Shown here one piece after another: positions 1 to 64,000 of a DNA stretch of 64,000 nucleotides (within the stretch, counting starts at the first letter, position 1; each line of letters begins with the position of its first letter). The notes under the pieces were generated by a model. The model worked only from the letters and a program-made list of their open reading frames with translations. It was not told where the DNA came from and made no database searches. Position numbers and translations under genes: made by a program. Source of the stretch: Verrucomicrobiales bacterium (GTDB taxonomy: Bacteria; Verrucomicrobiota; Verrucomicrobiia; Verrucomicrobiales; V1-33); contig JAQGPJ010000079.1 of the NCBI GenBank assembly GCA_028293125.1, positions 117,296-181,295 of the forward strand, read 5' to 3'.

Positions 1-2
1 CG

Positions 3-881
3 GTGCTGGTGCTGGTGCTGACAATGACGTTTGTGCTGTTCCGGGAATCTCCGGGCGGGCCCTTCACCATGGAGCGCAGCCTGACCGCGGAGCAGGTCGC
101 GGCCAAGGAGGCCTATTACAAGCTGGACGGCTCCCTGGCCTCCCAGGTGGGCAGGTGGTGGATGGACGCCCTGAGGGGGGATTTCCGGGAATCAATGAAG
201 TCGCGGAACTTCACGGTGGGGGAGATTCTGAGCCAGAGTCTGCCGGTGAGCTTCACCCTGGGTGGAGTCTCCCTGGTGCTGGCCGCGTGCGGGGGGATTT
301 TTGCGGGAGTCGCCGCCGCCTCGTCCCGCAACGGCTGGACGGACCGGCTGACCATGATGGGCGCGCTGCTGGCAATCTCCCTGCCGACCTTTGTGACCGG
401 TCCGCTGCTGGCACTGGTTTTCGCCCTGATGCTGGGCTGGCTGCCGGTGGGTGGCTGGTCGGGGGTAAAAAGCCTGATCCTGCCGTCGGTCTGTCTGGCG
501 CTGCCCTACGGGGCCTACGTCGCCCGACTGATGCGGAACAGCATGGTGGAGGTGCTGGGCGCGGATTTTATCCGCACCGCGCGGGCCAAAGGGCTGCCGG
601 AGCGCCAAGTGGTTTACAGGCATGCGCTGAAAGTGGCGATCCTGCCCGTGGTCAGCTATCTCGGCCCGCTGGCGGCGGGGTTGCTGACGGGAAGCGTGGT
701 GGTGGAGAGCATTTTCGGAATTCCCGGGGCCGGCCAGCACTTTGTGAACTCCATTCTGAACAAGGACGGGTTTCTGCTGATGGGGGCCGTGGCGGTGTAC
801 TGCGTGCTGCTGGTGGTCCTGAATTTCCTTGTGGACGTGCTTTACTGCGTGCTCGACCGGCGCATCAGGCTTTATGAGTAA
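3..881 (+). CDS. ABC transporter permease, DppB/OppB (peptide/nickel) family; 5' end lies outside the window
   Basis: ORF 3..881. The translation is multi-TM and carries the family-typical cytoplasmic loop ...DFIRTARAKGLPERQVVYRHALKVAILPVVS... A second permease gene follows directly, and its ATG overlaps this stop codon. Confidence 0.9.
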   Translation: MLVLVLTMTFVLFRESPGGPFTMERSLTAEQVAAKEAYYKLDGSLASQVGRWWMDALRGDFRESMKSRNFTVGEILSQSLPVSFTLGGVSLVLAACGGIFAGVAAASSRNGWTDRLTMMGALLAISLPTFVTGPLLALVFALMLGWLPVGGWSGVKSLILPSVCLALPYGAYVARLMRNSMVEVLGADFIRTARAKGLPERQVVYRHALKVAILPVVSYLGPLAAGLLTGSVVVESIFGIPGAGQHFVNSILNKDGFLLMGAVAVYCVLLVVLNFLVDVLYCVLDRRIRLYE

Positions 882-1935
882 CGCTGCCGCTTCCGCCATC
901 TCCGCCTCCGGCCGCGCCGCCGGCGATCCGCTGACCGGCTGGCAGCGTCTGAGACAGGACCCCTTGGCCATGGTCTCCCTGGCGGTCCTGATTTTCTTCG
1001 CTCTGATCTGCTTTGTGGTCCCGCCGGTGGTGGACCATAGGGACTGGTCGCGCCGGGCTCCGGAGCAGGCAGGAAGCTCCCAGGAGGCTTCCATCCGGAA
1101 CGAAACCAGCAACTTCACCTTCAGTCCGCCCGGAACCATGGTGACCGGCGCCCACGGGGTGGTTTACAAAGCGTGGCTGGGCACGGAGGCCAATGGCCGC
1201 GATGTTCTTTACCGCGTGCTGGCCGGCGGCCGCGTCTCCCTGCTCATCGGCTTGTGCGCCGCCGCCATCAGCCTTTTCATCGGGACTCTGGTGGGCATGA
1301 CCGCCGGATACTACGGCGGAAAGGTGGATGGATTCCTCATGCGGCTGGTGGATGTGCTCTACGCCAATCCGCGCGTGCTTTTTGTGATCATCCTCACGGC
1401 GGGCCTTTCCGGTTACATGACCGCCATGCTGGATCACGGCCGGGCTTTTGCCGACAGCCGGAACTGGCCCGCGGTCAAAGCCTGGGTGGACGGTCTGATC
1501 CCCTACAAGCGGACCCTCATCCTGATTTTTTCCCTCGGTTTCATCGAATGGCTGACCATGGCGCGCATTGTCCGGGGACAGGTGCTGGTGCTGAAGGAAC
1601 AGCCTTTCGTGGCCGCCGCCCGCGTGCTGGGGCAGTCGCCGCGGAAAATCATGACCCGGCATCTGCTGCCCAATCTGTGGACTATTATCCTGACCTACCT
1701 CACGCTCACCGTGCCGGTGGTGGTGCTGGACGAAAGCTTCCTCAGCTTTCTCGGGCTGGGGATCGAGGAGCCGGCCTCCAGCTGGGGCACTCTGCTGAAG
1801 GATGGGGCCAGCGCCGTGAATCCTCTGGTTTCCCGGTGGTGGCTGCTGCTTACCCCCGCCGTGGCCATGACCACTGCCCTGCTGGCGTTGAATTTTTTAG
1901 GTGATGCCTTGCGCGACGCGTTTGATGTGCATTAG
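874..1935 (+). CDS. ABC transporter permease, DppC/OppC family
   Basis: ORF 829..1935. The internal ATG at 874 (MSNAAAS...) overlaps the upstream TAA stop at 879-881. Conserved block LGQSPRKIMTRHLLPNLWTIILTYLTLTVPVVVLDESFLSFLGLG is typical of DppC/OppC permeases. Confidence 0.9.
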   Translation: MSNAAASAISASGRAAGDPLTGWQRLRQDPLAMVSLAVLIFFALICFVVPPVVDHRDWSRRAPEQAGSSQEASIRNETSNFTFSPPGTMVTGAHGVVYKAWLGTEANGRDVLYRVLAGGRVSLLIGLCAAAISLFIGTLVGMTAGYYGGKVDGFLMRLVDVLYANPRVLFVIILTAGLSGYMTAMLDHGRAFADSRNWPAVKAWVDGLIPYKRTLILIFSLGFIEWLTMARIVRGQVLVLKEQPFVAAARVLGQSPRKIMTRHLLPNLWTIILTYLTLTVPVVVLDESFLSFLGLGIEEPASSWGTLLKDGASAVNPLVSRWWLLLTPAVAMTTALLALNFLGDALRDAFDVH

Positions 1936-2045
1936 TAGGGCGTGACGACGATCCGGCAGAGCCGGCGGACGGCTCCCCATTTCCGACGGTGTAAACGGCG
2001 GAAAAATGACGGAGCACCGCAGGCGGTGAAATTTCCGGTAATCAT

Positions 2046-2119
2046 GCGGGCATAGCTTAGTGGTAAAGTTCCAGCCTTCCAAGCTGGCCAGGCGGGTTCG
2101 ATTCCCGCTGCCCGCTCCA
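2046..2119 (+). tRNA. tRNA-Gly, anticodon UCC
   Basis: Hand-folded cloverleaf. Acceptor GCGGGCA/TGCCCGC, D arm GCTT-AGTGGTA-AAGT, anticodon stem CCAGC/GCTGG with loop CTTCCAA (anticodon TCC), T arm GCGGG-TTCGATT-CCCGC, discriminator T and encoded CCA. Confidence 0.9.
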
Positions 2120-2419
2120 CTTCCCATGCATTCGGAAAAATGCGCCGGAGGGAAAATGTAGAATTCCGGTGGCCCTGAAAAAGGTGCCGTGTTTCAAAGT
2201 TCAAGCTGCTATTGCTGTATTTACGGTCTGTCCGTTCAAAAATTTACCCGGCACAGGGGTGAATTTTCCTGTGGGCTGACCGGCATCCGGCAGTTTTTTG
2301 AATAATTGCCTTGAAAGCCTCGCCTTAAGGAGCCAGAGTGTTCAGTCTGTAGCGAAATTCATCCACTTGTTCCGCTCCATCCTCCCTGAACTGTTAGTTC
2401 CCCTTTCCCAATCTGTAAT

Positions 2420-3601
2420 ATGAAGAAAAAACTTTGCCTCCTTACGGTCGCATCCGCGCTTTCGCTCGGTTCCAGCGTTCAAGCTCAGGGCCTCCTCAGC
2501 ATTGGGCGCCATGACGAGTTCGAAACCCGGGTGCCTTTTTCCTGGGCCATCGGGTTGGGAGGCGGCTGGGATTCCAATGTTAATCAGAACAGTGATAACG
2601 AGCACGAAAGCGGCTTTGCATCCGCCACACTCGAGGCAAGCTATAACACCGGGGACCGGCGGACGGCGTATCGGGTCGGAGCCAGCTACTCACCCCGCTA
2701 TTATTTTGACGCTCCGGATGGAACAGATGATTTCCAGCAGAGCGCCAACCTCAATTTCTCCATTCAGCACCGCGTCAATCCCCGTCTGACGCTGAATGAC
2801 AATCTTTACTTCGCGTACGAGTTCGAGCCCAATTTCGAAATCGGCGCCGCTGGTGCCCGCCGTTCGGATCCCTATCTTTATGGCTCCAACAGCTTCTCGG
2901 CCTCGTACGCCTGGACCCGCCGCTTCTCCACCGTCACTGGCTACACTTTTTCCGGAATCTCCTATGAGGACGACGAACGCTCCGATAGCCAAAATTATCT
3001 CCAGCACCTCCTTCATCAGGAGTTCCGCTATGCTTTCACGAAGACAACGACAGGCGCTTTGACCTATCGTTATGCCATTGCTGAATACGACGATGGTTTT
3101 GGCGACTACACCTCCCACTACCTGCTGGCGGGTCTGGACCACTCCTTCAGCCGCAAAACCTACGCCAGTTTCCGGGTGGGTGCTGAATTCCGCGACCGCG
3201 ACAATGGCGGCAATGAAACCAACCCCTATTTTGAGGGCAGCTTTTCCCACTCGGTGGCAAAGCACACTCAACTCCGCTGGTTTGGCCGCGTTGGCTTTGA
3301 TGACTCCGATGTCTCCGGCTCCCAGGAGCGCTACTCCTTCCGCACCGGCCTGAGCGCCCAGCAGCAGTTCACCTCCCAGCTGTCCGGGAATATTGGCGTC
3401 AACTATGTTCACGATGAGTTCGACTTCACGAATGGCTCATATGAAAATGACATTGTGGCTCTCGCCGTGGGGCTTGATTATCAGTTCTACCGCAATCTGA
3501 TTTTCAATGTCGGCTATTCCTTCACCACCTGCTCTTCGGACAATGCGTTCAGTGAATATGACCGCCACACTGTTTCCGCCGGCGTGACTGCCCGCTTCTG
3601 A
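2420..3601 (+). CDS. Outer-membrane beta-barrel protein, candidate porin partner of the adjacent polysaccharide export genes
   Basis: Signal peptide MKKKLCLLTVASALSLGSSVQA-Q. Alternating aromatic/polar beta-strand pattern throughout (YRVGASYSPRYYF, LTYRYAIAEY, IGVNYVHDEF, FNVGYSF). C-terminal ...GVTARF ends in Phe, as in OMP barrels. Sits directly upstream of the PCP/OPX genes. Confidence 0.65.
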   Translation: MKKKLCLLTVASALSLGSSVQAQGLLSIGRHDEFETRVPFSWAIGLGGGWDSNVNQNSDNEHESGFASATLEASYNTGDRRTAYRVGASYSPRYYFDAPDGTDDFQQSANLNFSIQHRVNPRLTLNDNLYFAYEFEPNFEIGAAGARRSDPYLYGSNSFSASYAWTRRFSTVTGYTFSGISYEDDERSDSQNYLQHLLHQEFRYAFTKTTTGALTYRYAIAEYDDGFGDYTSHYLLAGLDHSFSRKTYASFRVGAEFRDRDNGGNETNPYFEGSFSHSVAKHTQLRWFGRVGFDDSDVSGSQERYSFRTGLSAQQQFTSQLSGNIGVNYVHDEFDFTNGSYENDIVALAVGLDYQFYRNLIFNVGYSFTTCSSDNAFSEYDRHTVSAGVTARF

Positions 3602-3628
3602 GATCGGAAAAATCAGTTGAACATCCTC

Positions 3629-3667
3629 AGCCCTCCCAGTGTCCACCCACTGTGAGGGCTTTTCTTT
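3629..3667 (+). terminator. Candidate rho-independent terminator after the beta-barrel gene
   Basis: Inverted repeat AGCCCTC-C-CAGTG / CACTG-T-GAGGGCT, followed by TTTCTTT. Confidence 0.5.
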
Positions 3668-3730
3668 ACAATCCATCAGGCTTCCGTTACCATAACGCTC
3701 TCGCCCTAATTCGCCTCTCCCTATCCCCTT

Positions 3731-5914
3731 ATGAAAGAGCAGATCAATGAAACCAAACTGCATGCCTTGGATTACTGGCAGGTAATCCGCAACCGATGGG
3801 GAGTTATTCTCCTCACTTTTTTTCTGGTGTTTCTGGCGGCTTTAGTCGTTGTGTCCCTCCTGGACAAGAAATATGTGGGACGCACCAGTTTGCAGGTGCA
3901 TCACTTTTCCAAGGAGCGGGGGGTGTTGGACAACACCATTGACGGTCAGGAGAACGTGGGCGGCGCGTCAGCGGATTTTCTGCCCACTCAGTTCAAGATC
4001 ATCACCTCGCCGGAAACCCTGCTGAAGGTGGTCCGCCGCAAGGATTTGCCCCGCAAATGGAACATGCGGGAATCCGAGGCTCTGGCCAAACTGACCAAAA
4101 TGATCGAGACCGAGGAGGAGCGCGGCACCGAGATCATGGAGATCCAGGTTTACAGCACGGACTGGAATGAGGCGGCGGAGCTGGCCAATGCTGTCCGCGA
4201 GGCGTATGAGGAGCGGCGCAATGATACGGACAAGGAGCGTGTCGCCAAAGTGGTGAATGTTCTGAACATGCGGCTGAGCAGCCAGCAGGACGACGTGAAC
4301 GACGCCCGCACCGAGGTGATGCGGCTGATGAAGCTCTATGGCATTGTTGACACCTCCATTATGGGAACCGGTGCCGGGCCCACTCCTTTTATCGGGTCCA
4401 GCAGCGCGCTTTATATGCAGAGCAAGGAGCGCGAGCAGGATATGCAGATTCAGGTGGCTAAATTCAAAGCCAACCTCCAAGGCCTTTCAAAACTCTCCGG
4501 CGATCAACTGATCGAGGGTGCCATGACCTACGGAGTGGAGGATGACACCATCAAGCAGTTTGCCAGTCAGTGGAAAAAGGACATTATTGAGTACGACAAA
4601 CTCACGAATTCGGGGTTTGGCAAAAGTCATCCGAAATTAAAGGGGCTTGCCAGTTCCATCGCCAAGCAGAGAGAGATTCTTCAGGAGGCGGCGCTGAACT
4701 ACAAAGCCTCCTTGGCGGTCAATATTGAAAATATTGAAACCGCATTGAGCCGCGTCAAGGATGTCACCAAGGACACCAAAACAAACACGGTGGATGAGAG
4801 GATCAACTCCGCGGAGTACAGCATGCGGAAGCAGGAGTGGGAGCAAAAACTGGAGCTTCTGAACCGTCTTCGGGAAACCGTGCTGAAGACCACAGTCAGC
4901 GAATCCCTGCCACGCCAGCCCATTGAGGTTCACGAAATCGCCAAGCCCGACAATATGGCGGTGCGCCCCAATGTCCCGCTGCTGCTGGGTATCGGTGCCG
5001 GTCTGGGGCTGATTTTGGGCCTGATGCTGGCGTTCTTCCTTGAGTATCTGGACACCAGCGTCAAAACCCTGGATGACGTGGAGCATTACCTGGGCGTGCC
5101 GGTGCTGGCTGTTATTCCCAAGGATGTGGGGGTTCTTCACAAGCAAAGCGGCATGAGCCCCGATGCGGAGGCCTACCGGATTCTGCGCACCAATATTGAA
5201 TTCAACCGCAAGAGCGCGGACGCCAACGCCATCACGGTCGTCTCCGGGGGTGCCGGTGAAGGGAAGTCCACCACGTTGGTCAACCTGGCCTATATCTGTG
5301 CCCAGGGCGGCTACAACACCCTGATGATCGACGGTGACCTCCGCCGTCCGAAGCTCCACACCTTCTTCGACATCAACAACTCGGTGGGTCTGACCAACTA
5401 TCTGACCACGGCGCTGCAGCTGGAGGATGTGATTCTTCAGACTCCGGTCGAAAACCTGTATTTCATGCCTTCCGGCATTCTGCCGGCGGATGCCGCAGGT
5501 ATTCTCAACAGCCGACGCATGTCCGAACTGATTGCGGATGTGAAAAACCGCTTTGACCTCGTGCTCATCGACTCTCCGCCGATTCTGGGTGTGAGTGATG
5601 CCTCGGTGCTGGCTTCGGAGGTGGACCTGACCATGATCGTGATCCAGCACCGCAAGCTGCCCCGCACCATGCTGCTGCGTGTGAAGCAGGCCATTGAGAA
5701 TGTCGGAGGCAATCTCCTTGGCGTGGTGCTTAACAACGTGGATGTCCGCAGTGACAGCCAGTACCAGTACTACACCAGTTATTACACTTATTATTCACCG
5801 ACCAATATCGAGAAGGCCCGTCCGCGCCCGGCGGCCTCCGCCTCCACTCCCGCCGCAGCCGGATCCCGCTCCAGCGGAAAATCCTCTCCGAAGGATGACA
5901 AGGACGATTATTGA
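3731..5914 (+). CDS. Polysaccharide co-polymerase / tyrosine autokinase (Wzc/GumC/EpsG-like PCP-2a)
   Basis: N-terminal TM (VILLTFFLVFLAALVVVSLL), a long coiled periplasmic region and a second TM (LLLGIGAGLGLILGLMLAFFL). Cytoplasmic P-loop kinase with Walker A VVSGGAGEGKST, A' MIDGDLRRP and Walker B LVLIDSPP. C-terminal tyrosine cluster SQYQYYTSYYTYYS. Confidence 0.9.
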   Translation: MKEQINETKLHALDYWQVIRNRWGVILLTFFLVFLAALVVVSLLDKKYVGRTSLQVHHFSKERGVLDNTIDGQENVGGASADFLPTQFKIITSPETLLKVVRRKDLPRKWNMRESEALAKLTKMIETEEERGTEIMEIQVYSTDWNEAAELANAVREAYEERRNDTDKERVAKVVNVLNMRLSSQQDDVNDARTEVMRLMKLYGIVDTSIMGTGAGPTPFIGSSSALYMQSKEREQDMQIQVAKFKANLQGLSKLSGDQLIEGAMTYGVEDDTIKQFASQWKKDIIEYDKLTNSGFGKSHPKLKGLASSIAKQREILQEAALNYKASLAVNIENIETALSRVKDVTKDTKTNTVDERINSAEYSMRKQEWEQKLELLNRLRETVLKTTVSESLPRQPIEVHEIAKPDNMAVRPNVPLLLGIGAGLGLILGLMLAFFLEYLDTSVKTLDDVEHYLGVPVLAVIPKDVGVLHKQSGMSPDAEAYRILRTNIEFNRKSADANAITVVSGGAGEGKSTTLVNLAYICAQGGYNTLMIDGDLRRPKLHTFFDINNSVGLTNYLTTALQLEDVILQTPVENLYFMPSGILPADAAGILNSRRMSELIADVKNRFDLVLIDSPPILGVSDASVLASEVDLTMIVIQHRKLPRTMLLRVKQAIENVGGNLLGVVLNNVDVRSDSQYQYYTSYYTYYSPTNIEKARPRPAASASTPAAAGSRSSGKSSPKDDKDDY

Positions 5915-5959
5915 TCCGCAAAAACTGATTAAACATATTAAACCGTGAATCGAAATAAT

Positions 5960-6523
5960 ATGAAAACCATTATCGCATGCCTCATCGCCGGCTTCATGGC
6001 GGTGCTCAGCCCGTTCGCCCAAGCCCAACAGGCTGGAATTTTGAAAAAGGGTGACATGGTGACCATTGAGCTGAAAACACCTGTCGAGGACACCGTGAGT
6101 GTGTCCTCCAAGTATGTGGTTTCGGACAGTGGAACTGTGAAAATGCCTATGCTGGAGCGCGAAATTCCCGCGGCCGGGCTTACTCCCAACGCTTTGGCGC
6201 GACGGATTGAGGAGGCTTACAGAGCGGCGGATATTTACACTGCCCCCACATTGACAGCCCACATGTCGGACAGGGAAACGACACTCAGCCATGTAATCGT
6301 GGTGAGCGGTGAGGTCAAATTGCCCGGGGAGTGGCCTCTGCGTGACGGCATGACTCTCATGGCCGCCATCAGCAAGTCCGGTGGTTTCTCGGACTTCGCC
6401 AAGGTGAAGGGGGTGAAACTGATCCGCGGAAACCGGGCGTTTATCTATGATATGCGCAAGCTGGAGCCGGATGGCTCCAACAATCCGGTCCTCAAGGATG
6501 GGGATCAGATTGTGGTTCCGTAA
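5960..6523 (+). CDS. Short periplasmic polysaccharide export protein (OPX: Poly_export + one SLBB-like domain)
   Basis: ORF 5945..6523. ATG at 5960 gives signal peptide MKTIIACLIAGFMAVLSPFAQA-QQ. Poly_export-like block KKGDMVTIELKTP...VVSDSGTVKMPMLEREIPAAGLTPNALARRIEEAY, then SLBB-like VIVVSGEVKLPGEWPLRDGMTLMAAISKSGGF...LKDGDQIVVP. Confidence 0.85.
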   Translation: MKTIIACLIAGFMAVLSPFAQAQQAGILKKGDMVTIELKTPVEDTVSVSSKYVVSDSGTVKMPMLEREIPAAGLTPNALARRIEEAYRAADIYTAPTLTAHMSDRETTLSHVIVVSGEVKLPGEWPLRDGMTLMAAISKSGGFSDFAKVKGVKLIRGNRAFIYDMRKLEPDGSNNPVLKDGDQIVVP

Positions 6524-6606
6524 TCAAAGTTGCTGAACAGCAGGGTCGGGGCCGCCTGATAGTCCTTTCCGGCTCCTCATCCTCCAGTTCCGATTTCAAT
6601 TCACAC

Positions 6607-6633
6607 AGCGCCCGGTGGACTCCACCGGGCGCT
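6607..6633 (+). terminator. Candidate terminator hairpin after the OPX gene
   Basis: Perfect 12-bp inverted repeat AGCGCCCGGTGG-ACT-CCACCGGGCGCT, followed by a weak T-containing tail (GAAATTGTTT). Confidence 0.5.
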
Positions 6634-6683
6634 GAAATTGTTTAACCGGGTTCCTTTTGATCCCTTTTCAGAACTGAAAATCC

Positions 6684-7136
6684 ATGTCCAACCGTGTGAT
6701 TGCCTTGGATTTTGGCGAAGCCCGGATCGGGGTGGCAGGCTCCGACGATTTGGGATTTCTGGCGCATCCTGTGGAAACGGTGGCTTCCCAGCCGAGGAAG
6801 GAGGCTTTGGAGCGGATCGGGGTCATTGCCGCCAGCCGGAAAGCGGAGACGGTGGTGATCGGCCTCCCGGTCAGGGCGGACGGGGAGGAGGGAACCGCTG
6901 CGGAGAAAGTGCGCCAGTTTGCCACCGCTCTGAAAAAACACCTGTCTGCCGGCGCGGTGGTGGTGTTTCAGGATGAGTTCCGCTCCACGGTCCAAGCGGC
7001 GTCCATGCTCAGGGCGTCGGGCAAACGCACCAAGCATCACCGCCCCATTATTGATCAGGCGGCGGCGGTGGTCATCCTGCAGGATTATTTGAATGCCCGG
7101 CAGCCACTGCTGCCGGATGGGCAGGATGGGTTTTAA
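6684..7136 (+). CDS. ruvX: Holliday junction resolvase-like nuclease RuvX (YqgF)
   Basis: N-terminus MSNRVIALDFGEARIGVAGSD and the later VIGLPVRADGEEGTAAEKVRQFA and IIDQAAAVVILQDYL blocks match the YqgF family. Length is 150 aa. Confidence 0.9.
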   Translation: MSNRVIALDFGEARIGVAGSDDLGFLAHPVETVASQPRKEALERIGVIAASRKAETVVIGLPVRADGEEGTAAEKVRQFATALKKHLSAGAVVVFQDEFRSTVQAASMLRASGKRTKHHRPIIDQAAAVVILQDYLNARQPLLPDGQDGF

Positions 7137-7199
7137 ATCTAGAGAGGGGCTTTATCTCCCGTTTGGGCTGTTGCCGGCGGTTATCCGTTCATTGCTTTC

Positions 7200-8006
7200 A
7201 TGACCCGTTTGAAACTTGTGCTCGCCTATGATGGAAGGCCCTATGCGGGCTGGCAGGTCCAGCCGGGAAAAGACACGGTGCAGAGTGTGGTGGAGGAGGC
7301 GCTGACCCGCATTCTGAAAGGCCGTCAGGTGCGGATTCATGGCAGCGGAAGGACGGACACCGGCGTGCATGCCCTGGGGCAGGTGGCGCACTTCGATGTG
7401 CCGGACGGGATTCATATGCCGGCCGCCATCTGGCGGCGGTCACTGAATGCGTATTTGCCGCTCGGCATCCGGGTCATGGATTGCGCGGTGGCGGCACCCG
7501 GTTTTCACTCCCGGATTGATGCTGTGGGAAAAACCTACCGCTACCGGCTTTTTATGGGGGAGGTGCTGCCTCCGCTGGAGGCGGGCATCGCCACGCATCA
7601 TCCAAAGCCGCTGGACGATCAAAAGCTGGCGGAGGCCTGCGCCGCGCTGGAGGGCACCCACAATTTTGCAGGCTTCGCGGCCTTCCGGGGAAATGAGGAC
7701 GGCACGGAGGACACCGTGCGCACCCTTCGGAGTGTGCGGCCGGTGTGGGAGGGGGATTTCCTCACTATCACCTGGCACGGGACTGGATTTCTCTACAAAA
7801 TGGTGCGGCTGCTCACGGCCGCGGTCCTGCGGGTGGGGGCAGGCCGGGAGCCGCTGTCCTGGCTGACGGATTTGCTGCACCGGCAGGTGCCCGGCAAATG
7901 CCAGCATGTGGCACCCGCCGATGGCTTGTATTTGGTGGGGGTTGATTATCCTGAGAGCACCATCGCACCGCATGACACCGACGACTCCCGCCCAGCGTCT
8001 CGCTGA
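7200..8006 (+). CDS. truA: tRNA pseudouridine(38-40) synthase TruA
   Basis: LAYDGRPYAGWQVQP, catalytic-Asp motif GSGRTDTGVHALGQVAHFD, and FLYKMVRLL near the C-terminus. Confidence 0.92.
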   Translation: MTRLKLVLAYDGRPYAGWQVQPGKDTVQSVVEEALTRILKGRQVRIHGSGRTDTGVHALGQVAHFDVPDGIHMPAAIWRRSLNAYLPLGIRVMDCAVAAPGFHSRIDAVGKTYRYRLFMGEVLPPLEAGIATHHPKPLDDQKLAEACAALEGTHNFAGFAAFRGNEDGTEDTVRTLRSVRPVWEGDFLTITWHGTGFLYKMVRLLTAAVLRVGAGREPLSWLTDLLHRQVPGKCQHVAPADGLYLVGVDYPESTIAPHDTDDSRPASR

Positions 8007-9135
8007 CCACATCCGCACTTCAGGCCCCATGCCGTTCTCCAGCTTCATGGGGGAGGCGCTCTATAATCCGGAAACCGGTTATTATGCGGCGGAAGCCAGC
8101 CGCACGGGCCGGGCTGGCGATTTCTTCACCAGCGTCAGTGTGGGACCGCTGTTCGGGCAACTGATGGCGGAGCAGTTCTGCCGTGTTTGGGAACTCGCTG
8201 GAAAACCTCCGGAATTCACCATCATCGAAAGCGGGGCCAATGACGGCCGCTTCGCCAGGGATGTTCTGGACTGGACGCGGACGCGGCGGGAGGACTTTTA
8301 CCAGATCCTGCAGTATCAGATCGATGAGATCCTGCCCTCCGCGGTGGTCCGGCAGCGGGCCACCCTGACGGATCACCGGGATAAAATCATCCACGATGCG
8401 GCGTTCCCGGCCGCCTGCGGCTGTTATTTTGCCAATGAAGTGCTGGATGCGGTTCCCTTCCGCCGGGTGCGGTTCTCCCGGGGAAAGTGGCATGAACTGC
8501 TGGTAGGGCTGACAAACAGCGGAGATTTCCGCTGGATGGAAAGCGCGCCGGAGGACCGGGCGTTGAAACGCCGGCTGGACTGGCTGGGCACCGGGTTTCC
8601 GGAGGGATACACCACGGAAATCTCCCCCGCCGCCGCCTCCCATGTGCGTTATGCCGCCTCGCGGTTGGAGAGGGGCGTGCTGTTCTTTGCCGACTATGGT
8701 TATGACGCGGCCACCTATTATGATGTCCATCGCAAAACGGGCACCCTGCGCTGCTATCACCGGCATCAGGCGCACGAAAATCCGTTCAGTCAGGTGGGGG
8801 CGACAGACATCACCGCGCATGTGGATTTCTCCCTGGCGGCCACGGCGGCGGTGGAGGCCGGCTGCGCAGTGGCGGGCTTCATGGATCAGGGGCGTTTCCT
8901 TATGGGCGCGGCGGAGGAGGGGCTGCGGAAAATGGAGGGTGATGTGAGCCCGCAGGCGGCGCTGTGGCACCGGCAGTTCCGCACCCTCACCCATCCCGCG
9001 CATCTGGGCCGGAATTTCCAGTTTCTGGTTTTAACAAAGTCCATGCCGGAGGCCGCTGCGCTGCCCTGCCTGAAGTTCCATCGTCCCTCGAATGCGGAGC
9101 AACTGCTGCTTCCGGTTTTCACTCCGAGCCCGTAG
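7972..9135 (+). CDS. SAM-dependent methyltransferase, MidA/NDUFAF7 (DUF185) family
   Basis: ORF 7906..9135; the ATG at 7972 is the likely start and overlaps the truA 3' end. Family blocks FSSFMGEALYNPETGYY, GDFFTSVSVGPLFG, IIESGANDGRFARDVL and DITAHVDFS. Confidence 0.8.
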   Translation: MTPTTPAQRLADHIRTSGPMPFSSFMGEALYNPETGYYAAEASRTGRAGDFFTSVSVGPLFGQLMAEQFCRVWELAGKPPEFTIIESGANDGRFARDVLDWTRTRREDFYQILQYQIDEILPSAVVRQRATLTDHRDKIIHDAAFPAACGCYFANEVLDAVPFRRVRFSRGKWHELLVGLTNSGDFRWMESAPEDRALKRRLDWLGTGFPEGYTTEISPAAASHVRYAASRLERGVLFFADYGYDAATYYDVHRKTGTLRCYHRHQAHENPFSQVGATDITAHVDFSLAATAAVEAGCAVAGFMDQGRFLMGAAEEGLRKMEGDVSPQAALWHRQFRTLTHPAHLGRNFQFLVLTKSMPEAAALPCLKFHRPSNAEQLLLPVFTPSP

Positions 9136-9253
9136 AGCGGATACGGCTGTTTTCCCCGGCGGATGCCAGGCTGGCGGAACGGGTGCCCAGTTTGATGACT
9201 TCGGTCCGCCCTTCCCTTTGCCGGCTGTCCCGTGCCTCCTTTTCGTCCCTCCC

Positions 9254-11209
9254 ATGAAAATCCTCCGCTCTCTGGTATGCGTGCTCAGCCTGGTTTCCGT
9301 GCTGCCGGCACAGACTATGCCTGCCAGTCCCCGGGTATTGCCGCCCATCGGTGATAAAATCACGGAGACGGACCGCACGGAGTTGACCGTCCGGCTGACC
9401 GCGCTGGAAAAGGATTTCGCCACCCTGCCAAAAGCTTGCGCCAACGCCAACGCGGAGGTGTTTCTGAAGGCGGTGCGTTATGCTTTGGACCAGCAGGAGT
9501 TTTACCATGCCGACGATACCCGCAAAGCCGGCAGGCTCCTGGATGAGGCGCAGCGCCGCACCGCCTCCCTGCGCAAAGGGGAGGCCCCTTGGATGACCGC
9601 CTCCGGACTGGTGGTGCGGGGCTATTACAGCGCCATCGACGGATCGGCCCAGCCCTTTGCCCTAGAGGTGCCGGAGGATGCGCCGGCGCATCAGGCCCCA
9701 GGCTGGATCTGGCTGCAGGGCCGGGGGGACAACCGCACGGACCTGCATTTTTTGGATGAGCGTCTGAGGAAGGGCGGGCAGTTCCACCCGCCAGGCACCC
9801 TCATCGTGCATGCGTGGGGAAGATACTGCGTGGGCTACAAAAACGCGGGGGAGCAGGATGTGCTGGATGTCCGCGCCTTGCTGGTCCGGGAACAACGGCT
9901 GGACCCGCGCCGCATCGCGCTGGCGGGCTTCTCCATGGGCGGGGCAGGGGCATGGATGGTGGGGGCGCACTATACGGATCTGTGGGCGGTGATGCATGCC
10001 GGAGCCGGTTTTGCGGACGTGCGGCGCTACCGGAAAATGACTGATGCCGACGTGGCCAAACTGCCGGACTGGGAGCGGCTGCTCTGGGGGCAGAATGATG
10101 TGCCGGATTACGCCAGGAACTTGCTGAATGTCCCCGTCATCGCCTACAGCGGCGAGATCGATCCCCAGCGCGCCACTGCTGCAGTCATGGCGGAGGCCTT
10201 TCAGAAAGAGGGGGCAGTGCTTACCCATCTCATCGGTCCTGGAGTACTCCACAAATACGAGGCCGGGGTGAAAAAAGAGGTTGAGGCCCGGATTCAGCAA
10301 GCCCTGCTGCATCCGCCCGCTTCCAGACCGCTCAAACTGACTTTCCAAACCCGCACCCTGGACTACTCCCGCCTCCACTGGCTTCAGGTCACGGGACTGG
10401 AGCGGCATTGGCAGGACAGCCGGGTGGATGCTGCTCTGGACCAGCCTATCCCGCAGGCGCGCCGGCTGGAGCTCACCACTGGAAACATCACCTCCCTCCG
10501 CCTGCAGGCTCCGGAGGGGGAGTCATTCGCCAAAGGCCTTGCCATTCAGATCAATGGCACCTCTTTGGAGATGGACCAGCCTGCGGCGGTCATTCCGCTG
10601 ATCCGGGAAAACGGACGCTGGAGGACCGGGGAACCGCCCGCCCAAGGACTCCGCAAGCAGCCAGAACTTCAAGGTCCCATTGATGATGCTTTCACCGCGC
10701 CCTTTCTGTTCGTGCTGCCTGACCAACCGGGGGCCGTGCCGGAGGTGGATGCCTGGATCCGCGCGGAGGCCGCCGCCCAGCAGTCGCGCTGGCGCTCCCT
10801 CATGCGGGGCGATGTTCGGGCCAAGCCGGCCTCCGCCGTCACCCCGCAGGATATCCGGGACTTCAACCTCATCCTTTGGGGTGATGCCGCTTCCAACGCC
10901 GTGACGGATCAGGTGCTGCCAAAACTGCCGCTCCTCTGGACAGCTGACCGCATTCAGGCCGGGGGCCGCACTTATTCCGCAAAGGACCACGTACCCGTGA
11001 TGATTTACCCCAATCCCCTTAACCCCGCCCGCTATGTGGTGCTCAACAGCGGCCTGACCTTCCGCGAGGCCCACAGCAAAACCAACTCCCTGCAGAATCC
11101 CCACCTCCCGGACTGGGCTGTCCTCAATATCCAATCACCGCCCACCGCCGAATCCGCCGGCCGGGTGGAGGCCGCGGGATTTTTTGACGAGGCATGGGGG
11201 TGGCGGTGA
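9254..11209 (+). CDS. Secreted alpha/beta-hydrolase (S9/esterase-like) with a C-terminal extension
   Basis: ORF 9092..11209. ATG at 9254 gives signal peptide MKILRSLVCVLSLVSVLPA. Nucleophile elbow IALAGFSMGGAGAW (GxSxG). The C-terminal half has no motif I recognise. Confidence 0.7.
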   Translation: MKILRSLVCVLSLVSVLPAQTMPASPRVLPPIGDKITETDRTELTVRLTALEKDFATLPKACANANAEVFLKAVRYALDQQEFYHADDTRKAGRLLDEAQRRTASLRKGEAPWMTASGLVVRGYYSAIDGSAQPFALEVPEDAPAHQAPGWIWLQGRGDNRTDLHFLDERLRKGGQFHPPGTLIVHAWGRYCVGYKNAGEQDVLDVRALLVREQRLDPRRIALAGFSMGGAGAWMVGAHYTDLWAVMHAGAGFADVRRYRKMTDADVAKLPDWERLLWGQNDVPDYARNLLNVPVIAYSGEIDPQRATAAVMAEAFQKEGAVLTHLIGPGVLHKYEAGVKKEVEARIQQALLHPPASRPLKLTFQTRTLDYSRLHWLQVTGLERHWQDSRVDAALDQPIPQARRLELTTGNITSLRLQAPEGESFAKGLAIQINGTSLEMDQPAAVIPLIRENGRWRTGEPPAQGLRKQPELQGPIDDAFTAPFLFVLPDQPGAVPEVDAWIRAEAAAQQSRWRSLMRGDVRAKPASAVTPQDIRDFNLILWGDAASNAVTDQVLPKLPLLWTADRIQAGGRTYSAKDHVPVMIYPNPLNPARYVVLNSGLTFREAHSKTNSLQNPHLPDWAVLNIQSPPTAESAGRVEAAGFFDEAWGWR

Positions 11210-11289
11210 ATTTCCGCCGTGCGCCGTATGCCGCGTGATTCCGGGCGGAAATGCGGACTGTTTGGGAACACGCCAGTTGGTTGGAACGA

Positions 11290-13344
11290 TCAAAACGCAA
11301 AACCGAACGTCAAATGCAGCGCCCCGGCTTTTTCGCCTTCCTTGCGGTTGGGGTTGTAGCCGTAGTCGATGCGGAGGGGGCCGATGGGGAGCTGGTAGCG
11401 GATGCCCATGCCGATGGCGTAGCGAAGGTCCCCGGGAGAGAAAAGGGAGGCCTCCTCATTCACGCTGCCGGCGTCCACAAAGCCGGCCACTTCCAAGTTG
11501 GAGATAACCATATAAGAGAGCTCCGCATTCAGGACTGTGGTGCTGAGGCCCCCCAGGGGAGTGCTGCCGCGCTGGGACTCCGGCCCCATTTCGCGCTCGG
11601 AGAAACTGCGCACAGTGGTGGCGCCTCCGTTGAACAGCCGCTGCTCGATGGGCACCTCCGTCACCGGTTCGGAGCTGTTGAAACTGCTGGAGCGGGCCGC
11701 CACAGCCATGCGCCACTTCTCATTGAAAGGGTGGTACCAGGAGGCGTTGATATCTGTGCGCACGAACCGCAGATCGGCGTCGCCCTTGTCCACGCCGGCC
11801 TCCATGGAGATTCCCGCCAGCCAGCCGCGTCGGGGGTTCAGGGGGTTGTCGCGGAAGTCCAGCGTCAGCCGTCCGCCGCCGCTGATAATGCTGTAATCCC
11901 GCGGGCCCAGTTCCTCCAAGGTCAGCATCGTGCTCTCCGCTGCACTGAGGCTGGTGTTCTGGAAAAGCTCGGCGGTGACGCGGCGGGTGATGCGGCGGGT
12001 GAGGGTGTTGCGCAGGGCCACGGTCCGGCGCTCGTACTCCTTGAAACTGAAAGTCTCAGCATTCAGCGAAACGGCCAGGACATTGCGGGAACCAAAAATG
12101 GCGGGGTCGGTCCATTGCAGGCTGCCGTCCAAGCCCACGGTGCTGGCCTCCGCCCTCACACCCACGGAGTCCCCGGTGTCCATGAAATTCACATGGCGGG
12201 CCTCAGCCCCGAGGAAGGGGCCTTTGAAGGTTTCATAACCGCCGAAGAATCCCAGGGTTTTGGGCTTGGCCTCCTGGCCGGTGATCTGCAGAGCCATGGT
12301 ATTGCTGCTCAGCACTGCCGGTTCCACGTCCAGCCGGTCAAAGATGCCGGTGTCCAGCGCGCGGCGGTGCAGCAGGTCCAGGGTCTCGGGGGCGTAGCGC
12401 TGCTGGGTGGCGGTCAGAAAAACCGACCGCGCCACCCGCTGCGCCCCATTGCTTAAACCCTTGTTCAACCTCACCTCCGTCACATGGAACAGCTCGCCGG
12501 GCAGCACCGTCAGCACCACGGGAACCGCGCCGCCGGACTGCTGCTCACCGGTGACGAGGGAGGAGGTGACCTCCGCACGGTACCAGCCGAGGCTCTGCAG
12601 ATTGCCTTTCAGCTCCTTGCGCAGCGTTTCCAGATTGACCTCATTGAAAGGCTTTCCCGAAAGGTTGGCCGCCTTTTTCCCCACGTCCTCCTTGAATTTG
12701 GACAGGTCCCCCGCCAGCCGCACCTCGCCGAAAAGCGTCTGTGGTCCCGGTTTCAGCACCAGCAGGATGTCCACGGAATCCCCTTTGGCATCGCGTGTGA
12801 AGACTGGAGCCTCCGCCGCAGCGTTCAAATAACCGTCGGCCTGCAGACGCCGCACCACCAGCCCCGTGCCGGCCTGGATGTCGGCCTCCACAAAGGGCAG
12901 GCGTTTGGGTTTCCGCCCCTCCCGCTGCTTGGTCTGGCGCACCAAGTAGGGTTGAAGCTCGGAATTCCTGGACGCCTCCACACCCTCAAAGGTTACCTTG
13001 CCCACATAACGCCTCCGCCCCTCGTCAACCGTCAGCACCACTTTTCCGGCTGCCAGTTGCCAGTCCACGGTGGCGGTCTCATAACCTGTCTGAAGATACC
13101 GGCTTTGGAGAAAAAAGGCCAGATCGTCCGCCAACGGAGGGGAGACTGTCTGATCCCCGGACAGTCCGATCTGTTTTTCCAGAAGCAGACGGGCCGGCTC
13201 CTCCATGGCATCGCTGACGCCATTCAGTTCCAGCGTGATCCCATTCAGGCTGACCACACGTGTCTGCGGCGCAGCCTGGCCAAAGGCCGGAGCAGCCAGC
13301 CACAAGCAGAAAAAAAGTCCGGCCAGTTGGAAAAATCTCATCAT
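11290..13344 (-). CDS. tamA: Omp85-family outer membrane protein (POTRA + surface-antigen barrel), TamA-like partner of TamB
   Basis: ORF 11290..13416. The ATG at 13344 (MMRFFQLAGLFFCLWLAAPAFG) overlaps the tamB TGA stop (ATGA). C-terminal barrel ends ...GALHLTFGFAF. POTRA-like repeats lie in the N-terminal half. Confidence 0.8.
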   Translation of the reverse strand: MMRFFQLAGLFFCLWLAAPAFGQAAPQTRVVSLNGITLELNGVSDAMEEPARLLLEKQIGLSGDQTVSPPLADDLAFFLQSRYLQTGYETATVDWQLAAGKVVLTVDEGRRRYVGKVTFEGVEASRNSELQPYLVRQTKQREGRKPKRLPFVEADIQAGTGLVVRRLQADGYLNAAAEAPVFTRDAKGDSVDILLVLKPGPQTLFGEVRLAGDLSKFKEDVGKKAANLSGKPFNEVNLETLRKELKGNLQSLGWYRAEVTSSLVTGEQQSGGAVPVVLTVLPGELFHVTEVRLNKGLSNGAQRVARSVFLTATQQRYAPETLDLLHRRALDTGIFDRLDVEPAVLSSNTMALQITGQEAKPKTLGFFGGYETFKGPFLGAEARHVNFMDTGDSVGVRAEASTVGLDGSLQWTDPAIFGSRNVLAVSLNAETFSFKEYERRTVALRNTLTRRITRRVTAELFQNTSLSAAESTMLTLEELGPRDYSIISGGGRLTLDFRDNPLNPRRGWLAGISMEAGVDKGDADLRFVRTDINASWYHPFNEKWRMAVAARSSSFNSSEPVTEVPIEQRLFNGGATTVRSFSEREMGPESQRGSTPLGGLSTTVLNAELSYMVISNLEVAGFVDAGSVNEEASLFSPGDLRYAIGMGIRYQLPIGPLRIDYGYNPNRKEGEKAGALHLTFGFAF

Positions 13345-16300
13345 CGGAAGCGGATCAGATAATAAAGCATCCCCCGGAAAGTGCCGGCCTCCGCCACCCG
13401 CCCAATGACGCGCCACTTGGGGTTCAGTTCATACACGGCGGAAACCCCCCGCCGGCTGGCATTGTTGCCGAACAGGGAAAATTCGAACGAGAGGCGCGGC
13501 GGCTCGTCGTCCGCCGTGTCCACGGCCCGTTTTTTGAAGAGCTTGCGGTAGGTTTGCTGAATCAGGATGAACGCCGCGCGGCCCGCCGCCTCGTCGCTGT
13601 TCTGCGTCAGGTCGGAGGTGGTCACGCCGGTGGCCAGCAGAGTGGCGATTTCCCCCTCCGGCAGGGGCGGGCTGGAGGTCAGCCGCACTTTTGGATCCAA
13701 AGCCCGGCCCTGCACCACCACCGTCACCTGACGGCCTCCGGTCAGGGATTCCCCGGTCACATCGATCTGCGGGTCAAACGGATGCGCGGCATCAAAAAAG
13801 AGAGCCCCCCGGGTGATGTTCAACCGGCTGAACGGCAGCTTCACCCACATTTCCTCCAGCCTCACATTCCCCACCAGCACCGGGGCGGTGCCGGATCCCG
13901 TGAGCCGCAGGTCCACGACCCCGTTGCCGCGCGCCACGTTGCCCATCAGGCGGATCGGGTCGCGGGAGCGGATGGCCACATTGAACCGCCATTTATCCAG
14001 CGGAGCGGGGAGGCTGGGAGCAGCCCCGGCTTTGCCGATCCGGGTGGAGGGGGGCGGGGGCGGCAGCTGGTTGGGCAGTGAAAGCGGCAGGAACTCAATT
14101 TCCTTGAACACCCGTCCGCGCACCAGATCGACGGTGCCGGCCACCTCCGCCTGCGAGAGCGTGCCGCGGCAGGTGATGGCGGCATTGGCCCGCATGGAGA
14201 TCGTCTCATCCCGCACCAGCAGCACCTCCTCGGCACTCAGCCTCAGATCCAGTTTTGGGTCCTTCGGCTGTTCAAGGTCCGCCCCGCCATTGATCCGTAG
14301 ACGGCCCCCGGCCAGCAGCACGCTGACATCATCAAGGGTCACGCGTCTGCCATCCGCCCTCAGCCGCAGGCGCACGTCCTTCACGGACGGCAGGGAGGGG
14401 GAATCGAAATCCGCCTCCGGCACCCGGGCCTGCACCGACCCCGCAAACACCGGTTTCCCCACTGTGCCGGTCACCTTCACATCCACTGCCGCCGTGCCTT
14501 TCACGGAGCTCAGCGCCGGCACCCAAGCAGGCAAAAACGCGAGGGAGGACTCCGGCATTCTCATTTCGGCCCGCAATGGCAGCTGATTGGCCGAGCCTGG
14601 GTTCTTCAAAAGCGTCATCACGTCCAGCGGCAGATCCGCGGAAAGCGTCAGTGTCTGCAGCGGTGGCTGGACGGCTGTGCCGTTCAGCGTGAGTTTCCCG
14701 GAGGCCAGGGCCGCATTCAGCTTCACGGTTGCGGGCTGGAGTTCGAGGCCATCCTTCAGCTTCGGTTTGATCTCCGTGGCCGTCACGCTGGCCGTGCCCT
14801 GCAGCTGCCGCAGGGTGCCTTTGAAATCGGCATCCGCCTTCACTTTGGCGGCCACTGGCGGCTCCTGCCCCAGGGATTTGGCCAGCTTGGCCACATCCAG
14901 TTGATCCACGCGCAGCTGCAGGGAAAGCGGCGCATCCAGTGGCAGTGGACCTTCACCCGGGGTCGCCCCTTTCAGGGGCAGGCGGCCATTCAGCGTCACC
15001 AGCCGGTCGTTTTTCAGCCAGCCCTCCAGTTTGGGAATATTGAGATGCGCCCCGTCCCAGAAGGCCCCGCCCGCCGCTTTCCAAGGGCCGGCAGTGACGG
15101 TCATAGTGGTGGCGTTGACCTCACTGCCGGACTGGACGATCTCCGCTTGGAGGCCAAGCACTTCGGGGACTTTGTCCACCTTGAGGCCCTTCACCTGCAC
15201 CGATCCGCTGCCATCCATCCGCAGGGGCTTCAGAATGCCCTCCGCCTGCCATTTCACCTCCGCGGAGCCGGCGGTCAGGGCGGGACCTCCGAAAGTGGTG
15301 CTCCACGGGGAAAGTTTGGCTGCCTGGGGCAGGGAAAGGTCCAGACTGGCTTTCAGGGGCAGCTCGTCTCCGGTGAGGGTTACGGTGCCCGATGCCTGGG
15401 CCTGATTGGCCCCATCCAGCTTCAGCAGCAGTTCGTCCAGGGTGGCCGTGCCGCCGGCACTGTTGGCCCGCAGCCGCAGGGACTGGAGGGAGGCGTCGCG
15501 GATTTTCACAGCATCGGCGTCCAGCGACAGGGTGGCTGTCAGGGCGGCCCAGTCCTTTGCTTTCAACGCCTGCAGGCTGCCGGTGGCCTCCCCTCTGGAG
15601 GTCACCCGGCCGGAGGAGGGCCAGATACCGCCGGGTTTCACCTCGACGGGCACCGAGGCCAGATCCGCGCAGTCCACCTGCCATTTGGCGGACCAAGGCC
15701 GGGGCTCCGTGAGTTCCAGATGGCCGGACGCGGACAGGGTGTTCTGCGCATTGATGCGCACGGCGGCCCGCTCCAGCTTCAGCAGCTGGCCCGCCAGCCG
15801 AGCGTGGGCCTGCACGGACTCCACCGGCACGCCGGAAAGGACCAAGTCCACCGCATCCACCGAGGTGCTGCCACTGAGCAGCGCCTGATTGTCAAAAGCG
15901 GCGGCGGCCTCCGCCTTGACCTTCCCGGTGACGGCGGTGCCGGGCGGGAGCAGCTCCGTCAGCGCCGGGACATCGGCGGAAACAGTGACCTCCCCTTTGG
16001 ACCGACCGATCTTGGCCCATGTGTCCGGCATGGCGGCATTGGCTTTGGCGGTGATGGAGTTGGATCCGGAAGCCGCCGCCAGCTGGGAAACAGTGAGCTT
16101 CCCTCCCGCCAGTCCGGCATCCAGCCGGATGCTCCGCAGATCCACGTTCGGCATGGAGAACGAGCCGCCGGACAGCGCCAGGGTGGCCTCCAGCCTGTCC
16201 GGCCGCAGCACTGGCCCTTTGGCTGACAGGTTCACCTTTTCCCCCCGCCAGGCCATTTGGCCCGAGGGCACTCCCCACCGCACCAGGGAATCCTGACTGA

Positions 16301-17141
16301 TATTGTCCACTTCCAGCGAGGCATCCACCCATAGCTCCGTGAACCAGCCGCCGGATTTCCCGGCCAGCTTCAGCTTCATGTCCGCCTGATGCCCCTCCAG
16401 GGCAAAGGAGGCCTCCGCATCCTGCAGCCGGGCGATATCCACCAGCAGGGATTCCACCACCGTGTCCGGCGTCAGGGTCAGATCCCTGATGCGGAGGGTC
16501 GTGGCCGTCACCTCCGTGGTGCCGCGCACATTCCGCATTTCCGGCAGGGAGGGGAGCGCCAGCCGGCTGACCTGAATGATGCCAGGCTTCGCCGGGTCCA
16601 TGATCAGGGAAAAATCGTCCACTTGAAGCGGCGCGCCGCTTTTCAGCTTCACGCGCAGGTCCACATGCTCCAGTTTTACCGTGGGCAGCCGCACCGCCGG
16701 CAGCTGCGTGGGTTTGGTGGAGGCCGGCTTCGGAGGCTTGGGAACGCCGGGCCGGGTCAGGTCAATTTCAGCATTCAGGTTTTTCACCTCCACCTTCCGC
16801 AGCACTGAGCCCGGTCCTTCACCCCGCAGCGCCCACAGGTCATAATCCAGCATCGCGTGCTCCATGGTCAGGGAGCGGATGACGGAGGCCTCGTTGCCCG
16901 AAAGCTTCACCTCGTCAATGGACAGCCCTGTGAGCAGGGTGCCCGAGGTTTTCCAAGTCCCGGTGAGGCCTTGAGCCGTGAGGGCATTGGTCCCAAAACG
17001 CTGGATAGCCCAATGCCCGAGGGGCCTGTAAAGCACCGCCAGCAGGACCGCCAAAACCAGCACTGCCAGCAGAATCCCCCGCAGCCAGCGGCGGCGGGGA
17101 CGAGGCTTGGCGGGCGCGGGATCAGGTGTTTCGGTGGGCAT
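13341..17141 (-). CDS. tamB: Translocation and assembly module protein TamB (AsmA-like/DUF490)
   Basis: 1266 aa. N-terminal anchor RRWLRGILLAVLVLAVLLAVL, then a long repetitive beta-rich body. C-terminal DUF490-like region ...VRLTSSPPLPEGEIATLLATGVTTSDL...VYELNPKWRVIGRV. Confidence 0.85.
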   Translation of the reverse strand: MPTETPDPAPAKPRPRRRWLRGILLAVLVLAVLLAVLYRPLGHWAIQRFGTNALTAQGLTGTWKTSGTLLTGLSIDEVKLSGNEASVIRSLTMEHAMLDYDLWALRGEGPGSVLRKVEVKNLNAEIDLTRPGVPKPPKPASTKPTQLPAVRLPTVKLEHVDLRVKLKSGAPLQVDDFSLIMDPAKPGIIQVSRLALPSLPEMRNVRGTTEVTATTLRIRDLTLTPDTVVESLLVDIARLQDAEASFALEGHQADMKLKLAGKSGGWFTELWVDASLEVDNISQDSLVRWGVPSGQMAWRGEKVNLSAKGPVLRPDRLEATLALSGGSFSMPNVDLRSIRLDAGLAGGKLTVSQLAAASGSNSITAKANAAMPDTWAKIGRSKGEVTVSADVPALTELLPPGTAVTGKVKAEAAAAFDNQALLSGSTSVDAVDLVLSGVPVESVQAHARLAGQLLKLERAAVRINAQNTLSASGHLELTEPRPWSAKWQVDCADLASVPVEVKPGGIWPSSGRVTSRGEATGSLQALKAKDWAALTATLSLDADAVKIRDASLQSLRLRANSAGGTATLDELLLKLDGANQAQASGTVTLTGDELPLKASLDLSLPQAAKLSPWSTTFGGPALTAGSAEVKWQAEGILKPLRMDGSGSVQVKGLKVDKVPEVLGLQAEIVQSGSEVNATTMTVTAGPWKAAGGAFWDGAHLNIPKLEGWLKNDRLVTLNGRLPLKGATPGEGPLPLDAPLSLQLRVDQLDVAKLAKSLGQEPPVAAKVKADADFKGTLRQLQGTASVTATEIKPKLKDGLELQPATVKLNAALASGKLTLNGTAVQPPLQTLTLSADLPLDVMTLLKNPGSANQLPLRAEMRMPESSLAFLPAWVPALSSVKGTAAVDVKVTGTVGKPVFAGSVQARVPEADFDSPSLPSVKDVRLRLRADGRRVTLDDVSVLLAGGRLRINGGADLEQPKDPKLDLRLSAEEVLLVRDETISMRANAAITCRGTLSQAEVAGTVDLVRGRVFKEIEFLPLSLPNQLPPPPPSTRIGKAGAAPSLPAPLDKWRFNVAIRSRDPIRLMGNVARGNGVVDLRLTGSGTAPVLVGNVRLEEMWVKLPFSRLNITRGALFFDAAHPFDPQIDVTGESLTGGRQVTVVVQGRALDPKVRLTSSPPLPEGEIATLLATGVTTSDLTQNSDEAAGRAAFILIQQTYRKLFKKRAVDTADDEPPRLSFEFSLFGNNASRRGVSAVYELNPKWRVIGRVAEAGTFRGMLYYLIRFR

Positions 17142-17348
17142 GGGAAACAGGCGTGTCAGTGTGGCCCGCCACTTGAAAAGGGCAAACGAACGGTATTGCG
17201 GTTCAGGATGCTCTAAAAACCCGCCTTCCCGGAATGCATACTGGGTTTAATCACCCCTTCAACGGCTGGAAAAACCCAGCCGGGACCGCTTTCGGTTGTC
17301 CCGCGGAGTTGCGCGGATTCTGCTCCTCCGGAGAAAATTCGGACATCC

Positions 17349-18949
17349 ATGCCTCCGCTCCTGTCAAAAATGTCCCGTACCGCTCTCTTCCTCCGCCGGC
17401 TGATGTGGCTGACGGTGATGGCGGTGGCGCTGATCCATGCCGGATGCGCCGCAGTTCCCGGCAGCCATCCTCCTTCCGGCGCGGAGGGCGCGGATGTGGT
17501 ATCCCGTGCGGCGGAAGCCTGGGCTCAATGGAGCGGTCGGCTGGACAACCCGGAAATGCGCCGCCGCTGTGACCGCACTCTGCGCCGTCTGGTAAAGTGG
17601 GTGGACAGGGTGCCGATGGACCGGCGGGAGTCCGCCTTGCAGGCCGCTGGCCTGGTGATGGAGATGGACCGGCTTGAGGAGGAGGGCGTCAACCGCTTCA
17701 CACCGGCGGATGAGGTGGACCAATCAGTCCTGCTGCACTGCCACCGTCGGGAGGGCACGGGATTGCCGGTGGTGGCCTGGCGCGCCAATGACGGGTCGGG
17801 CCGGTGGGACTCGCTGCGCCCGCCCGAGGGGCTTTTGCCCCGGCGACGGCGGTGCTGGACCGGCTGCCGGATGGCCGGGCGCGACTGCGGTTTCTCTCGC
17901 CGGTGAACCGTGCGGAGGTGGAGCTGGCCGGCAGACTCCACCCCTTGACCGCCGATTTCAGTGCCCCCGTGGCCACGCTGGCCTCCCGCGCGGCGGCGCT
18001 GCGCCGCAGCGCCTTCAGCAGCATGTTGGACTCCGGGAAAAACGCCCGCCGGGAAAAGCTCTATCTCATCCAGCCTTATGACCCGGACCGCATTCCCCTG
18101 CTGATGGTGCATGGTCTGAAATCGACGCCGGTCGCTTTCACCAATCTGGTGAACGATCTGCTGGCCGATCCGGAAATCCGCCGCCGCTATCAGATCTGGC
18201 ACTACCGTTACCCCACCGGCACCCCGGTGCTGATGAACGCCATGACGCTCCGCCGGGTGCTGGGGGAAACCCTGCGGAAACTGGATCCCAGTGGGCAGGA
18301 TTTCGCCACGCATCACATGGTGGTCATCGGTCACAGCATGGGCGGGGTCATCAGCCACACGCTGGCGCCGGACTCCGGCTGGACTCTGTGGGACAGCGCG
18401 GTGGCGAAGCGCCCCGGCCAGCTGGCGGGACCTCCCGAGGCGCTGGCAGTGCTGCGCGATCTCTATATCTTCCGGCCCAATCCGGCGGTCCGCCGCGTGA
18501 TCTTTGTGGCGGCTCCGCACCGGGGCAGCCTCTGGGCGGACAACTGGCTGGGGTCCCTGGGCCAACGGCTGCTGAAAACCCGATCCCGCCGTTATCCAGG
18601 CGCTGCGCCCGGCGGTGGATCCCAACCGCGCCTTCATCACCCCGTACTTGGTCCACCTGATTGACGAGGGCAAGGTCAGCTCCATCCGCACCCTGTCCGG
18701 TCGCAGCCCGGCGCTGATGGCTCTATCCGGCATTCCGCCCGCCGCGCCCTTCCACAGCATCATCGGGCAAAAGCACCCCGGCCCCGTGGCGCTGGGGTCC
18801 GATGGCTTGTGACCTATGCCAGCAGCCATCTGGACGGCGCGGAGTCCGAACTGGTGGTTCCCTATGGCCACAACGCCCATCTGCATCCGCAGGCTGTGGC
18901 GGAGATCCGCCGCATTGTGCTGAAGCACTTGAAGGCCGGAGGGAACTGA
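17349..18949 (+). pseudogene. Lipoprotein alpha/beta-hydrolase (lipase/esterase-like) split over four frame segments
   Basis: The protein sense continues across frames (coordinate mod 3 = 0, 2, 0, 2).
- Segment 1, from 17349: lipobox LIHAGC.
- Segment 2, ORF 17804..18664: LLMVHGLKSTP and GHSMGG.
- Segment 3, open from about 18576 to 18812: ...AVDPNRAFITPYLVHLIDEG...FHSIIGQK.
- Segment 4, 18809..18949: VTYASSHLDGAESELVVPYGHNAHLHPQAVAEIRRIV. Confidence 0.6.
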
Positions 18950-19032
18950 TGCTGACAGTATCCAATCCTGACCGATCGCAAAAGTCAGTCAGGATAGACA
19001 CGCTTGGGTATCCTGATGGCAAATTCACCGGT

Positions 19033-19950
19033 TCACTGCGTCCATTCAAAAAACCCCATTTCCTCCAACCCCCGCCGCAGCGCTGATTTCCGGTCAGCGG
19101 ACAGCGGCAGATGCGGCAAGCGGGGCGGACCGACAGGGATGCTGAGGAATTCCATGACGGTTTTGGCGGCGGCCATGTAGCCGAATGAGGTGAGCAGGCC
19201 GGCAAGCCGGACGGCGCGGAACTGCTCCTGGCGGGCGGTTTCCAAGTCGCCGGCGTTGAAGGCATCCAGCAGGCGGCGGAACAGCGGGGCCGCGAAGTTG
19301 AAGCCGCTGCCGACGGCTCCCTGGGCTCCCAGAGCCAAGGCTCCCAGCAGATGCTCGTCCACTCCGAAGGGCAGATCCCAGGGACCGCCCTCCGTCCGCA
19401 GGCAGCGCTGGTAAGCGGCGAGATCGGGGTTGGTGAACTTCAGGCCGGCCAGCATGGGAATGCGCCGGTGGCCTATGGCCAGGAAGTCCGGCATGGGGAA
19501 GGAGACGCCGGTCATCGCCGGGAAATCGTAGAAGTAGAACGGCGTGGCCGGAGCGGCGGCGGACACCTCCTGACACCATGCCACCAAAGCCTCCAGCGAG
19601 GCCGGCCTGAAATAAGAGGGCGCAAACGCGGCGATGGCGGCAGCGCCCCGCTCCTCCGCGTGCGCCGCCAGCGCCCGGGCATCGGCGAGGCAGTTGGAGC
19701 CCGCGTGCACCACCACCCGCGGCCCGCCGTTTTGACTGGTCTCCATCCAACGGTCCGTCAGCGCCAGGCGCTCCACCAGGGTCAGGCTGTGGCATTCCCC
19801 CGTGGTGCCTCCAATGAACACGGACTCCACGCCATGGCGCTGAAAATGACCGGCCTGCAGGGCCACGGCCTCCGGATGGAAGGTGCCATCCGGGTGAAAC
19901 GGCGTGTGAGGGGCGGTGGTCAGGCCGTGAAGGGGAATTGTCGGTTTCAT
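19033..19950 (-). CDS. DapA/NanA-family class I aldolase (N-acetylneuraminate lyase-like)
   Basis: ORF 19033..19965; ATG at 19950 (MKPTIPL...). Blocks VFIGGTTGE, FYFYDFPAMTGV and a Schiff-base Lys context LAGLKFTNPDL. Lies 24 nt downstream of the MFS gene on the same strand. Confidence 0.8.
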   Translation of the reverse strand: MKPTIPLHGLTTAPHTPFHPDGTFHPEAVALQAGHFQRHGVESVFIGGTTGECHSLTLVERLALTDRWMETSQNGGPRVVVHAGSNCLADARALAAHAEERGAAAIAAFAPSYFRPASLEALVAWCQEVSAAAPATPFYFYDFPAMTGVSFPMPDFLAIGHRRIPMLAGLKFTNPDLAAYQRCLRTEGGPWDLPFGVDEHLLGALALGAQGAVGSGFNFAAPLFRRLLDAFNAGDLETARQEQFRAVRLAGLLTSFGYMAAAKTVMEFLSIPVGPPRLPHLPLSADRKSALRRGLEEMGFFEWTQ

Positions 19951-19974
19951 AAGAAAAACAAACAATGGAATGAG

Positions 19975-21267
19975 TCAGGATCTGTCAGGGACGGAGGCGG
20001 TTTCCGCAACACGCGGCCGGATCAGCAGCACCAGAATCACGGAGATGACGGACAGGCCCCCAAAAAGACTGAAAATTCCCATCAGCGGCACCTGCCGGTC
20101 GCGCAGGGTGCCAAAACCCCAGTCAGCCATTCCGCCAGCGCTGATGCTGACCAGATTCATCAGCCCGTAGCCGGTGGCGCGGTGCCGGGGCCGCACGATC
20201 TGGCAGAGGATTGGCATGTTGTTGGTGTCGAAAAATCCCCACCCCAGTCCGAACAGGATCAGAAAGGCCACCGCCACCCATAACTGGCCCGTGGCCGGCG
20301 AATAACCCACGCCGAACAGCGCAGGCACGATGAGCATCATGCCCAGGGCGCTAACCCGAATGCGGCCCCGTGCGGACTTTCCCATCCATCGGTCCGCCAG
20401 CCAACCTCCGCCGAAAGCGCCGGCGATGGCGGCCAGCTGCCAGTAAAGGGTGGCGGAGACACCGGCTTTTCCCTGCCCGATGCCGAACTCTGTTTTCAGC
20501 ACGGCCGGCATCCAGTCCCGGACAATCCATGCCGACAGTGCCGGCAGGGTGAAGCAGGCCACCAGCAGCAGAAAGGACCGGTTGCCCAGCAGGGCGCGGA
20601 GAGGGCCTTCAGAGGGGCCGGGATTTTTGCCGCCCGTGTCCGCCAGCGAGGCTGCGGAGCGCGCCACGTCGCGGAGTTTCAGCATCAGCGGCACCACATA
20701 CAGCAGGCCCACGATGCCGCAGACGTCGAAAGCCCAGCGCCAGCCCAGCGCGGGGGAATCCGCAGCGTGGCCGCTGAAGCCGCCCACGATCACGCCGCAG
20801 TAAATCCCCATCTGGTGCAGGCTGACCGCCCGTGAACGGGTGGGACCGGCGTGGTGGTCAGCGATCAGCGCCAGTGCTGCCGGAATGTAGAAGGCCTCGC
20901 TGATGCCCATCAGGGTGCGGGCGGCCAGCAGTTCCCCGTAGCTATGGACATGTCCCGTCCACCAAGTGACGGTGGACCAAGCGAGCAGGCTGGCGCAGAT
21001 GGTCATCCGCCGGCTGTAGCGGTCCGCCAGCCAGCCGCCCACCGGGCTCAGCAGGGCATAGGCCCATTTGAACTGTCCCAGCATCCTGCCCCAGTTGGCC
21101 TCGCTGCCAATATCCATGATTTCCGCCATGACGGAGGTCTTCATAGACGCCAGCATCTGGCGGTCGAGGTAGTTCAGCAGCGCCACCGGCATCAGCAGGG
21201 CCACGATGACCCATGCCGTGCGTCCTGGCCCGGGTTTTTGATTTTCTGTCCAGCCATCAGCAGCCAT
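19975..21267 (-). CDS. MFS transporter (anionic sugar/sugar-acid type)
   Basis: 430 aa with about 12 hydrophobic segments. N-terminal LNYLDRQMLA and loop motif GGWLADRYSRR are typical of the ACS-type MFS family. Confidence 0.85.
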   Translation of the reverse strand: MAADGWTENQKPGPGRTAWVIVALLMPVALLNYLDRQMLASMKTSVMAEIMDIGSEANWGRMLGQFKWAYALLSPVGGWLADRYSRRMTICASLLAWSTVTWWTGHVHSYGELLAARTLMGISEAFYIPAALALIADHHAGPTRSRAVSLHQMGIYCGVIVGGFSGHAADSPALGWRWAFDVCGIVGLLYVVPLMLKLRDVARSAASLADTGGKNPGPSEGPLRALLGNRSFLLLVACFTLPALSAWIVRDWMPAVLKTEFGIGQGKAGVSATLYWQLAAIAGAFGGGWLADRWMGKSARGRIRVSALGMMLIVPALFGVGYSPATGQLWVAVAFLILFGLGWGFFDTNNMPILCQIVRPRHRATGYGLMNLVSISAGGMADWGFGTLRDRQVPLMGIFSLFGGLSVISVILVLLIRPRVAETASVPDRS

Positions 21268-21401
21268 GCCGCGATGCTCTCAGGATATCCATGCCGCACG
21301 CAAGCCTGTGAAGTGGGGGTGGAGTGATGAAACCGGGAAAAAACAAAGCCCGCTCTCCACTCCAAACGGAGAAAAGGGCGGGCTTTGCGGAAAGGGTGAT
21401 C

Positions 21402-22358
21402 TCAGCGGGCGGGATTCTCCTTCAGCCACTCCTCGCGGCGGCGGACAAGTTCCTGATACTGTGCGCGGAGCTTGGTCAGGTCCTGGGCTGAGGAGCGGGC
21501 AAAATTGTTGTTGCTGCCGAAACGGGTCCATGGACCGTCCGGGACCTCGTCAGCCCCGCAGAAGCGCCAGTCGCACTGGGCTCCGCTGCTGATGCCCAGG
21601 AAGTCGCGGACCGCCGGGGAGACATCGAGGCCGGCTCCGTTGTTCTCCGAGTTCCGGGGAGTGGCTCCTCCGAAAACGTAGTCGTGGTCATCCGTCACAA
21701 ACGGCCCACAGTCCTCCCACTGGGCGAAGCAGGTCTTGTTGCCGCAGCGGATGGCGATCCAGATGCCCCGGCAGACGCTGGCATTGTCGGTGCCTTTCCG
21801 CAGATTGTACCAAGGGATCTTCTGTTTGGCGATCTCCTTGTTGGTCAGATCGTTGAAGGGCAGGGCAACATAAAAGGGATTCAGCCGCGGAATAAAGCCT
21901 TTGGGACGGTAGTCATAGGTCCGGTTTTCCCGGTTGGGGTCGTCGAATCCCCCGTAGTTGGTCTCCCACTGGGTATCCCAGGAGCTTTTGTGGTTCGGCA
22001 CCGTGTTCCGGCCCTCGGCGGCCTCGCCGATCCAGAAAACAGTGGTGGAGATGTTTTTGCGCCAGGCGAACTTCGGCGTCACCTCGCGGGGACGGGTGGG
22101 GGCATACACTCTGGGAAGCGCCGCCATGGGGCCGACAGCTCCTTGGGCTCCTTTGGAGGCGGAGGAGTCCGCAGTCGCTGGGGAAAGGGATTTCGATGAC
22201 TTGAGAGTGATCGGAGCCGACTTTTTGGAGGCGGCTGAAGCTGTAGTTTTGGCGGCTCCGGATTTGGTTTTTGAGGTTTCCGCCAGCGCTCCGCTGACGG
22301 TTCCGAGAAACAGGCTGCCTGCGGCAAGCAGAACAAGGGAGAAGGAATTTGCAACCAT
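21402..22358 (-). CDS. Secreted hypothetical protein (Ser/Ala/Lys-rich linker + conserved Cys/Trp-rich globular domain; possibly RlpA/DPBB-like)
   Basis: ORF 21402..22436. ATG at 22358 gives signal peptide MVANSFSLVLLAAGSLFLGTVSGALA. Low-complexity linker, then the domain FWIGEAAEGRN...NPFYVALPFNDL...CRGIWIAIRCGNKTCFAQWEDCGPF...GLDVSPAVRDFLG. The fold assignment is only a guess. Confidence 0.6.
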   Translation of the reverse strand: MVANSFSLVLLAAGSLFLGTVSGALAETSKTKSGAAKTTASAASKKSAPITLKSSKSLSPATADSSASKGAQGAVGPMAALPRVYAPTRPREVTPKFAWRKNISTTVFWIGEAAEGRNTVPNHKSSWDTQWETNYGGFDDPNRENRTYDYRPKGFIPRLNPFYVALPFNDLTNKEIAKQKIPWYNLRKGTDNASVCRGIWIAIRCGNKTCFAQWEDCGPFVTDDHDYVFGGATPRNSENNGAGLDVSPAVRDFLGISSGAQCDWRFCGADEVPDGPWTRFGSNNNFARSSAQDLTKLRAQYQELVRRREEWLKENPAR

Positions 22359-22608
22359 CGTCTGAATGAGGAGGACCACTGACCGGTCCGGGTAATGGAC
22401 GGCCAGATTACGGGTCCTGACAAAAAGCTGCAACAAAAAAGATTTTTACAAAACCTTTATTGCTTTTCTTTAATTCATATTTAATTGAAAATAAGGGGAT
22501 TTTTAAGCTTCTCCCTTACAGATCCTCTCGGGAATAATCTGGAAATTATGGGATTTCGAGGGTGAAACTTTTTCTGTAAACCGTCTTTTTGAACGCTTTT
22601 CGCTACCC

Positions 22609-25600
22609 TCACTCCACCACCAGCGTCCCCTTCATAATCATCCAGTGACCGGGAAAGGTGCAGAGGCACGGATAGGAGCCCTTGTCCGCCGGGGCGTTGA
22701 AATGGATGGTGAAGCTGCCGCCGGGCAGGGTCATGTCCGTCCACGCCAGCACCTCCGGCACATCGGGGACATAATGCCGGGCGGCCCCGGCGGGATTGCC
22801 GATCAGCCGGTTGGTCAGTGCGCCGACCTTGTCCGCGCTGCCGGGTTTGAGCAGCACCCAGTTGTGGGGCACGACGTCGGGATTGGAAAGCGTGAGGCTG
22901 AGGCGCTCCCCGGCCCGCACTTTCCAATCCCGGGTAGCGAACTGCAGGCCATTGGCGGTCCGGATGGTGATCTCCCGTCCCGGAGGGCCGGCGATCCAGG
23001 GATTCGGCACGGTGGCTTCGGCGGTGGCGGAGAGCGCGGAGGCGGTTTCCGGCGGCATGGCTGACGTTTTCGCGATGGGCAGCCAGCCGGGAAAATCCGT
23101 GAACGGCGCGCCAAGGTTGTGAACGGTCAGGAAAAGATCGCGCTCCACTGAGGCGTTCACCCTAACCAGCAGATGCAGCTGGTGGGCGGTGCGGATTTTG
23201 GGCATTTCCAGAAACAGCGTTTTTCCGTCGGCCAGCACGTGGGCGGAGCGGACCGGGACGGGGTCGTGTCCCGGCCGGCCCGGACAATTGACGGAGTACT
23301 CCGCCGATCCGTAGGCGGAGGCGTAAAGGTAATTCCACATCTGGGCAAAGTGGCTGGCGGCGTTGCCGGCCACCGCCGGATCCAGCGGATCGGAGAAGCG
23401 GAGCAGCACTCCGTTGTCCCGGGCCTCGCAGTGCACCGGCAGATTCACCGGACCTCCGATGTATCGCACCCGCTCCAGGCAGCCGTCGCCGGAGGTGTAG
23501 GTGCCCCAGCCGCACATGCCGGTGACATACAGCTGGCCGTCGTGCGGGCTGAACCGCCCCCGGTGGACCCCTGACAGGAAATCCCCCGCCAGCGGGACCG
23601 CCGTCCCCTGCCGGACCCCGTTCACCTGGTCGCGGAGCACCATCATATGGGTGCCCGCGCCGTGGGAAAAATGGATCAGCTGCCCCTTCAGCGGGCCCCA
23701 GCGGTCACTCTCCACCCAGGTCTGACCGCCGCTGGAGTTGTCCACGCCGCGGGGCAGGTAAAGCAGCGGCGTCCGCGTCTCCACGCCGGGTTTGGCACCG
23801 GGATACCCATAGTAGCCGGCAGGCGGTGTGACCTCCATCACCTGCGAGGCCGGCGTCCACTCACCCTCCTGCACGGAGGTGGTGAGCACGCCGTCCCGGC
23901 TGAGGCCGATGCCGTCCGGATTCCGGAAGCCCGTGCCCAGCACCTCGATGGGCTGACCCGGTTTGACGCGGAACATCCCGATATTGCCGGCCACTGTGTA
24001 GAACCGACCCTCACTGTCCCGCTCGAGACCGGTAGTGAAATCGTGACCGGAGGGCGAGGTGGGCCAGGCATTGGTCAGACACTCATAAAAATCCGCCTCC
24101 CCGTCGCCGTTCAGGTCGCGCAGGGCGGTGATCTGGTCGCGCCCCAGCACCACCGGCTCATCGTCCACCATGACAAGTCCCAACGGCTGGTGCAGCCCGG
24201 CGGCGATGCGGCGCCAGACCAGCTTCTCCAGCGAGCCGTTCACTCCGCTGACGCGCCAGACATCCCCGGTCATGGTGCAGACGGCCATATCACCGTTGCG
24301 GTAAAAGTCATGCCCCGTGGTGAAAAGCAAAGCTTTCCAAGGATTGTCCAGCGGCAGCGTCAGGGTGTCGACCGTGTAGGGTGCGCCCTGGCCAAGGCTG
24401 CCTTTGGTCTCCACCACCTCCGGCCACTGCGGCGGTCCGCCCCGCAGCAGCTCCCGCAGCGGATGCTCCACGGCGGGCAGGCGCTGGCGGACAAATTTCC
24501 CGTTCTCCTCCCGCGCGGTGTCGAGCATCTCCTGACCGCCTTGGAGATAGCTGAAGATCACCCGCTGCCCGTGACGGTAAAAGCCGTGGTACACCAGCGC
24601 CTGGTCCCGCTTGTCGGCGGCGGGGGGCGGCACCGGCTGGTGGGGTACCTCCGCCAGCGCCTCCGGCACCACTGTGCCGCGCATCTCCACCCCGTCCATC
24701 AGACCGTGCCGTGCAGGGCTGAAACCCACAAACCCGCCGCGCCAGACTACGCGGAAATCCATCACTTCCGGATCGAAGCAGGCCGACCATTGCTCCTTCC
24801 CGCCGAGCTGCACGCACACGGCCTTGGGGATGACAAGACGGTGTCCGCGGAAGACGCCGCCCATCACGGAGCCCAACTCCGTGCGGGTCCAGCGGTCATC
24901 CCGCCAGTCGGCCTCGGTCTGGTTTCCCCAATGCCCGTTCCCGCTGCCGTCCAGTCCGGGGAACTCCGGCAGCAGCACATCCGCCGCCGGATGATCGCGG
25001 AACCACCGCGCCTGCTTGCCGTAAAAATCATAAAGCCGCCCGCGGTTCACATGCTCCTTCCAGTGCGGCCACAGCTCCGGATGAAGGGGATCGCGGACAT
25101 AGGGAAACTCCGACAGCTTCGGCGGCACCGGCGCGGGCGCTTTCCAGGACACCGGAACCGGACGGGGGCCGCCGCTGCCCGGCGCGTCCATTTCCTTCAG
25201 CAACCAGTGAAGACCGTCCAGATTGTCCCGCAACCGGGCCTCAGCATCCTCGTCCGTGTGGTTCAGAATGCCCACTGGACCGCGCCACCCGCTGGCCTTG
25301 ATCGCCTTCAGCAGGCCCAAATCCAGATCGCCCTGTCCCAGCGGCATGATCTTGCCGCCCTCCGCCTCGCCGCCGCTGGACATGCCGTTCAGATTCAGCG
25401 CCAGCAGGCGGGGCTTCATCTTCTCCAGCGCCGCCGGGAAGCGGGTCATCTCCGCGTGGCCATGGTGCAGGTTGTAAACCAGCCCCACATTCCGCAGCCC
25501 GTCCCGCTCCAGCCGCTCCACCAGCGCCAGTTGATTCTCCGGCACCCCGAACCAACCTCCGTGATTGTAAAGCCCCAGCCGGCAGCCCACCGCCGCCGCC

Positions 25601-26121
25601 GCCTCAGCAAGGGGGCGGAGCCGGGCGGCCATGGACTCCACAAGGGCGGCCTGCGCGGCGGCATCCCCCTGAGGAGGAAAACCCACGCCGTGGGTTACCC
25701 ACAGCTCCGGATGCACACCGTGCCGCCGGATGACCTCCAGAATGCCCTTGGCCTCGTCGTTCAACTCGCCGGGAAACCACCACGCGGTCAGTTCGATGCC
25801 ATGCTTTTTCAAAGCCTCCATCTCCGCGTCGAAGGAGGCGATGTGCTCCGCCCGGTAGTCGTAGGCCAGCTTTTTGATCCCCAGCGACTCCAACATCGCC
25901 GCCCGTTCCTCCGGTCCGCGCTTTTTGGCATCGAAGGGCACAATACACCAGGCCGCTAAATTGGACTGGCTGAAAACATCGTCTCTTTCCGCAGCGGGTA
26001 CCGGCGGCGCGGCGGCAGCGGGAGGGGAGGAAGGCGAAGCCGGTTCCTGCGCTCTGATGGTTCCGGTTCCTGGGCCGGATATTCCCATGACAAAAACCAA
26101 TAAAATCAGCAGTCGGGACAT
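22609..26121 (-). CDS. Secreted multidomain protein: xylose-isomerase-like TIM barrel + beta-propeller dehydrogenase-like region + C-terminal azurin-type cupredoxin
   Basis: ORF 22609..26199. ATG at 26121 gives signal peptide MSRLLILLVFVMGISGPG. TIM-barrel blocks LGLYNHGGWFG and VYNLHHGH. Middle region has propeller-like DGQLYVTGMCGWG. The C-terminus has the azurin copper-ligand pattern VVPHNWVLL ... YPCLCTFPGHWMIMKGTLVVE. Confidence 0.8.
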   Translation of the reverse strand: MSRLLILLVFVMGISGPGTGTIRAQEPASPSSPPAAAAPPVPAAERDDVFSQSNLAAWCIVPFDAKKRGPEERAAMLESLGIKKLAYDYRAEHIASFDAEMEALKKHGIELTAWWFPGELNDEAKGILEVIRRHGVHPELWVTHGVGFPPQGDAAAQAALVESMAARLRPLAEAAAAVGCRLGLYNHGGWFGVPENQLALVERLERDGLRNVGLVYNLHHGHAEMTRFPAALEKMKPRLLALNLNGMSSGGEAEGGKIMPLGQGDLDLGLLKAIKASGWRGPVGILNHTDEDAEARLRDNLDGLHWLLKEMDAPGSGGPRPVPVSWKAPAPVPPKLSEFPYVRDPLHPELWPHWKEHVNRGRLYDFYGKQARWFRDHPAADVLLPEFPGLDGSGNGHWGNQTEADWRDDRWTRTELGSVMGGVFRGHRLVIPKAVCVQLGGKEQWSACFDPEVMDFRVVWRGGFVGFSPARHGLMDGVEMRGTVVPEALAEVPHQPVPPPAADKRDQALVYHGFYRHGQRVIFSYLQGGQEMLDTAREENGKFVRQRLPAVEHPLRELLRGGPPQWPEVVETKGSLGQGAPYTVDTLTLPLDNPWKALLFTTGHDFYRNGDMAVCTMTGDVWRVSGVNGSLEKLVWRRIAAGLHQPLGLVMVDDEPVVLGRDQITALRDLNGDGEADFYECLTNAWPTSPSGHDFTTGLERDSEGRFYTVAGNIGMFRVKPGQPIEVLGTGFRNPDGIGLSRDGVLTTSVQEGEWTPASQVMEVTPPAGYYGYPGAKPGVETRTPLLYLPRGVDNSSGGQTWVESDRWGPLKGQLIHFSHGAGTHMMVLRDQVNGVRQGTAVPLAGDFLSGVHRGRFSPHDGQLYVTGMCGWGTYTSGDGCLERVRYIGGPVNLPVHCEARDNGVLLRFSDPLDPAVAGNAASHFAQMWNYLYASAYGSAEYSVNCPGRPGHDPVPVRSAHVLADGKTLFLEMPKIRTAHQLHLLVRVNASVERDLFLTVHNLGAPFTDFPGWLPIAKTSAMPPETASALSATAEATVPNPWIAGPPGREITIRTANGLQFATRDWKVRAGERLSLTLSNPDVVPHNWVLLKPGSADKVGALTNRLIGNPAGAARHYVPDVPEVLAWTDMTLPGGSFTIHFNAPADKGSYPCLCTFPGHWMIMKGTLVVE

Positions 26122-26335
26122 GGCGGAGGTAAAGGGCGGGAAAGAGGTGAAGCAGACAAAAACAGACCGGAGCCGCCCGGCGGCCCCGTCCTCCCCCAAT
26201 ACGTGATTTCGTATGCCCTGTATCAGCGCGCTTCTCCGTGCGCCTTGGGTCCCGGCACTGTCTGTCTGACCGGCGGCCCGCCGGATTCAGAATTTCCCCC
26301 GGCCTTCCGAAACCTGCCTCCGTTATCAAAACATC

Positions 26336-27073
26336 TCAGCCCTTCCGCCTGGGAAACAGTCCCAGCGCTTGAAGTGCACAGTCACGCCGGTAGGCGGCGC
26401 GGGTTGGATTGGGCCGCGCCGGAGTGAGCACCGGCCAAGCTTCCTCGGCGGCGATGGCGGCGAGGAAGGGGTCAGGATGAACCGTGACCGGGCTTTCCAC
26501 GAAACGCAGCAGCGGCAGGTCGGCTTTGCTGTCGGAGTAGGCCCAGGAGCCTGGCAGGGGCAAAGTCAGTTCCACCGGCATCAGATGGCGCATGGCCTTC
26601 AGCTTGACGTCGTACTTGTTGTTCGCTCCGTCGATGCGAGGGAAAAACGGCTGTCCAATATCCTTAAGTCGCACCGGCGTGCCGAAGGTGTGGTCAAATC
26701 CCAGGCGCTCGCCGATGGCGGCGGCGTAAAAAATCGGGCTGGCGGTGTTGAGGATGAGCGTGCGTTCAGCGGCCTTGTGCCGGGCGACCTCGGCCATCAG
26801 TTCCGGGTAGAGCCGGGGCACCACCTCGGCCTCCACAAAGGAATCCACCAGTTCCGCAATCTGTTTTTCGGTAAGGCCCCGGAGGTAGGAGAGGAAAACG
26901 CGCTTCAGTGTGCGGGTGCTGATGATCCCCACCGCCCGCAGCATCACCGCCGGGCCGAAAAGGGCCAGATAGGCCCGCCGCAGGGGATGCCGGCGCAGCA
27001 CATAATTACAAAAAAGCACCTGCGTGTCGTACGGCAGCAGCGTCTGATCGAGGTCGAAAATGGCGAAGGACAT
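26336..27073 (-). CDS. HAD-IB family hydrolase/phosphatase
   Basis: ORF 26336..27220. ATG at 27073 gives MSFAIFDLDQTLLPYDT (DxDxT nucleophile motif). Later block YSDSKADLPLL. Confidence 0.8.
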   Translation of the reverse strand: MSFAIFDLDQTLLPYDTQVLFCNYVLRRHPLRRAYLALFGPAVMLRAVGIISTRTLKRVFLSYLRGLTEKQIAELVDSFVEAEVVPRLYPELMAEVARHKAAERTLILNTASPIFYAAAIGERLGFDHTFGTPVRLKDIGQPFFPRIDGANNKYDVKLKAMRHLMPVELTLPLPGSWAYSDSKADLPLLRFVESPVTVHPDPFLAAIAAEEAWPVLTPARPNPTRAAYRRDCALQALGLFPRRKG

Positions 27074-27438
27074 GCGGAGAGAAGGCGGAGACAGGGACCG
27101 GACGGACACGCGAGGATGAACAGCGGGCGGGCAGGCGGAAACAGGTGCGAAAAGCAGAAGCCCGCGCCGATTTCGTCCTTTGCATGAACACTGTCTCACA
27201 GAAATGCCGCCCGGATGCAACGTCTTTCCGCCTCAGGCGGGATGGCGGGGGCGGGTTGCCCAGTATGTGGAACTGCTCTATGCCGTCATGCTCCGCTCCA
27301 TTCCAATGCCGCCGCAAAAGATCATGTTTTGTATTTTATGGCTGGCAAAACTGTTTTTTTGAAGGAGTATAGCGATTTTTCATTTTTCCGCTATTCCTGA
27401 CCACGGCTCCCGTCCGTGATTTGTCCTCCCAAACGCCT

Positions 27439-28803
27439 ATGTTTCCTTTTCCGACCTGCCGGCTCCGCTGTCCACTCTCCGTCCTGGCCCTCTTCTGCAT
27501 GACCGCGGCATCCGGCATCCTCCCGTATGCGCTGTCGGCGGAGGAGGCGCCGGTCACGCTGAGCAACGATGCCGTGAAGGGCACGGAGGGCGCACCGGAG
27601 ATCCCCATGCCCAAAAACCGCAGCGTGGTGAATGCGCTGCTGGTGACGGATCTGCCCGGACAGGGGGCGGCGGGCGCGGCGGCCAAGCTCTCCACACTGA
27701 CGCTGCCCATTGAAGCCACGTCCAGCACGGAGGTGAAATTCAACGTGAGGGTGGGGCCACAGATGAACACCGCCTTGGGCGAGGTCGTGAAATGCCTCCA
27801 GATCCGGCACAAGGGCTGGCCCCGCGGCCACCGCATTGAGCTGGCCTTCGAGGACAAGTTTGTGCCCAAGGACGGACCCTCCGCCGCCGTGGCCTGCGCC
27901 CTGCTGCTGGACTCCATGTTTGGAAACTGGGAGATCGATCCCACCGTGGCCTTCACCGGCGATCTGAACGCCGACGGCTCCGTGCAGCCCATCGGCGGAG
28001 TGGGCGGCAAAATCCGCGGAGCCACCAAGGCCGGCTGCATGCGTGTGGCGGTGCCGGTGAAAAACAGCGCCGATGTCGGTGATGTGCTGCTGGCCGAGGG
28101 GCCGGAGCCGCTGGCCCGCATCAACATTCTCTCCATTGACACCCTCGACTCCGCCATTGCCCTGGCCCGCAAAACCCCTGCCGGCGCGGCGGCTCCGGCA
28201 CCTGCCCCTGCGGCGGCCAAAGGCGCAGCGGCTCCGGCTGCCGCCACGGCCACGGCTCTGGCTGTTACCGGCACTCCCCTCCAGCTTTTTGCAGAGGTGC
28301 GCCGTGTGCTGCTCCCCAATAATAAATGGAACGCCAACGGGCTGCGCGACCGCAATGTGGTGATCCGGCTGAAGGAAATCCTGCGCCAGCAGCCCAATGA
28401 CCTCTCCGCTCGCTACCTGCTGGCCGCCGCTACTAACACTGCCCCCGCCCGTATGACCCTGCGCGGGTCGATTGAGACCCTGGACCAGATCGCCTTCAAT
28501 GTGTTCCAGGCCATCAGGAGCAAAAACGCGGATCAGATGACCAAAATCAAAAGTGACCAGATCGGCGACGCGGTCTTCAAACTGAAACGGATCCGCACCC
28601 GCATGGACACCCGCGTGGTGCCGACCATTGATGCGCTTGCCAACTTCGGTGAAGTCCTGCGCGCGATCAAAAACCAGCCACCCCGGACCGAGGCCAAAAG
28701 CGTGGAGTATTACAACAAGCTGATGGGCGCCGCCCAAGCGGCTGACCGCCAGTACGACGCCCTGATGAAAAACCGCGATGTGGTGGAGGAACTGATGAAG
28801 TGA
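27439..28803 (+). CDS. Sec-exported protein with a Lon-type (S16) protease domain, Ala/Pro linker and C-terminal helical domain
   Basis: ORF 27421..28803; ATG at 27439. Signal peptide ...LSVLALFCMTAASGILPYALSA-EE. Lon_C-like blocks VPKDGPSAAVACALLLDS (Ser) and VAFTGDLNADGSVQPIGGVGGKIRGATKAGCMRVAVPVKN (Lys). Linker AAAPAPAPAAAKGAAAPAAATATA. Confidence 0.7.
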   Translation: MFPFPTCRLRCPLSVLALFCMTAASGILPYALSAEEAPVTLSNDAVKGTEGAPEIPMPKNRSVVNALLVTDLPGQGAAGAAAKLSTLTLPIEATSSTEVKFNVRVGPQMNTALGEVVKCLQIRHKGWPRGHRIELAFEDKFVPKDGPSAAVACALLLDSMFGNWEIDPTVAFTGDLNADGSVQPIGGVGGKIRGATKAGCMRVAVPVKNSADVGDVLLAEGPEPLARINILSIDTLDSAIALARKTPAGAAAPAPAPAAAKGAAAPAAATATALAVTGTPLQLFAEVRRVLLPNNKWNANGLRDRNVVIRLKEILRQQPNDLSARYLLAAATNTAPARMTLRGSIETLDQIAFNVFQAIRSKNADQMTKIKSDQIGDAVFKLKRIRTRMDTRVVPTIDALANFGEVLRAIKNQPPRTEAKSVEYYNKLMGAAQAADRQYDALMKNRDVVEELMK

Positions 28804-28864
28804 TCTCTGGCACGCCCGCCCTGATGCCCAGGAGCCGGGATTTGACACGCGGCGCACAACACAC

Positions 28865-30004
28865 ATGGAACCATTATCCCATTCCGAACCCTCCACGGTC
28901 AGGGAGGACCGCCGCCGTCCTTTGCTGGTGGAGAACGTTTATGAAAAGGAGTCCTCGGAATCCTTTATCGAGCGTCATTTCCGCAACCGGGGCCTCCACC
29001 GCTGCCGGAGTACGGCGGAATTTGATGTGGATGCGGTGGCCGCCGAATTCGCCTCCAAAATGCTCCGCAGCACCCAGGAGGTGGAGCCAAATCCGGAGGG
29101 CAAAGGACTCCGGCCCATGTGGGCCATGCTGATGTTCCAGGTGGATACCTGCGTCTTCTGGCATTTTCTGATCAAAAGCCAGAATGGCTATGGGGAGAAC
29201 AGTGGAGTCCGGTCCTTTACGCTCACCGTGTTTGCGGACAACCCTGCCCGGGCTGCCGGGGAGGCGTTGATGCTGCAGCGGAAGTTCACGGTCAGCGATG
29301 ATGCTCCGGGGTTTTTCATGGTCCGGGATATCCGGAATCCCCGCCGAATTCCCGTCAAAGCGGATTATGCCCTGACACCGCCGCAGCTGGATTTGCATTA
29401 CGGGCCGGGATTTGCGGAATGGACGGAGCGTTTTTCCCAAGGAATGGGGCAGAATGGTCTGTCGATTCTGAGAGGCAGTCCGGGCACCGGCAAGACATCG
29501 TTTCTGCGGTATCTAATTTGCACGCTGGGCACCACGCATCGGTTTTATTATGTGCCGGTGGACGCGTTTGGACTGCTGCAGGCGCAGATGGCCGGTTTCC
29601 TGGCAAAGGAAAGGCAGCGCTTTCCGGAGACCAGCTTCGTGCTGGTGCTGGAGGATGCGGAGCAGCTTCTGCTGAACCGGCGGGAGTTCCGCGACGGACT
29701 GGCCTCCAGCCTGCTGAATTTCACCGATGGCTTTGTGGGCGATCTAGTGCAGGCCCATCTGATCTGCACGATCAACAGCGAGGTAAAGGATCTGGACGAG
29801 GCGGTGCTGCGTCCCGGCAGGCAGCGGTTTTTCCGGGAATTCGATCTGCTGAAGTGGGAGCAGGCCACGGCCTTGGCGGATTCCATGGGGGTAAAACTGA
29901 GAGAGAAACGATCCTACTCCCTTGCGGAGATTTACCATTTCAAAGACACCTTGGAGACTGGCCGGCTGAAAGCGGGGGATTCCCGGCCGATTGGCTTTGG
30001 ATGA
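28865..30004 (+). CDS. AAA+ ATPase (classic AAA, BCS1-like arrangement) with an uncharacterised ~190-aa N-terminal domain
   Basis: Walker A LRGSPGTGKTS, Walker B FVLVLEDAEQLL, LLNFTDGF, and second region of homology/Arg finger DLDEAVLRPGRQRF. No TM segment or signal peptide. Starts 61 nt after the S16 gene. Confidence 0.8.
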   Translation: MEPLSHSEPSTVREDRRRPLLVENVYEKESSESFIERHFRNRGLHRCRSTAEFDVDAVAAEFASKMLRSTQEVEPNPEGKGLRPMWAMLMFQVDTCVFWHFLIKSQNGYGENSGVRSFTLTVFADNPARAAGEALMLQRKFTVSDDAPGFFMVRDIRNPRRIPVKADYALTPPQLDLHYGPGFAEWTERFSQGMGQNGLSILRGSPGTGKTSFLRYLICTLGTTHRFYYVPVDAFGLLQAQMAGFLAKERQRFPETSFVLVLEDAEQLLLNRREFRDGLASSLLNFTDGFVGDLVQAHLICTINSEVKDLDEAVLRPGRQRFFREFDLLKWEQATALADSMGVKLREKRSYSLAEIYHFKDTLETGRLKAGDSRPIGFG

Positions 30005-30163
30005 TTCTGATTCATTCCGGAACTGGCGCAGACGGTGCGTGAACAGTACAGAGCAGGGCTTGACTTGGCTGGGCTCCTGATCCGGGAATTTTCCGGGAGC
30101 AGCTGACCGCTGCGCTGCGGGATGCCGTTGCGTGGCCGGCGTGGTGTGCTCTCATCGGGCCGC

Positions 30164-30544
30164 ATGGATATTATTTCATCCCCGCACGCTCCCGCCGCCA
30201 TTGGTCCCTACTCCCAAGCCATGCGCACCGGCAATCTTCTGTTCGCCTCCGGCCAGATCCCCATCAATCCGGAGACCGGCAAAATCGAGGCCACAGATTT
30301 CACCGGCCAGACGGAGCAGGTGCTGGCCAACATCAAGGGTCTCCTGCGCGGGACCGGCCTCACCGTGGAGAATGTGGTGAAATGCACCGTGTTTCTCAAG
30401 GACATGGCGGACTTCCCCACCCTGAACCCACTCTACGCCGCCGCCTTCGGCGACCACAAGCCCGCCCGCAGCACCATTCAGGTGGCCAGGCTGCCGCTCG
30501 ACTCCCTCGTGGAAATCGAGATCGTTGCTGAATACCCGGCCTGA
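30164..30544 (+). CDS. ridA: RidA (YjgF/TdcF) reactive enamine/imine deaminase
   Basis: ORF 30122..30544; ATG at 30164. MDIISSPHAPAAIGPYSQA, NLLFASGQIPINPETGK, and ARSTIQVARLPLDSLVEIE at the C-terminus. Confidence 0.9.
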   Translation: MDIISSPHAPAAIGPYSQAMRTGNLLFASGQIPINPETGKIEATDFTGQTEQVLANIKGLLRGTGLTVENVVKCTVFLKDMADFPTLNPLYAAAFGDHKPARSTIQVARLPLDSLVEIEIVAEYPA

Positions 30545-31006
30545 TCCGCTGGTCCGGCACCTTTTATTGTTTTTATTTTCAGGGCTCAGGTCCGCTCCGG
30601 GGGAGTGGCCTGAGCCCTTCCGCATAAAGTCCCGGCATTCCCGCAAGGTTGGAGAGCGGCTTCAAAAAATTTGAAAACCTACCCGGCGGAACAGCAAGCA
30701 AGTGAATCAGGTTTCAGTTTTTCTTCCGATGTTCCCATATGGAGGATGGTCTTCAGTATAGTACTGCAAAAATGGGCAGTTTGTGACGATTCTGTTTCAA
30801 CGGGGAGCTTTCTCTCTCTCAGGACCGGCGCAAGGATCATGAGATTTCCGCCTCTTCCCCTCAACGACATCATCCATGCCGTTTTCCCGCATGTGCTATT
30901 CAGTGAACCGCCCTGTTTTCCAGGCCGATAATGGATTGCTGACCCAATTTCCGCCGCAGGAAAAGACTCCGTGCTTCAAGCGGATTACTATAAGCCCCCA
31001 CAAATC

Positions 31007-34000
31007 ATGAAGTATCCAAGTCCTGGGGACGGGCGGGAGCCGTGCATTCCGCCCTGTGGCAGCATGTTGGCCACAGCCTTGCTGCTCGCAGTTCAATCCG
31101 CTTCGGCGGGTGACATATTGCGCGGCGGTGCCACGGCACCCAGCAACGGCCCCCGGACCGCCGGCTCAAATACCGGTGCGCCCCAGGCCGCCGCCGCCCG
31201 TGACAATGCCCGTGATTCACTTTCACGCACGAGCCGGGCTATGGAATCCGTGCAGCATGCCCAGCAAAATGCGTTGCGGGCAGCCGCAGCCGCCAACAAT
31301 GCGGGCCTTAACCCCAACCGTCCGGGGGTTCAGCTGCCCAATGTTCCCAATGGGCTTGCTCCGGGCGGCCTTAAGGTTTCTCCGGATGCTGCGGCGAATC
31401 CCTCGCTATGGGCGGGCGCCTTTTTGCCGACGCAGACCCATAATGGAGGAAAAGCACAGGTCACGGTCAAACAGACCCGGCAGCAGGCTTTGCTGAACTG
31501 GGAAAGTTTCAATGTCGGAAAAGATACCAATCTCCATTTTGACCAAAGCGCCGGAAAGGAAAATACCGGGCAGTGGATTGCGTTCAACAAGGTTTCCGAT
31601 CCAAGTGGAAACCCTTCGCAGATTCTTGGCTCCATCACGGCTCCCGGACAGGTTTATGTCATTAATCAAAACGGCATTATTTTTGGCGGGGCCAGTCAGA
31701 TCAATGTCCACACGCTGACCGCATCCTCGCTGCCCATCAATGAAGCGATGATTCAGGAAGGGCTTCTGAATCAGCAGCGCAGCGCTCAATTTTTGTTCTC
31801 CGCGCTGCCGCAGGCAGGGGCAACTCCATTCACCCCGCCCGCCCTGCCCGCCAGCGGGCGTATTGGCGACGTGACAGTTCAGCCCGGCGCTGAACTGACC
31901 GCTCCCACCAACGGAAGCAAAGTTGGTGGTCGCGTCGCTCTGATTGGCCCGAATGTAACCAATTCCGGCTCCATTCGGACACCCGACGGGCAAACAATTC
32001 TCGCAGCCGGGCTGCAGGTCGGTTTTGCTGCTCATAGCAGTAACGATCCAAGCCTGCGTGGGCTGGATATTTTTGTTGGAGCCGTTGCCGATCCCGCCAG
32101 CACGGCGGCAGCTTATGCCGGAACTTCGGCAAATACAGGTTTGATCAAGGCCGAGCGCGGCAATATAACAATGGCGGGCAAAGAAGTGCGCCAAATGGGC
32201 GCTGTTGACGCTACGACGTCGGTGGCGCTGAATGGGCGGATCGATCTGCTTGCTAATTACGAGGCGGTCAACAATACCGCCTATGACCCCATAACCCGCC
32301 CAACAGTTGCCCCTTACCTATACGGCAACGGTCCGTCCAAAACCTCCACCGGCACGGTCACTTTCGGCCCCGGAAGCATCAGCCGCATCCTTCCTGAATG
32401 GGATAGTGCGGACAAAGTCATTGGAACGGAATTGTCCTTGCGCTCACAGGTGAATGCGAGGGGGAAAATTATCAATATGGACGAAGGGGCTATGGTCCAT
32501 GCCCCGAACGGCCTTGTGAAGTACGAGACAGGAGTGTGGGATTATGTGAATTCCGCAACCATACCCTCCTCCGGATTTGTGCGGGCAGGCGGGCAGATTT
32601 ATATTGGTCAGGATGCCATGATCAATGTGGCTGGCACTCCGGACGCTTTTTCGCCGCTGTCCAATAACATTCTGACGGTGGCCCTGCGCAGCGCCGAGCT
32701 CGCGGACTCACCGCTTCAACGGCAGGGTGCTTTGCGCGGCCCTGAGATCACAGTGGATCTCCGTAAAACGGGGACCTATAATGGCAGGGATTGGGTTGGC
32801 ACACCCTTGGCTGACCTGCGCGGTTACCTCAATGTCATTGAACGCACCGTCAGTGAGCTTACCGTGGCCGGCGGCAGTGTGAGTCTCAATTCCGGTGGTT
32901 CGGTTATCGTTCAGCCCGGCGCCTCCATTGATGCTTCGGGCGGTTGGCTGAATTATGAAAGTGGTTATGTGCAAACCACAAGGCTGCTTTACAATGGTCA
33001 AATTGTTGACATTGCAAACGCCACTCCGGACCGTCTTTACGACGGAATTTTCACAGGCGAATTCACCGAGGTCCATCCCCGATGGAATATCAGCAGGACT
33101 TACCGCATCCCTTGGATGAACGGGGAACATTTTGAGCAGGGTTATTTGCAGGGCGCTCAGGCGGGCAGCCTTGCCATGTCCGGATCATCGATGGCGCTGG
33201 ACGGGATAATCCGGGCCAACGCGGTCAGCGGTCTGCGGCAAACCAATAAACCTGCACAGGGCGGGAGCTTAAGCCTTGATTTCGAAATTGAACAGCTGAT
33301 TGCGGGAACCGGGTCCGGCCGGGCCATCTCCCCCACTCCGCCGACTGTCGCCTTCAGCAAAAATCCTGATCCGAAGCCCGCTGCCAAATTTGAGCTGGAT
33401 GCGGCAGGCGAAGCAGTTCATTTGCGGGAGGACCGCATGTCACTGTTGGAGCTTTCGACGGGACTTTTTGATGAAAACGGGTTCGCTTCGGTAACGGTAA
33501 TAAACCCCGATGGGGATATTACCGTTCCCCGCGGCGTCGCGCTGAACGCTCCAGCCGCCGGTTCAATCACCCTTTCCGGTGCGAATGTCGCCGTTTCGGG
33601 ACAGATAAAAGCACCGGGCGGCAGTATCAATATCAACGCTTTCAATATTTCACCTTCCTTTGCCGCCGCGCTTAAAGCGTCCGGTGCGGGAATCATTCCT
33701 TCCGCGGAAACCGCGCGGGGACTCTTCACTCTGGGGGATGGGGCGGCTATTAACGCCGCGGGCCTGACGGTGGATAACCGTGCCGGCAGTCGGACATTCT
33801 CGTCTATCCCTAAAATGATCGATGGCGGTTCCGTCGCTATCAAAAGTTACGCCGCCAATCTTTCCGAAGGCGGTTCAATCGATGTCTCCGGCGGTGTGGA
33901 ATTCGGAACGACTGGTGAAAGGACCTTCGGTAAAGCAGGGCGAATTGACATTTTGGGAGGTCAGGATCCCAATTTGCTTTCGGTGGATGGAGGAATAGTC

Positions 34001-37000
34001 CATCTTGGCGGCAGCCTCAAAGGCTACTCAGGAACAAACACTGGCGGCACATTGTCACTTCAGGCCCAGTTGATTCAGGTGGGTGGGTCCCTGCTCAGTC
34101 CTGCTTCGCTGGCTTTGACGGCGGATTTCTTCAATCAGGGCGGATTCTCGACCTTCAATCTGACGGGGCTTGGCGAAACGATTGGAAGCGGCGAATTTCT
34201 GCCCGGCATCCTGATTGCGCCGGGAATCCGGATCGAACCGCGGGTCCTGAGTGCGCTGGCACAGTCCTATGGCGGCCAAAATGGAACCGTGGCCTTGCTT
34301 CCGTTTGAAAAACCGCAAGGCCTGAGACCGGCTGCGAACTTGAACTTTACCGCCAAAGGCGTTCGGAATGACCTTACAAACCTGCTGGAGGTGCGCGGTG
34401 ATCTGGTGCTGGGACCCAGCGCCTCGATCAAAACAGACGCATCGGGGAGCATAGCCCTAAGGGGGGATACCGTGGCCGTTTATGGCAGCGCGAGCGCGCC
34501 GGGCGGCCGCATTTCGGTCACGGGAGCCAACAGCTTGCCGCAGATCGGCACCCCGCCTGAATATGCTGAGACCACCGTTTATCTGGCGCCCGGTTCCCGG
34601 CTCTCCACACACGGCTCCACCTTGACACAGATTGACCGTTTCAAACGCTTGATTGGATCAGTTTTGCCCGGCGGGACAATCACTGTCTCCGGCAATATCG
34701 TTGCCGAATCCGCATCGGTTCTGGATGTCTCCGGCACCACTGGCGAGCTTGATTTGCACCCCAATCAACTTGGCCTTGGATCCAATGGGCAAAAACTCAG
34801 CGCGGGAGATCAGCTGGTTTCATACACCAGCGGAGTTAATTCCCCGCTTTATCAGGGGCTGGCAGTGCGGACTTCATTGGACAGCAATGGGGGCTCCATC
34901 AGCCTCAGTGGCGGGCAAATGCTTTTTACAGACGCCACTTTGCATGGCAATGCCGGAGGCTCCAGGGCGCTTGGCGGCACGCTTTCCGTTTCATCAGGCC
35001 GCATGCCTTCGTTCAACAACTCGGAGACCAATCTGGTTGTCACTCAAAATGGCCCGGTGCTGCCGCTTGATTTCAGGGGAGACGGCTCTCCCGTTGGTCA
35101 GCCCATCCGTGACGTTTCAGGGGCGGTGATTCCCAGCATGGGATATTTTGCAGCGAATGCCTTTGAACGGGGAGGTTTTGATTCCTTGACGCTTGGTGGA
35201 AATGTGGAATTCCGGGGACTGATTGATATTGCCGCAGACCGCGCGCTCCGCGCCGCCACTGGCGGTGTCGTCCGCGCCAACAGCCAAGTCGGGCTGGCGG
35301 CGGATTACGTTTCCCTTGGACAGGCCTTTGTTGCCCCGCTGGGGCCTGATGACATCCAGTTGCCCTTCACCAAAACCAGTGATGGCACCGCCTTTAATTT
35401 TGCACCATCCGCCGGTTCCGGGGTCCTTTCTGTTACTGGCAATCTGATTGATGTTGGCACACTGAGCCTGCAGGGCATCAGCCAAACCATTCTAAATGCC
35501 CGTTCCGGGGAAATCCGGGGCAACGGGACGCTCAATGCCGCCGGCCGCCTTGATCTGATCGCCGGACAGATTTATCCAACCACCGCCAGCCGCTTCAACA
35601 TCATCGCCTACGATGCCCCCGGTTCTCCGGGCACGATTACCATTCAAAGCGGTGCCGCAAAAGATTTATCCCTGTCGGCTGGAGGACAGCTGAACCTGTT
35701 CGCCACCCATATTGTTCAGGGAGGCGTGCTACGCGCTCCATTTGGCAGTATCCGGCTGGGGTGGGACGGTACAGGAACAGCTCCGTTTGCCGATCCGGTC
35801 ACAGGCTCGGTTTCAGCGCTTCCCGTAACTCGGAACCTCACTCTGGCCGCCGGCAGCCAAACTTCAGTCAGCGCTGTGAATCCCCGCACTGGAAAAGCCA
35901 TTACGGTCCCTTATGGGTATGTGAGTGGCGGGGGAGAATGGATTGACCCGACAGGCGTGAATATCACAGCCAGCGGGCCGGGCGAGCGCCGTGTCGATAT
36001 GGGTGCAAAAAATTTAACTGCCGATGCAGGATCGGTGATTGATCTTCGCGGCGGCGGTGACCTTTACGCCTACCGCTGGGTGGTGGGTAATGGCGGCTCC
36101 GGAGATATCCTGCTTGGTGAAGACAGTTTTGCAATTTTGCCCGGCTACGATGCCTTGTATGATCCGTATGCGCCTTTCAATCCGCGCTCGGATGCTTTTG
36201 GCGACGATCCCGGTTACACCAATTCCACCCTGAAAGTGGGTGACAGCATTTATCTTGGAGCCAATGGGAGCGTTCCCGCCGACAACTACATTTTGCTGCC
36301 CGCCCGTTATGCCCTCCAGCCGGGCGGCCACTTGGTAACCGCGCGGAGCGGTGCCCCCATCGGCTCTTTCCAACTTCCCGATGGTTCCTCGCTGGTATCC
36401 GGCCACCGATTCAACAGCATTGACCAGGGCACGGACGCTTCTGTGCAATCACGCTACGAACTGGCATCGGGTGATGTGGTGCGCCAGCGTGCCGCATATG
36501 ATGATTTCTTTGCCAATAGTTTCTTTAAAGAAGCGGCTCAGGCACTCAAAATCAATGCTTCCCGCCTGCCGGAGGATTCCGGGCGGCTGGTGCTTCAAGC
36601 CACCCTCACCGCGAATCTGAGCGGGAGTGTCGCAGCCAGGGCATTGGCTGCCGGGCGCGGCGGACTGGTGGATATCAGCAGCGCGGCGGACATTTATATT
36701 GGCAATACCGCCCATCATTCAAATCCCGCCGGAAGTCTCTTCCTGAACGCCGATCAGCTGAATGCCATTGGTGCCGAAAGCCTGCTCATCGGCGGCGTGC
36801 GCACTTACAGCGCCGGCGGTGCTCAGGTCGCAGTCAATACCGGCTCTCTTACGCTTGACAATGCCGGCACTGCTTTGCTTGGAACCGACATTGCTCTGGT
36901 TTCCAAAAATGCCCTGAATCTGGTCGATGGATCCGCCATTCAGGCCAGCGGCACGCTTCGGAGCCAGCTTGATAACCTGGTTTTTGGCAGCAGCTCAGTG

Positions 37001-40000
37001 GCAGGCTCCGGCAATGGCCTGATGGTGCGCATGGCATCCAGCCCTTCAGCCACATCCCAGCGTGCCGGGGTGACACCGGGCGGCTCCTCCCAGCTCACTG
37101 TTGGTGCCGGTGTGCGGCTTGAGGGGGCGGATTTGACCTTGGATTCGGCTTCAGGGACTGAGCTCAGTTCACAGGCTGCGCTGCTGGCGGATACGATCAA
37201 CCTTTACAGCGGCCAGATCAGCCTGGTTAAAAATTATGCCGGGGAAGCTCCAGCAAACAGCGGTCTGGTATTGTCCGGCCTGGCGCTGGGGACATTGGAG
37301 CAGCGGGCCCGGGATTTGAACCTCAGCAGTTACACCTCCCTCGATGTTTATGGGAGCGGGGTGGTCAGTGTTGCAGGCTCCATCCGTCTCAGCTCAGGAC
37401 AAATTCGCGGTTTTGGGCAGGAGGAGGGCAGCTTCAATTTTGAAGCGCTTTCCATCATGCTGGATAACCGGGGCAGCGCGTCGTCTCCTGGCGCATCGGC
37501 GGCAGCTCCCGGTGATTTGGTGCTCAAGGCCAATGTGATCACGCTGGGAAGCGGTGACGTGCGGGTGGACCAATTTCGAAATCTGCAGCTGGATGCGGCC
37601 TCCGGGATTCTAGTCTCCGGGCGAGGCAGCCTTGCGGTCCAAGGAAATTTGACCGGTAATACCCCTGTGGTGACGGGCTCCAGCGGAGCCAGCCACGCGG
37701 TGCGCACGGCAGGGAATTTGACGCTGAATGGGATGGCCGGCACTGGCCAGCCAAAAGGTGGACTCGGTGCCGAAATCACCTTGGAGGGGGCTTCTGTCGA
37801 TCTGGGGACAAGCATTGTTTTTCCGAGCGGCCGCATTGCAGCTCGCGCTCTCACTGGGGATTTGCGGATTGGCGGGCTGCTTTCAGCGGCTGGGACCTCG
37901 CAAAATTTCTACGATGCCATCCGCTATACAAGTGCGGGTGAAGTCCAACTCAGCGCAAACAACGGCTCCATTTCACTGCTGCCGGGCTCTGTAGTGGATG
38001 TTTCCGCGCCGCAAGTCGGCGGAAATGCGGGGCAGTTCAGCGCCTCCACCCCTGCCGGGAATATCATTCTTGAGGGAAGCCTGCGGGGACAGGCAGGCAG
38101 TGGCGGCACCAGCGGCCTTGCCTCGTTTGATGTGAAGTCAGCGCCAAACCTTGCTCCCTTTATTTCTGACTTGGATGCGGGCGGCTTCTTCGAATCCCGG
38201 GTCTTCCGGGTCCGCACCGGCGATGTGGCTGTGGATGGCACTTCCCGCGCGCATACCTTCCGTTTGGGTGCGGATTCAGGCTCCATCACTGCTAGCGGAA
38301 CCATTGACGCGTCAGGGATCACCGGCGGTGAAATCACCCTCGCCGCGAATGGTGATTTGACACTGCTTTCCACCGCGTGGTTGACGGCGGCGGCGGCGGA
38401 ATTCAATGCGGCGGGCAAAGGCGGGTCAATCAGCCTGCAATCCGGCAGTTCACGCGATGGAGTGGTTCCTCAAGGCACCATGCTGGATTTGCAGGCCGGA
38501 TCCATGATCGACCTCAGCGTTGCCTCCCTGCTTTCGGGAAATATCGCCACACCGGGCTCCAGTGCGTTTTACGGCAAGTTCAGCGGCACCCTGCACCTGC
38601 GCGCGCCGCGCGGTTCCCCCAATAACGATCTGGCGGTTTCCACCATTGGCAGCACGATCACCGTAGCTTCCAGTATTTTGGTGGAGGGCTATCAGCTGAC
38701 CGATCTTACTGCCGGCGGAACTGCCGGAACGATCACCGGCACGGTGCAGAGCGGCATCAATACCATAGCCGCGGCATTCATGGGCAATGAGGCTGCAATC
38801 ACCGCCCGCCTCCTCGGCAGTGACGCGCAGGCCTTTGGGTCAACCTTTGTGCTGGTGCCCGGTGCGGAAATCATCAACAAAAATGGCAACCTGACTTTGG
38901 GTGCCAGCAGTTCCACCAGCACCAGTGACTGGAGCCTGCACAACTTCCGTTATGGCTCCAAATCCGCCCCCGGCTTGCTGACCCTCCGCGCCCCCGGCGA
39001 TTTGGTCTTCCACAATGCCCTGAGCGATGGCTTCACTCCCGCCACAGGAGTGCCTGCCGGGCAGCAGCTATGGCTGGGGGCCGCCATGACGCTCAACCCC
39101 GCTTTGCCAGCCAACACCCAATCATGGTCCTACACTCTGACTGCGGGAGCGGACCTTGGTGCTGCCAACAGCACCACCGTGCTGGCTCTCTCCGGCCTGG
39201 GCACGGACGGGGGCTCGTTGCTGCTCGGCAAAAATTACAACGCCGTTCTGGTGAATGGGGCAAACGCTCTGACGGCCGCCGCCATTCAGGATCGTTATCA
39301 GGTGATCCGCACCGGAACCGGGAACATTTCCGTCAATGCCGGCCGCGATGTGCGCCTGCTTAATCAATTTGCCTCCATTTATACTGCCGGGGCGGCGCTG
39401 CCTGATCCGGGCAGTATTTATCAGCCAAACGATTTCCGCATTCCTTCGCTGACCGATGGTCTTGATTCCCAGCCATCGACCCCCGAGCTGGGAACCTCCC
39501 AACAGGTTTACAATCCATCATGGACCATTTCCGGGGGAAATATCTCCATCAGTGCCGGGCGGAATATTGGCCGCTACACCATGTCCGGCGGGGTTCTTAT
39601 CGCTGATACATCACGTCAGGTGCCGAATAACTGGCTGATGCGGCGCGGCGCGGTCGATCCGGTTACCGGCCAATTCGGCGTCAGTGGTCTGGTGGGGGGC
39701 GGTGCCAGTGCTTTCGCGGATTCCGCCAGTTCCACGACATGGTGGGTTGATTTCAGCAATTTCTTCCAAGGCATCGGCGCTTTGGGAGGTGGCAACATTT
39801 CCCTTACGGCTGGAAACGATATCGTGAACACGGACGCGCTTGTGCCGACCACTGCCAGAATGCCCGGCCTCGACAGCGCTGGCAATTCCCTCCGCCCTGA
39901 TGCCTCGGCCATGGTGGAATTGGGCGGCGGAAATATTCGGATCACCGCCGGACGGAATATTGATGGCGGAACTTATTATGTCGAGCGCGGCGACGCGGTC

Positions 40001-42517
40001 CTGAATGCGGGCGGAGCCGTCACAACCAACCAGGCCCGCTCCCCTTCGCTGGGCATATTGGGAGGCACCAGCCTTCCTGCGGAACAGACCGATATCATTC
40101 AGAGCCGCAATCCGGAAATCTATAACCCGCTTACATGGATCCCAACCTCATTCTATTTGGGAAAGGGCAGCATCCGGGTTGAGGCGCGGGGTGACGTGCT
40201 GGTTGGCCCCACCGTAAACACCTTCCTGCTGCCGCAGGGTCTCAATAACAAAATCTGGTACAAGACTTACTTCAGCACTTACGCAGCGGACAGTTCCGTG
40301 GAGGTGACCTCCCTTGGTGGCGACATCACCCACCGCAACGCGGTCACTCTTCCGCAAGGCAGTAACCCGGTCATCACACCAACCCTGCTTGCCTGGACGT
40401 TCCGGGAAAATCTTTTAGCCGGAACCACCCTCACAGCCCAGGCGGCCAATTATCAGCCGTGGATCCGCTTGGTGGAATCCTCCGTCGATCCTTTCTCTGC
40501 GGTCAGCAACCTGATGCCGGGGACATTGAAGAGCACTGCTTTTGGTGGAAACATTAATTTGACAGGCGATATGACACTGGCTCCCTCGGCTGAGGGCACG
40601 CTGGAGCTTCTGGCGGCGGGCAGTATCAACGGCATAAGCCCAACTGGCCGCTACCGGCTGGCCAGCGGGAATTCCGTGACGACATGGACCGGTAGCAAAA
40701 TAAACGTTTCGGACAGTGATCCAGCCCGTATCCCCGGCATTACCAGTCCGTTTGCCGCCAACACTGTGGCTGGGCGGACTTTAATCGCCCAGCGCAGGAC
40801 CAACCTGCCCGGCGGACTTCCAATCGATACGCTGCTCAATGAAAGCGGCTCCATCACCGGTGTTTTTGGGTCGCAAGTGCGCAAGCAGCTTTTACATGAC
40901 ACCAGCGTGCTTCATTTGAATGATTCCAATCCCCTGCTGATTTATGGAAACAGCGGTGACGTGTCCGGCCTTGGCTTGTTCAGTCCGAAGGCGGGAAGAG
41001 TGATTGCCGGAAGGGATATTACTGATGTTTCCTTCTACATCCAAAATACCGGCGCTTCGGATATTTCGTTGGTTTCCGCGGGGAGAGACCTTATTCCCTT
41101 CAGTGAAAGTTCCGCTTTGCGCTCCACCGCAGGCAATCTTTCCATCTCCAATTTCCTTATTGCCCGTTCCAATTCCACTTCGGACGGCGGCTCGACCAAT
41201 GCGAATGCCGGGGACATTCAAATTAACGGCCCGGGGGCATTGGAAGTGCTGGCAGGCGGCAAAATTGATCTGGGCGTCGGAGCAAACTTCAATGATGGCA
41301 CTGGGGTCGGCATTGCCAGTATTGGCAATCTCAGAAATCCAAACCTACCGGTGGAAGGCGCGGATTTGATCGTCATGGCTGGTGTAAGCGGCAAGAATGG
41401 GGGAGCTGCCTCAGGCCTGAGCCAAAGCGCTCTGGATATCAGGGCGTTCGTTACCCAATATGCGGAATCGGCGACGCAGGCGGAATCGGCCTATCTCGAA
41501 AAGCTAGGGGTTTCCAGCACCGATGAAATGACGGAGGAACAGAAGGCGATTGCCAACCTGGAGGTGTTTTTTGATGTTCTGAAGGCAAGTGGCCGTGATG
41601 CGGCGGCGAGCGGCTCCTATGCCCTGGGTTATGCCGCGATCGAGGCACTTTTTGGCGGCGCAGCCTCTGCCGATGCCGAAATACTGGGACGCTCGCGCGA
41701 CATCCGAACTGCAAGCGGCGGGGCAATTTCAATCGCAGCCCCAAGCGGCGGGCTGGCGATGGCTTCCCAAATCTTTGGCAACCCGCTGGCCCCTCCGGGG
41801 ATTGTGACTGAATCCGGCGGCAGCATTTCGATTTTCACCAACAGCAGTGTGAGCCTCGGGCAGGCCCGCATCTTTACGCTCCGCGGCGGCAACATTACGA
41901 TTTGGTCCTCCACCGGGGATATCGCGGCGGGCTCCGCCGCCAAAACCGTGGTCAGCGCTCCGCCGACCCGCGTGTTGATCGACTCCAACAGCGCCGATGT
42001 GAAGACCGACCTTGCTGGCTTGGCGACAGGCGGCGGGATCGGCGTGCTCGCCACCGTGGCGAACGTGACTGCTGGAGATGTGGATTTGATCGCGCCGCTT
42101 GGGGCTGTCGATGCCGGCGATGCCGGGATCAGGTCTTCGGGCAATTTGACCATCGCGGCATCGCAGGTCCTGAACGCTGGTAATATCGCTGTGACCGGCA
42201 CCAGCGCCGGCACGCCGGCAGCCGCACCAGCTGCTCCGGCGGTTTCAACTCCAGCTCCGGCTCCGCCTCCAGCCACAAACAAAAATCCGGCTGCGGATGC
42301 AGCCCAGGCCGCTAATAGTGCGCAGCGTGATGCAGTTGCTGCGGACACGCCTGTTTCGGTCTTTACCGTGGAGGTCATTGGCTACGGCGGAAGTGATCCG
42401 GGTATTGACCCTGCCAGTGGCACGCCTGAAGATGAGGAGGAAAAGGAACGCCGCCGCCGCGAAGAGGAGGCCCAAAGCCCTTCCGCACCGGCTCCAGCGC
42501 CTGCCCCGCCTCCCTGA
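31007..42517 (+). CDS. Giant filamentous-haemagglutinin-family exoprotein (TpsA-type, beta-helical)
   Basis: ORF 30971..42517 (3848 aa). Candidate starts are GTG 30971, ATG 31007 and ATG 31064 (MLATALLLAVQSASA). N-terminal TPS/haemagglutination-activity-like domain: QALLNWESFNVGKDTNLHFDQ...WIAFNKVSDPSGNPSQILGSITAPGQVYVINQNGIIFGGASQINVHTLTASSL. Thousands of residues of Gly/Ser/Ala/Asn-rich beta-helix-like repeats follow. The C-terminal block is ...GDVDLIAPLGAVDAGDAGIRSSGNLTIAASQVLNAGNI, then an Ala/Pro and charged tail. Confidence 0.9.
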   Translation: MKYPSPGDGREPCIPPCGSMLATALLLAVQSASAGDILRGGATAPSNGPRTAGSNTGAPQAAAARDNARDSLSRTSRAMESVQHAQQNALRAAAAANNAGLNPNRPGVQLPNVPNGLAPGGLKVSPDAAANPSLWAGAFLPTQTHNGGKAQVTVKQTRQQALLNWESFNVGKDTNLHFDQSAGKENTGQWIAFNKVSDPSGNPSQILGSITAPGQVYVINQNGIIFGGASQINVHTLTASSLPINEAMIQEGLLNQQRSAQFLFSALPQAGATPFTPPALPASGRIGDVTVQPGAELTAPTNGSKVGGRVALIGPNVTNSGSIRTPDGQTILAAGLQVGFAAHSSNDPSLRGLDIFVGAVADPASTAAAYAGTSANTGLIKAERGNITMAGKEVRQMGAVDATTSVALNGRIDLLANYEAVNNTAYDPITRPTVAPYLYGNGPSKTSTGTVTFGPGSISRILPEWDSADKVIGTELSLRSQVNARGKIINMDEGAMVHAPNGLVKYETGVWDYVNSATIPSSGFVRAGGQIYIGQDAMINVAGTPDAFSPLSNNILTVALRSAELADSPLQRQGALRGPEITVDLRKTGTYNGRDWVGTPLADLRGYLNVIERTVSELTVAGGSVSLNSGGSVIVQPGASIDASGGWLNYESGYVQTTRLLYNGQIVDIANATPDRLYDGIFTGEFTEVHPRWNISRTYRIPWMNGEHFEQGYLQGAQAGSLAMSGSSMALDGIIRANAVSGLRQTNKPAQGGSLSLDFEIEQLIAGTGSGRAISPTPPTVAFSKNPDPKPAAKFELDAAGEAVHLREDRMSLLELSTGLFDENGFASVTVINPDGDITVPRGVALNAPAAGSITLSGANVAVSGQIKAPGGSININAFNISPSFAAALKASGAGIIPSAETARGLFTLGDGAAINAAGLTVDNRAGSRTFSSIPKMIDGGSVAIKSYAANLSEGGSIDVSGGVEFGTTGERTFGKAGRIDILGGQDPNLLSVDGGIVHLGGSLKGYSGTNTGGTLSLQAQLIQVGGSLLSPASLALTADFFNQGGFSTFNLTGLGETIGSGEFLPGILIAPGIRIEPRVLSALAQSYGGQNGTVALLPFEKPQGLRPAANLNFTAKGVRNDLTNLLEVRGDLVLGPSASIKTDASGSIALRGDTVAVYGSASAPGGRISVTGANSLPQIGTPPEYAETTVYLAPGSRLSTHGSTLTQIDRFKRLIGSVLPGGTITVSGNIVAESASVLDVSGTTGELDLHPNQLGLGSNGQKLSAGDQLVSYTSGVNSPLYQGLAVRTSLDSNGGSISLSGGQMLFTDATLHGNAGGSRALGGTLSVSSGRMPSFNNSETNLVVTQNGPVLPLDFRGDGSPVGQPIRDVSGAVIPSMGYFAANAFERGGFDSLTLGGNVEFRGLIDIAADRALRAATGGVVRANSQVGLAADYVSLGQAFVAPLGPDDIQLPFTKTSDGTAFNFAPSAGSGVLSVTGNLIDVGTLSLQGISQTILNARSGEIRGNGTLNAAGRLDLIAGQIYPTTASRFNIIAYDAPGSPGTITIQSGAAKDLSLSAGGQLNLFATHIVQGGVLRAPFGSIRLGWDGTGTAPFADPVTGSVSALPVTRNLTLAAGSQTSVSAVNPRTGKAITVPYGYVSGGGEWIDPTGVNITASGPGERRVDMGAKNLTADAGSVIDLRGGGDLYAYRWVVGNGGSGDILLGEDSFAILPGYDALYDPYAPFNPRSDAFGDDPGYTNSTLKVGDSIYLGANGSVPADNYILLPARYALQPGGHLVTARSGAPIGSFQLPDGSSLVSGHRFNSIDQGTDASVQSRYELASGDVVRQRAAYDDFFANSFFKEAAQALKINASRLPEDSGRLVLQATLTANLSGSVAARALAAGRGGLVDISSAADIYIGNTAHHSNPAGSLFLNADQLNAIGAESLLIGGVRTYSAGGAQVAVNTGSLTLDNAGTALLGTDIALVSKNALNLVDGSAIQASGTLRSQLDNLVFGSSSVAGSGNGLMVRMASSPSATSQRAGVTPGGSSQLTVGAGVRLEGADLTLDSASGTELSSQAALLADTINLYSGQISLVKNYAGEAPANSGLVLSGLALGTLEQRARDLNLSSYTSLDVYGSGVVSVAGSIRLSSGQIRGFGQEEGSFNFEALSIMLDNRGSASSPGASAAAPGDLVLKANVITLGSGDVRVDQFRNLQLDAASGILVSGRGSLAVQGNLTGNTPVVTGSSGASHAVRTAGNLTLNGMAGTGQPKGGLGAEITLEGASVDLGTSIVFPSGRIAARALTGDLRIGGLLSAAGTSQNFYDAIRYTSAGEVQLSANNGSISLLPGSVVDVSAPQVGGNAGQFSASTPAGNIILEGSLRGQAGSGGTSGLASFDVKSAPNLAPFISDLDAGGFFESRVFRVRTGDVAVDGTSRAHTFRLGADSGSITASGTIDASGITGGEITLAANGDLTLLSTAWLTAAAAEFNAAGKGGSISLQSGSSRDGVVPQGTMLDLQAGSMIDLSVASLLSGNIATPGSSAFYGKFSGTLHLRAPRGSPNNDLAVSTIGSTITVASSILVEGYQLTDLTAGGTAGTITGTVQSGINTIAAAFMGNEAAITARLLGSDAQAFGSTFVLVPGAEIINKNGNLTLGASSSTSTSDWSLHNFRYGSKSAPGLLTLRAPGDLVFHNALSDGFTPATGVPAGQQLWLGAAMTLNPALPANTQSWSYTLTAGADLGAANSTTVLALSGLGTDGGSLLLGKNYNAVLVNGANALTAAAIQDRYQVIRTGTGNISVNAGRDVRLLNQFASIYTAGAALPDPGSIYQPNDFRIPSLTDGLDSQPSTPELGTSQQVYNPSWTISGGNISISAGRNIGRYTMSGGVLIADTSRQVPNNWLMRRGAVDPVTGQFGVSGLVGGGASAFADSASSTTWWVDFSNFFQGIGALGGGNISLTAGNDIVNTDALVPTTARMPGLDSAGNSLRPDASAMVELGGGNIRITAGRNIDGGTYYVERGDAVLNAGGAVTTNQARSPSLGILGGTSLPAEQTDIIQSRNPEIYNPLTWIPTSFYLGKGSIRVEARGDVLVGPTVNTFLLPQGLNNKIWYKTYFSTYAADSSVEVTSLGGDITHRNAVTLPQGSNPVITPTLLAWTFRENLLAGTTLTAQAANYQPWIRLVESSVDPFSAVSNLMPGTLKSTAFGGNINLTGDMTLAPSAEGTLELLAAGSINGISPTGRYRLASGNSVTTWTGSKINVSDSDPARIPGITSPFAANTVAGRTLIAQRRTNLPGGLPIDTLLNESGSITGVFGSQVRKQLLHDTSVLHLNDSNPLLIYGNSGDVSGLGLFSPKAGRVIAGRDITDVSFYIQNTGASDISLVSAGRDLIPFSESSALRSTAGNLSISNFLIARSNSTSDGGSTNANAGDIQINGPGALEVLAGGKIDLGVGANFNDGTGVGIASIGNLRNPNLPVEGADLIVMAGVSGKNGGAASGLSQSALDIRAFVTQYAESATQAESAYLEKLGVSSTDEMTEEQKAIANLEVFFDVLKASGRDAAASGSYALGYAAIEALFGGAASADAEILGRSRDIRTASGGAISIAAPSGGLAMASQIFGNPLAPPGIVTESGGSISIFTNSSVSLGQARIFTLRGGNITIWSSTGDIAAGSAAKTVVSAPPTRVLIDSNSADVKTDLAGLATGGGIGVLATVANVTAGDVDLIAPLGAVDAGDAGIRSSGNLTIAASQVLNAGNIAVTGTSAGTPAAAPAAPAVSTPAPAPPPATNKNPAADAAQAANSAQRDAVAADTPVSVFTVEVIGYGGSDPGIDPASGTPEDEEEKERRRREEEAQSPSAPAPAPAPPP

Positions 42518-42609
42518 AAGGAACAACCTGCGAGCCACAGAGTGCTCCCGTGTTCCATCACTGCACTGATAATGCGGCCTGAAATTTACAGCCCCATTTC
42601 AGTCCGCTC

Positions 42610-43311
42610 TTATTTGATCGGGTTTGCCAGCTGCAGCCGGAGCTTTGCGGCTTCCATGGACTGCTGCAAATAAGCGGCCTTTCCCAGTATGATCCGGTAT
42701 TGGTCATCGGCAGCCCGCGCAGCCGCTTCCCAGCGCCCGTCATGCGCCGTCAAATCCTCGTCGGTCGCCTTGCCGGACATCATTTCCTCAGTCGCTGCGC
42801 TGGCAGCCGTAAAATCCTGCAATATCCCCCGCTCCGCCGTTTCCTGACTCGCTGTGGGAACTGGCAAAGTGGCAGAGTGGGAAGCCAAAATCGCCGGCAT
42901 TCTGCTGCCCAGCGAAAAGTCGAGTGTCACTGCCTGGGGGACATGGAAAGCCTCACCAGCGGAAAAAATTGAGGGGAATTTTGGAATACGGTCACCAGCC
43001 GTCCGCATGGGGAATTCCAAACCCGCTTGAGGAGCCGCAGGCGTGACCTCCGGTGCCGGGAGCGTAAGGGCGGCAGGCGGTGTTGGCGGTGCGGACGCGA
43101 TCACGTGTTCTGTGAAAGCCTGTTCCGTCGCAGCCGGAGGCAGCCGGACAGGTTTTGAAAATGGCTTCCTGCCAGTTGCTGCAACGTTTGGTGCTGAATC
43201 AGACGCAGCCGCTGGCCCTGAAATGCGCCGCTGGCTCATGGAGAAAAAGAAACCAGCGGTCGCAGCCACTGCTGCGCCGCTGGCCAAAATTCTTCCCTTT
43301 TTTAACCGCAT
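42610..43311 (-). CDS. Hypothetical membrane-anchored protein (N-terminal TM, Pro/Ala-rich spacer, small helical C-terminal domain)
   Basis: ORF 42610..43311. N-terminus MRLKKGRILASGAAVAATAGFFFS, PTPPAALTLPAPEVTPAAP spacer, no recognisable motif. Last gene of the minus-strand cassette, starting 21 nt downstream of the stop of the preceding gene. Confidence 0.5.
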   Translation of the reverse strand: MRLKKGRILASGAAVAATAGFFFSMSQRRISGPAAASDSAPNVAATGRKPFSKPVRLPPAATEQAFTEHVIASAPPTPPAALTLPAPEVTPAAPQAGLEFPMRTAGDRIPKFPSIFSAGEAFHVPQAVTLDFSLGSRMPAILASHSATLPVPTASQETAERGILQDFTAASAATEEMMSGKATDEDLTAHDGRWEAAARAADDQYRIILGKAAYLQQSMEAAKLRLQLANPIK

Positions 43312-43332
43312 GGCTATCCAGCCCGGAAAGGA

Positions 43333-44529
43333 TTAATTAGCCTTGAGGATTTCAAGGCGGCCGAAAAGGCGGTCCGAAACATCCCCGGACGGAAGCAATG
43401 CGCTGATCTGGGTTGCCGTGTTGATGGTGGGAGTCAAGGCCGTCCAAGTGATGAGATCGGAGGAGGACTCAATGCTGTAGATGATTTTTGCGTCGTTTCC
43501 AGCCGCGTTGCCTTTGGTGAAGGCAAGCTGTAGACCTCCAGCAACAGCCGTGGGGGGAGGAAGGCTGTCAAAGGCAAGAGGATTCAGGTCCAGCGCGTAT
43601 TCCACCAAGGCGGGAATCCCGTCATTATCCCGGTCATCGGTGGTGGGCGTTCCCGTGGGCAATCCTTTGCTGACGGCCCAGTCATTGAAACCATCCGCGG
43701 GGGCATTGCCCATCGCGATAAAGGAAACCTGTCCAGTTTGGCTGATCGTGAACGTGCCCTTGTAGGCCCCGCTGCGGATCGGATTGCCTGCCCCATACTG
43801 CCCCGACACATTGTTCACTGCCTGAATGCGGTAAACATCCAACGCTGCCTCCACGCTTCCAGCATCGCCGAGCGATCCCCAGGGGCCAGCCGCAAACGCC
43901 GCCTCGATGCCTCCGGTGAGATTGGCGAAGGAATTCGCCTTCGCAGGCTTGGTATATTCGTCAAGGGTGTTGCCGCCGGATTTTGGAATTACCGCAAGAC
44001 CGGCAGCATTGGCGGTCGAAAGCGAATAGGTCAGCGCCGTGCTGACGATCTGACCTGAAGTGGTGGTTGCCGCCGTGTTGCTGGGAAAAGTCCATGCTGT
44101 GGAGCGTGCGGTTCCCGGCACACTTCCCGCGCTGTTCCTATTGCGGGAAGCATAAACGGTGCGGAATGGATCCCCGCTCACCAAAGTATCGCCAATGGTG
44201 TCGGAATCCGTGGATGCAAATATACTGATATACAAATCGGTCCGCTCATACCAATCGGCACCAAAAACGCTGCTGAGCTGTGTGCCGACATTAGCAAAAT
44301 TAAGTGAGTTTTTCGCGGTATCGAATGCATCCCTGAATGAGCTGGCCGAACCAAGGCGGACCACTACGGTATCATCCGTGCCCTGCCCGGTGCCGGTCAC
44401 AAAACCCATCAGCAAATCTCCGGATGCGTATGGCGCGGCTTCCAATGAGGAGAGTGTCATGTGGCACAGCAGCCCACCCAGAACCAGAATGGGAAGCTGC
44501 TTGGCGGGGGAGAAAGAGGGAGTAATCAT
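43333..44529 (-). CDS. Secreted surface-protein paralog B: shared ~270-aa N-terminal domain + Asp-rich (DDRDNDG) / beta-sandwich-like C-terminal region, no PEP-CTERM
   Basis: ORF 43333..44760. ATG at 44529 gives signal peptide MITPSFSPAKQLPILVLGGLLCHMTLSSLEA. Shares identical blocks with the 46016..46867 product: WYERTDLYIS, SDTIGDTL, GDPFRTVYASR, TTTSGQIVST, VEAALD and RIQAVNN. Tail is ...TDDRDNDGIPALVEYALDLNP... Confidence 0.7.
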   Translation of the reverse strand: MITPSFSPAKQLPILVLGGLLCHMTLSSLEAAPYASGDLLMGFVTGTGQGTDDTVVVRLGSASSFRDAFDTAKNSLNFANVGTQLSSVFGADWYERTDLYISIFASTDSDTIGDTLVSGDPFRTVYASRNRNSAGSVPGTARSTAWTFPSNTAATTTSGQIVSTALTYSLSTANAAGLAVIPKSGGNTLDEYTKPAKANSFANLTGGIEAAFAAGPWGSLGDAGSVEAALDVYRIQAVNNVSGQYGAGNPIRSGAYKGTFTISQTGQVSFIAMGNAPADGFNDWAVSKGLPTGTPTTDDRDNDGIPALVEYALDLNPLAFDSLPPPTAVAGGLQLAFTKGNAAGNDAKIIYSIESSSDLITWTALTPTINTATQISALLPSGDVSDRLFGRLEILKAN

Positions 44530-44701
44530 ACAGAAAAGCAATCCTAGGGGGCGAAAAGCCAGATTGCAGCGCCTTTCCTGTGACGAATCCGTTTCAAGAA
44601 CGGCCTTTCGGTGCCAGGGCCATTGGCAAAACAACCGCCACCGGGCAGTGCCGGTGACGGTGGTAAGGTTCCCGGCATAGCGGGAAATGAATGACACTGG
44701 A

Positions 44702-45970
44702 TCAAGGCGCGACAATCCCACCATCGCTGCCACGGGCGACCAGCATCTGCTCAAGGGCAATGCCGCTCAGTCCGAGATTCAGGGGGGTGCTGCCAGCTCT
44801 GATAGCTTGATATAGCGTATTAATATCCGCGTTGCTGGAAAGGTCCACATTGCTGTAGAGGTTTTCGTAGCTCCACAGAGTGTAGCGCCCACGGGCAATA
44901 TCATTGACGGCAGCGTCACTGAGACTGAACGGGTCGGCGGCAGTGCCTGTGCCTTTATAAGTAAGCGCCGAGGCTCCATTGTAGGAAAGCAGCCGGGCAG
45001 GAACTTCTGTGGCCGTAGCGGCACGCTGGGACTGGAAGGCATCCGAGGCGCTCTGATAGGAAATCAGGCTGACGGCACTTGGGAGGCCCACATTTTGGCC
45101 GGCGGCAGTTTGAATCTGCACCGAACTGGAGGTGGAGCGCATCGACGATGTGATGTTCCCGCCCGAGAAAAAGCCGCCATTACCAGAAGTATCCGGGTTC
45201 CAGATGTCCGAAATATTCGGGCTGTCAGCCACAGGCCAGAGGCGGAGTGTGGTGATGTTATTGGAGACAACCGTCGGTTTGTACTGCTTTACCAGCTGGC
45301 TGACCCCGTAGCCGGTTTCCGCCAAAACAATCGTGCGGGTGCCGGAACCGTCGTTGCGGCCAGTGAGGTAAACCTGCTTGTTGTCATCCGCGGGGAGGCC
45401 GCTCCACATGCTGAGAGGCTGGCTTCCAGTGGTATAAAGAGCGTTGGCCAGCTGGCTGGTCATGCCCGTAATGCCGGGAGCGGCGCCATTATTGGCGACA
45501 TAAGCGAAAACCACCACGCCAACGGCTGGATCACCGGGATAGAGGGTGTTGGCCGTATAGGGAGTCGAGGACTGCGCACAGTCGGAAAATGCCAATTGGG
45601 CAGTTCCTGGGGAAGTAGCGGTTTTGATGGATCCACCTGTGCCGTCAGCTGCTCCAGCGGCTGTTGGAGCCTCGGAAAGGAACAGGAGCGGCGTGTTGTT
45701 GTGAATGGCCCGGATACCTTCAACAGCACCATTCCATGAACAGCGGATCGTGGTCACGCCTGAAATGCCCGGAAAATTGCCCTGAAAAACGACCTGATTG
45801 GCGGTTTGCAGGGTTCCGTTGCTGTAGCTGGCGAGAAAGCCGGGGCTATAGGAGGAGGCAATGGTCTTGATAGCCGAAGCGCGGAAGGCCGTGGCTCCAG
45901 TAATATGGATTTCTGCGGCGAAAGCCGATGTCGCGGCTGCCAACGAAAGAAGGGCTAGAGTGATTTTCAT
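44702..45970 (-). CDS. Secreted PstS-like (type 2 periplasmic binding protein fold) protein
   Basis: Signal peptide MKITLALLSLAAATSAFA. PBP/PstS-like succession ITGATAF, SWNGAVEGIRAI, LAFSDCAQ, VVVFAYVANN and YLTGRNDGSGTRT. A long Ser/Thr/Asn-rich insertion makes it atypical. Confidence 0.7.
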   Translation of the reverse strand: MKITLALLSLAAATSAFAAEIHITGATAFRASAIKTIASSYSPGFLASYSNGTLQTANQVVFQGNFPGISGVTTIRCSWNGAVEGIRAIHNNTPLLFLSEAPTAAGAADGTGGSIKTATSPGTAQLAFSDCAQSSTPYTANTLYPGDPAVGVVVFAYVANNGAAPGITGMTSQLANALYTTGSQPLSMWSGLPADDNKQVYLTGRNDGSGTRTIVLAETGYGVSQLVKQYKPTVVSNNITTLRLWPVADSPNISDIWNPDTSGNGGFFSGGNITSSMRSTSSSVQIQTAAGQNVGLPSAVSLISYQSASDAFQSQRAATATEVPARLLSYNGASALTYKGTGTAADPFSLSDAAVNDIARGRYTLWSYENLYSNVDLSSNADINTLYQAIRAGSTPLNLGLSGIALEQMLVARGSDGGIVAP

Positions 45971-46015
45971 GGGTGCAATGGCTTATGGGATTGTGAATGA
46001 GGAAATGCGGGAATT

Positions 46016-46867
46016 TTAGGCGCGGCGGCGGCGCAGCAGGCTGGACAAGCCGGTAAGGAGCAAAATCCCGCTTGTTGAGGGCTCGGGAATGAAGGAAATG
46101 TCACCTCCATTGTTGATGGTGAAAGTCCCCGTGAAGTCACCCCGGCGGTTGAGTGCGCCTTCACCATATTGGCCCGGGATGTTGTTCACGGCCTGAATGC
46201 GCTGAAGATCGAGAGCAGCCTCAACAGGCCCTGTTGCGCTGAACGAGCCCCATGCTCCGGTGCCGAAAGCCTGCTCGATGCCGCCGCTCAAATTGGTGAA
46301 GGAATTGCTGGCCAGCGGCTTGGTGAATTTGTCGAGCGTGTTGGCCGCGTCAGGAATAATGGAGACTCCGTTGGCATTGGAAGCACTGCCGGCAAAAACG
46401 CCGGAAGTGGAGACAATTTGCCCGGACGTGGTCGTGATCGCTGTGTTTGAGTTGATGGTGAAAAGCGAGGGAATGGCATCTTCACTTTGGCGTGACCGGG
46501 AGGCGTAAACGGTTCGGAAGGGGTCGCCATTGATCAGAGTGTCACCGATCGTGTCGGAACCTGTTGAACCAAACAGGCTGATATAAAGGTCGGTCCGCTC
46601 GTACCATGGTGTTCCGCCTGAGCCGAACTGGGTGGTCAATTCCGTGCCGATATTCTCGAAATTGATCTGAACAGTGCCGGAATCAAAGCCATCGCGGAAA
46701 ACAGCGGCGGAACCGAGGTTAATAACCAGGGTTTCATTGGAGCCAACTCCGCTCCCGGCCACAAAGCCAAGCAGGAGATCACCTGAAGTGTAGGAAGCAG
46801 CGTTGGCTGCAGCGCTGGATAAAGCAGTCAGAACCAGAGCAAGGAGCTTTACTTTAGTGGTTGACAT
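46016..46867 (-). CDS. PEP-CTERM-anchored surface protein paralog A
   Basis: ORF 46016..46939. ATG at 46867 gives signal peptide MSTTKVKLLALVLTALSSAAANA. The C-terminus FIPEPSTSGILLLTGLSSLLRRRRA is a textbook PEP-CTERM signal: PEP motif, hydrophobic helix and Arg cluster. Confidence 0.85.
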   Translation of the reverse strand: MSTTKVKLLALVLTALSSAAANAASYTSGDLLLGFVAGSGVGSNETLVINLGSAAVFRDGFDSGTVQINFENIGTELTTQFGSGGTPWYERTDLYISLFGSTGSDTIGDTLINGDPFRTVYASRSRQSEDAIPSLFTINSNTAITTTSGQIVSTSGVFAGSASNANGVSIIPDAANTLDKFTKPLASNSFTNLSGGIEQAFGTGAWGSFSATGPVEAALDLQRIQAVNNIPGQYGEGALNRRGDFTGTFTINNGGDISFIPEPSTSGILLLTGLSSLLRRRRA

Positions 46868-47340
46868 AAAAGAAAAAGGTTGATTTGGGGTAGGCAGAAG
46901 CCCGCTCAATGGAACCTGAGTGCCTGAAGCCGCTGCCAACGATCCATCATTAAGGTGGAAATTTTGGCCAGCGAGCTTTCAAATGTGCCGAATTTGTTCC
47001 AGTAGCGTGAGTGCTGCTCCGGCCTTGAGCTGCAATTCACCTTGGGAACAAAACTCCCCGCAGGTCGCTTTTCCTTGAAATTATTTGAGGCGGAAAATCT
47101 TCGCTCAGCTTTAGTAATTGCTGATCCGTGGACAGCAAAAAGCAAAACTCCGCTCCATACCCAACCATGACCAAGCGCACCGGTTCCAAACCCGCCTCCT
47201 CCACTCCTCACCCCCCTTCCAGTCACCTATCACCTTCGAACGCTCCCGCCCTCAGCATCTTATAATAACTAAATTTATGCGATTTTTTCTATGTTTTCCT
47301 TGCAGGATGAGACAAGATAAACGTAGGATGCTTGAATTGC

Positions 47341-47799
47341 ATGGAACCGTATAATTTGTGCCGCTGGAAGTGGAAGGGTTCTGCGGATCCGGTTCAGGTT
47401 TACTCCTGTGCCCGTCCGGGAAGGTCATTTGGTCGGGACAAGCACGAAATTTCTGATGAGGTAGTGAAAATGTGGTTTGAAGGCCTTCCCAAGCATCGCC
47501 CGCTTACCATAATTTCACTGTTGGGTTGGAAGCCTAAAGGTAAAAATGAGTATTCTTTTTACTCGTTCAAAAGCGGTGAGGATTTTAGAGATTGGGTGGC
47601 TTGTCATATAGGTTCTGATGTCGATATGCATTGCCTGCCAACAGTGGATTTTGAGCCGGTTTCAAAGGAGATAATCGATCAAAGCAAATTGATCCTTGAA
47701 AAGGGACTGGTTGCCGGGCACTGTGTTCTTATCATGGATTCCGGCGGCCAAACGAGATCAGGAGAAGTATGTCGCGGGATGGGTCTTACCGAAGTCTGA
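47341..47799 (+). CDS. Small cytoplasmic protein with dual-specificity/PTP-like phosphatase fold signature but a Cys-to-Asp P-loop; sits in a low-GC islet
   Basis: ORF 47332..47799; ATG at 47341. The order of blocks SCARPGRS, LTIISLLG and CLPTVDFEPV, then the loop VLIMDSGGQTRSG, aligns to the (V)HCxxGxxR(S/T)G PTP loop with HC replaced by MD. The region is visibly AT-richer than its flanks. Confidence 0.5.
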   Translation: MEPYNLCRWKWKGSADPVQVYSCARPGRSFGRDKHEISDEVVKMWFEGLPKHRPLTIISLLGWKPKGKNEYSFYSFKSGEDFRDWVACHIGSDVDMHCLPTVDFEPVSKEIIDQSKLILEKGLVAGHCVLIMDSGGQTRSGEVCRGMGLTEV

Positions 47800-47826
47800 G
47801 CGCTTTCCTTTAAACCATACCCTTCC

Positions 47827-48246
47827 TCAAATCTTTCCTTTCCTCATCGAATCCATCAAGCTGTCCATGCTGCGCCAGGCGAGGGCCATGATGGAGAGGG
47901 TGGGATTCTTATCCGCATTGGAGTCAAAGGGGCCGCCGTCGGTGACAAGGAGAATTTTGACGTCCCAAGTGCGGCATTTGTCATCCACCACGGAATTTTT
48001 GGGGTCGCTGCCCATGTGGGTGCTGCCGACAATGGTGACATCCTATTCCGGGCGCGATTTCTGACTGGTGATGAGTGGCATGGCAATGGGATTTGGAAGG
48101 GCGAAGGGAAGGGCTCCGCCGCGGCTGGCCACCGCAGTCAGGGATCCTACCGCAAAACCCAAGCCCGCTGAAATGAAAAATGCTGCACCCCATTGCCGCC
48201 GACCCCCGTTGCTGCAAAGGTTGGGATCAACCCCCCAGGTTTGCAA
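47827..48246 (-). pseudogene. Remnant of a GMC-family oxidoreductase (C-terminal end plus an out-of-frame N-terminal fragment)
   Basis: Minus-strand frame ending at 47827 reads ...IVGSTHMGSDPKNSVVDDKCRTWDVKILLVTDGGPFDSNADKNPTLSIMALAWRS..., which matches the GMC C-terminal signature (H..G..MG.DP..SVVD....V..L.V.D.S.FP....NPT.TI.ALA). An in-frame stop lies at 48043-48045. Upstream, ORF 48043..48246 in another frame carries an RR-containing hydrophobic N-terminus. The total of about 140 codons compares with the ~500+ aa typical of the family. Confidence 0.45.
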
Positions 48247-49697
48247 TGTCTGTCAGTGTATTTTTATATTTGGCCCGTGGTGTGTCCGGAACAGAAAAAG
48301 GCGATGACCCTGCGGCAGGGAGACGGAAATTGGCTGGAGGGAAGGGCAGGGCGCCCGTTTGGCCAGGACTGCGGGCAGTGGCTTGGACCTTGCTGGCCGG
48401 GCTGGGGGGACTGACAATGACCTCGTGCCGGAGCACCGGGGGATCAGGGGACGGCACCGGCACTCCTCCCAACGTGGATTTGACGGTGAAGCCGTGGTTT
48501 CCCCCCGTGGTGCGCCAGCAGGGAAACAGCTGCGCCCAGCAGGCCGGGTTGTACTATCTGCTGACGGCGGAGTGGAACCGGCAGCGGGGCCTCTCATCCC
48601 GCCATTCCCCGGCGTCGCGGCTTTCTCCCTACCAAAGCTACGCCATGCTCGCCGACAACCAGGCGGCGGGAACCCATGTGGAGGACGGCTGGCAGCTGGC
48701 GGGGTCCATGGGCGTGCCTCTGGAGTCGGAGGTCCCGCGCGGCGGCTCCGCGCTGATGCACGGTTTTGACAAATATGTGAGAGCGGCCTCCCGGAAACCC
48801 GACCGCTGGCAGTACTGGCCGATGCGCGCCGCCGGGGATTTGCCGGCGGTGAGAAAGCTGCTGGCCTCGGGACACCCTCTGGCATGTGATTTTCAAATCC
48901 GGGGGGCCAAACTGGTGAAACTGCCGGACGGCCGCGGCACCCTGGTGAAGGAGTGGGGCACCACCGGCCCTGGGCACACGATGGTTTATGCCGGTTATGA
49001 CGAGTTGGTGGGCTGGGATTTCAACGGCGACGGGAAAATCACCAACGACATTGACATCAACGGTGACGGCAGGGTGACGCTGGCGGACTGGGAGCGCGGG
49101 GCGTTTCTGATGGTCAATCCCTGGGGGCCCGGCTGGGCCACGGGCGGCAAAGCCTGGGTGCCGTGGCGGACCCATGCGCAGGCCGGATGGCCGAGGGCTT
49201 GGGAGGTGGCGTCGGTGACGGCGGCGTCTTCCGACAAGCCGCCGCGCCTGATGCTGAAACTGCTGATCCAGCTCCGCGACCGCGGCAGCCTGATCATCAC
49301 GGCTGGCACCGGCGGACGGGAGGCCACCCGGCCAGACCGCACCGTGCAGCCTCCGCCTTTCCGGGCCATTCCCCTGCCACTGACGCACTCCGGCACCCCC
49401 GGCGCGTGGGAGGTGTTCGCCCGCACCCGCCGCTCCGGCCCTTTCCTGGCCTCCGGGCCGCTGGCGGCCCCCGGCGGTGGACCGGTGGAACTGGGGCTGG
49501 ATGTGTCGGACCTGGAGAAAAACGAGGGTCGCTTTTTCTTGGAACTCAGCGCCGCCGGTGGTGGAGCGCTGGACGGCACACTGATCAAGGCATCCGTGGT
49601 CACGCTGGACCGGAGTGGACGTGTGAAAGAGGAAATTCCCTTCACCGACCTGCCCGCACGGGTTCCACGCAGTGGAGGGCGGTGGGTTTCACCTTAG
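48246..49697 (+). CDS. Papain-like (C1 family) cysteine peptidase lipoprotein with a Ca-binding-loop insertion and a C-terminal extension
   Basis: ORF 48180..49697. The start is uncertain: ATG 48246, or TTG 48330 just before the signal peptide ...LRAVAWTLLAGLGGLTMTSC. Catalytic blocks QQGNSCAQQAG (Gln/Cys), GPGHTMVYAGYD (His) and VNPWGPGWATGGKAWV (Asn-x-Trp-Gly). Insertion FNGDGKITNDIDINGDGRVTLAD. Confidence 0.75.
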   Translation: MSVSVFLYLARGVSGTEKGDDPAAGRRKLAGGKGRAPVWPGLRAVAWTLLAGLGGLTMTSCRSTGGSGDGTGTPPNVDLTVKPWFPPVVRQQGNSCAQQAGLYYLLTAEWNRQRGLSSRHSPASRLSPYQSYAMLADNQAAGTHVEDGWQLAGSMGVPLESEVPRGGSALMHGFDKYVRAASRKPDRWQYWPMRAAGDLPAVRKLLASGHPLACDFQIRGAKLVKLPDGRGTLVKEWGTTGPGHTMVYAGYDELVGWDFNGDGKITNDIDINGDGRVTLADWERGAFLMVNPWGPGWATGGKAWVPWRTHAQAGWPRAWEVASVTAASSDKPPRLMLKLLIQLRDRGSLIITAGTGGREATRPDRTVQPPPFRAIPLPLTHSGTPGAWEVFARTRRSGPFLASGPLAAPGGGPVELGLDVSDLEKNEGRFFLELSAAGGGALDGTLIKASVVTLDRSGRVKEEIPFTDLPARVPRSGGRWVSP

Positions 49698-49722
49698 GCG
49701 ATGAGCACGGGGCTCCTGCCCG

Positions 49723-50490
49723 TCATCCCTGATGAATGACCGACAAAAGCTGTCCCAGCGGTCCCGTGCCTGACTGATTTGCCATTTTTCGCATCAGTTC
49801 CCGCCACCGATCATGGCGCATTTCGGTCCAAGTCAGACCAAGCAGCCAAGGGACGGTCCGGTAGTGTGGGTCGTGTTTCACCCGGTGTTCCCGTTCCGCA
49901 TTCTCTTCCTCCGACAGCCATGCCGCCAGTTCGGCCTCTTTGGAAACCTCCATGGAAGGATCGAGCAGATAAGCGGCGGCGGCGATGGCCAGAGCAAAGA
50001 ACGGGCGCTCCTCCTCACAGTCGCTGCGAAGACCCTCAATACGCCACAGAAGAAACCCCCCGGTGGCTTTCAGGGCGTCATCCCCCATCATCATGGCGGA
50101 GCCCATCAGCTGGATAAGTGTGACATTGTGTGGCTCAAAAGTGGGCGATGCCAGAAGGACCGCGCAGCAAAAGGCGCGCATTTGATGGCCCCGGAGAACA
50201 CTTGGCGCATCCGGACATCCGGAATTAGGATCATTGGGCTCCGACCAGCGCACCAGTTCCAGAACCTCTCCAGGATACCAGACATCCATCTCACCGACTT
50301 CATTTCCCTCCCGGATGGGTTTCAGCGCCGCCAGATGGGTCTCCGCCCCGTCGATGTAATCCGCCTGGGCGATCTCCAGCAGCATCCCCTCATCCACAAA
50401 CCGTCTGAAATACTCCACCGCCGCCTGTTTGTCAGGAGAAAACACCTCCCTGAGCCATGCGGGTATCTGAACTGGTTGCGTTTCTAACAT
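49723..50490 (-). CDS. Hypothetical cytoplasmic, predominantly helical protein
   Basis: ORF 49723..50604; ATG at 50490 avoids overlap with proB. No motif recognised. Coding-like composition, and no better alternative on the other strand. Confidence 0.55.
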   Translation of the reverse strand: MLETQPVQIPAWLREVFSPDKQAAVEYFRRFVDEGMLLEIAQADYIDGAETHLAALKPIREGNEVGEMDVWYPGEVLELVRWSEPNDPNSGCPDAPSVLRGHQMRAFCCAVLLASPTFEPHNVTLIQLMGSAMMMGDDALKATGGFLLWRIEGLRSDCEEERPFFALAIAAAAYLLDPSMEVSKEAELAAWLSEEENAEREHRVKHDPHYRTVPWLLGLTWTEMRHDRWRELMRKMANQSGTGPLGQLLSVIHQG

Positions 50491-50600
50491 GCGGCGATGA
50501 CGGGTGGGAGGTGGAACCGTGATGCCCCGCGTTCCGGATGAGGGCGTTTGGCTGCTGGCGGAATTTTGTGGGAAAATAGGGCTTCTGACCAGAGGCCCGC

Positions 50601-51386
50601 TCACGCTCGTCCTGACGGCAGAAACCGGGTGCCGATGCCGCCGCCGGCGACCAGATCCGGGATCTGCTCCGGGCGGCGGCCGTTGGCGATGATGGTCTCC
50701 ACGCCGGCGGTCACCGCGCGCTCCACGGCGCGCAGCTTGCTGGCCATGCCGCCGACGCTGTATTCGCCTTTCTCATCGCGGGCGAAGGCGAGGACCTCCT
50801 GGATGTCCGGCACGGTCTCCACGATTTTTTCGCTCTCCCCCGGAGGCAGCAGGCCATCGACGCTGGTGAAGAGGATCAGCAGATCCGCGCGGGCGATCAC
50901 CGCCAGACCGGCGGAAAGCGTGTCGTTGTCCCCGAAGCGCAACTCCTCGGTGGCCACGGAGTCGTTCTCGTTGATGATGGGGATCACATTGCCGCGCTCC
51001 AGCAGGCTGGTCAGGGTGTTGCGGAAGTTCTGCTGGCGGCCGGGATCGGCGAAATCGCCGTGCGTGACCAGCAACTGTCCCACATGCAGGCCGCACGCTC
51101 CCAGCAGGGTGGCGTATTTGTTCATCAGCCGCGTCTGGCCTACGGAGGCGCAGGCCTGGAGCACGCTGGTGGCTTCCGGGCGTTTGGCGAAGCCCAGCGG
51201 CTGCAGCCCGGCGGCGACGGCCCCGCTGGTGACCACGATGACCTCATGCCCCTGCTGGCGCAGAATGGCGATGGCTTGGGTCAGCCGGGCAAACTGGCTC
51301 TCGTCCAGAGCGGCGGTGCCGGGCCGGGTAAGGATTCCGGAACCGAATTTGATGACCAGACGGCGGGCGGGGGAGATCATGCGCAA
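50601..51386 (-). CDS. proB: Glutamate 5-kinase (short form without PUA domain)
   Basis: RRLVIKFGSGILT, VIVVTSGAVAAG, IPIINENDSVATEELRFGDNDTLSA and SVGGMASKL are all characteristic ProB blocks. Confidence 0.9.
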   Translation of the reverse strand: MRMISPARRLVIKFGSGILTRPGTAALDESQFARLTQAIAILRQQGHEVIVVTSGAVAAGLQPLGFAKRPEATSVLQACASVGQTRLMNKYATLLGACGLHVGQLLVTHGDFADPGRQQNFRNTLTSLLERGNVIPIINENDSVATEELRFGDNDTLSAGLAVIARADLLILFTSVDGLLPPGESEKIVETVPDIQEVLAFARDEKGEYSVGGMASKLRAVERAVTAGVETIIANGRRPEQIPDLVAGGGIGTRFLPSGRA

Positions 51387-51447
51387 AAGGCCCGGAAAAT
51401 GAGTTGCGAAATGATTTTGTAAAGGCAGATTACCACCTGCGGCACAT

Positions 51448-51522
51448 ACTTCCGTCGTCTAATGGATAAGGCTCTGGTTTCCGGAACCAGCGATCTAGGT
51501 TCGATTCCTAGCGGGAGTACCA
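51448..51522 (+). tRNA. tRNA-Arg, anticodon CCG
   Basis: Hand-folded. Acceptor ACTTCCG/CGGGAGT (one G-U pair), D arm GTCT-AATGGATA-AGGC, anticodon stem CTGGT/ACCAG with loop TTCCGGA (anticodon CCG), T arm CTAGG-TTCGATT-CCTAG, discriminator A and encoded CCA. Confidence 0.88.
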
Positions 51523-51992
51523 CTTTTCAATTCCCCTTCAGGGAAGGAGGGAGTGGACGAAACAACTGGGAAACAATGTTTTCCCAAGCGCGCCAAACCG
51601 GGTTTCAGAACCTGTTCGGCTGAAATTGCGGCCTTGCGGCGCTGTTGCGATGGTGGCTGAATTCATCCGTATGATTCAACGACCGGCAGACCTTTGAGCC
51701 ATGGCAACGCGCGCGCTGCGGACCAAGGAATAGGATTCACGGGGCAGGCCAAAATATCAGGTGCGTCGTTTCTCAGCCCGCAAGGACTCCCTTCCGCCGG
51801 AGGCTCCACTTAATCTGCTGCGGAATCATCCGTGCCCGGAAATCCAAATTCACCCGGCGGCACCGCATCCCTGACTCCGACTCCGGGCTGTCATTTCTTT
51901 CGGGGATTCACACATACGCATTGAAATTTGAGGGTGCCCCGCGCTCTTCTTGCAAAACCGTCATTTTGCGTCATGAATCGCGGTTTCTTATT

Positions 51993-52625
51993 ATGACTGA
52001 AAATTCATCCCCGTCACCCGCTTCGTCTTATCCCCCAAAGCCCCGCCTTGGCCTGCTGCCCACGCTGATCTTCAGTTCCCGCTGGCTGCAGCTCCCGTTG
52101 TATCTCGGGCTGATTGTGGCCCAAGGCGTGTATGTGATGCTTTTTATGAAGGAGCTGAAGCACCTGATCATGGATGCCGTAAACATGACCGAACAGGTGA
52201 TCATGCTGCTGGTGCTGGGGCTGATCGACGTGGTGATGATTTCGAATCTGCTGATGATGGTGATCGTTGGCGGTTATGAAACGTTTGTATCCCGCCTGCG
52301 TCTGCAAAATCACCCGGACCAGCCGGAATGGCTGAGTCATGTGAACGCTTCCGTGCTGAAGGTGAAACTGGCCATGGCGATCATCGGCATCAGCTCCGTG
52401 CATCTTCTGAAAATCTTCATCGCCGCCGGCAGTTTGGGCAGGGAAGCCTCTGCCATCCCGGGCGATCTTTCCGTTCCTCTTGCCGGAATGGCTCCCACGG
52501 CGGAAGGCGTGATGTGGCAGACCATCATCCACTGTGTCTTCATCATCTCGGCCATTGGCATCGCCTGGACGGACCGCCTGATGCTGGCCACGGCGGCGGC
52601 CAATGCTAAAGCCGCAAAGCATTGA
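51993..52625 (+). CDS. yqhA: UPF0114 (YqhA) family inner-membrane protein
   Basis: ORF 51921..52625; ATG at 51993. SSRWLQLPLYLGLIVAQGVYVMLFMKEL, IDVVMISNLLMMVIVGGYETFVS and KVKLAMAIIGISSVHLL match the YqhA family layout. Confidence 0.8.
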   Translation: MTENSSPSPASSYPPKPRLGLLPTLIFSSRWLQLPLYLGLIVAQGVYVMLFMKELKHLIMDAVNMTEQVIMLLVLGLIDVVMISNLLMMVIVGGYETFVSRLRLQNHPDQPEWLSHVNASVLKVKLAMAIIGISSVHLLKIFIAAGSLGREASAIPGDLSVPLAGMAPTAEGVMWQTIIHCVFIISAIGIAWTDRLMLATAAANAKAAKH

Positions 52626-52951
52626 ATCACTCCGAGAACCTGTTTGGTTGATAAGCTGCCGAGGTCCATACTCCTCTAAGCCGGAGCCGCTGGAAAGGAT
52701 TGTAAACGGCCTGCCACAGTGGGGAATTCACGGGGTGCTGCTGCCATTGGCAGACAGTTTTCCTGAAACAAAGGAGGTCGTTGATGATTTTCCTCATGGA
52801 GCGACAGCGGACCGCTTCATGCGGATCAGGACAGACAGTGAACTGCTTGATCGGAGCTCATGGAGCGTCGTTGAGATCAGTCGGATAATCCATGCTCCAA
52901 AGTAACCGACCAGGCAAATTGGAGGATTCAGCCAAGCAGTTGCTCAGAGTA

Positions 52952-53617
52952 TCAGAGTCCGATTTTTTGCTTTTTTTCCAACTCCCGGTCCGCGGCTTCG
53001 ATTTGCTGCGCCAAACGCTCAGGCCGCGTGGATTGCTCCAGCACCTCGATGGTGGGATCGTCGTCGGATTTGATGTCCAGCTTTTCGGCAATCCGCGTAA
53101 GCAGCAGCAGCATTTTGGTGTTCTCCTGCTCCGCCAGCAGGTTCACCTGAAGATCCAGATGGTTGCGGCGCTCGCTGAGCCGCGTATCCATGTTCTGACT
53201 GATCAGGATGAAGGTGGAGAGGAAAATGGCCTCCAAGGAAACCACGAGCGTCAGAAAGGTGAAGGGAAAAGCGTCGAAATGGAACAGTCCAGGAATGGTG
53301 TTCCAAACAATCCAGCCTCCGAACCATGCCACGTGGACCCACACAAACGCCATGCTGCCGCAAAACCGGGCCACTGCGCTGGAAATGCGGTCCGCCCACG
53401 TGCGGTGTGACCGGGCGCTTTCCTCGAGCTTGATGATGGCCTCGACATTTTGACGCGTCATGTCATCCACCGATTTGGGCCGGTGATAACCTGATGGCTT
53501 TTTTTCAGCACAGCCCGATGACAGCCCGTCCTCCGTTTTAGTTTCAAGAGGAGAGCCGTCGGATTGCCGGGAAGAATTCATAAATCCTGAACGATGCTGA
53601 TGCCCCGGCTTTCCCAT
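52952..53617 (-). CDS. DUF1003 family membrane protein
   Basis: Core FCGSMAFVWVHVAWFGGWIVWN...FDAFPFTFLTLVVSLEAIFLSTFILISQN...RRNHLDLQVNLLAEQE is typical of DUF1003. Confidence 0.8.
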   Translation of the reverse strand: MGKPGHQHRSGFMNSSRQSDGSPLETKTEDGLSSGCAEKKPSGYHRPKSVDDMTRQNVEAIIKLEESARSHRTWADRISSAVARFCGSMAFVWVHVAWFGGWIVWNTIPGLFHFDAFPFTFLTLVVSLEAIFLSTFILISQNMDTRLSERRNHLDLQVNLLAEQENTKMLLLLTRIAEKLDIKSDDDPTIEVLEQSTRPERLAQQIEAADRELEKKQKIGL

Positions 53618-53672
53618 GGATAGGGATCCATTTTTGGAAAAGTCCGGGGCAGCCGGCGTTTAATCCGCGCTT

Positions 53673-54122
53673 TTACGCATGGGCGCGTGCCCGCAGGAAG
53701 TGATCAGGAATATCATGGCTCGGAACGCGGGCCAGATTTTTAGGAAGATTGATCCGCAGACGGTTGACGAGTCCATCCGGGAGGTGCTCCAGAATGGAGC
53801 CATTGATCTCCGCAGGGGCGGCAAAGCCCCAAAGACCGGTGTTTTCCCCCAGCACCTGCTGGATGCGTTCGCCAATATGGCGGCAGCAGCGCATTTCCAG
53901 TTCCGCCGCCAGCTGCGGACGCTCAGTGGCGCCATGAATGTTGCCGGTTGCTCCCGTTGTCTGACGGGAACCGGGTTTATCGGTGACCTGTTCACTGATT
54001 CTCTCCACTCCCTCTGAAAAGGTGGCATGGTCGATCACCTCAGGTCCGGCATCGGGATGCAGACGGTAGGCGACAAAGTGACCACGATCGGTAACGATCA
54101 GAATGGGAGGCAGTGTGTTCAT
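53673..54122 (-). CDS. Host-attachment-protein family (PF10116-like) protein
   Basis: ORF 53673..54185; ATG at 54122 (MNTLPPILIVTDRGHFVAYRL). Later blocks ERPQLAAELEMRCCRHIGERI and LWGFAAPAEINGSILEHL fit the family pattern as I recall it. Confidence 0.6.
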   Translation of the reverse strand: MNTLPPILIVTDRGHFVAYRLHPDAGPEVIDHATFSEGVERISEQVTDKPGSRQTTGATGNIHGATERPQLAAELEMRCCRHIGERIQQVLGENTGLWGFAAPAEINGSILEHLPDGLVNRLRINLPKNLARVPSHDIPDHFLRARAHA

Positions 54123-54184
54123 GTTTCTCAGGCGTTGTCGGTTAACAGGAGTGAATTTAGCGGGTTGGGCTTTACTTGCAGGCA

Positions 54185-54835
54185 TTAAAAGGTCCGCACC
54201 AGACCGACCATGGCACCGGCGGAGTTCAGGCCGCTGTCGCGTTCGGCGTCGCCGAAATTGGTGATATAGCGGTAGCTGCCCTCAACTGTGGCACCCCACC
54301 GTTCATTGAATTGATAACGCAGGCCGACAGAGGCTTGGAAATTGAACTCAAAGGACTGACCAAGAAAGGATTGCGAGCGGTCCTTGTAAACATCGTTCCA
54401 CAATCCGCCGGCACCCACCTGAAGGTAGGGAATCCATTTTTCATCCTGCGGGACGAAATTATAGCGCAGCAGCAGGGAGCCGCCCGCCAGCCAGTCGCCC
54501 GGGCCTTGAAAGACGGAGGAGTAAAAGCCCTCGACCAAAAGTTCCGAATTACCCCGCATCCAACCCTCACCCTTCACATCGGTGAGCATAATGCCCAGAC
54601 GGTAGGTGGTGTTGAAGAAGTCGAGATTTCCACCGTCCGATGCATCCGTGGCAAAGGACCAGAACGCTCCGGTGCCGCTTTGCAGCTCAATGCGTCCCGC
54701 GTTGAAGATGGAGGTGCCGGGCAGCATCTGGGAAACGGCCGGTGAAGGGGGTATGGCGGGCGTGCCGGCAGTGCTGGTTCCGCAGGCGGCGGCGAGCAAA
54801 AGAGAAGGAAGAAGCGTGGCAGGGATGGATTTCAT
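54185..54835 (-). CDS. Small outer-membrane beta-barrel lipoprotein, PagL/acyloxyacyl-hydrolase-like
   Basis: Signal/lipobox LLLAAAC. About 8 amphipathic strands. Ends ...GAMVGLVRTF (C-terminal Phe). PagL-like block GATVEGSYRYITNFGD...GLNSAG. Confidence 0.55.
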   Translation of the reverse strand: MKSIPATLLPSLLLAAACGTSTAGTPAIPPSPAVSQMLPGTSIFNAGRIELQSGTGAFWSFATDASDGGNLDFFNTTYRLGIMLTDVKGEGWMRGNSELLVEGFYSSVFQGPGDWLAGGSLLLRYNFVPQDEKWIPYLQVGAGGLWNDVYKDRSQSFLGQSFEFNFQASVGLRYQFNERWGATVEGSYRYITNFGDAERDSGLNSAGAMVGLVRTF

Positions 54836-55080
54836 TCGTTGGATTGACCCTAATCTTCTGCACAGGATATGCCATCAGGTTTTGCCCCGGAGAAGTCTTC
54901 CGTCCGGCCATTAAAAGCCGCGCATTTTGCCCGATACCGAAAGGTTTCTCCGCAAAATGCGGGATTGCAAAACAACCGCAGCCTGTTTATTGGCTTCCAC
55001 CACTATCCGACTGCAAATCGGAATTCATGGGTATGGCCGGTGCCGGAAGGGGACTTTCCGGCCAAAAGCGTCAGGGATAC

Positions 55081-55098
55081 CCATTCCCATTCCCATTC
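55081..55098. repeat. Hexanucleotide microsatellite (CCATTC)x3
   Basis: Read directly: ccattc ccattc ccattc cc, inside the 375-bp spacer between the PagL-like gene and gatB. Confidence 0.8.
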
Positions 55099-55210
55099 CC
55101 TTTTCCCAATGCCTTATTATCCCAGCTTCCGGGCATTGCTGCGGCATTTTTGAAAAACACCCCGGTTCTTTAATTCGGCGCTGAATCTGGCTGCTGTTCC
55201 CGGCCGGACT

Positions 55211-56686
55211 TCAGGCCTTCAGCCGGGCCTCCAGCAGCTCACCCACGACCTTGGGGTTGGCCTTGCCTTGGCTGAGCTTCATGACCTGGCCTTTGAGGGC
55301 ATTGATGGCTTTGTCGTTGCCGGCTTTGATCCTCTCCACGGCATCGGCGTTGACGGTGAGGACCTGGGTGATGAGGTCATCCAGGAAACCGGTGTCGCTG
55401 ACCTGCTCGAAGCCGCGGGCTTTGACCACTGCGGCGGGCGCGGCACCGCTGGCGAAGACCTCGCTGAAAACCTCCTTCGCTTGGGCTCCGTTGATTTTTC
55501 CCTCCTCCACCAGGGTGGCCAGTTCGCACAGGTGGGCGGGGGAGACGGGATTGGCCTCCAGCCCCAGGCCAGCGGCGTTGAGGGCGCTGAGCAGGTCGTT
55601 GATGATCCAGTTGGCCACGGCCTTGGGCCGGGCGGCTCCGGCGGCGGCGGTTTCGAAATAGTCGGCCAATGTTTTCTCGCTGGCGAGGACGCCGGCATCA
55701 TAATCGGTCAGGCCGGAATCGCGCACAAAGCGGGCACGCTTCTCGTGCGGCAGCTCCGGCACCCGGCCGCGGACGGTGGCCACCAGATCCGGAGTGTGCA
55801 GGGGCAGGAGGTCCGGGCAGGGGAAATAACGGTAGTCGTGCGCGTCCTCCTTGGTGCGCATCAGGGCGGTTTCGCCCCGTTCATCGTCCCAGCGCAGGGT
55901 GGACTGGACTTGGGGAATGCCGCGGTCCAGATCCCCCGCCTGGCGGTCGATCTCGTGATGGATGGCGCGGCGGATGGCGCTCACGCTGTTGAGGTTCTTC
56001 AGCTCGATCTTGGTGCCCAGTTTCTGCTGGCCGTGCGGCCGCAGGGAAATATTGACATCGCAGCGCATTTGGCCCTTCTCCATGTCGGCGTCGCCCACAC
56101 CGCCGTAGATGAGGATCTGACGCAGGCTGTTCAGGTAGGCCACCGCCTCCTCGGCGGACTCGATCTCCGGCTCGCTGACAATCTCCATCAGCGGCGTTCC
56201 TGCGCGGTTGAAGTCCAGGGTGGTATAGCCGTTCGGACCGTTGCCGTGGTGCGTGCTTTTGCCCACATCCTCCTCCAGATGGATGCGTGTCAGATTGATG
56301 ACGTGGCTGGGCCGGACGATCTTTTTCTGCCAGTCCCTGGGATACGCGGTGTCATAGAGCGGCACGCCGCCGCCGAGGCAGAGGGGAAGGTCGAACTGCG
56401 AAGTCTGGTAGTTCTTCGGCATGTCCGGGTAGAAATAGTTTTTCCGGTCCCACTTCACCACCGGCGGCGTGGAGCAGCCCAGCATCAGCCCCGTCAGAAT
56501 GGTGCGCTCAATAGCCCCTGCATTCAGCACCGGCAGCGCTCCCGGCAGTCCCAGACAGACCGGGCAGGTGAGGGTGTTGGGCGGCTCGCCGAACCGCACG
56601 GGACAACCGCAGAACATCTTGCTCTCCGTGCTGAGCTGGCAATGAACTTCGAGTCCGATGGTGACGAGATAATCTTCCCTGGGCAT
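55211..56686 (-). CDS. gatB: Asp-tRNA(Asn)/Glu-tRNA(Gln) amidotransferase subunit B
   Basis: IGLEVHCQL, KMFCGC, PGALPVLN, MRCDVNISL and the C-terminal YqeY-like domain. Full length, 491 aa. Confidence 0.95.
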   Translation of the reverse strand: MPREDYLVTIGLEVHCQLSTESKMFCGCPVRFGEPPNTLTCPVCLGLPGALPVLNAGAIERTILTGLMLGCSTPPVVKWDRKNYFYPDMPKNYQTSQFDLPLCLGGGVPLYDTAYPRDWQKKIVRPSHVINLTRIHLEEDVGKSTHHGNGPNGYTTLDFNRAGTPLMEIVSEPEIESAEEAVAYLNSLRQILIYGGVGDADMEKGQMRCDVNISLRPHGQQKLGTKIELKNLNSVSAIRRAIHHEIDRQAGDLDRGIPQVQSTLRWDDERGETALMRTKEDAHDYRYFPCPDLLPLHTPDLVATVRGRVPELPHEKRARFVRDSGLTDYDAGVLASEKTLADYFETAAAGAARPKAVANWIINDLLSALNAAGLGLEANPVSPAHLCELATLVEEGKINGAQAKEVFSEVFASGAAPAAVVKARGFEQVSDTGFLDDLITQVLTVNADAVERIKAGNDKAINALKGQVMKLSQGKANPKVVGELLEARLKA

Positions 56687-56800
56687 GGCACAGAGGTGGA
56701 GCGGAAGGCCGCAAAGAAAAGCCGGAAATTTCCGGTTACGGGGCGGTTGGATCAGCCTTGCGCCGCAACCACCTGCTGTCCTCGCTGGTCTGTTTCCATA

Positions 56801-57631
56801 TCACCAGATCCGGTCAAACATGCGCTCCAGCCGGCCCTTGTCGGCGTCCGGCTTGGTCTTGCGCTTGGCGGCGGGCTCCGCTTGGAGATCAGGGCTGTCG
56901 GGCGCGACGAGACGGACGGACTGGATGGTCACGCGGCGCGTGGGGGTGTCGTTGGTATCCACGCTTACGGCGCTGACCGCCTCCAGCACCTCCAGTCCCT
57001 GGACCACTTGGCCAAAGACGGTGTAGTTGCCGTCCAGCCTTTTCTGACCCACAAGACAGACGTAGAACTGGCTGCCCGAGGACTGCTTGTCCGGGGAGTC
57101 GATGTCGCCCGGACGGGCCATGGCCACCGCCCCGCGGACGTGGGTGCCTTTGAGTTCCGGAGCCAGCTTGTAGCCCACGTCCGTCAGGCCCCACTGGTCC
57201 TTTTGGTCATCCGACCGGGTGGCCGGATCGCCGGTCTGGACCACGAAGTTCCGGATGGCGCGGTGAAAGGCCAGGCCGTCGTAGAACTTCCGGGAGATCA
57301 GCTTTTTGAAATTGGCGACGGTTTTGGGGGCCACATCCGGCTTCAGCTCGATCACCACCCGCCGGCGCGTGCCATTCACCTCCACCATCATCACCGCATG
57401 GTTCCACCTCGCGTTGACGGGAGCCGTCACCGTGGGGGCCGGCGCGGTTGCGGAGCCGGAAGCATCCAGGGATCCGGGAGCATCCGCGGGGAGGGTCTCC
57501 TCCGTGGCTGCTTTGGGCTTGCCCCGGAAGACATTCATCGACCGGTCAATGGCCGTGTTCACCGTGCTGCAGGAACTGAGGACGATCGCCGCCGCGGCAA
57601 GGGCGGTGGCAGGCCGGAAGAGGTGGGTCAT
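56801..57631 (-). CDS. Cyclophilin-type peptidyl-prolyl cis-trans isomerase, exported/lipoprotein
   Basis: ORF 56801..57670 begins with TTG; the ATG at 57631 gives MTHLFRPATALAAAAIVLSSC. Cyclophilin blocks APKTVANFKKL, FYDGLAFHRAIRNFVVQTGDP and GAVAMAR...SSGSQFYV. Confidence 0.9.
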   Translation of the reverse strand: MTHLFRPATALAAAAIVLSSCSTVNTAIDRSMNVFRGKPKAATEETLPADAPGSLDASGSATAPAPTVTAPVNARWNHAVMMVEVNGTRRRVVIELKPDVAPKTVANFKKLISRKFYDGLAFHRAIRNFVVQTGDPATRSDDQKDQWGLTDVGYKLAPELKGTHVRGAVAMARPGDIDSPDKQSSGSQFYVCLVGQKRLDGNYTVFGQVVQGLEVLEAVSAVSVDTNDTPTRRVTIQSVRLVAPDSPDLQAEPAAKRKTKPDADKGRLERMFDRIW

Positions 57632-57666
57632 AACGGGGCTGAATGGATGTCCGATGATTCCGGACG

Positions 57667-58635
57667 TCAAGAGTCTTTCATGATTTCCACAGCCGCCGGC
57701 GCGGTGGCACTTGCCGCCTCCAGGACAGTGCCCGGTCCGGCCAGCAGGCGCGTTCCGGAAGCCGCGGCGGTGCGTCTCACAAATCCCAGCAGATGCCGCG
57801 CCCCGGTCACGGGGTGGTCCGCGGCCGAGGTGACCGTGCCGGCGGCGGCCGATGGCCTGCCCGCTGTTTCCTCATTCCCCGGCTCCGTCGGCTGAAACAG
57901 ATTCCAGCCGGCCTGTACGGGCTCCGCCCCGGACACCTGCGTTATGGCCTCCAGATGCCGGTTCACGCGGCCCACGCTGCGGATGCGGCTGATGACCTCC
58001 TGGCCGATGTAGCAGCCCTTGTGAAAATCGATGGCGGTCCGGTCCAGGCCGGCCTCCGGCGGCAGGATGTCCGGCGACAGCTCATGCCCCCATGCCGGCA
58101 CGCCGTGGATCACCTCCAAGGTCCGCGCCTCCTCCGACGCCAGTGGCGTGTATTTCCCCAGCCAGAAGTCCACGCGGTCCGGTGTGGTCCAGATATCCGT
58201 CCCCGGCACTCCGAAGCGCCGGCAGTCCGCACGGCGCTCCCCGGGCACCAGATCCGCCGCCACCCGCCCAGCGTCCGCTGTCAGCACATGGACCAGCGCC
58301 GTGGACTCCGTCAGGTCCTCCAGGACGCAGTTGTCAGCGATAAGGTATTTCTCCAGCCGCAGGGGCAGGAAATCCCGCAGATCCTCCTCCCCGCTGGCGA
58401 TGAACAGCGCACCGTCCGTGTCCCGGCTCAGCATGACCAGCGCCTCCAGCCGTCCTCTGTGGTTGGTCACACAGGCCGGCAACGACCCGCCGTGGGGGAT
58501 TTTCCGCACGTCGTTGGTCACCTGTCCATTCAGGTAACGCACGGCGTCAGGTCCGCTGAGCCGCAGGCGCACCCCGCCGCTCAGGTCGCGGGCCGCGCCG
58601 TTTTCATGGATTCCGTGCCAGCGCTCCGCCGTCAT
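57667..58635 (-). CDS. ygfZ: Folate-binding YgfZ/GcvT-like protein
   Basis: Signature KGCYIGQEVISRIRSVGRVNR. The N-terminal GcvT-like fold has RLRLSGPDAVRYLNGQVTND. The start ATG overlaps the upstream stop by 1 nt (TGATG). Confidence 0.8.
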   Translation of the reverse strand: MTAERWHGIHENGAARDLSGGVRLRLSGPDAVRYLNGQVTNDVRKIPHGGSLPACVTNHRGRLEALVMLSRDTDGALFIASGEEDLRDFLPLRLEKYLIADNCVLEDLTESTALVHVLTADAGRVAADLVPGERRADCRRFGVPGTDIWTTPDRVDFWLGKYTPLASEEARTLEVIHGVPAWGHELSPDILPPEAGLDRTAIDFHKGCYIGQEVISRIRSVGRVNRHLEAITQVSGAEPVQAGWNLFQPTEPGNEETAGRPSAAAGTVTSAADHPVTGARHLLGFVRRTAAASGTRLLAGPGTVLEAASATAPAAVEIMKDS

Positions 58636-59492
58636 CAGCTTTTGGGTTGAGGCAGATAATTCACCGCCAGAACCGAGAAATCCTCCTCGCCCCGGCCCGC
58701 CAGCTCCAGTCCGCTCATGGACTCCGCCACCGCGTGGAGGATCGGCAGCTCAATGCCGGCAATGCCCGCCATGTTCAGTCCGAAAGCCGCGTCCTTGAGC
58801 ATGTTCTTCAGCGAGAAATGCGGCGTGAAGTCTCCCGCGATCATGCTGGCCACCTTCATGCGGATCAGTCCGGAGCTGTTGGCGTTCCGCTCCAGCGCCT
58901 GGCGGAATTTCTCCAAGTCCACTCCCTGGCCGGCCACGATGCCCATGGCCTCCGAGAGAATGCCGACCGTGGCCGAGGTCACCATATTGGTGGCGATCTT
59001 CAGCACCGTGGCATCGCCGATTTTGCCGCACAGGAAAATCTCCTTGGAGGAGGCCTCCAGCACCGGGCGCACGCGCTCCAGCAGCGCGGGATCGCCGCCG
59101 ATGTAATAAACCAGCTGCGCCGCCGCCGCCGCATCCCGGCTGCCGGTGAAGGGGGCATCCAGGAACTCGGCACCGGTCTGCTGCACCAGTTTGGCCACCG
59201 CATGGGTATCCTCCACGGCGACGGTGGCGCAGTTGACCAGCACCTTGCCGGGCTTCAGCTCGGGCTTCATCTCCTTGAAAACACTGCGCAGGGCATCGCC
59301 GTCGGTGACAAAAATCTGAATGATGTCGCTTTCCCTAGCCAGTTTGGCGGGAGTGCCCACCCAGCCCGGCTCCGCCGGCTGCGGCGTGCGGTTCCAGACC
59401 GCCACAGGGAATGCTTTGCCGCGCAGATTCGCGGCCACGCGCTGACCGATAATGCCAAGACCGGCGACGCCGGCACGAAGAGGAGGGGACAT
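58635..59492 (-). CDS. NAD(P)-dependent beta-hydroxyacid dehydrogenase (3-hydroxyisobutyrate/6-phosphogluconate dehydrogenase family)
   Basis: N-terminal Rossmann VAGLGIIGQRVAANL, DAPFTGS, and C-terminal helical domain LKDAAFGLNMA. Confidence 0.85.
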   Translation of the reverse strand: MSPPLRAGVAGLGIIGQRVAANLRGKAFPVAVWNRTPQPAEPGWVGTPAKLARESDIIQIFVTDGDALRSVFKEMKPELKPGKVLVNCATVAVEDTHAVAKLVQQTGAEFLDAPFTGSRDAAAAAQLVYYIGGDPALLERVRPVLEASSKEIFLCGKIGDATVLKIATNMVTSATVGILSEAMGIVAGQGVDLEKFRQALERNANSSGLIRMKVASMIAGDFTPHFSLKNMLKDAAFGLNMAGIAGIELPILHAVAESMSGLELAGRGEEDFSVLAVNYLPQPKS

Positions 59493-59771
59493 GGTGGTTT
59501 CCGCAAGCTAACGGGTGCTCCGCCCCGCGTGCAACCGGTCGTCTGCGGCGTATTCAGGTAAATAGAGACGGCACGCCGTTCCGGGGAGCTGTCCGGCACT
59601 GATTCGGGGTGGATATCCGGCGGCGGAGCGCTCTGATACGGTCCCTCCGGGCAGCCGTGCGGCAGCCGCCGCCGGCTGAAGCCGCAGTCTCTCCTCCCAT
59701 CCTTTCCTCCCATCGACGCCTCCGCCTCCTCCCTTCTCCGCACCCGGCCCCGCGATTACGCGCTGCTGCAC

Positions 59772-60623
59772 GTGATCGTGCTGGTGTGGGGAGTGACCTC
59801 GATTCTCGGGCGCCTGATCACGCTGGACCCGGTGGTGATCGTCGTCTGGCGGACCGGCATCGCCGCGCTGGCCATGCTGGGCATCCTCCTGGTCATCCGC
59901 CTGCCGTGGCCGCCATGGCGGGAACTGCTGCCCATCATGGGCGGCGGGGCGCTCATCGGGGCGCATTGGGTTCTATTCTTCCTCAGCGGGCGTGTGGGCG
60001 CGGTCAGCGTGGGGCTGGCGGGCGTCTCCACCCTGGCGCTGTGGGTGGCGCTGCTGGAGCCGCTGTTCATCCGGGGACGGCGCTGGAGCTGGGTGGAGGG
60101 GCTGCTGGCCGCCGGGGTGACGGTAGGCATGCTGATGCTGGACTTCAGCGACCGCGGGCTGCTCATCGGAGTCGCCGCCGCATCGCTGGCGGCGGGGCTC
60201 TCCATCCTGAACGCGCGCCTTGTTCTGAAGCACCCGGCCCTGATGATCTCCTTTATTGAGATGGCCACCGCCTGTGGGTTCTGCTTTGGAGCGGCGCTGC
60301 TCACCGTGCCCGCCGGCGGCCTGCGCTGGATCCCGGCTGCGGGGGACTGGCTGTGGCTGCTGATCCTGGCACTGGTCTGCACGGTTTTCGCCTTCTCCGC
60401 CTGCGTGCAGGTGCAGCGGCGGGTGTCCGCGTTCTCCATGGGGATGGCGTCGAATCTGGAGCCCATCTACGGCATGACCCTCGCCCCGATGGTTTTTGGC
60501 GCCGCCGAGCATCAGGGACTGTCCTTCTACGTCGGGTCCGCCGTGATCATTGGCTTTGTGGCCCTGCACACGACGCTCACCGCGCGGGGGGCGGCCTGGC
60601 GGAACCGTTCAGCCGGCCGTTGA
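59772..60623 (+). CDS. DMT superfamily (EamA-like) transporter; start codon uncertain
   Basis: Ten hydrophobic segments in two EamA-like halves. The first canonical start in frame is GTG 59772, yet the frame is open from 59637, and the residues just upstream (RDYALLH) look like part of the first helix cap. Confidence 0.7.
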   Translation: MIVLVWGVTSILGRLITLDPVVIVVWRTGIAALAMLGILLVIRLPWPPWRELLPIMGGGALIGAHWVLFFLSGRVGAVSVGLAGVSTLALWVALLEPLFIRGRRWSWVEGLLAAGVTVGMLMLDFSDRGLLIGVAAASLAAGLSILNARLVLKHPALMISFIEMATACGFCFGAALLTVPAGGLRWIPAAGDWLWLLILALVCTVFAFSACVQVQRRVSAFSMGMASNLEPIYGMTLAPMVFGAAEHQGLSFYVGSAVIIGFVALHTTLTARGAAWRNRSAGR

Positions 60624-60688
60624 GCCTGAACCCGGGCCTGGGCTGGGGAGTCCTGAGGCGGATCCGGCTGGAATTCCCGGGAAGAGCA

Positions 60689-61510
60689 TCACCACTGGAT
60701 GTCCACCCATCCCCAGACGGTTTCGTCGGAATCGGTGCGCGGTGAGAATTCCATGGCCAGCAGCGGGCGGCGGAGAACCTCGGTGTCAAAGCTGGTGGAG
60801 GTCAGGGGCAGACAGGACAAAACCCGGCCATCGGCGCTCACGGAGACCATGAAGGAGGCCGGACCCTCCTCCGGCCAGTCCGGCTGGGTGACCTCAGCGG
60901 GCCAGACCGGCGGTTGGAGGATCCGGCGCCCTTCCAAGCCCGACTGGATGGACAGAACCGGCAGCGGACGTGGAATGGGGCCGGAAAGGTTTATACTGGA
61001 GGCTGGAGAGGGGGCGGCGGCCACTGCCGGCGGTTCCGCGGCGGGAAGCGGCGGCAGCAGCAGGGCCGGCGACGGCATGACGGAGGGCAAGCCGCCGCCC
61101 TGGGCATCGGGCGGCAGGGGCCTCAGGCGGGCGGGATGGCGCTCCCAGGTGGGCTGGTAGCCCTTTACCAGCCAGTGCAGTGCGTCCGCGTCCGGCTCCG
61201 TCAGCGGCATAGGAGGGGCCATGGACGGGTATTTATCCTCCATCCGCTCCAGCAGCGCGGCGGCGGGCGGATAACCGCGGGACAGCAGGGTCACGGTGCG
61301 GGCCGGCGGCGCGGTCCGGGAGGCGGGCGGTGCCACCACCTTGAAAAGGTAGAACAGCAGCACATGCCCGACCGCCGCCACCGCCAGGAAGAACATCAGC
61401 CGTGTGCGCCGCCAGCGGACGGGACGCCAGTCAAAAATCAGCCCCGGCTCCCCGCCCGCCGGGGGGGCGGGGCGTGCTGCGGAGGGTGGGGAGGACGCGG
61501 AGTCTGACAT
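60689..61510 (-). CDS. TonB-like protein (N-terminal TM anchor, Pro-rich spacer, TonB-C-like domain)
   Basis: ORF 60689..61564; ATG at 61510. TM LMFFLAVAAVGHVLLFYLF, a Pro/Ala-rich middle (LLLPPLPAAEPPAVAAAPSP) and the C-terminal SFMVSVSADGRVLSCLPLTSTSFDTEVLRRPLLAMEFSP. Confidence 0.5.
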   Translation of the reverse strand: MSDSASSPPSAARPAPPAGGEPGLIFDWRPVRWRRTRLMFFLAVAAVGHVLLFYLFKVVAPPASRTAPPARTVTLLSRGYPPAAALLERMEDKYPSMAPPMPLTEPDADALHWLVKGYQPTWERHPARLRPLPPDAQGGGLPSVMPSPALLLPPLPAAEPPAVAAAPSPASSINLSGPIPRPLPVLSIQSGLEGRRILQPPVWPAEVTQPDWPEEGPASFMVSVSADGRVLSCLPLTSTSFDTEVLRRPLLAMEFSPRTDSDETVWGWVDIQW

Positions 61511-61615
61511 GCGGGTCCGCTGTCGCGGAGCGTGCAGGTAGCCTGTCCGGGGGATCACTTCCACCGCCGATTTTCACTGGCCGGTTCCGTCGGGAAACGC
61601 AAGGTTCCCCTTCTT

Positions 61616-63790
61616 ATGGAGCAACTCAATGGCACGGTGGAGCGTGTGACCTATCATACCGAGGACACGGGATACTCCGTGCTCAAGGTAAAGGTGCGCG
61701 GGCGGCACGAGCCGGTGACGGTCACGGGGAATGTGCCGCTGGTCCACGAGGGCGAGGCCATCGCCGCGGAGGGGGACTGGGTGCTGGTCCCGGAGTATGG
61801 CCGCCAGTTCAAGGCTCAGAAGATTGAAACCACGGCGCCGGCCTCCCGCGAGGGCATTGAGAAATACTTGGCCAGCGGACTCATCGAGGGCATCGGCCCC
61901 GTCTATGCCAAAAAGCTGGTGGATAAATTCGGCGATGAGATTTTCGATGTCATCGAGCACAACAGCGCGCGGCTGCAGGAGGTGCCGGGCGTCGGGCGCA
62001 AGCGCCGGCTGGAGATCAAGTCCGGCTGGGAGAAGCAGAAGTCGGTGCGGGAGATCATGGTGTTCCTGCACCGGCATGGCATCAGCACCGGCAAGGCCGT
62101 CAAAATTTTCAAACAGTACGGCCCCGCCGCCATGGAGACGGTGGCGAACCATCCCTACCAGCTGGCGAAGGACATCCACGGCATCGGATTCAAAACCGCC
62201 GATGGCATCGCGCAGCGCACCGGCTTGGCGGTGGACAGCCCGGAGCGGGTGCGGGCCGGTCTGTTCCACCTTCTGCTGGCGGCGGGCAGCGAGGGCCACA
62301 CCGCCCTGCCCCGCGCCCAGCTGCTGACGCAGGCCGTGGAGTTGCTGGGTGTGCCCCCCGAAGTGCTGGAGCCGGTGCTGGACGCCGCCGTGGAGGGCGG
62401 CGAACTGCGACGCGAACTCATCCAGGACACAGAACTGATCTTTCCCCCGCACCTGGCGCGGGCCGAGGAGGAGATCGCGGCCCGGCTGAAAAAACTGGCG
62501 GCCCAACCGGCGGCCTATCCCGCCATCGATCAGGAAAAAGCCCTCGCCTGGGTGCAGAGGCACACCGGCAAGGAACTGGCCCCCGGCCAGGCCGAGGCGG
62601 TGCGCCTGGCCCTGACCAGCCGCGTGCTGGTGATCACCGGCGGTCCGGGGGTGGGCAAAACCACGATTCTGCAAAGCATCCTGCGCATCCTTACGGCCAA
62701 GAACATCCACGCCGTGCTGGCCGCGCCTACGGGGCGTGCGGCCCGCCGCATGGCAGAGAGCACCGGCATGGAGGCCAAAACCATCCACCGGCTGCTGGAG
62801 TTCGCGCCCGGAGGGGAGGGTTTCAAAAAGAACGCCGTCACCCCGCTGACCGGGAATCTGTTCGTGCTGGATGAGACCAGCATGGTGGATGTCAGCCTTA
62901 TGGCCCATTACCTGCGGGCTCTGCCGGAGGGCGGGCATCTGCTGCTGGTGGGCGATGTGGACCAGCTCCCCAGCGTGGGGCCAGGCACGGTGCTGAAGGA
63001 TCTCATCGACAGCGGGACCCTGCCGGTGGCGCGGCTGACGGAGGTCTTCCGCCAGGCGGCGGAGAGCCGGATCATCCAGGCCGCGCACGCCATCAATCAG
63101 GGGAAAATCCCATGGGTTCCCAAGCCCGTGCCGCCGGACTGCGACTTCCATTTCATCGAGCGCGACACTCCGGAGGCCATCGCCGAAACCTTGGTGCATC
63201 TGGCCCGCGAACGCATCCCCAACGCTTTTGGCATGGATCCCCTGCGCGATATTCAGGTGCTGTGCCCCATGAACCGGGGATTGCTGGGCACGGCCAATCT
63301 CAATGTGCTCCTGCAGCAGTCGCTGAACCCGCCCGGCGACTGGACCAAGCCGGAGGCCGACCGTTACGGCATCACCTACCGTCAGGGCGACAAAGTGATC
63401 CAGACGCGCAACAACTACGACAAGGATGCCTTCAACGGTGATATCGGGCGTATAACAGGCATGGCCGCCGATCCTCTGGAGGTGCTGGTGGAGTTCGAGG
63501 ACGGACGCCAGGCGTCCTACGACAGCGGCGACCTGGATGAGCTGCGTCCCGCCTGGGCCATCACCATCCACAAGAGCCAAGGGAGCGAGTTTCCCGCAGT
63601 GGTCATTCCCGTCAGCACCCAGCATTATGTGATGCTCCAGCGGAACCTGCTCTATACCGGGGTCACCCGCGGCCGCCGGCTGGTCATTCTGGTGGGGGAC
63701 CCCAAAGCCCTCGGCATCGCCGTCCGAACCGTGGGTGCCTCCAAACGCTGGGGTGGTCTGCTGCACCGGCTGACCTTGGAAACAAAGTGA
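61616..63790 (+). CDS. recD2: RecD2-type SF1B ATP-dependent DNA helicase
   Basis: ORF 61532..63790; ATG at 61616 (MEQLNGTVERVTYHTEDTGYSVLKV). HhH region GIGPVYAKKL, Walker A ITGGPGVGKTT, LVGDVDQLPSVGPG, AITIHKSQGSEF and LLYTGVTRGRRLVILVG. Confidence 0.92.
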   Translation: MEQLNGTVERVTYHTEDTGYSVLKVKVRGRHEPVTVTGNVPLVHEGEAIAAEGDWVLVPEYGRQFKAQKIETTAPASREGIEKYLASGLIEGIGPVYAKKLVDKFGDEIFDVIEHNSARLQEVPGVGRKRRLEIKSGWEKQKSVREIMVFLHRHGISTGKAVKIFKQYGPAAMETVANHPYQLAKDIHGIGFKTADGIAQRTGLAVDSPERVRAGLFHLLLAAGSEGHTALPRAQLLTQAVELLGVPPEVLEPVLDAAVEGGELRRELIQDTELIFPPHLARAEEEIAARLKKLAAQPAAYPAIDQEKALAWVQRHTGKELAPGQAEAVRLALTSRVLVITGGPGVGKTTILQSILRILTAKNIHAVLAAPTGRAARRMAESTGMEAKTIHRLLEFAPGGEGFKKNAVTPLTGNLFVLDETSMVDVSLMAHYLRALPEGGHLLLVGDVDQLPSVGPGTVLKDLIDSGTLPVARLTEVFRQAAESRIIQAAHAINQGKIPWVPKPVPPDCDFHFIERDTPEAIAETLVHLARERIPNAFGMDPLRDIQVLCPMNRGLLGTANLNVLLQQSLNPPGDWTKPEADRYGITYRQGDKVIQTRNNYDKDAFNGDIGRITGMAADPLEVLVEFEDGRQASYDSGDLDELRPAWAITIHKSQGSEFPAVVIPVSTQHYVMLQRNLLYTGVTRGRRLVILVGDPKALGIAVRTVGASKRWGGLLHRLTLETK

Positions 63791-63810
63791 GAGGAACGTC
63801 CAGGCTGTTC

Positions 63811-63826
63811 CTTAACTTAAGTTAAG
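63811..63826. repeat. Perfect 16-bp AT-rich palindrome CTTAACTTAAGTTAAG
   Basis: Read directly; it is self-complementary. Flanked by a direct repeat AACGTCCA at 63795-63802 and 63829-63836. Lies between the recD2 stop and the stop of the convergent partial gene. Confidence 0.8.
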
Positions 63827-64000
63827 TTAACGTCCAACCGTTGAATTTATGCGGCCTGTTTTCCGGTTGGGCGCAGGGCGCTGGAACCCGTTGTCAGTCT
63901 TTATGATCAATGCCGCCGACGGACAGATCAATGACCCGCGACGGGTTAAAACCTCCATCGCCCGCACGGTGGCGGCGTTGCGGTTTTCCACGCCGAGCTT
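63827..64000 (-). CDS. 3' end of a LuxR/FixJ-type HTH regulator (partial; continues beyond the window)
   Basis: Manual minus-strand translation from 64000 gives KLGVENRNAATVRAMEVLTRRG..., which is the third-helix region typical of LuxR-type HTH. The frame stays open to TAA at 63829-63827. It is not in the ORF track because there is no in-window start. Confidence 0.4.
   Translation of the reverse strand, partial: KLGVENRNAATVRAMEVLTRRGSLICPSAALIIKTDNGFQRPAPNRKTGRINSTVGR

Follow-up and report, generated by a model that had tools for sequence, protein, structure and literature searches.

Why should a gene for a protein of phosphate-binding fold lie among genes for anchored surface proteins, and why should the whole group converge on the gene of a giant exoprotein? 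The question is raised by the window analysed here, a 64 kb stretch of a Verrucomicrobiales genome in which a minus-strand cassette (42610-46867) and an 11.5-kb giant gene face each other, the stops of the giant gene and of the last cassette gene, D, standing 92 bp apart. We propose that the cassette represents, in locally expanded form, an accessory operon carried by Verrucomicrobiota beside giant TPS/DUF3739 genes, and that its products act with the fibre in the envelope, a reading to which we give about an even chance (roughly 0.5). The relevant features are:

30781..30798 (+): operator-like site TTGTGACGATTCTGTTTC, lying 182 nt ahead of the start of the giant ORF
30971..42517 (+): giant exoprotein gene, 3848 aa, TPS and DUF3739 domains (Pfam), convergent on the cassette
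42610..43311 (-): gene D, 233 aa; N-terminal membrane anchor, Pro/Ala-rich spacer and conserved C-terminal helical motif (...DDQYRIILGKAAYLQQSMEAA...), from ORF, composition and D-family HMM
43333..44529 (-): gene B, 398 aa; A-domain paralog with a different C-terminal module (BLASTP against A, A-domain HMM)
43336..43716 (-): C-terminal module of B, about 120 aa; D-x-D-x-DG...LxEYALxLxP motif and a strand-rich part ending ...F(G/A)RL+V...
44634..44661 (-): terminator-like hairpin between the PstS-fold gene and B; 11 pairs, 8 of them G-C, with a T-rich tail (consensus scan only)
44702..45970 (-): secreted PstS-fold (type II periplasmic-binding-protein-like) protein, 422 aa (AlphaFold2, Foldseek, family profile)
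46016..46867 (-): gene A, 283 aa; signal peptide, a domain of about 240 aa of an unnamed family and a PEP-CTERM tail (ORF, TIGR02595, AlphaFold2 model)
46986..47001 (-): 16-nt conserved block TGGAACAAATTCGGCA, a candidate promoter-like element; in the window's clade it precedes A by 116-136 nt

The cassette products

The ORFs of the four secreted-protein genes, A, PstS-fold, B and D, lie where the first-pass annotation of the sequence had drawn them and have the lengths it gave. Each protein has one N-terminal hydrophobic segment. All four leave the cytoplasm, and in the envelope they would act on the giant fibre or together with it. In Pfam and NCBIfam scans of these proteins a PEP-CTERM tail is the sole match (E <= 1), and an Rfam scan of 42300-47600 returns no RNA. 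That tail (IPEPSTSGILLLTGLSSLLRRRRA) belongs to A, for which it had been proposed; it passes TIGR02595 (19.1 bits, cut-off 16) while staying below the Pfam cut-off (PF07589, 13.5 bits against 20.7), and PF07589 matches 54 of 63 A-family members at E <= 0.1. An exosortase gene (PF09721, 119 bits, below every NCBIfam subtype cut-off) adjoins A divergently in six related loci; none was found among the scanned window ORFs.

A and B are paralogs, as had been suggested: they share 55% identity over 261 aa (BLASTP, E = 3e-95), the A-domain HMM matches B at E = 4e-98, and the pairwise alignment includes every identical block listed at first pass and ends, as expected from it, at ...(I/V)SFI. The gene call for B on this contig in the public protein collection has the same length. 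The A domain was modelled at pLDDT 90.3 and pTM 0.85. Foldseek finds no match to the model better than E = 0.35 in PDB and BFVD, sequence searches of PDB with single sequences and profiles find nothing, Pfam and NCBIfam scans, including scans of each family member, recognise only the PEP-CTERM tail, and neither A nor B matches the NCBIfam choice-of-anchor HMMs (E <= 1). In agreement with the earlier view that the shared domain is not a named family, the A domain is, as modelled, a confidently predicted fold without detected structural or sequence relatives; having no relative of known function, it weighs against the accessory-operon reading. It always stands immediately after the signal peptide, and it may be followed by a PEP-CTERM tail, by the end module of B, by long Ig-like/ASH-like repeat arrays or by further copies of itself, so a single domain does occur with different C-terminal ends, and with a broader range of them than first seen. 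The end module of B matches 1033 representative proteins (E <= 0.001) of 120-2537 aa, with unrelated N-terminal domains, in which it forms the extreme C-terminus, and no Pfam or NCBIfam model covers it. Because A and B carry the same N-terminal domain on different C-terminal ends, they would be two differently attached versions of one surface subunit, A being sorted through its PEP-CTERM tail in an exosortase-dependent way and B being attached through an end module also used by many unrelated Verrucomicrobial surface proteins. Most probably this subunit serves the giant fibre as a docking or anchoring partner. D (9% Pro, 21% Ala; E = 2.9e-15 with a D-family HMM built from 65 loci) would combine an inner-membrane anchor, a Pro/Ala-rich spacer across the periplasm and a small conserved end domain.

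The PstS fold proposed for the 422-aa protein is borne out by its AlphaFold2 model (pLDDT 94.2), whose best PDB match by Foldseek is the PstS 4lat (E = 3.8e-9, target TM-score 0.77) and whose top 14 PDB matches are all PstS or DING proteins; the closest solved PstS, of 260 aa, is shorter than the window protein by about 160 residues. By sequence, the family profile finds PstS1 (4exl) weakly (E = 0.0012), aligning FSD with nSDV and GRnDgSGTR with nRAAGSGSRAT. Across 72 family members there is no or almost no variation in the pocket motifs TGATAFR, FSD and GRNDGSGTR, and the family has invariant motifs of its own (GNGG.xSG, GxYTxW and, at the very end, RxxDGGxVAP). The phosphate-liganding residues of E. 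coli PstS are Thr10, Phe11, Ser38, Asp56, Arg135, Ser139, Gly140 and Thr141. With equivalences drawn from motif alignment and secondary-structure position rather than superposition, Phe29, Asp130, Arg205, Ser209, Gly210 and Thr211 are invariant in the 72 sequences, the equivalent of Thr10 is Ala28 in all 72, and that of Ser38 is Ser in 67 but Ala82 in the window protein, a change confined to the window's clade. Inspection of the anion-binding residues, which had been advised at first pass, thus suggests that the family keeps most of the oxyanion pocket, with the Asp and the Arg..Ser-Gly-Thr motif in place. The ligand is uncertain because Ala28 and Ala82 replace two classical side-chain donors in the window protein, which is a point against our preferred reading. 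When the neighbours of the PstS-fold gene, out to 9 kb, were clustered over 88 loci, every family besides A-domain/PstS-fold, D, giant and Sel1 occurred in at most 13, and therefore no PstC/PstA permease or PstB ATPase is conserved there. The only ABC-transporter permease genes among the scanned window ORFs are two that lie about 43 kb from the cassette, at 3-1935; the N-terminal domain of one of them is of oligopeptide-permease type. Since the pocket is mostly kept and the transporter partner absent, the protein, soluble and secreted, is most likely a receptor or adaptor for a phosphate-like or phosphorylated ligand, and not an import component. An A/PstS-fold fusion in one stop-free frame (L078 in our numbering of loci) was discounted as evidence of interaction, being a single case that keeps the internal signal peptide.

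Linkage to giant TPS/DUF3739 genes

Counted outward from the PstS-fold gene in 80 genome loci, an A-domain gene lies directly upstream on the same strand in 58 of 67, and a D-family gene downstream in 69 of 73. At 34 of 38 loci a giant TPS/DUF3739 gene stands no more than 10 kb away, convergent at 29 of them and upstream in the same orientation at the other 5, and 35 of 38 have a gene for a Sel1 protein nearby, usually directly behind the giant gene on the same strand. The accessory operon would read A-domain protein, PstS-fold protein, D protein. Counted in reverse, from 42 giant-gene loci with at least 4.5 kb downstream, the PstS-fold gene follows in 27, the A-domain gene in 25, D in 22 and Sel1 in 25. 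About one third of the giant genes examined have no module downstream, which argues against the accessory-operon reading, and in some of these loci the module may sit upstream, out of view. Convergent, divergent and co-directional layouts are all found, so the linkage survives rearrangement, and the two-way synteny spans Chthoniobacterales, Terrimicrobiaceae, Akkermansiaceae and Verrucomicrobiaceae despite inversions and insertions. Relatives of the PstS-fold gene occupy 172 places in one-genome-per-species collections, the protein family comprises hundreds of clusters, and many carriers are MAGs from freshwater lakes. These genes are found together again in dozens of independent loci, which puts their co-occurrence far beyond chance. 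This synteny, together with the exosortase adjoining the module in six relatives, favours the earlier suggestion that the 16-kb block is one surface locus. The first pass had also seen the PstS-fold protein as an unexpected insert between paralogs: its position between A and B stands, its role as an intruder does not, for no partner is more constant, and the insertion, a clade-specific one, is B. The hairpin at 44634..44661 fits an addition of B-D behind an A/PstS-fold unit.

The giant protein has a TPS domain (PF05860) at residues 157-402 (E = 4e-16, 60.1 bits against a cut-off of 33.5) and DUF3739 at residues 3639-3749 (E = 2.7e-29). Giant proteins of this gene set have about 3,700-3,950 aa, and are best conserved in the C-terminal 450 aa, where identity between lineages is 52-62% and many residues are invariant. 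No scanned window ORF matches ShlB/POTRA, and tblastn of TpsB proteins from related loci against the window finds nothing. An initial view that no TpsB is linked to giant genes anywhere was dropped: L175, L176 and L017 have TpsB upstream of their giant genes, L174 has a fragment of it there, and full loci place it some 6-8 kb away, behind Ton-like genes and Porin_5. Such fuller loci also carry an ExbB/ExbD/TonB-like set, Porin_5 and the Sel1 protein, and have a gene for a PpiC-type rotamase before the giant gene. The window cassette is only part of this larger system. Absence from the window of the Sel1 gene, of the TpsB/Ton-like/Porin_5 operon and of the full operator that accompany the module elsewhere counts against the accessory-operon reading; the system may therefore operate differently here, or rely on genes outside the 64 kb.

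Candidate regulation and competing explanations

The operator in question is Pho-box-like and found in other lineages upstream of A-domain genes (59 of 88 matches in 2.38 Mb), and also upstream of Sel1, D and giant genes. It has the form aTGTGAC-aaaat-TGTCACat with 11-bp periodicity, and its half-site closely resembles the Pho-box core of E. coli, CTGTCAT (PMC4415409); it can also be read as a palindrome, TGTGAC-N6-GTCACA. The same operator precedes a response regulator of the OmpR/PhoB family, whose best NCBIfam match is PhoB at 135 bits, below the cut-off of 296, and a fused glycosyltransferase-4 and metallophosphoesterase gene reminiscent of the PlcP and glycosyltransferase lipid-remodelling pair, which is Pho-regulated (PMC4796936). 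No histidine kinase was found beside the response regulators by an H-box pattern search. In the window's clade the full operator is absent upstream of A; there the 16-nt block, with the GG-N10-GC spacing of -24/-12 promoters, is identical in the window, L001/L002 and L003/L004/L015 although the A proteins are 50-66% identical, and occurs as a variant in L094. Over both strands of the 64 kb, the half-site WTGTSACRA is matched just once, at 30781..30798, and L174 and L175 have a full site plus a half-site in the corresponding position ahead of their giant genes. As the two-half-site pattern with 2 mismatches occurs in the window at chance level, this operator-like site is only a lead. A sigma-70 promoter scan was uninformative (1 site against 2.2 expected).

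Could these signals mean that the locus serves phosphorus acquisition? The PstS-fold protein would then be a high-affinity binder of phosphate or phosphoesters made under phosphate limitation, with the fibre, Porin_5 and the Ton-like genes capturing phosphorus sources and carrying them across the outer membrane, and with handover to a PstCAB encoded elsewhere. We regard this as possible but doubtful. It draws on the fold and on the conserved pocket, including Asp130, whose equivalent by motif alignment, Asp56 of E. coli PstS, selects phosphate over sulfate. The periodicity and Pho-like half-site of the operator point the same way, as do its place before the PhoB-like regulator and before the fused gene, the TpsB, ExbB/ExbD/TonB-like and Porin_5 genes upstream of the giant gene in fuller loci, and the lake origin of many carriers. 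However, pstCAB, phosphatase and nuclease genes are not conserved in the loci (a purple acid phosphatase occurs only in L010 and L013), the palindrome could equally point to another type of regulator, the response regulator falls far under the PhoB cut-off, and the window's clade lacks the full operator before A. The Ala residues at two classical ligand positions fit this account poorly too, and it leaves the A domain and D without a role. Phosphorus-related neighbours were set aside as general evidence because they are too sporadic (purple acid phosphatase in 2 loci, ArsC-like in 5, TPM-domain in 4).

The strong conservation of the giant protein's C-terminal 450 aa would be accounted for if the PstS-fold protein, D and, elsewhere, Sel1 held or processed its DUF3739 region in the periplasm, controlling secretion or release in the way that FhaB is governed by its C-terminal prodomain. 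The Sel1 gene right behind the giant gene, the rotamase gene ahead of it in fuller loci and the build of D, like that of an inner-membrane-anchored, periplasm-spanning protein, are in keeping with such maturation or retention. We nevertheless think it rather unlikely: it explains neither the export of A domains with anchoring tails and long Ig-like arrays nor an invariant oxyanion pocket in a chaperone, and the window does without Sel1 and rotamase. That four unrelated surface-protein genes merely happen to adjoin a giant adhesin gene might seem to follow from the wider-system genes missing from the window, but this is very improbable, contradicted as it is by the two-way synteny counts in four Verrucomicrobiota lineages and by the operator common to these genes in other lineages. 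In the accessory-operon reading, which we prefer, gene content, folds, conservation, linkage and the cis-elements shared in other lineages are observed, and the physical association with the fibre, the ligand of the PstS-fold protein and the anchoring role are inferred.

A broader proposal, speculative and with the odds against it, is that these genes specify a Verrucomicrobiota-specific, previously undescribed envelope machine, composed of a giant TPS fibre, its TpsB, a Ton-like unit with Porin_5 and novel-fold surface proteins with exchangeable anchors, which phosphate limitation would switch on and in which a transporter-less PstS-type protein would be the receptor for phosphate or a phosphoryl ligand. 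Literature searches found no relevant paper on DUF3739, nothing combining PEP-CTERM and Verrucomicrobia with filamentous hemagglutinin or TPS, and nothing on choice-of-anchor bearing on the cassette/giant-gene system. Verrucomicrobiota are abundant in lakes, soils and guts and their surface structures are almost unstudied; a phylum-wide gene set is now defined around their giant proteins, including an unnamed C-terminal module common to more than 1,000 representative surface proteins and a branch of the PstS family without a transporter. Were the link to phosphate limitation true, it would tie giant adhesin-like fibres to nutrient stress in phosphorus-poor waters and give testable roles to three protein families annotated only as hypothetical; were the envelope-machine proposal true, abundant freshwater and soil bacteria would possess a new kind of nutrient-responsive surface apparatus.

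Relation to known systems

The PstS-fold family resembles PstS/PBP_like_2 proteins, including those of the secreted DING type, in its two-lobe type II binding-protein fold and its Asp and Arg..Ser-Gly-Thr anion-binding motifs. There are several differences: the window protein lies outside the Pfam and NCBIfam models (no match at E <= 1), PF12849 matching only 1 of 72 relatives (6.6e-5); it is longer, with invariant motifs of its own; its gene never adjoins pstCAB; and the family has Ala where PstS has Thr10. With PEP-CTERM/exosortase sorting the cassette shares the tail of A, above the TIGR02595 cut-off, and the exosortase adjoining the module in six loci, whereas that exosortase stays below the cut-off of every NCBIfam subtype. 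The likeness to choice-of-anchor families is one of logic only, a single domain with several C-terminal ends: the A domain fits no NCBIfam choice-of-anchor model, and the 120-aa module that forms the alternative end of B is un-modelled and is no known sorting signal. To our knowledge, described TPS systems contain nothing that corresponds to the A-domain, PstS-fold and D accessory genes. The giant protein itself recalls two-partner secretion (type Vb, FhaB/FhaC) through its N-terminal TPS domain and, unlike FhaB/FhaC systems, the window is without TpsB; in the fuller related loci TpsB (POTRA_2 + ShlB) does belong to the giant gene's operon, as in those systems, with the difference that ExbB/ExbD/TonB-like, Porin_5 and rotamase genes stand between the two.

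The cassette and the domain common to A and B

The four minus-strand genes that the first-pass annotation had marked out opposite a giant exoprotein gene are recovered by ORF calling at the same coordinates.

Genes of the cassette and the giant gene (window coordinates)
46016-46867, minus strand: A, 283 aa
44702-45970, minus strand: PstS-fold protein, 422 aa
43333-44529, minus strand: B, 398 aa, with the same length in the public protein collection's gene call for the contig
42610-43311, minus strand: D, 233 aa
30971-42517, plus strand: giant gene, convergent on the cassette, 3848 aa, with TPS at residues 157-402 and DUF3739 at residues 3639-3749

Intergenic gaps measure 45 nt (A to the PstS-fold gene), 172 nt (PstS-fold gene to B, with a terminator-like hairpin at 44661..44634 in front of B) and 21 nt (B to D); 92 nt separate the stop of D from that of the convergent giant gene. 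Each of the four proteins carries one N-terminal hydrophobic segment, and all four cassette products are exported. D is rich in Pro and Ala; its family starts with an anchor at the N-terminus, followed by a long spacer of low complexity and a conserved C-terminal region that ends in ...YRxLFGxxAYN....

The same novel domain carries a different C-terminal end in A and in B. The two are paralogs, as had been proposed, 55% identical over 261 aa (E = 3e-95) and diverging exactly after ...(I/V)SFI; the tail of A, read by eye as PEP-CTERM, scores 19.1 bits on the NCBIfam PEP-CTERM model (cut-off 16). The common domain (the A domain) had not been recognised as a named family, and comparisons with Pfam, NCBIfam, the PDB and BFVD agree: a Pfam scan of the A family returned no family except the PEP-CTERM tail, a profile search of PDB sequences gave no match, and the predicted structure (pLDDT 90.3, pTM 0.85, input alignment of 63 relatives), a mixed strand/helix fold, matches no fold in BFVD or in the PDB, where the best E is 0.35. 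Only 65 relatives were returned by a word-indexed search of 5.8 billion proteins.

The idea of a 'choice of anchor' is supported in substance. The A domain begins directly after the signal peptide in every paralog, and the part behind it varies. Of 131 A-domain segments, 84 continue into a PEP-CTERM-like tail; at least 15 segments, which represent at least 11 independent loci, continue into B's end module. Others carry Ig-like or ASH-like repeat arrays (in segments as long as 2074 aa) or, in some paralogs, one or two extra A domains. B's end module (its last 127 residues; consensus D.D.DG..nLvEYALGLdP ... FaRLkV) has no Pfam or NCBIfam model and recurs (E <= 0.001) in 1033 representative proteins. 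These are 120 to 2537 aa long, nearly all carry the match at their very C-terminal end, and their N-terminal domains are unrelated (Big_7, Calx-beta, Laminin_G_3, Malectin, PATR repeats, HpiC1-like, ASH). Among the loci of relatives in other genomes and metagenome contigs (numbered L001-L177), some A-domain paralogs are very long, their stop-to-stop segments reaching 2074 aa and holding about 20 Ig-like repeats, and others have two or three A domains; these are often divergent and upstream of the A/PstS-fold operon.

Long or multi-domain A paralogs (locus coordinates)
L046: 2369-8590
L042: 1757-7156
L061: 1585-4482
L067: 9604-13428

In a single case (L078, 8957-11329) the A and PstS-fold genes lie in one frame with no intervening stop codon, the PEP-CTERM tail and a second signal peptide both being retained; this could be a sequencing error.

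The PstS-fold protein

Searched alone, the 422-aa protein has no Pfam, NCBIfam or PDB sequence match. Its AlphaFold2 model (pLDDT 94.2, pTM 0.90, input alignment of 72 relatives) has the PstS fold named by the first-pass annotation: every top PDB match is a phosphate-binding protein of PstS or DING type, led by 4lat (E = 3.8e-9, target TM-score 0.77). The family profile also reaches Streptococcus pneumoniae PstS1 (E = 0.0012), aligning FSD with nSDV and GRnDgSGTR with nRAAGSGSRAT, which are, by residue roles in the E. coli protein, the Asp and Arg..Ser-Gly-Thr anion-binding motifs of PstS. TGATAFR, G(S)VEG, FSD and GRNDGSGTR are invariant or nearly so across the 72 sequences, and so are the family-specific motifs GNGGxxSG, GxYTxW and a C-terminal RxxDGGxVAP. 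By motif alignment, on which these equivalences to PstS rest, two classical side-chain donors are missing: Thr10 is replaced by Ala throughout the family, and Ser38, kept as Ser in 67 of the 72 sequences, by Ala82 in the window protein. The family keeps most of an oxyanion pocket and has no linked transporter.

Linkage of the module to the giant gene

Two-way synteny ties the cassette genes to the giant gene, in keeping with the earlier suggestion of one surface locus, and in other lineages a common operator does so too. Scanning one genome per species with a PstS-fold profile gave 172 relatives, the best 80 of which are, all but one, assigned to Verrucomicrobiota (Chthoniobacterales, Terrimicrobiaceae, Akkermansiaceae/Luteolibacter, Verrucomicrobiaceae and 'Spartobacteria'). 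Linkage was counted with HMMs from our own alignments run on six-frame translations, with E-values relative to small databases; genes in the relatives' loci, mostly from MAGs, were called as stop-to-stop segments or as greedy ORFs. Complete genomes, such as that of Spartobacteria bacterium LR76 (L076), carry the module as well. Of the 67 loci with enough flank, 58 have an A-domain gene immediately before the PstS-fold gene and on its strand; a D-family gene follows downstream in 69/73, and in 34/38 a giant TPS/DUF3739 gene stands within 10 kb (29 of them convergent, the other 5 upstream in the same orientation). A Sel1-repeat gene is found in 35 of 38 loci, usually directly behind the giant gene and on its strand; no further gene family occurs in more than 13 of the 88 loci around the PstS-fold gene. 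In the reverse direction, starting from the conserved giant C-terminus in metagenome contigs, the 42 loci with at least 4.5 kb downstream hold a PstS-fold gene in 27 cases, an A-domain gene in 25, D in 22 and Sel1 in 25. In annotated contigs these partners stand together in layouts that may be convergent, divergent or co-directional. A chance neighbourhood of cassette and giant gene is excluded by these synteny counts.

The gene order of the window (giant gene; on the opposite strand D, B, PstS-fold and A) recurs exactly in its nearest relatives, L001 and L094; the giant C-terminus of L094 is 72% identical. B is therefore an insertion, specific to this clade, that separates the PstS-fold gene from D. 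Both relatives carry a Sel1 gene divergent from A, and no Sel1 homologue is found anywhere in the 64-kb window; the corresponding stretch (46940-48180) is of lower GC (~52%) and includes a 155-aa ORF (47332-47799, GC3 0.47) without family match.

The region upstream of the giant gene was viewed in L174, L175 and L176 and, by tblastn, in four further loci (L017, L033, L072, L093). An operon stands there in front of the giant gene, with genes for TpsB (POTRA_2 + ShlB), a DUF2341 + Laminin_G_3 + MotA/ExbB protein, ExbD, a TonB_2 protein, Porin_5, a small protein and a PpiC-type rotamase; a Ton-like energy unit within a TPS locus is unusual. L177 has a giant locus without this operon.

TpsB/Ton-like operon in relatives (locus coordinates)
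L174: 1730-9284
L175: 2456-9854
L176: 2002-9992
L017: 13593-21136

Window genes upstream of the giant gene
27421-28803, plus strand: secreted-looking protein with a Lon_C proteolytic domain
28865-30004, plus strand: AAA ATPase
30122-30544: RidA-type gene, between the AAA ATPase and the giant gene

The Lon_C-like and AAA genes occupy the position of the relatives' operon. Since the window has no homologue of any gene of that operon, its locus amounts to a giant gene and an enlarged accessory cassette that lack a TpsB/Ton-like operon and a Sel1 gene of their own. Two giant genes surround one module (the A-domain, PstS-fold and D set) in L009 and L011; the window locus likewise may depend on genes elsewhere in the genome. 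In about 10 loci (L069, 6405-8618, and nine others, from Terrimicrobiaceae and other groups), a large polytopic membrane protein with a TPR end is encoded between module and giant gene; the protein weakly resembles STT3-type oligosaccharyl transferases (E = 2.5e-9, with a score far below the cut-off) and might act by glycosylating the fibre.

Outside the window's clade, in loci ranging from L005 to L176, a conserved element, aTGTGAC-aaaat-TGTCACat (51 distinct sites), lies upstream of A-domain genes: 24 of 75 loci have it within the 400 nt before A, a stretch for which 0.015 would be expected. Of 88 matches in 2.38 Mb, 59 precede A-domain genes; others stand upstream of Sel1 genes, one D gene, the giant gene in L174, and an OmpR/PhoB-family response regulator adjoining the module in several Chthoniobacterales loci. 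The window's clade carries a 16-nt block, TGGAACAAATTCGGCA (47001..46986, minus strand), 116-136 nt upstream of A, identical in the window, L001/L002 and L003/L004/L015; its GG-N10-GC spacing is like that of sigma-54 type -24/-12 promoters, and no activator gene for it was identified. The sole WTGTSACRA half-site match in the whole window (30781-30789, within a site at 30781-30798, plus strand) falls 182 nt upstream of the giant ORF and is a lead for a candidate operator.

An exosortase gene adjoins A divergently in six loci (L083, 6997-8853; L030, L033, L041, L053, L082). Its product (PF09721, 119 bits; fused to an EpsI-like DUF3485 part) falls below every NCBIfam subtype cut-off and may therefore be an undescribed subtype dedicated to the module. 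No exosortase was found among the window ORFs scanned. Three adjacent polysaccharide-export genes lie at 2420-6523 on the plus strand, encoding a BBP2_2 beta-barrel porin, a Wzz + AAA_31 chain-length/tyrosine-kinase-like protein and a Poly_export/SLBB protein; such gene sets often accompany PEP-CTERM/exosortase systems.

Proposed role and comparison with known systems

We found no paper on this gene set. We hypothesize, with a probability of about one half, that the cassette serves the giant fibre as an accessory module outside the cytoplasm. A and B, copies of one surface subunit with different attachments, would dock or anchor the fibre; the PstS-fold protein would act as receptor or adaptor, its ligand being phosphate-like or phosphorylated, and D would be a partner anchored in the inner membrane.

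The main rival, true phosphorus acquisition with the PstS-fold protein feeding a PstCAB encoded elsewhere, seems to us unlikely, if well ahead of the other alternative. The operator bears on it from both sides: its 11-bp period and TGTCAC half-site are similar to the Pho box (core in E. coli, CTGTCAT; PMC4415409), and it doubles as the palindrome TGTGAC-N6-GTCACA, while the neighbouring response regulator scores well below the PhoB cut-off. The element also precedes a fused glycosyltransferase-4 + metallophosphoesterase (calcineurin-like) gene (L026, 6768-8711; L039, 1152-3119), whose product resembles a fusion of the Pho-regulated lipid-remodelling pair PlcP and glycosyltransferase (Agt), a pair that serves under phosphorus stress and is reported from Verrucomicrobia too (PMC4796936). 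We regard as improbable that the module serves periplasmic maturation or retention of the giant protein's C-terminus.

The gene set departs from the described families in several of their defining features: (i), in contrast to two-partner secretion, the window has no TpsB; (ii), the A domain fits none of the NCBIfam choice-of-anchor models; (iii), unlike PstS, the PstS-fold protein does not pass the curated models of that family and is without PstCAB. In its working, the system is nevertheless similar to a two-partner-secretion adhesin locus combined with exosortase sorting.
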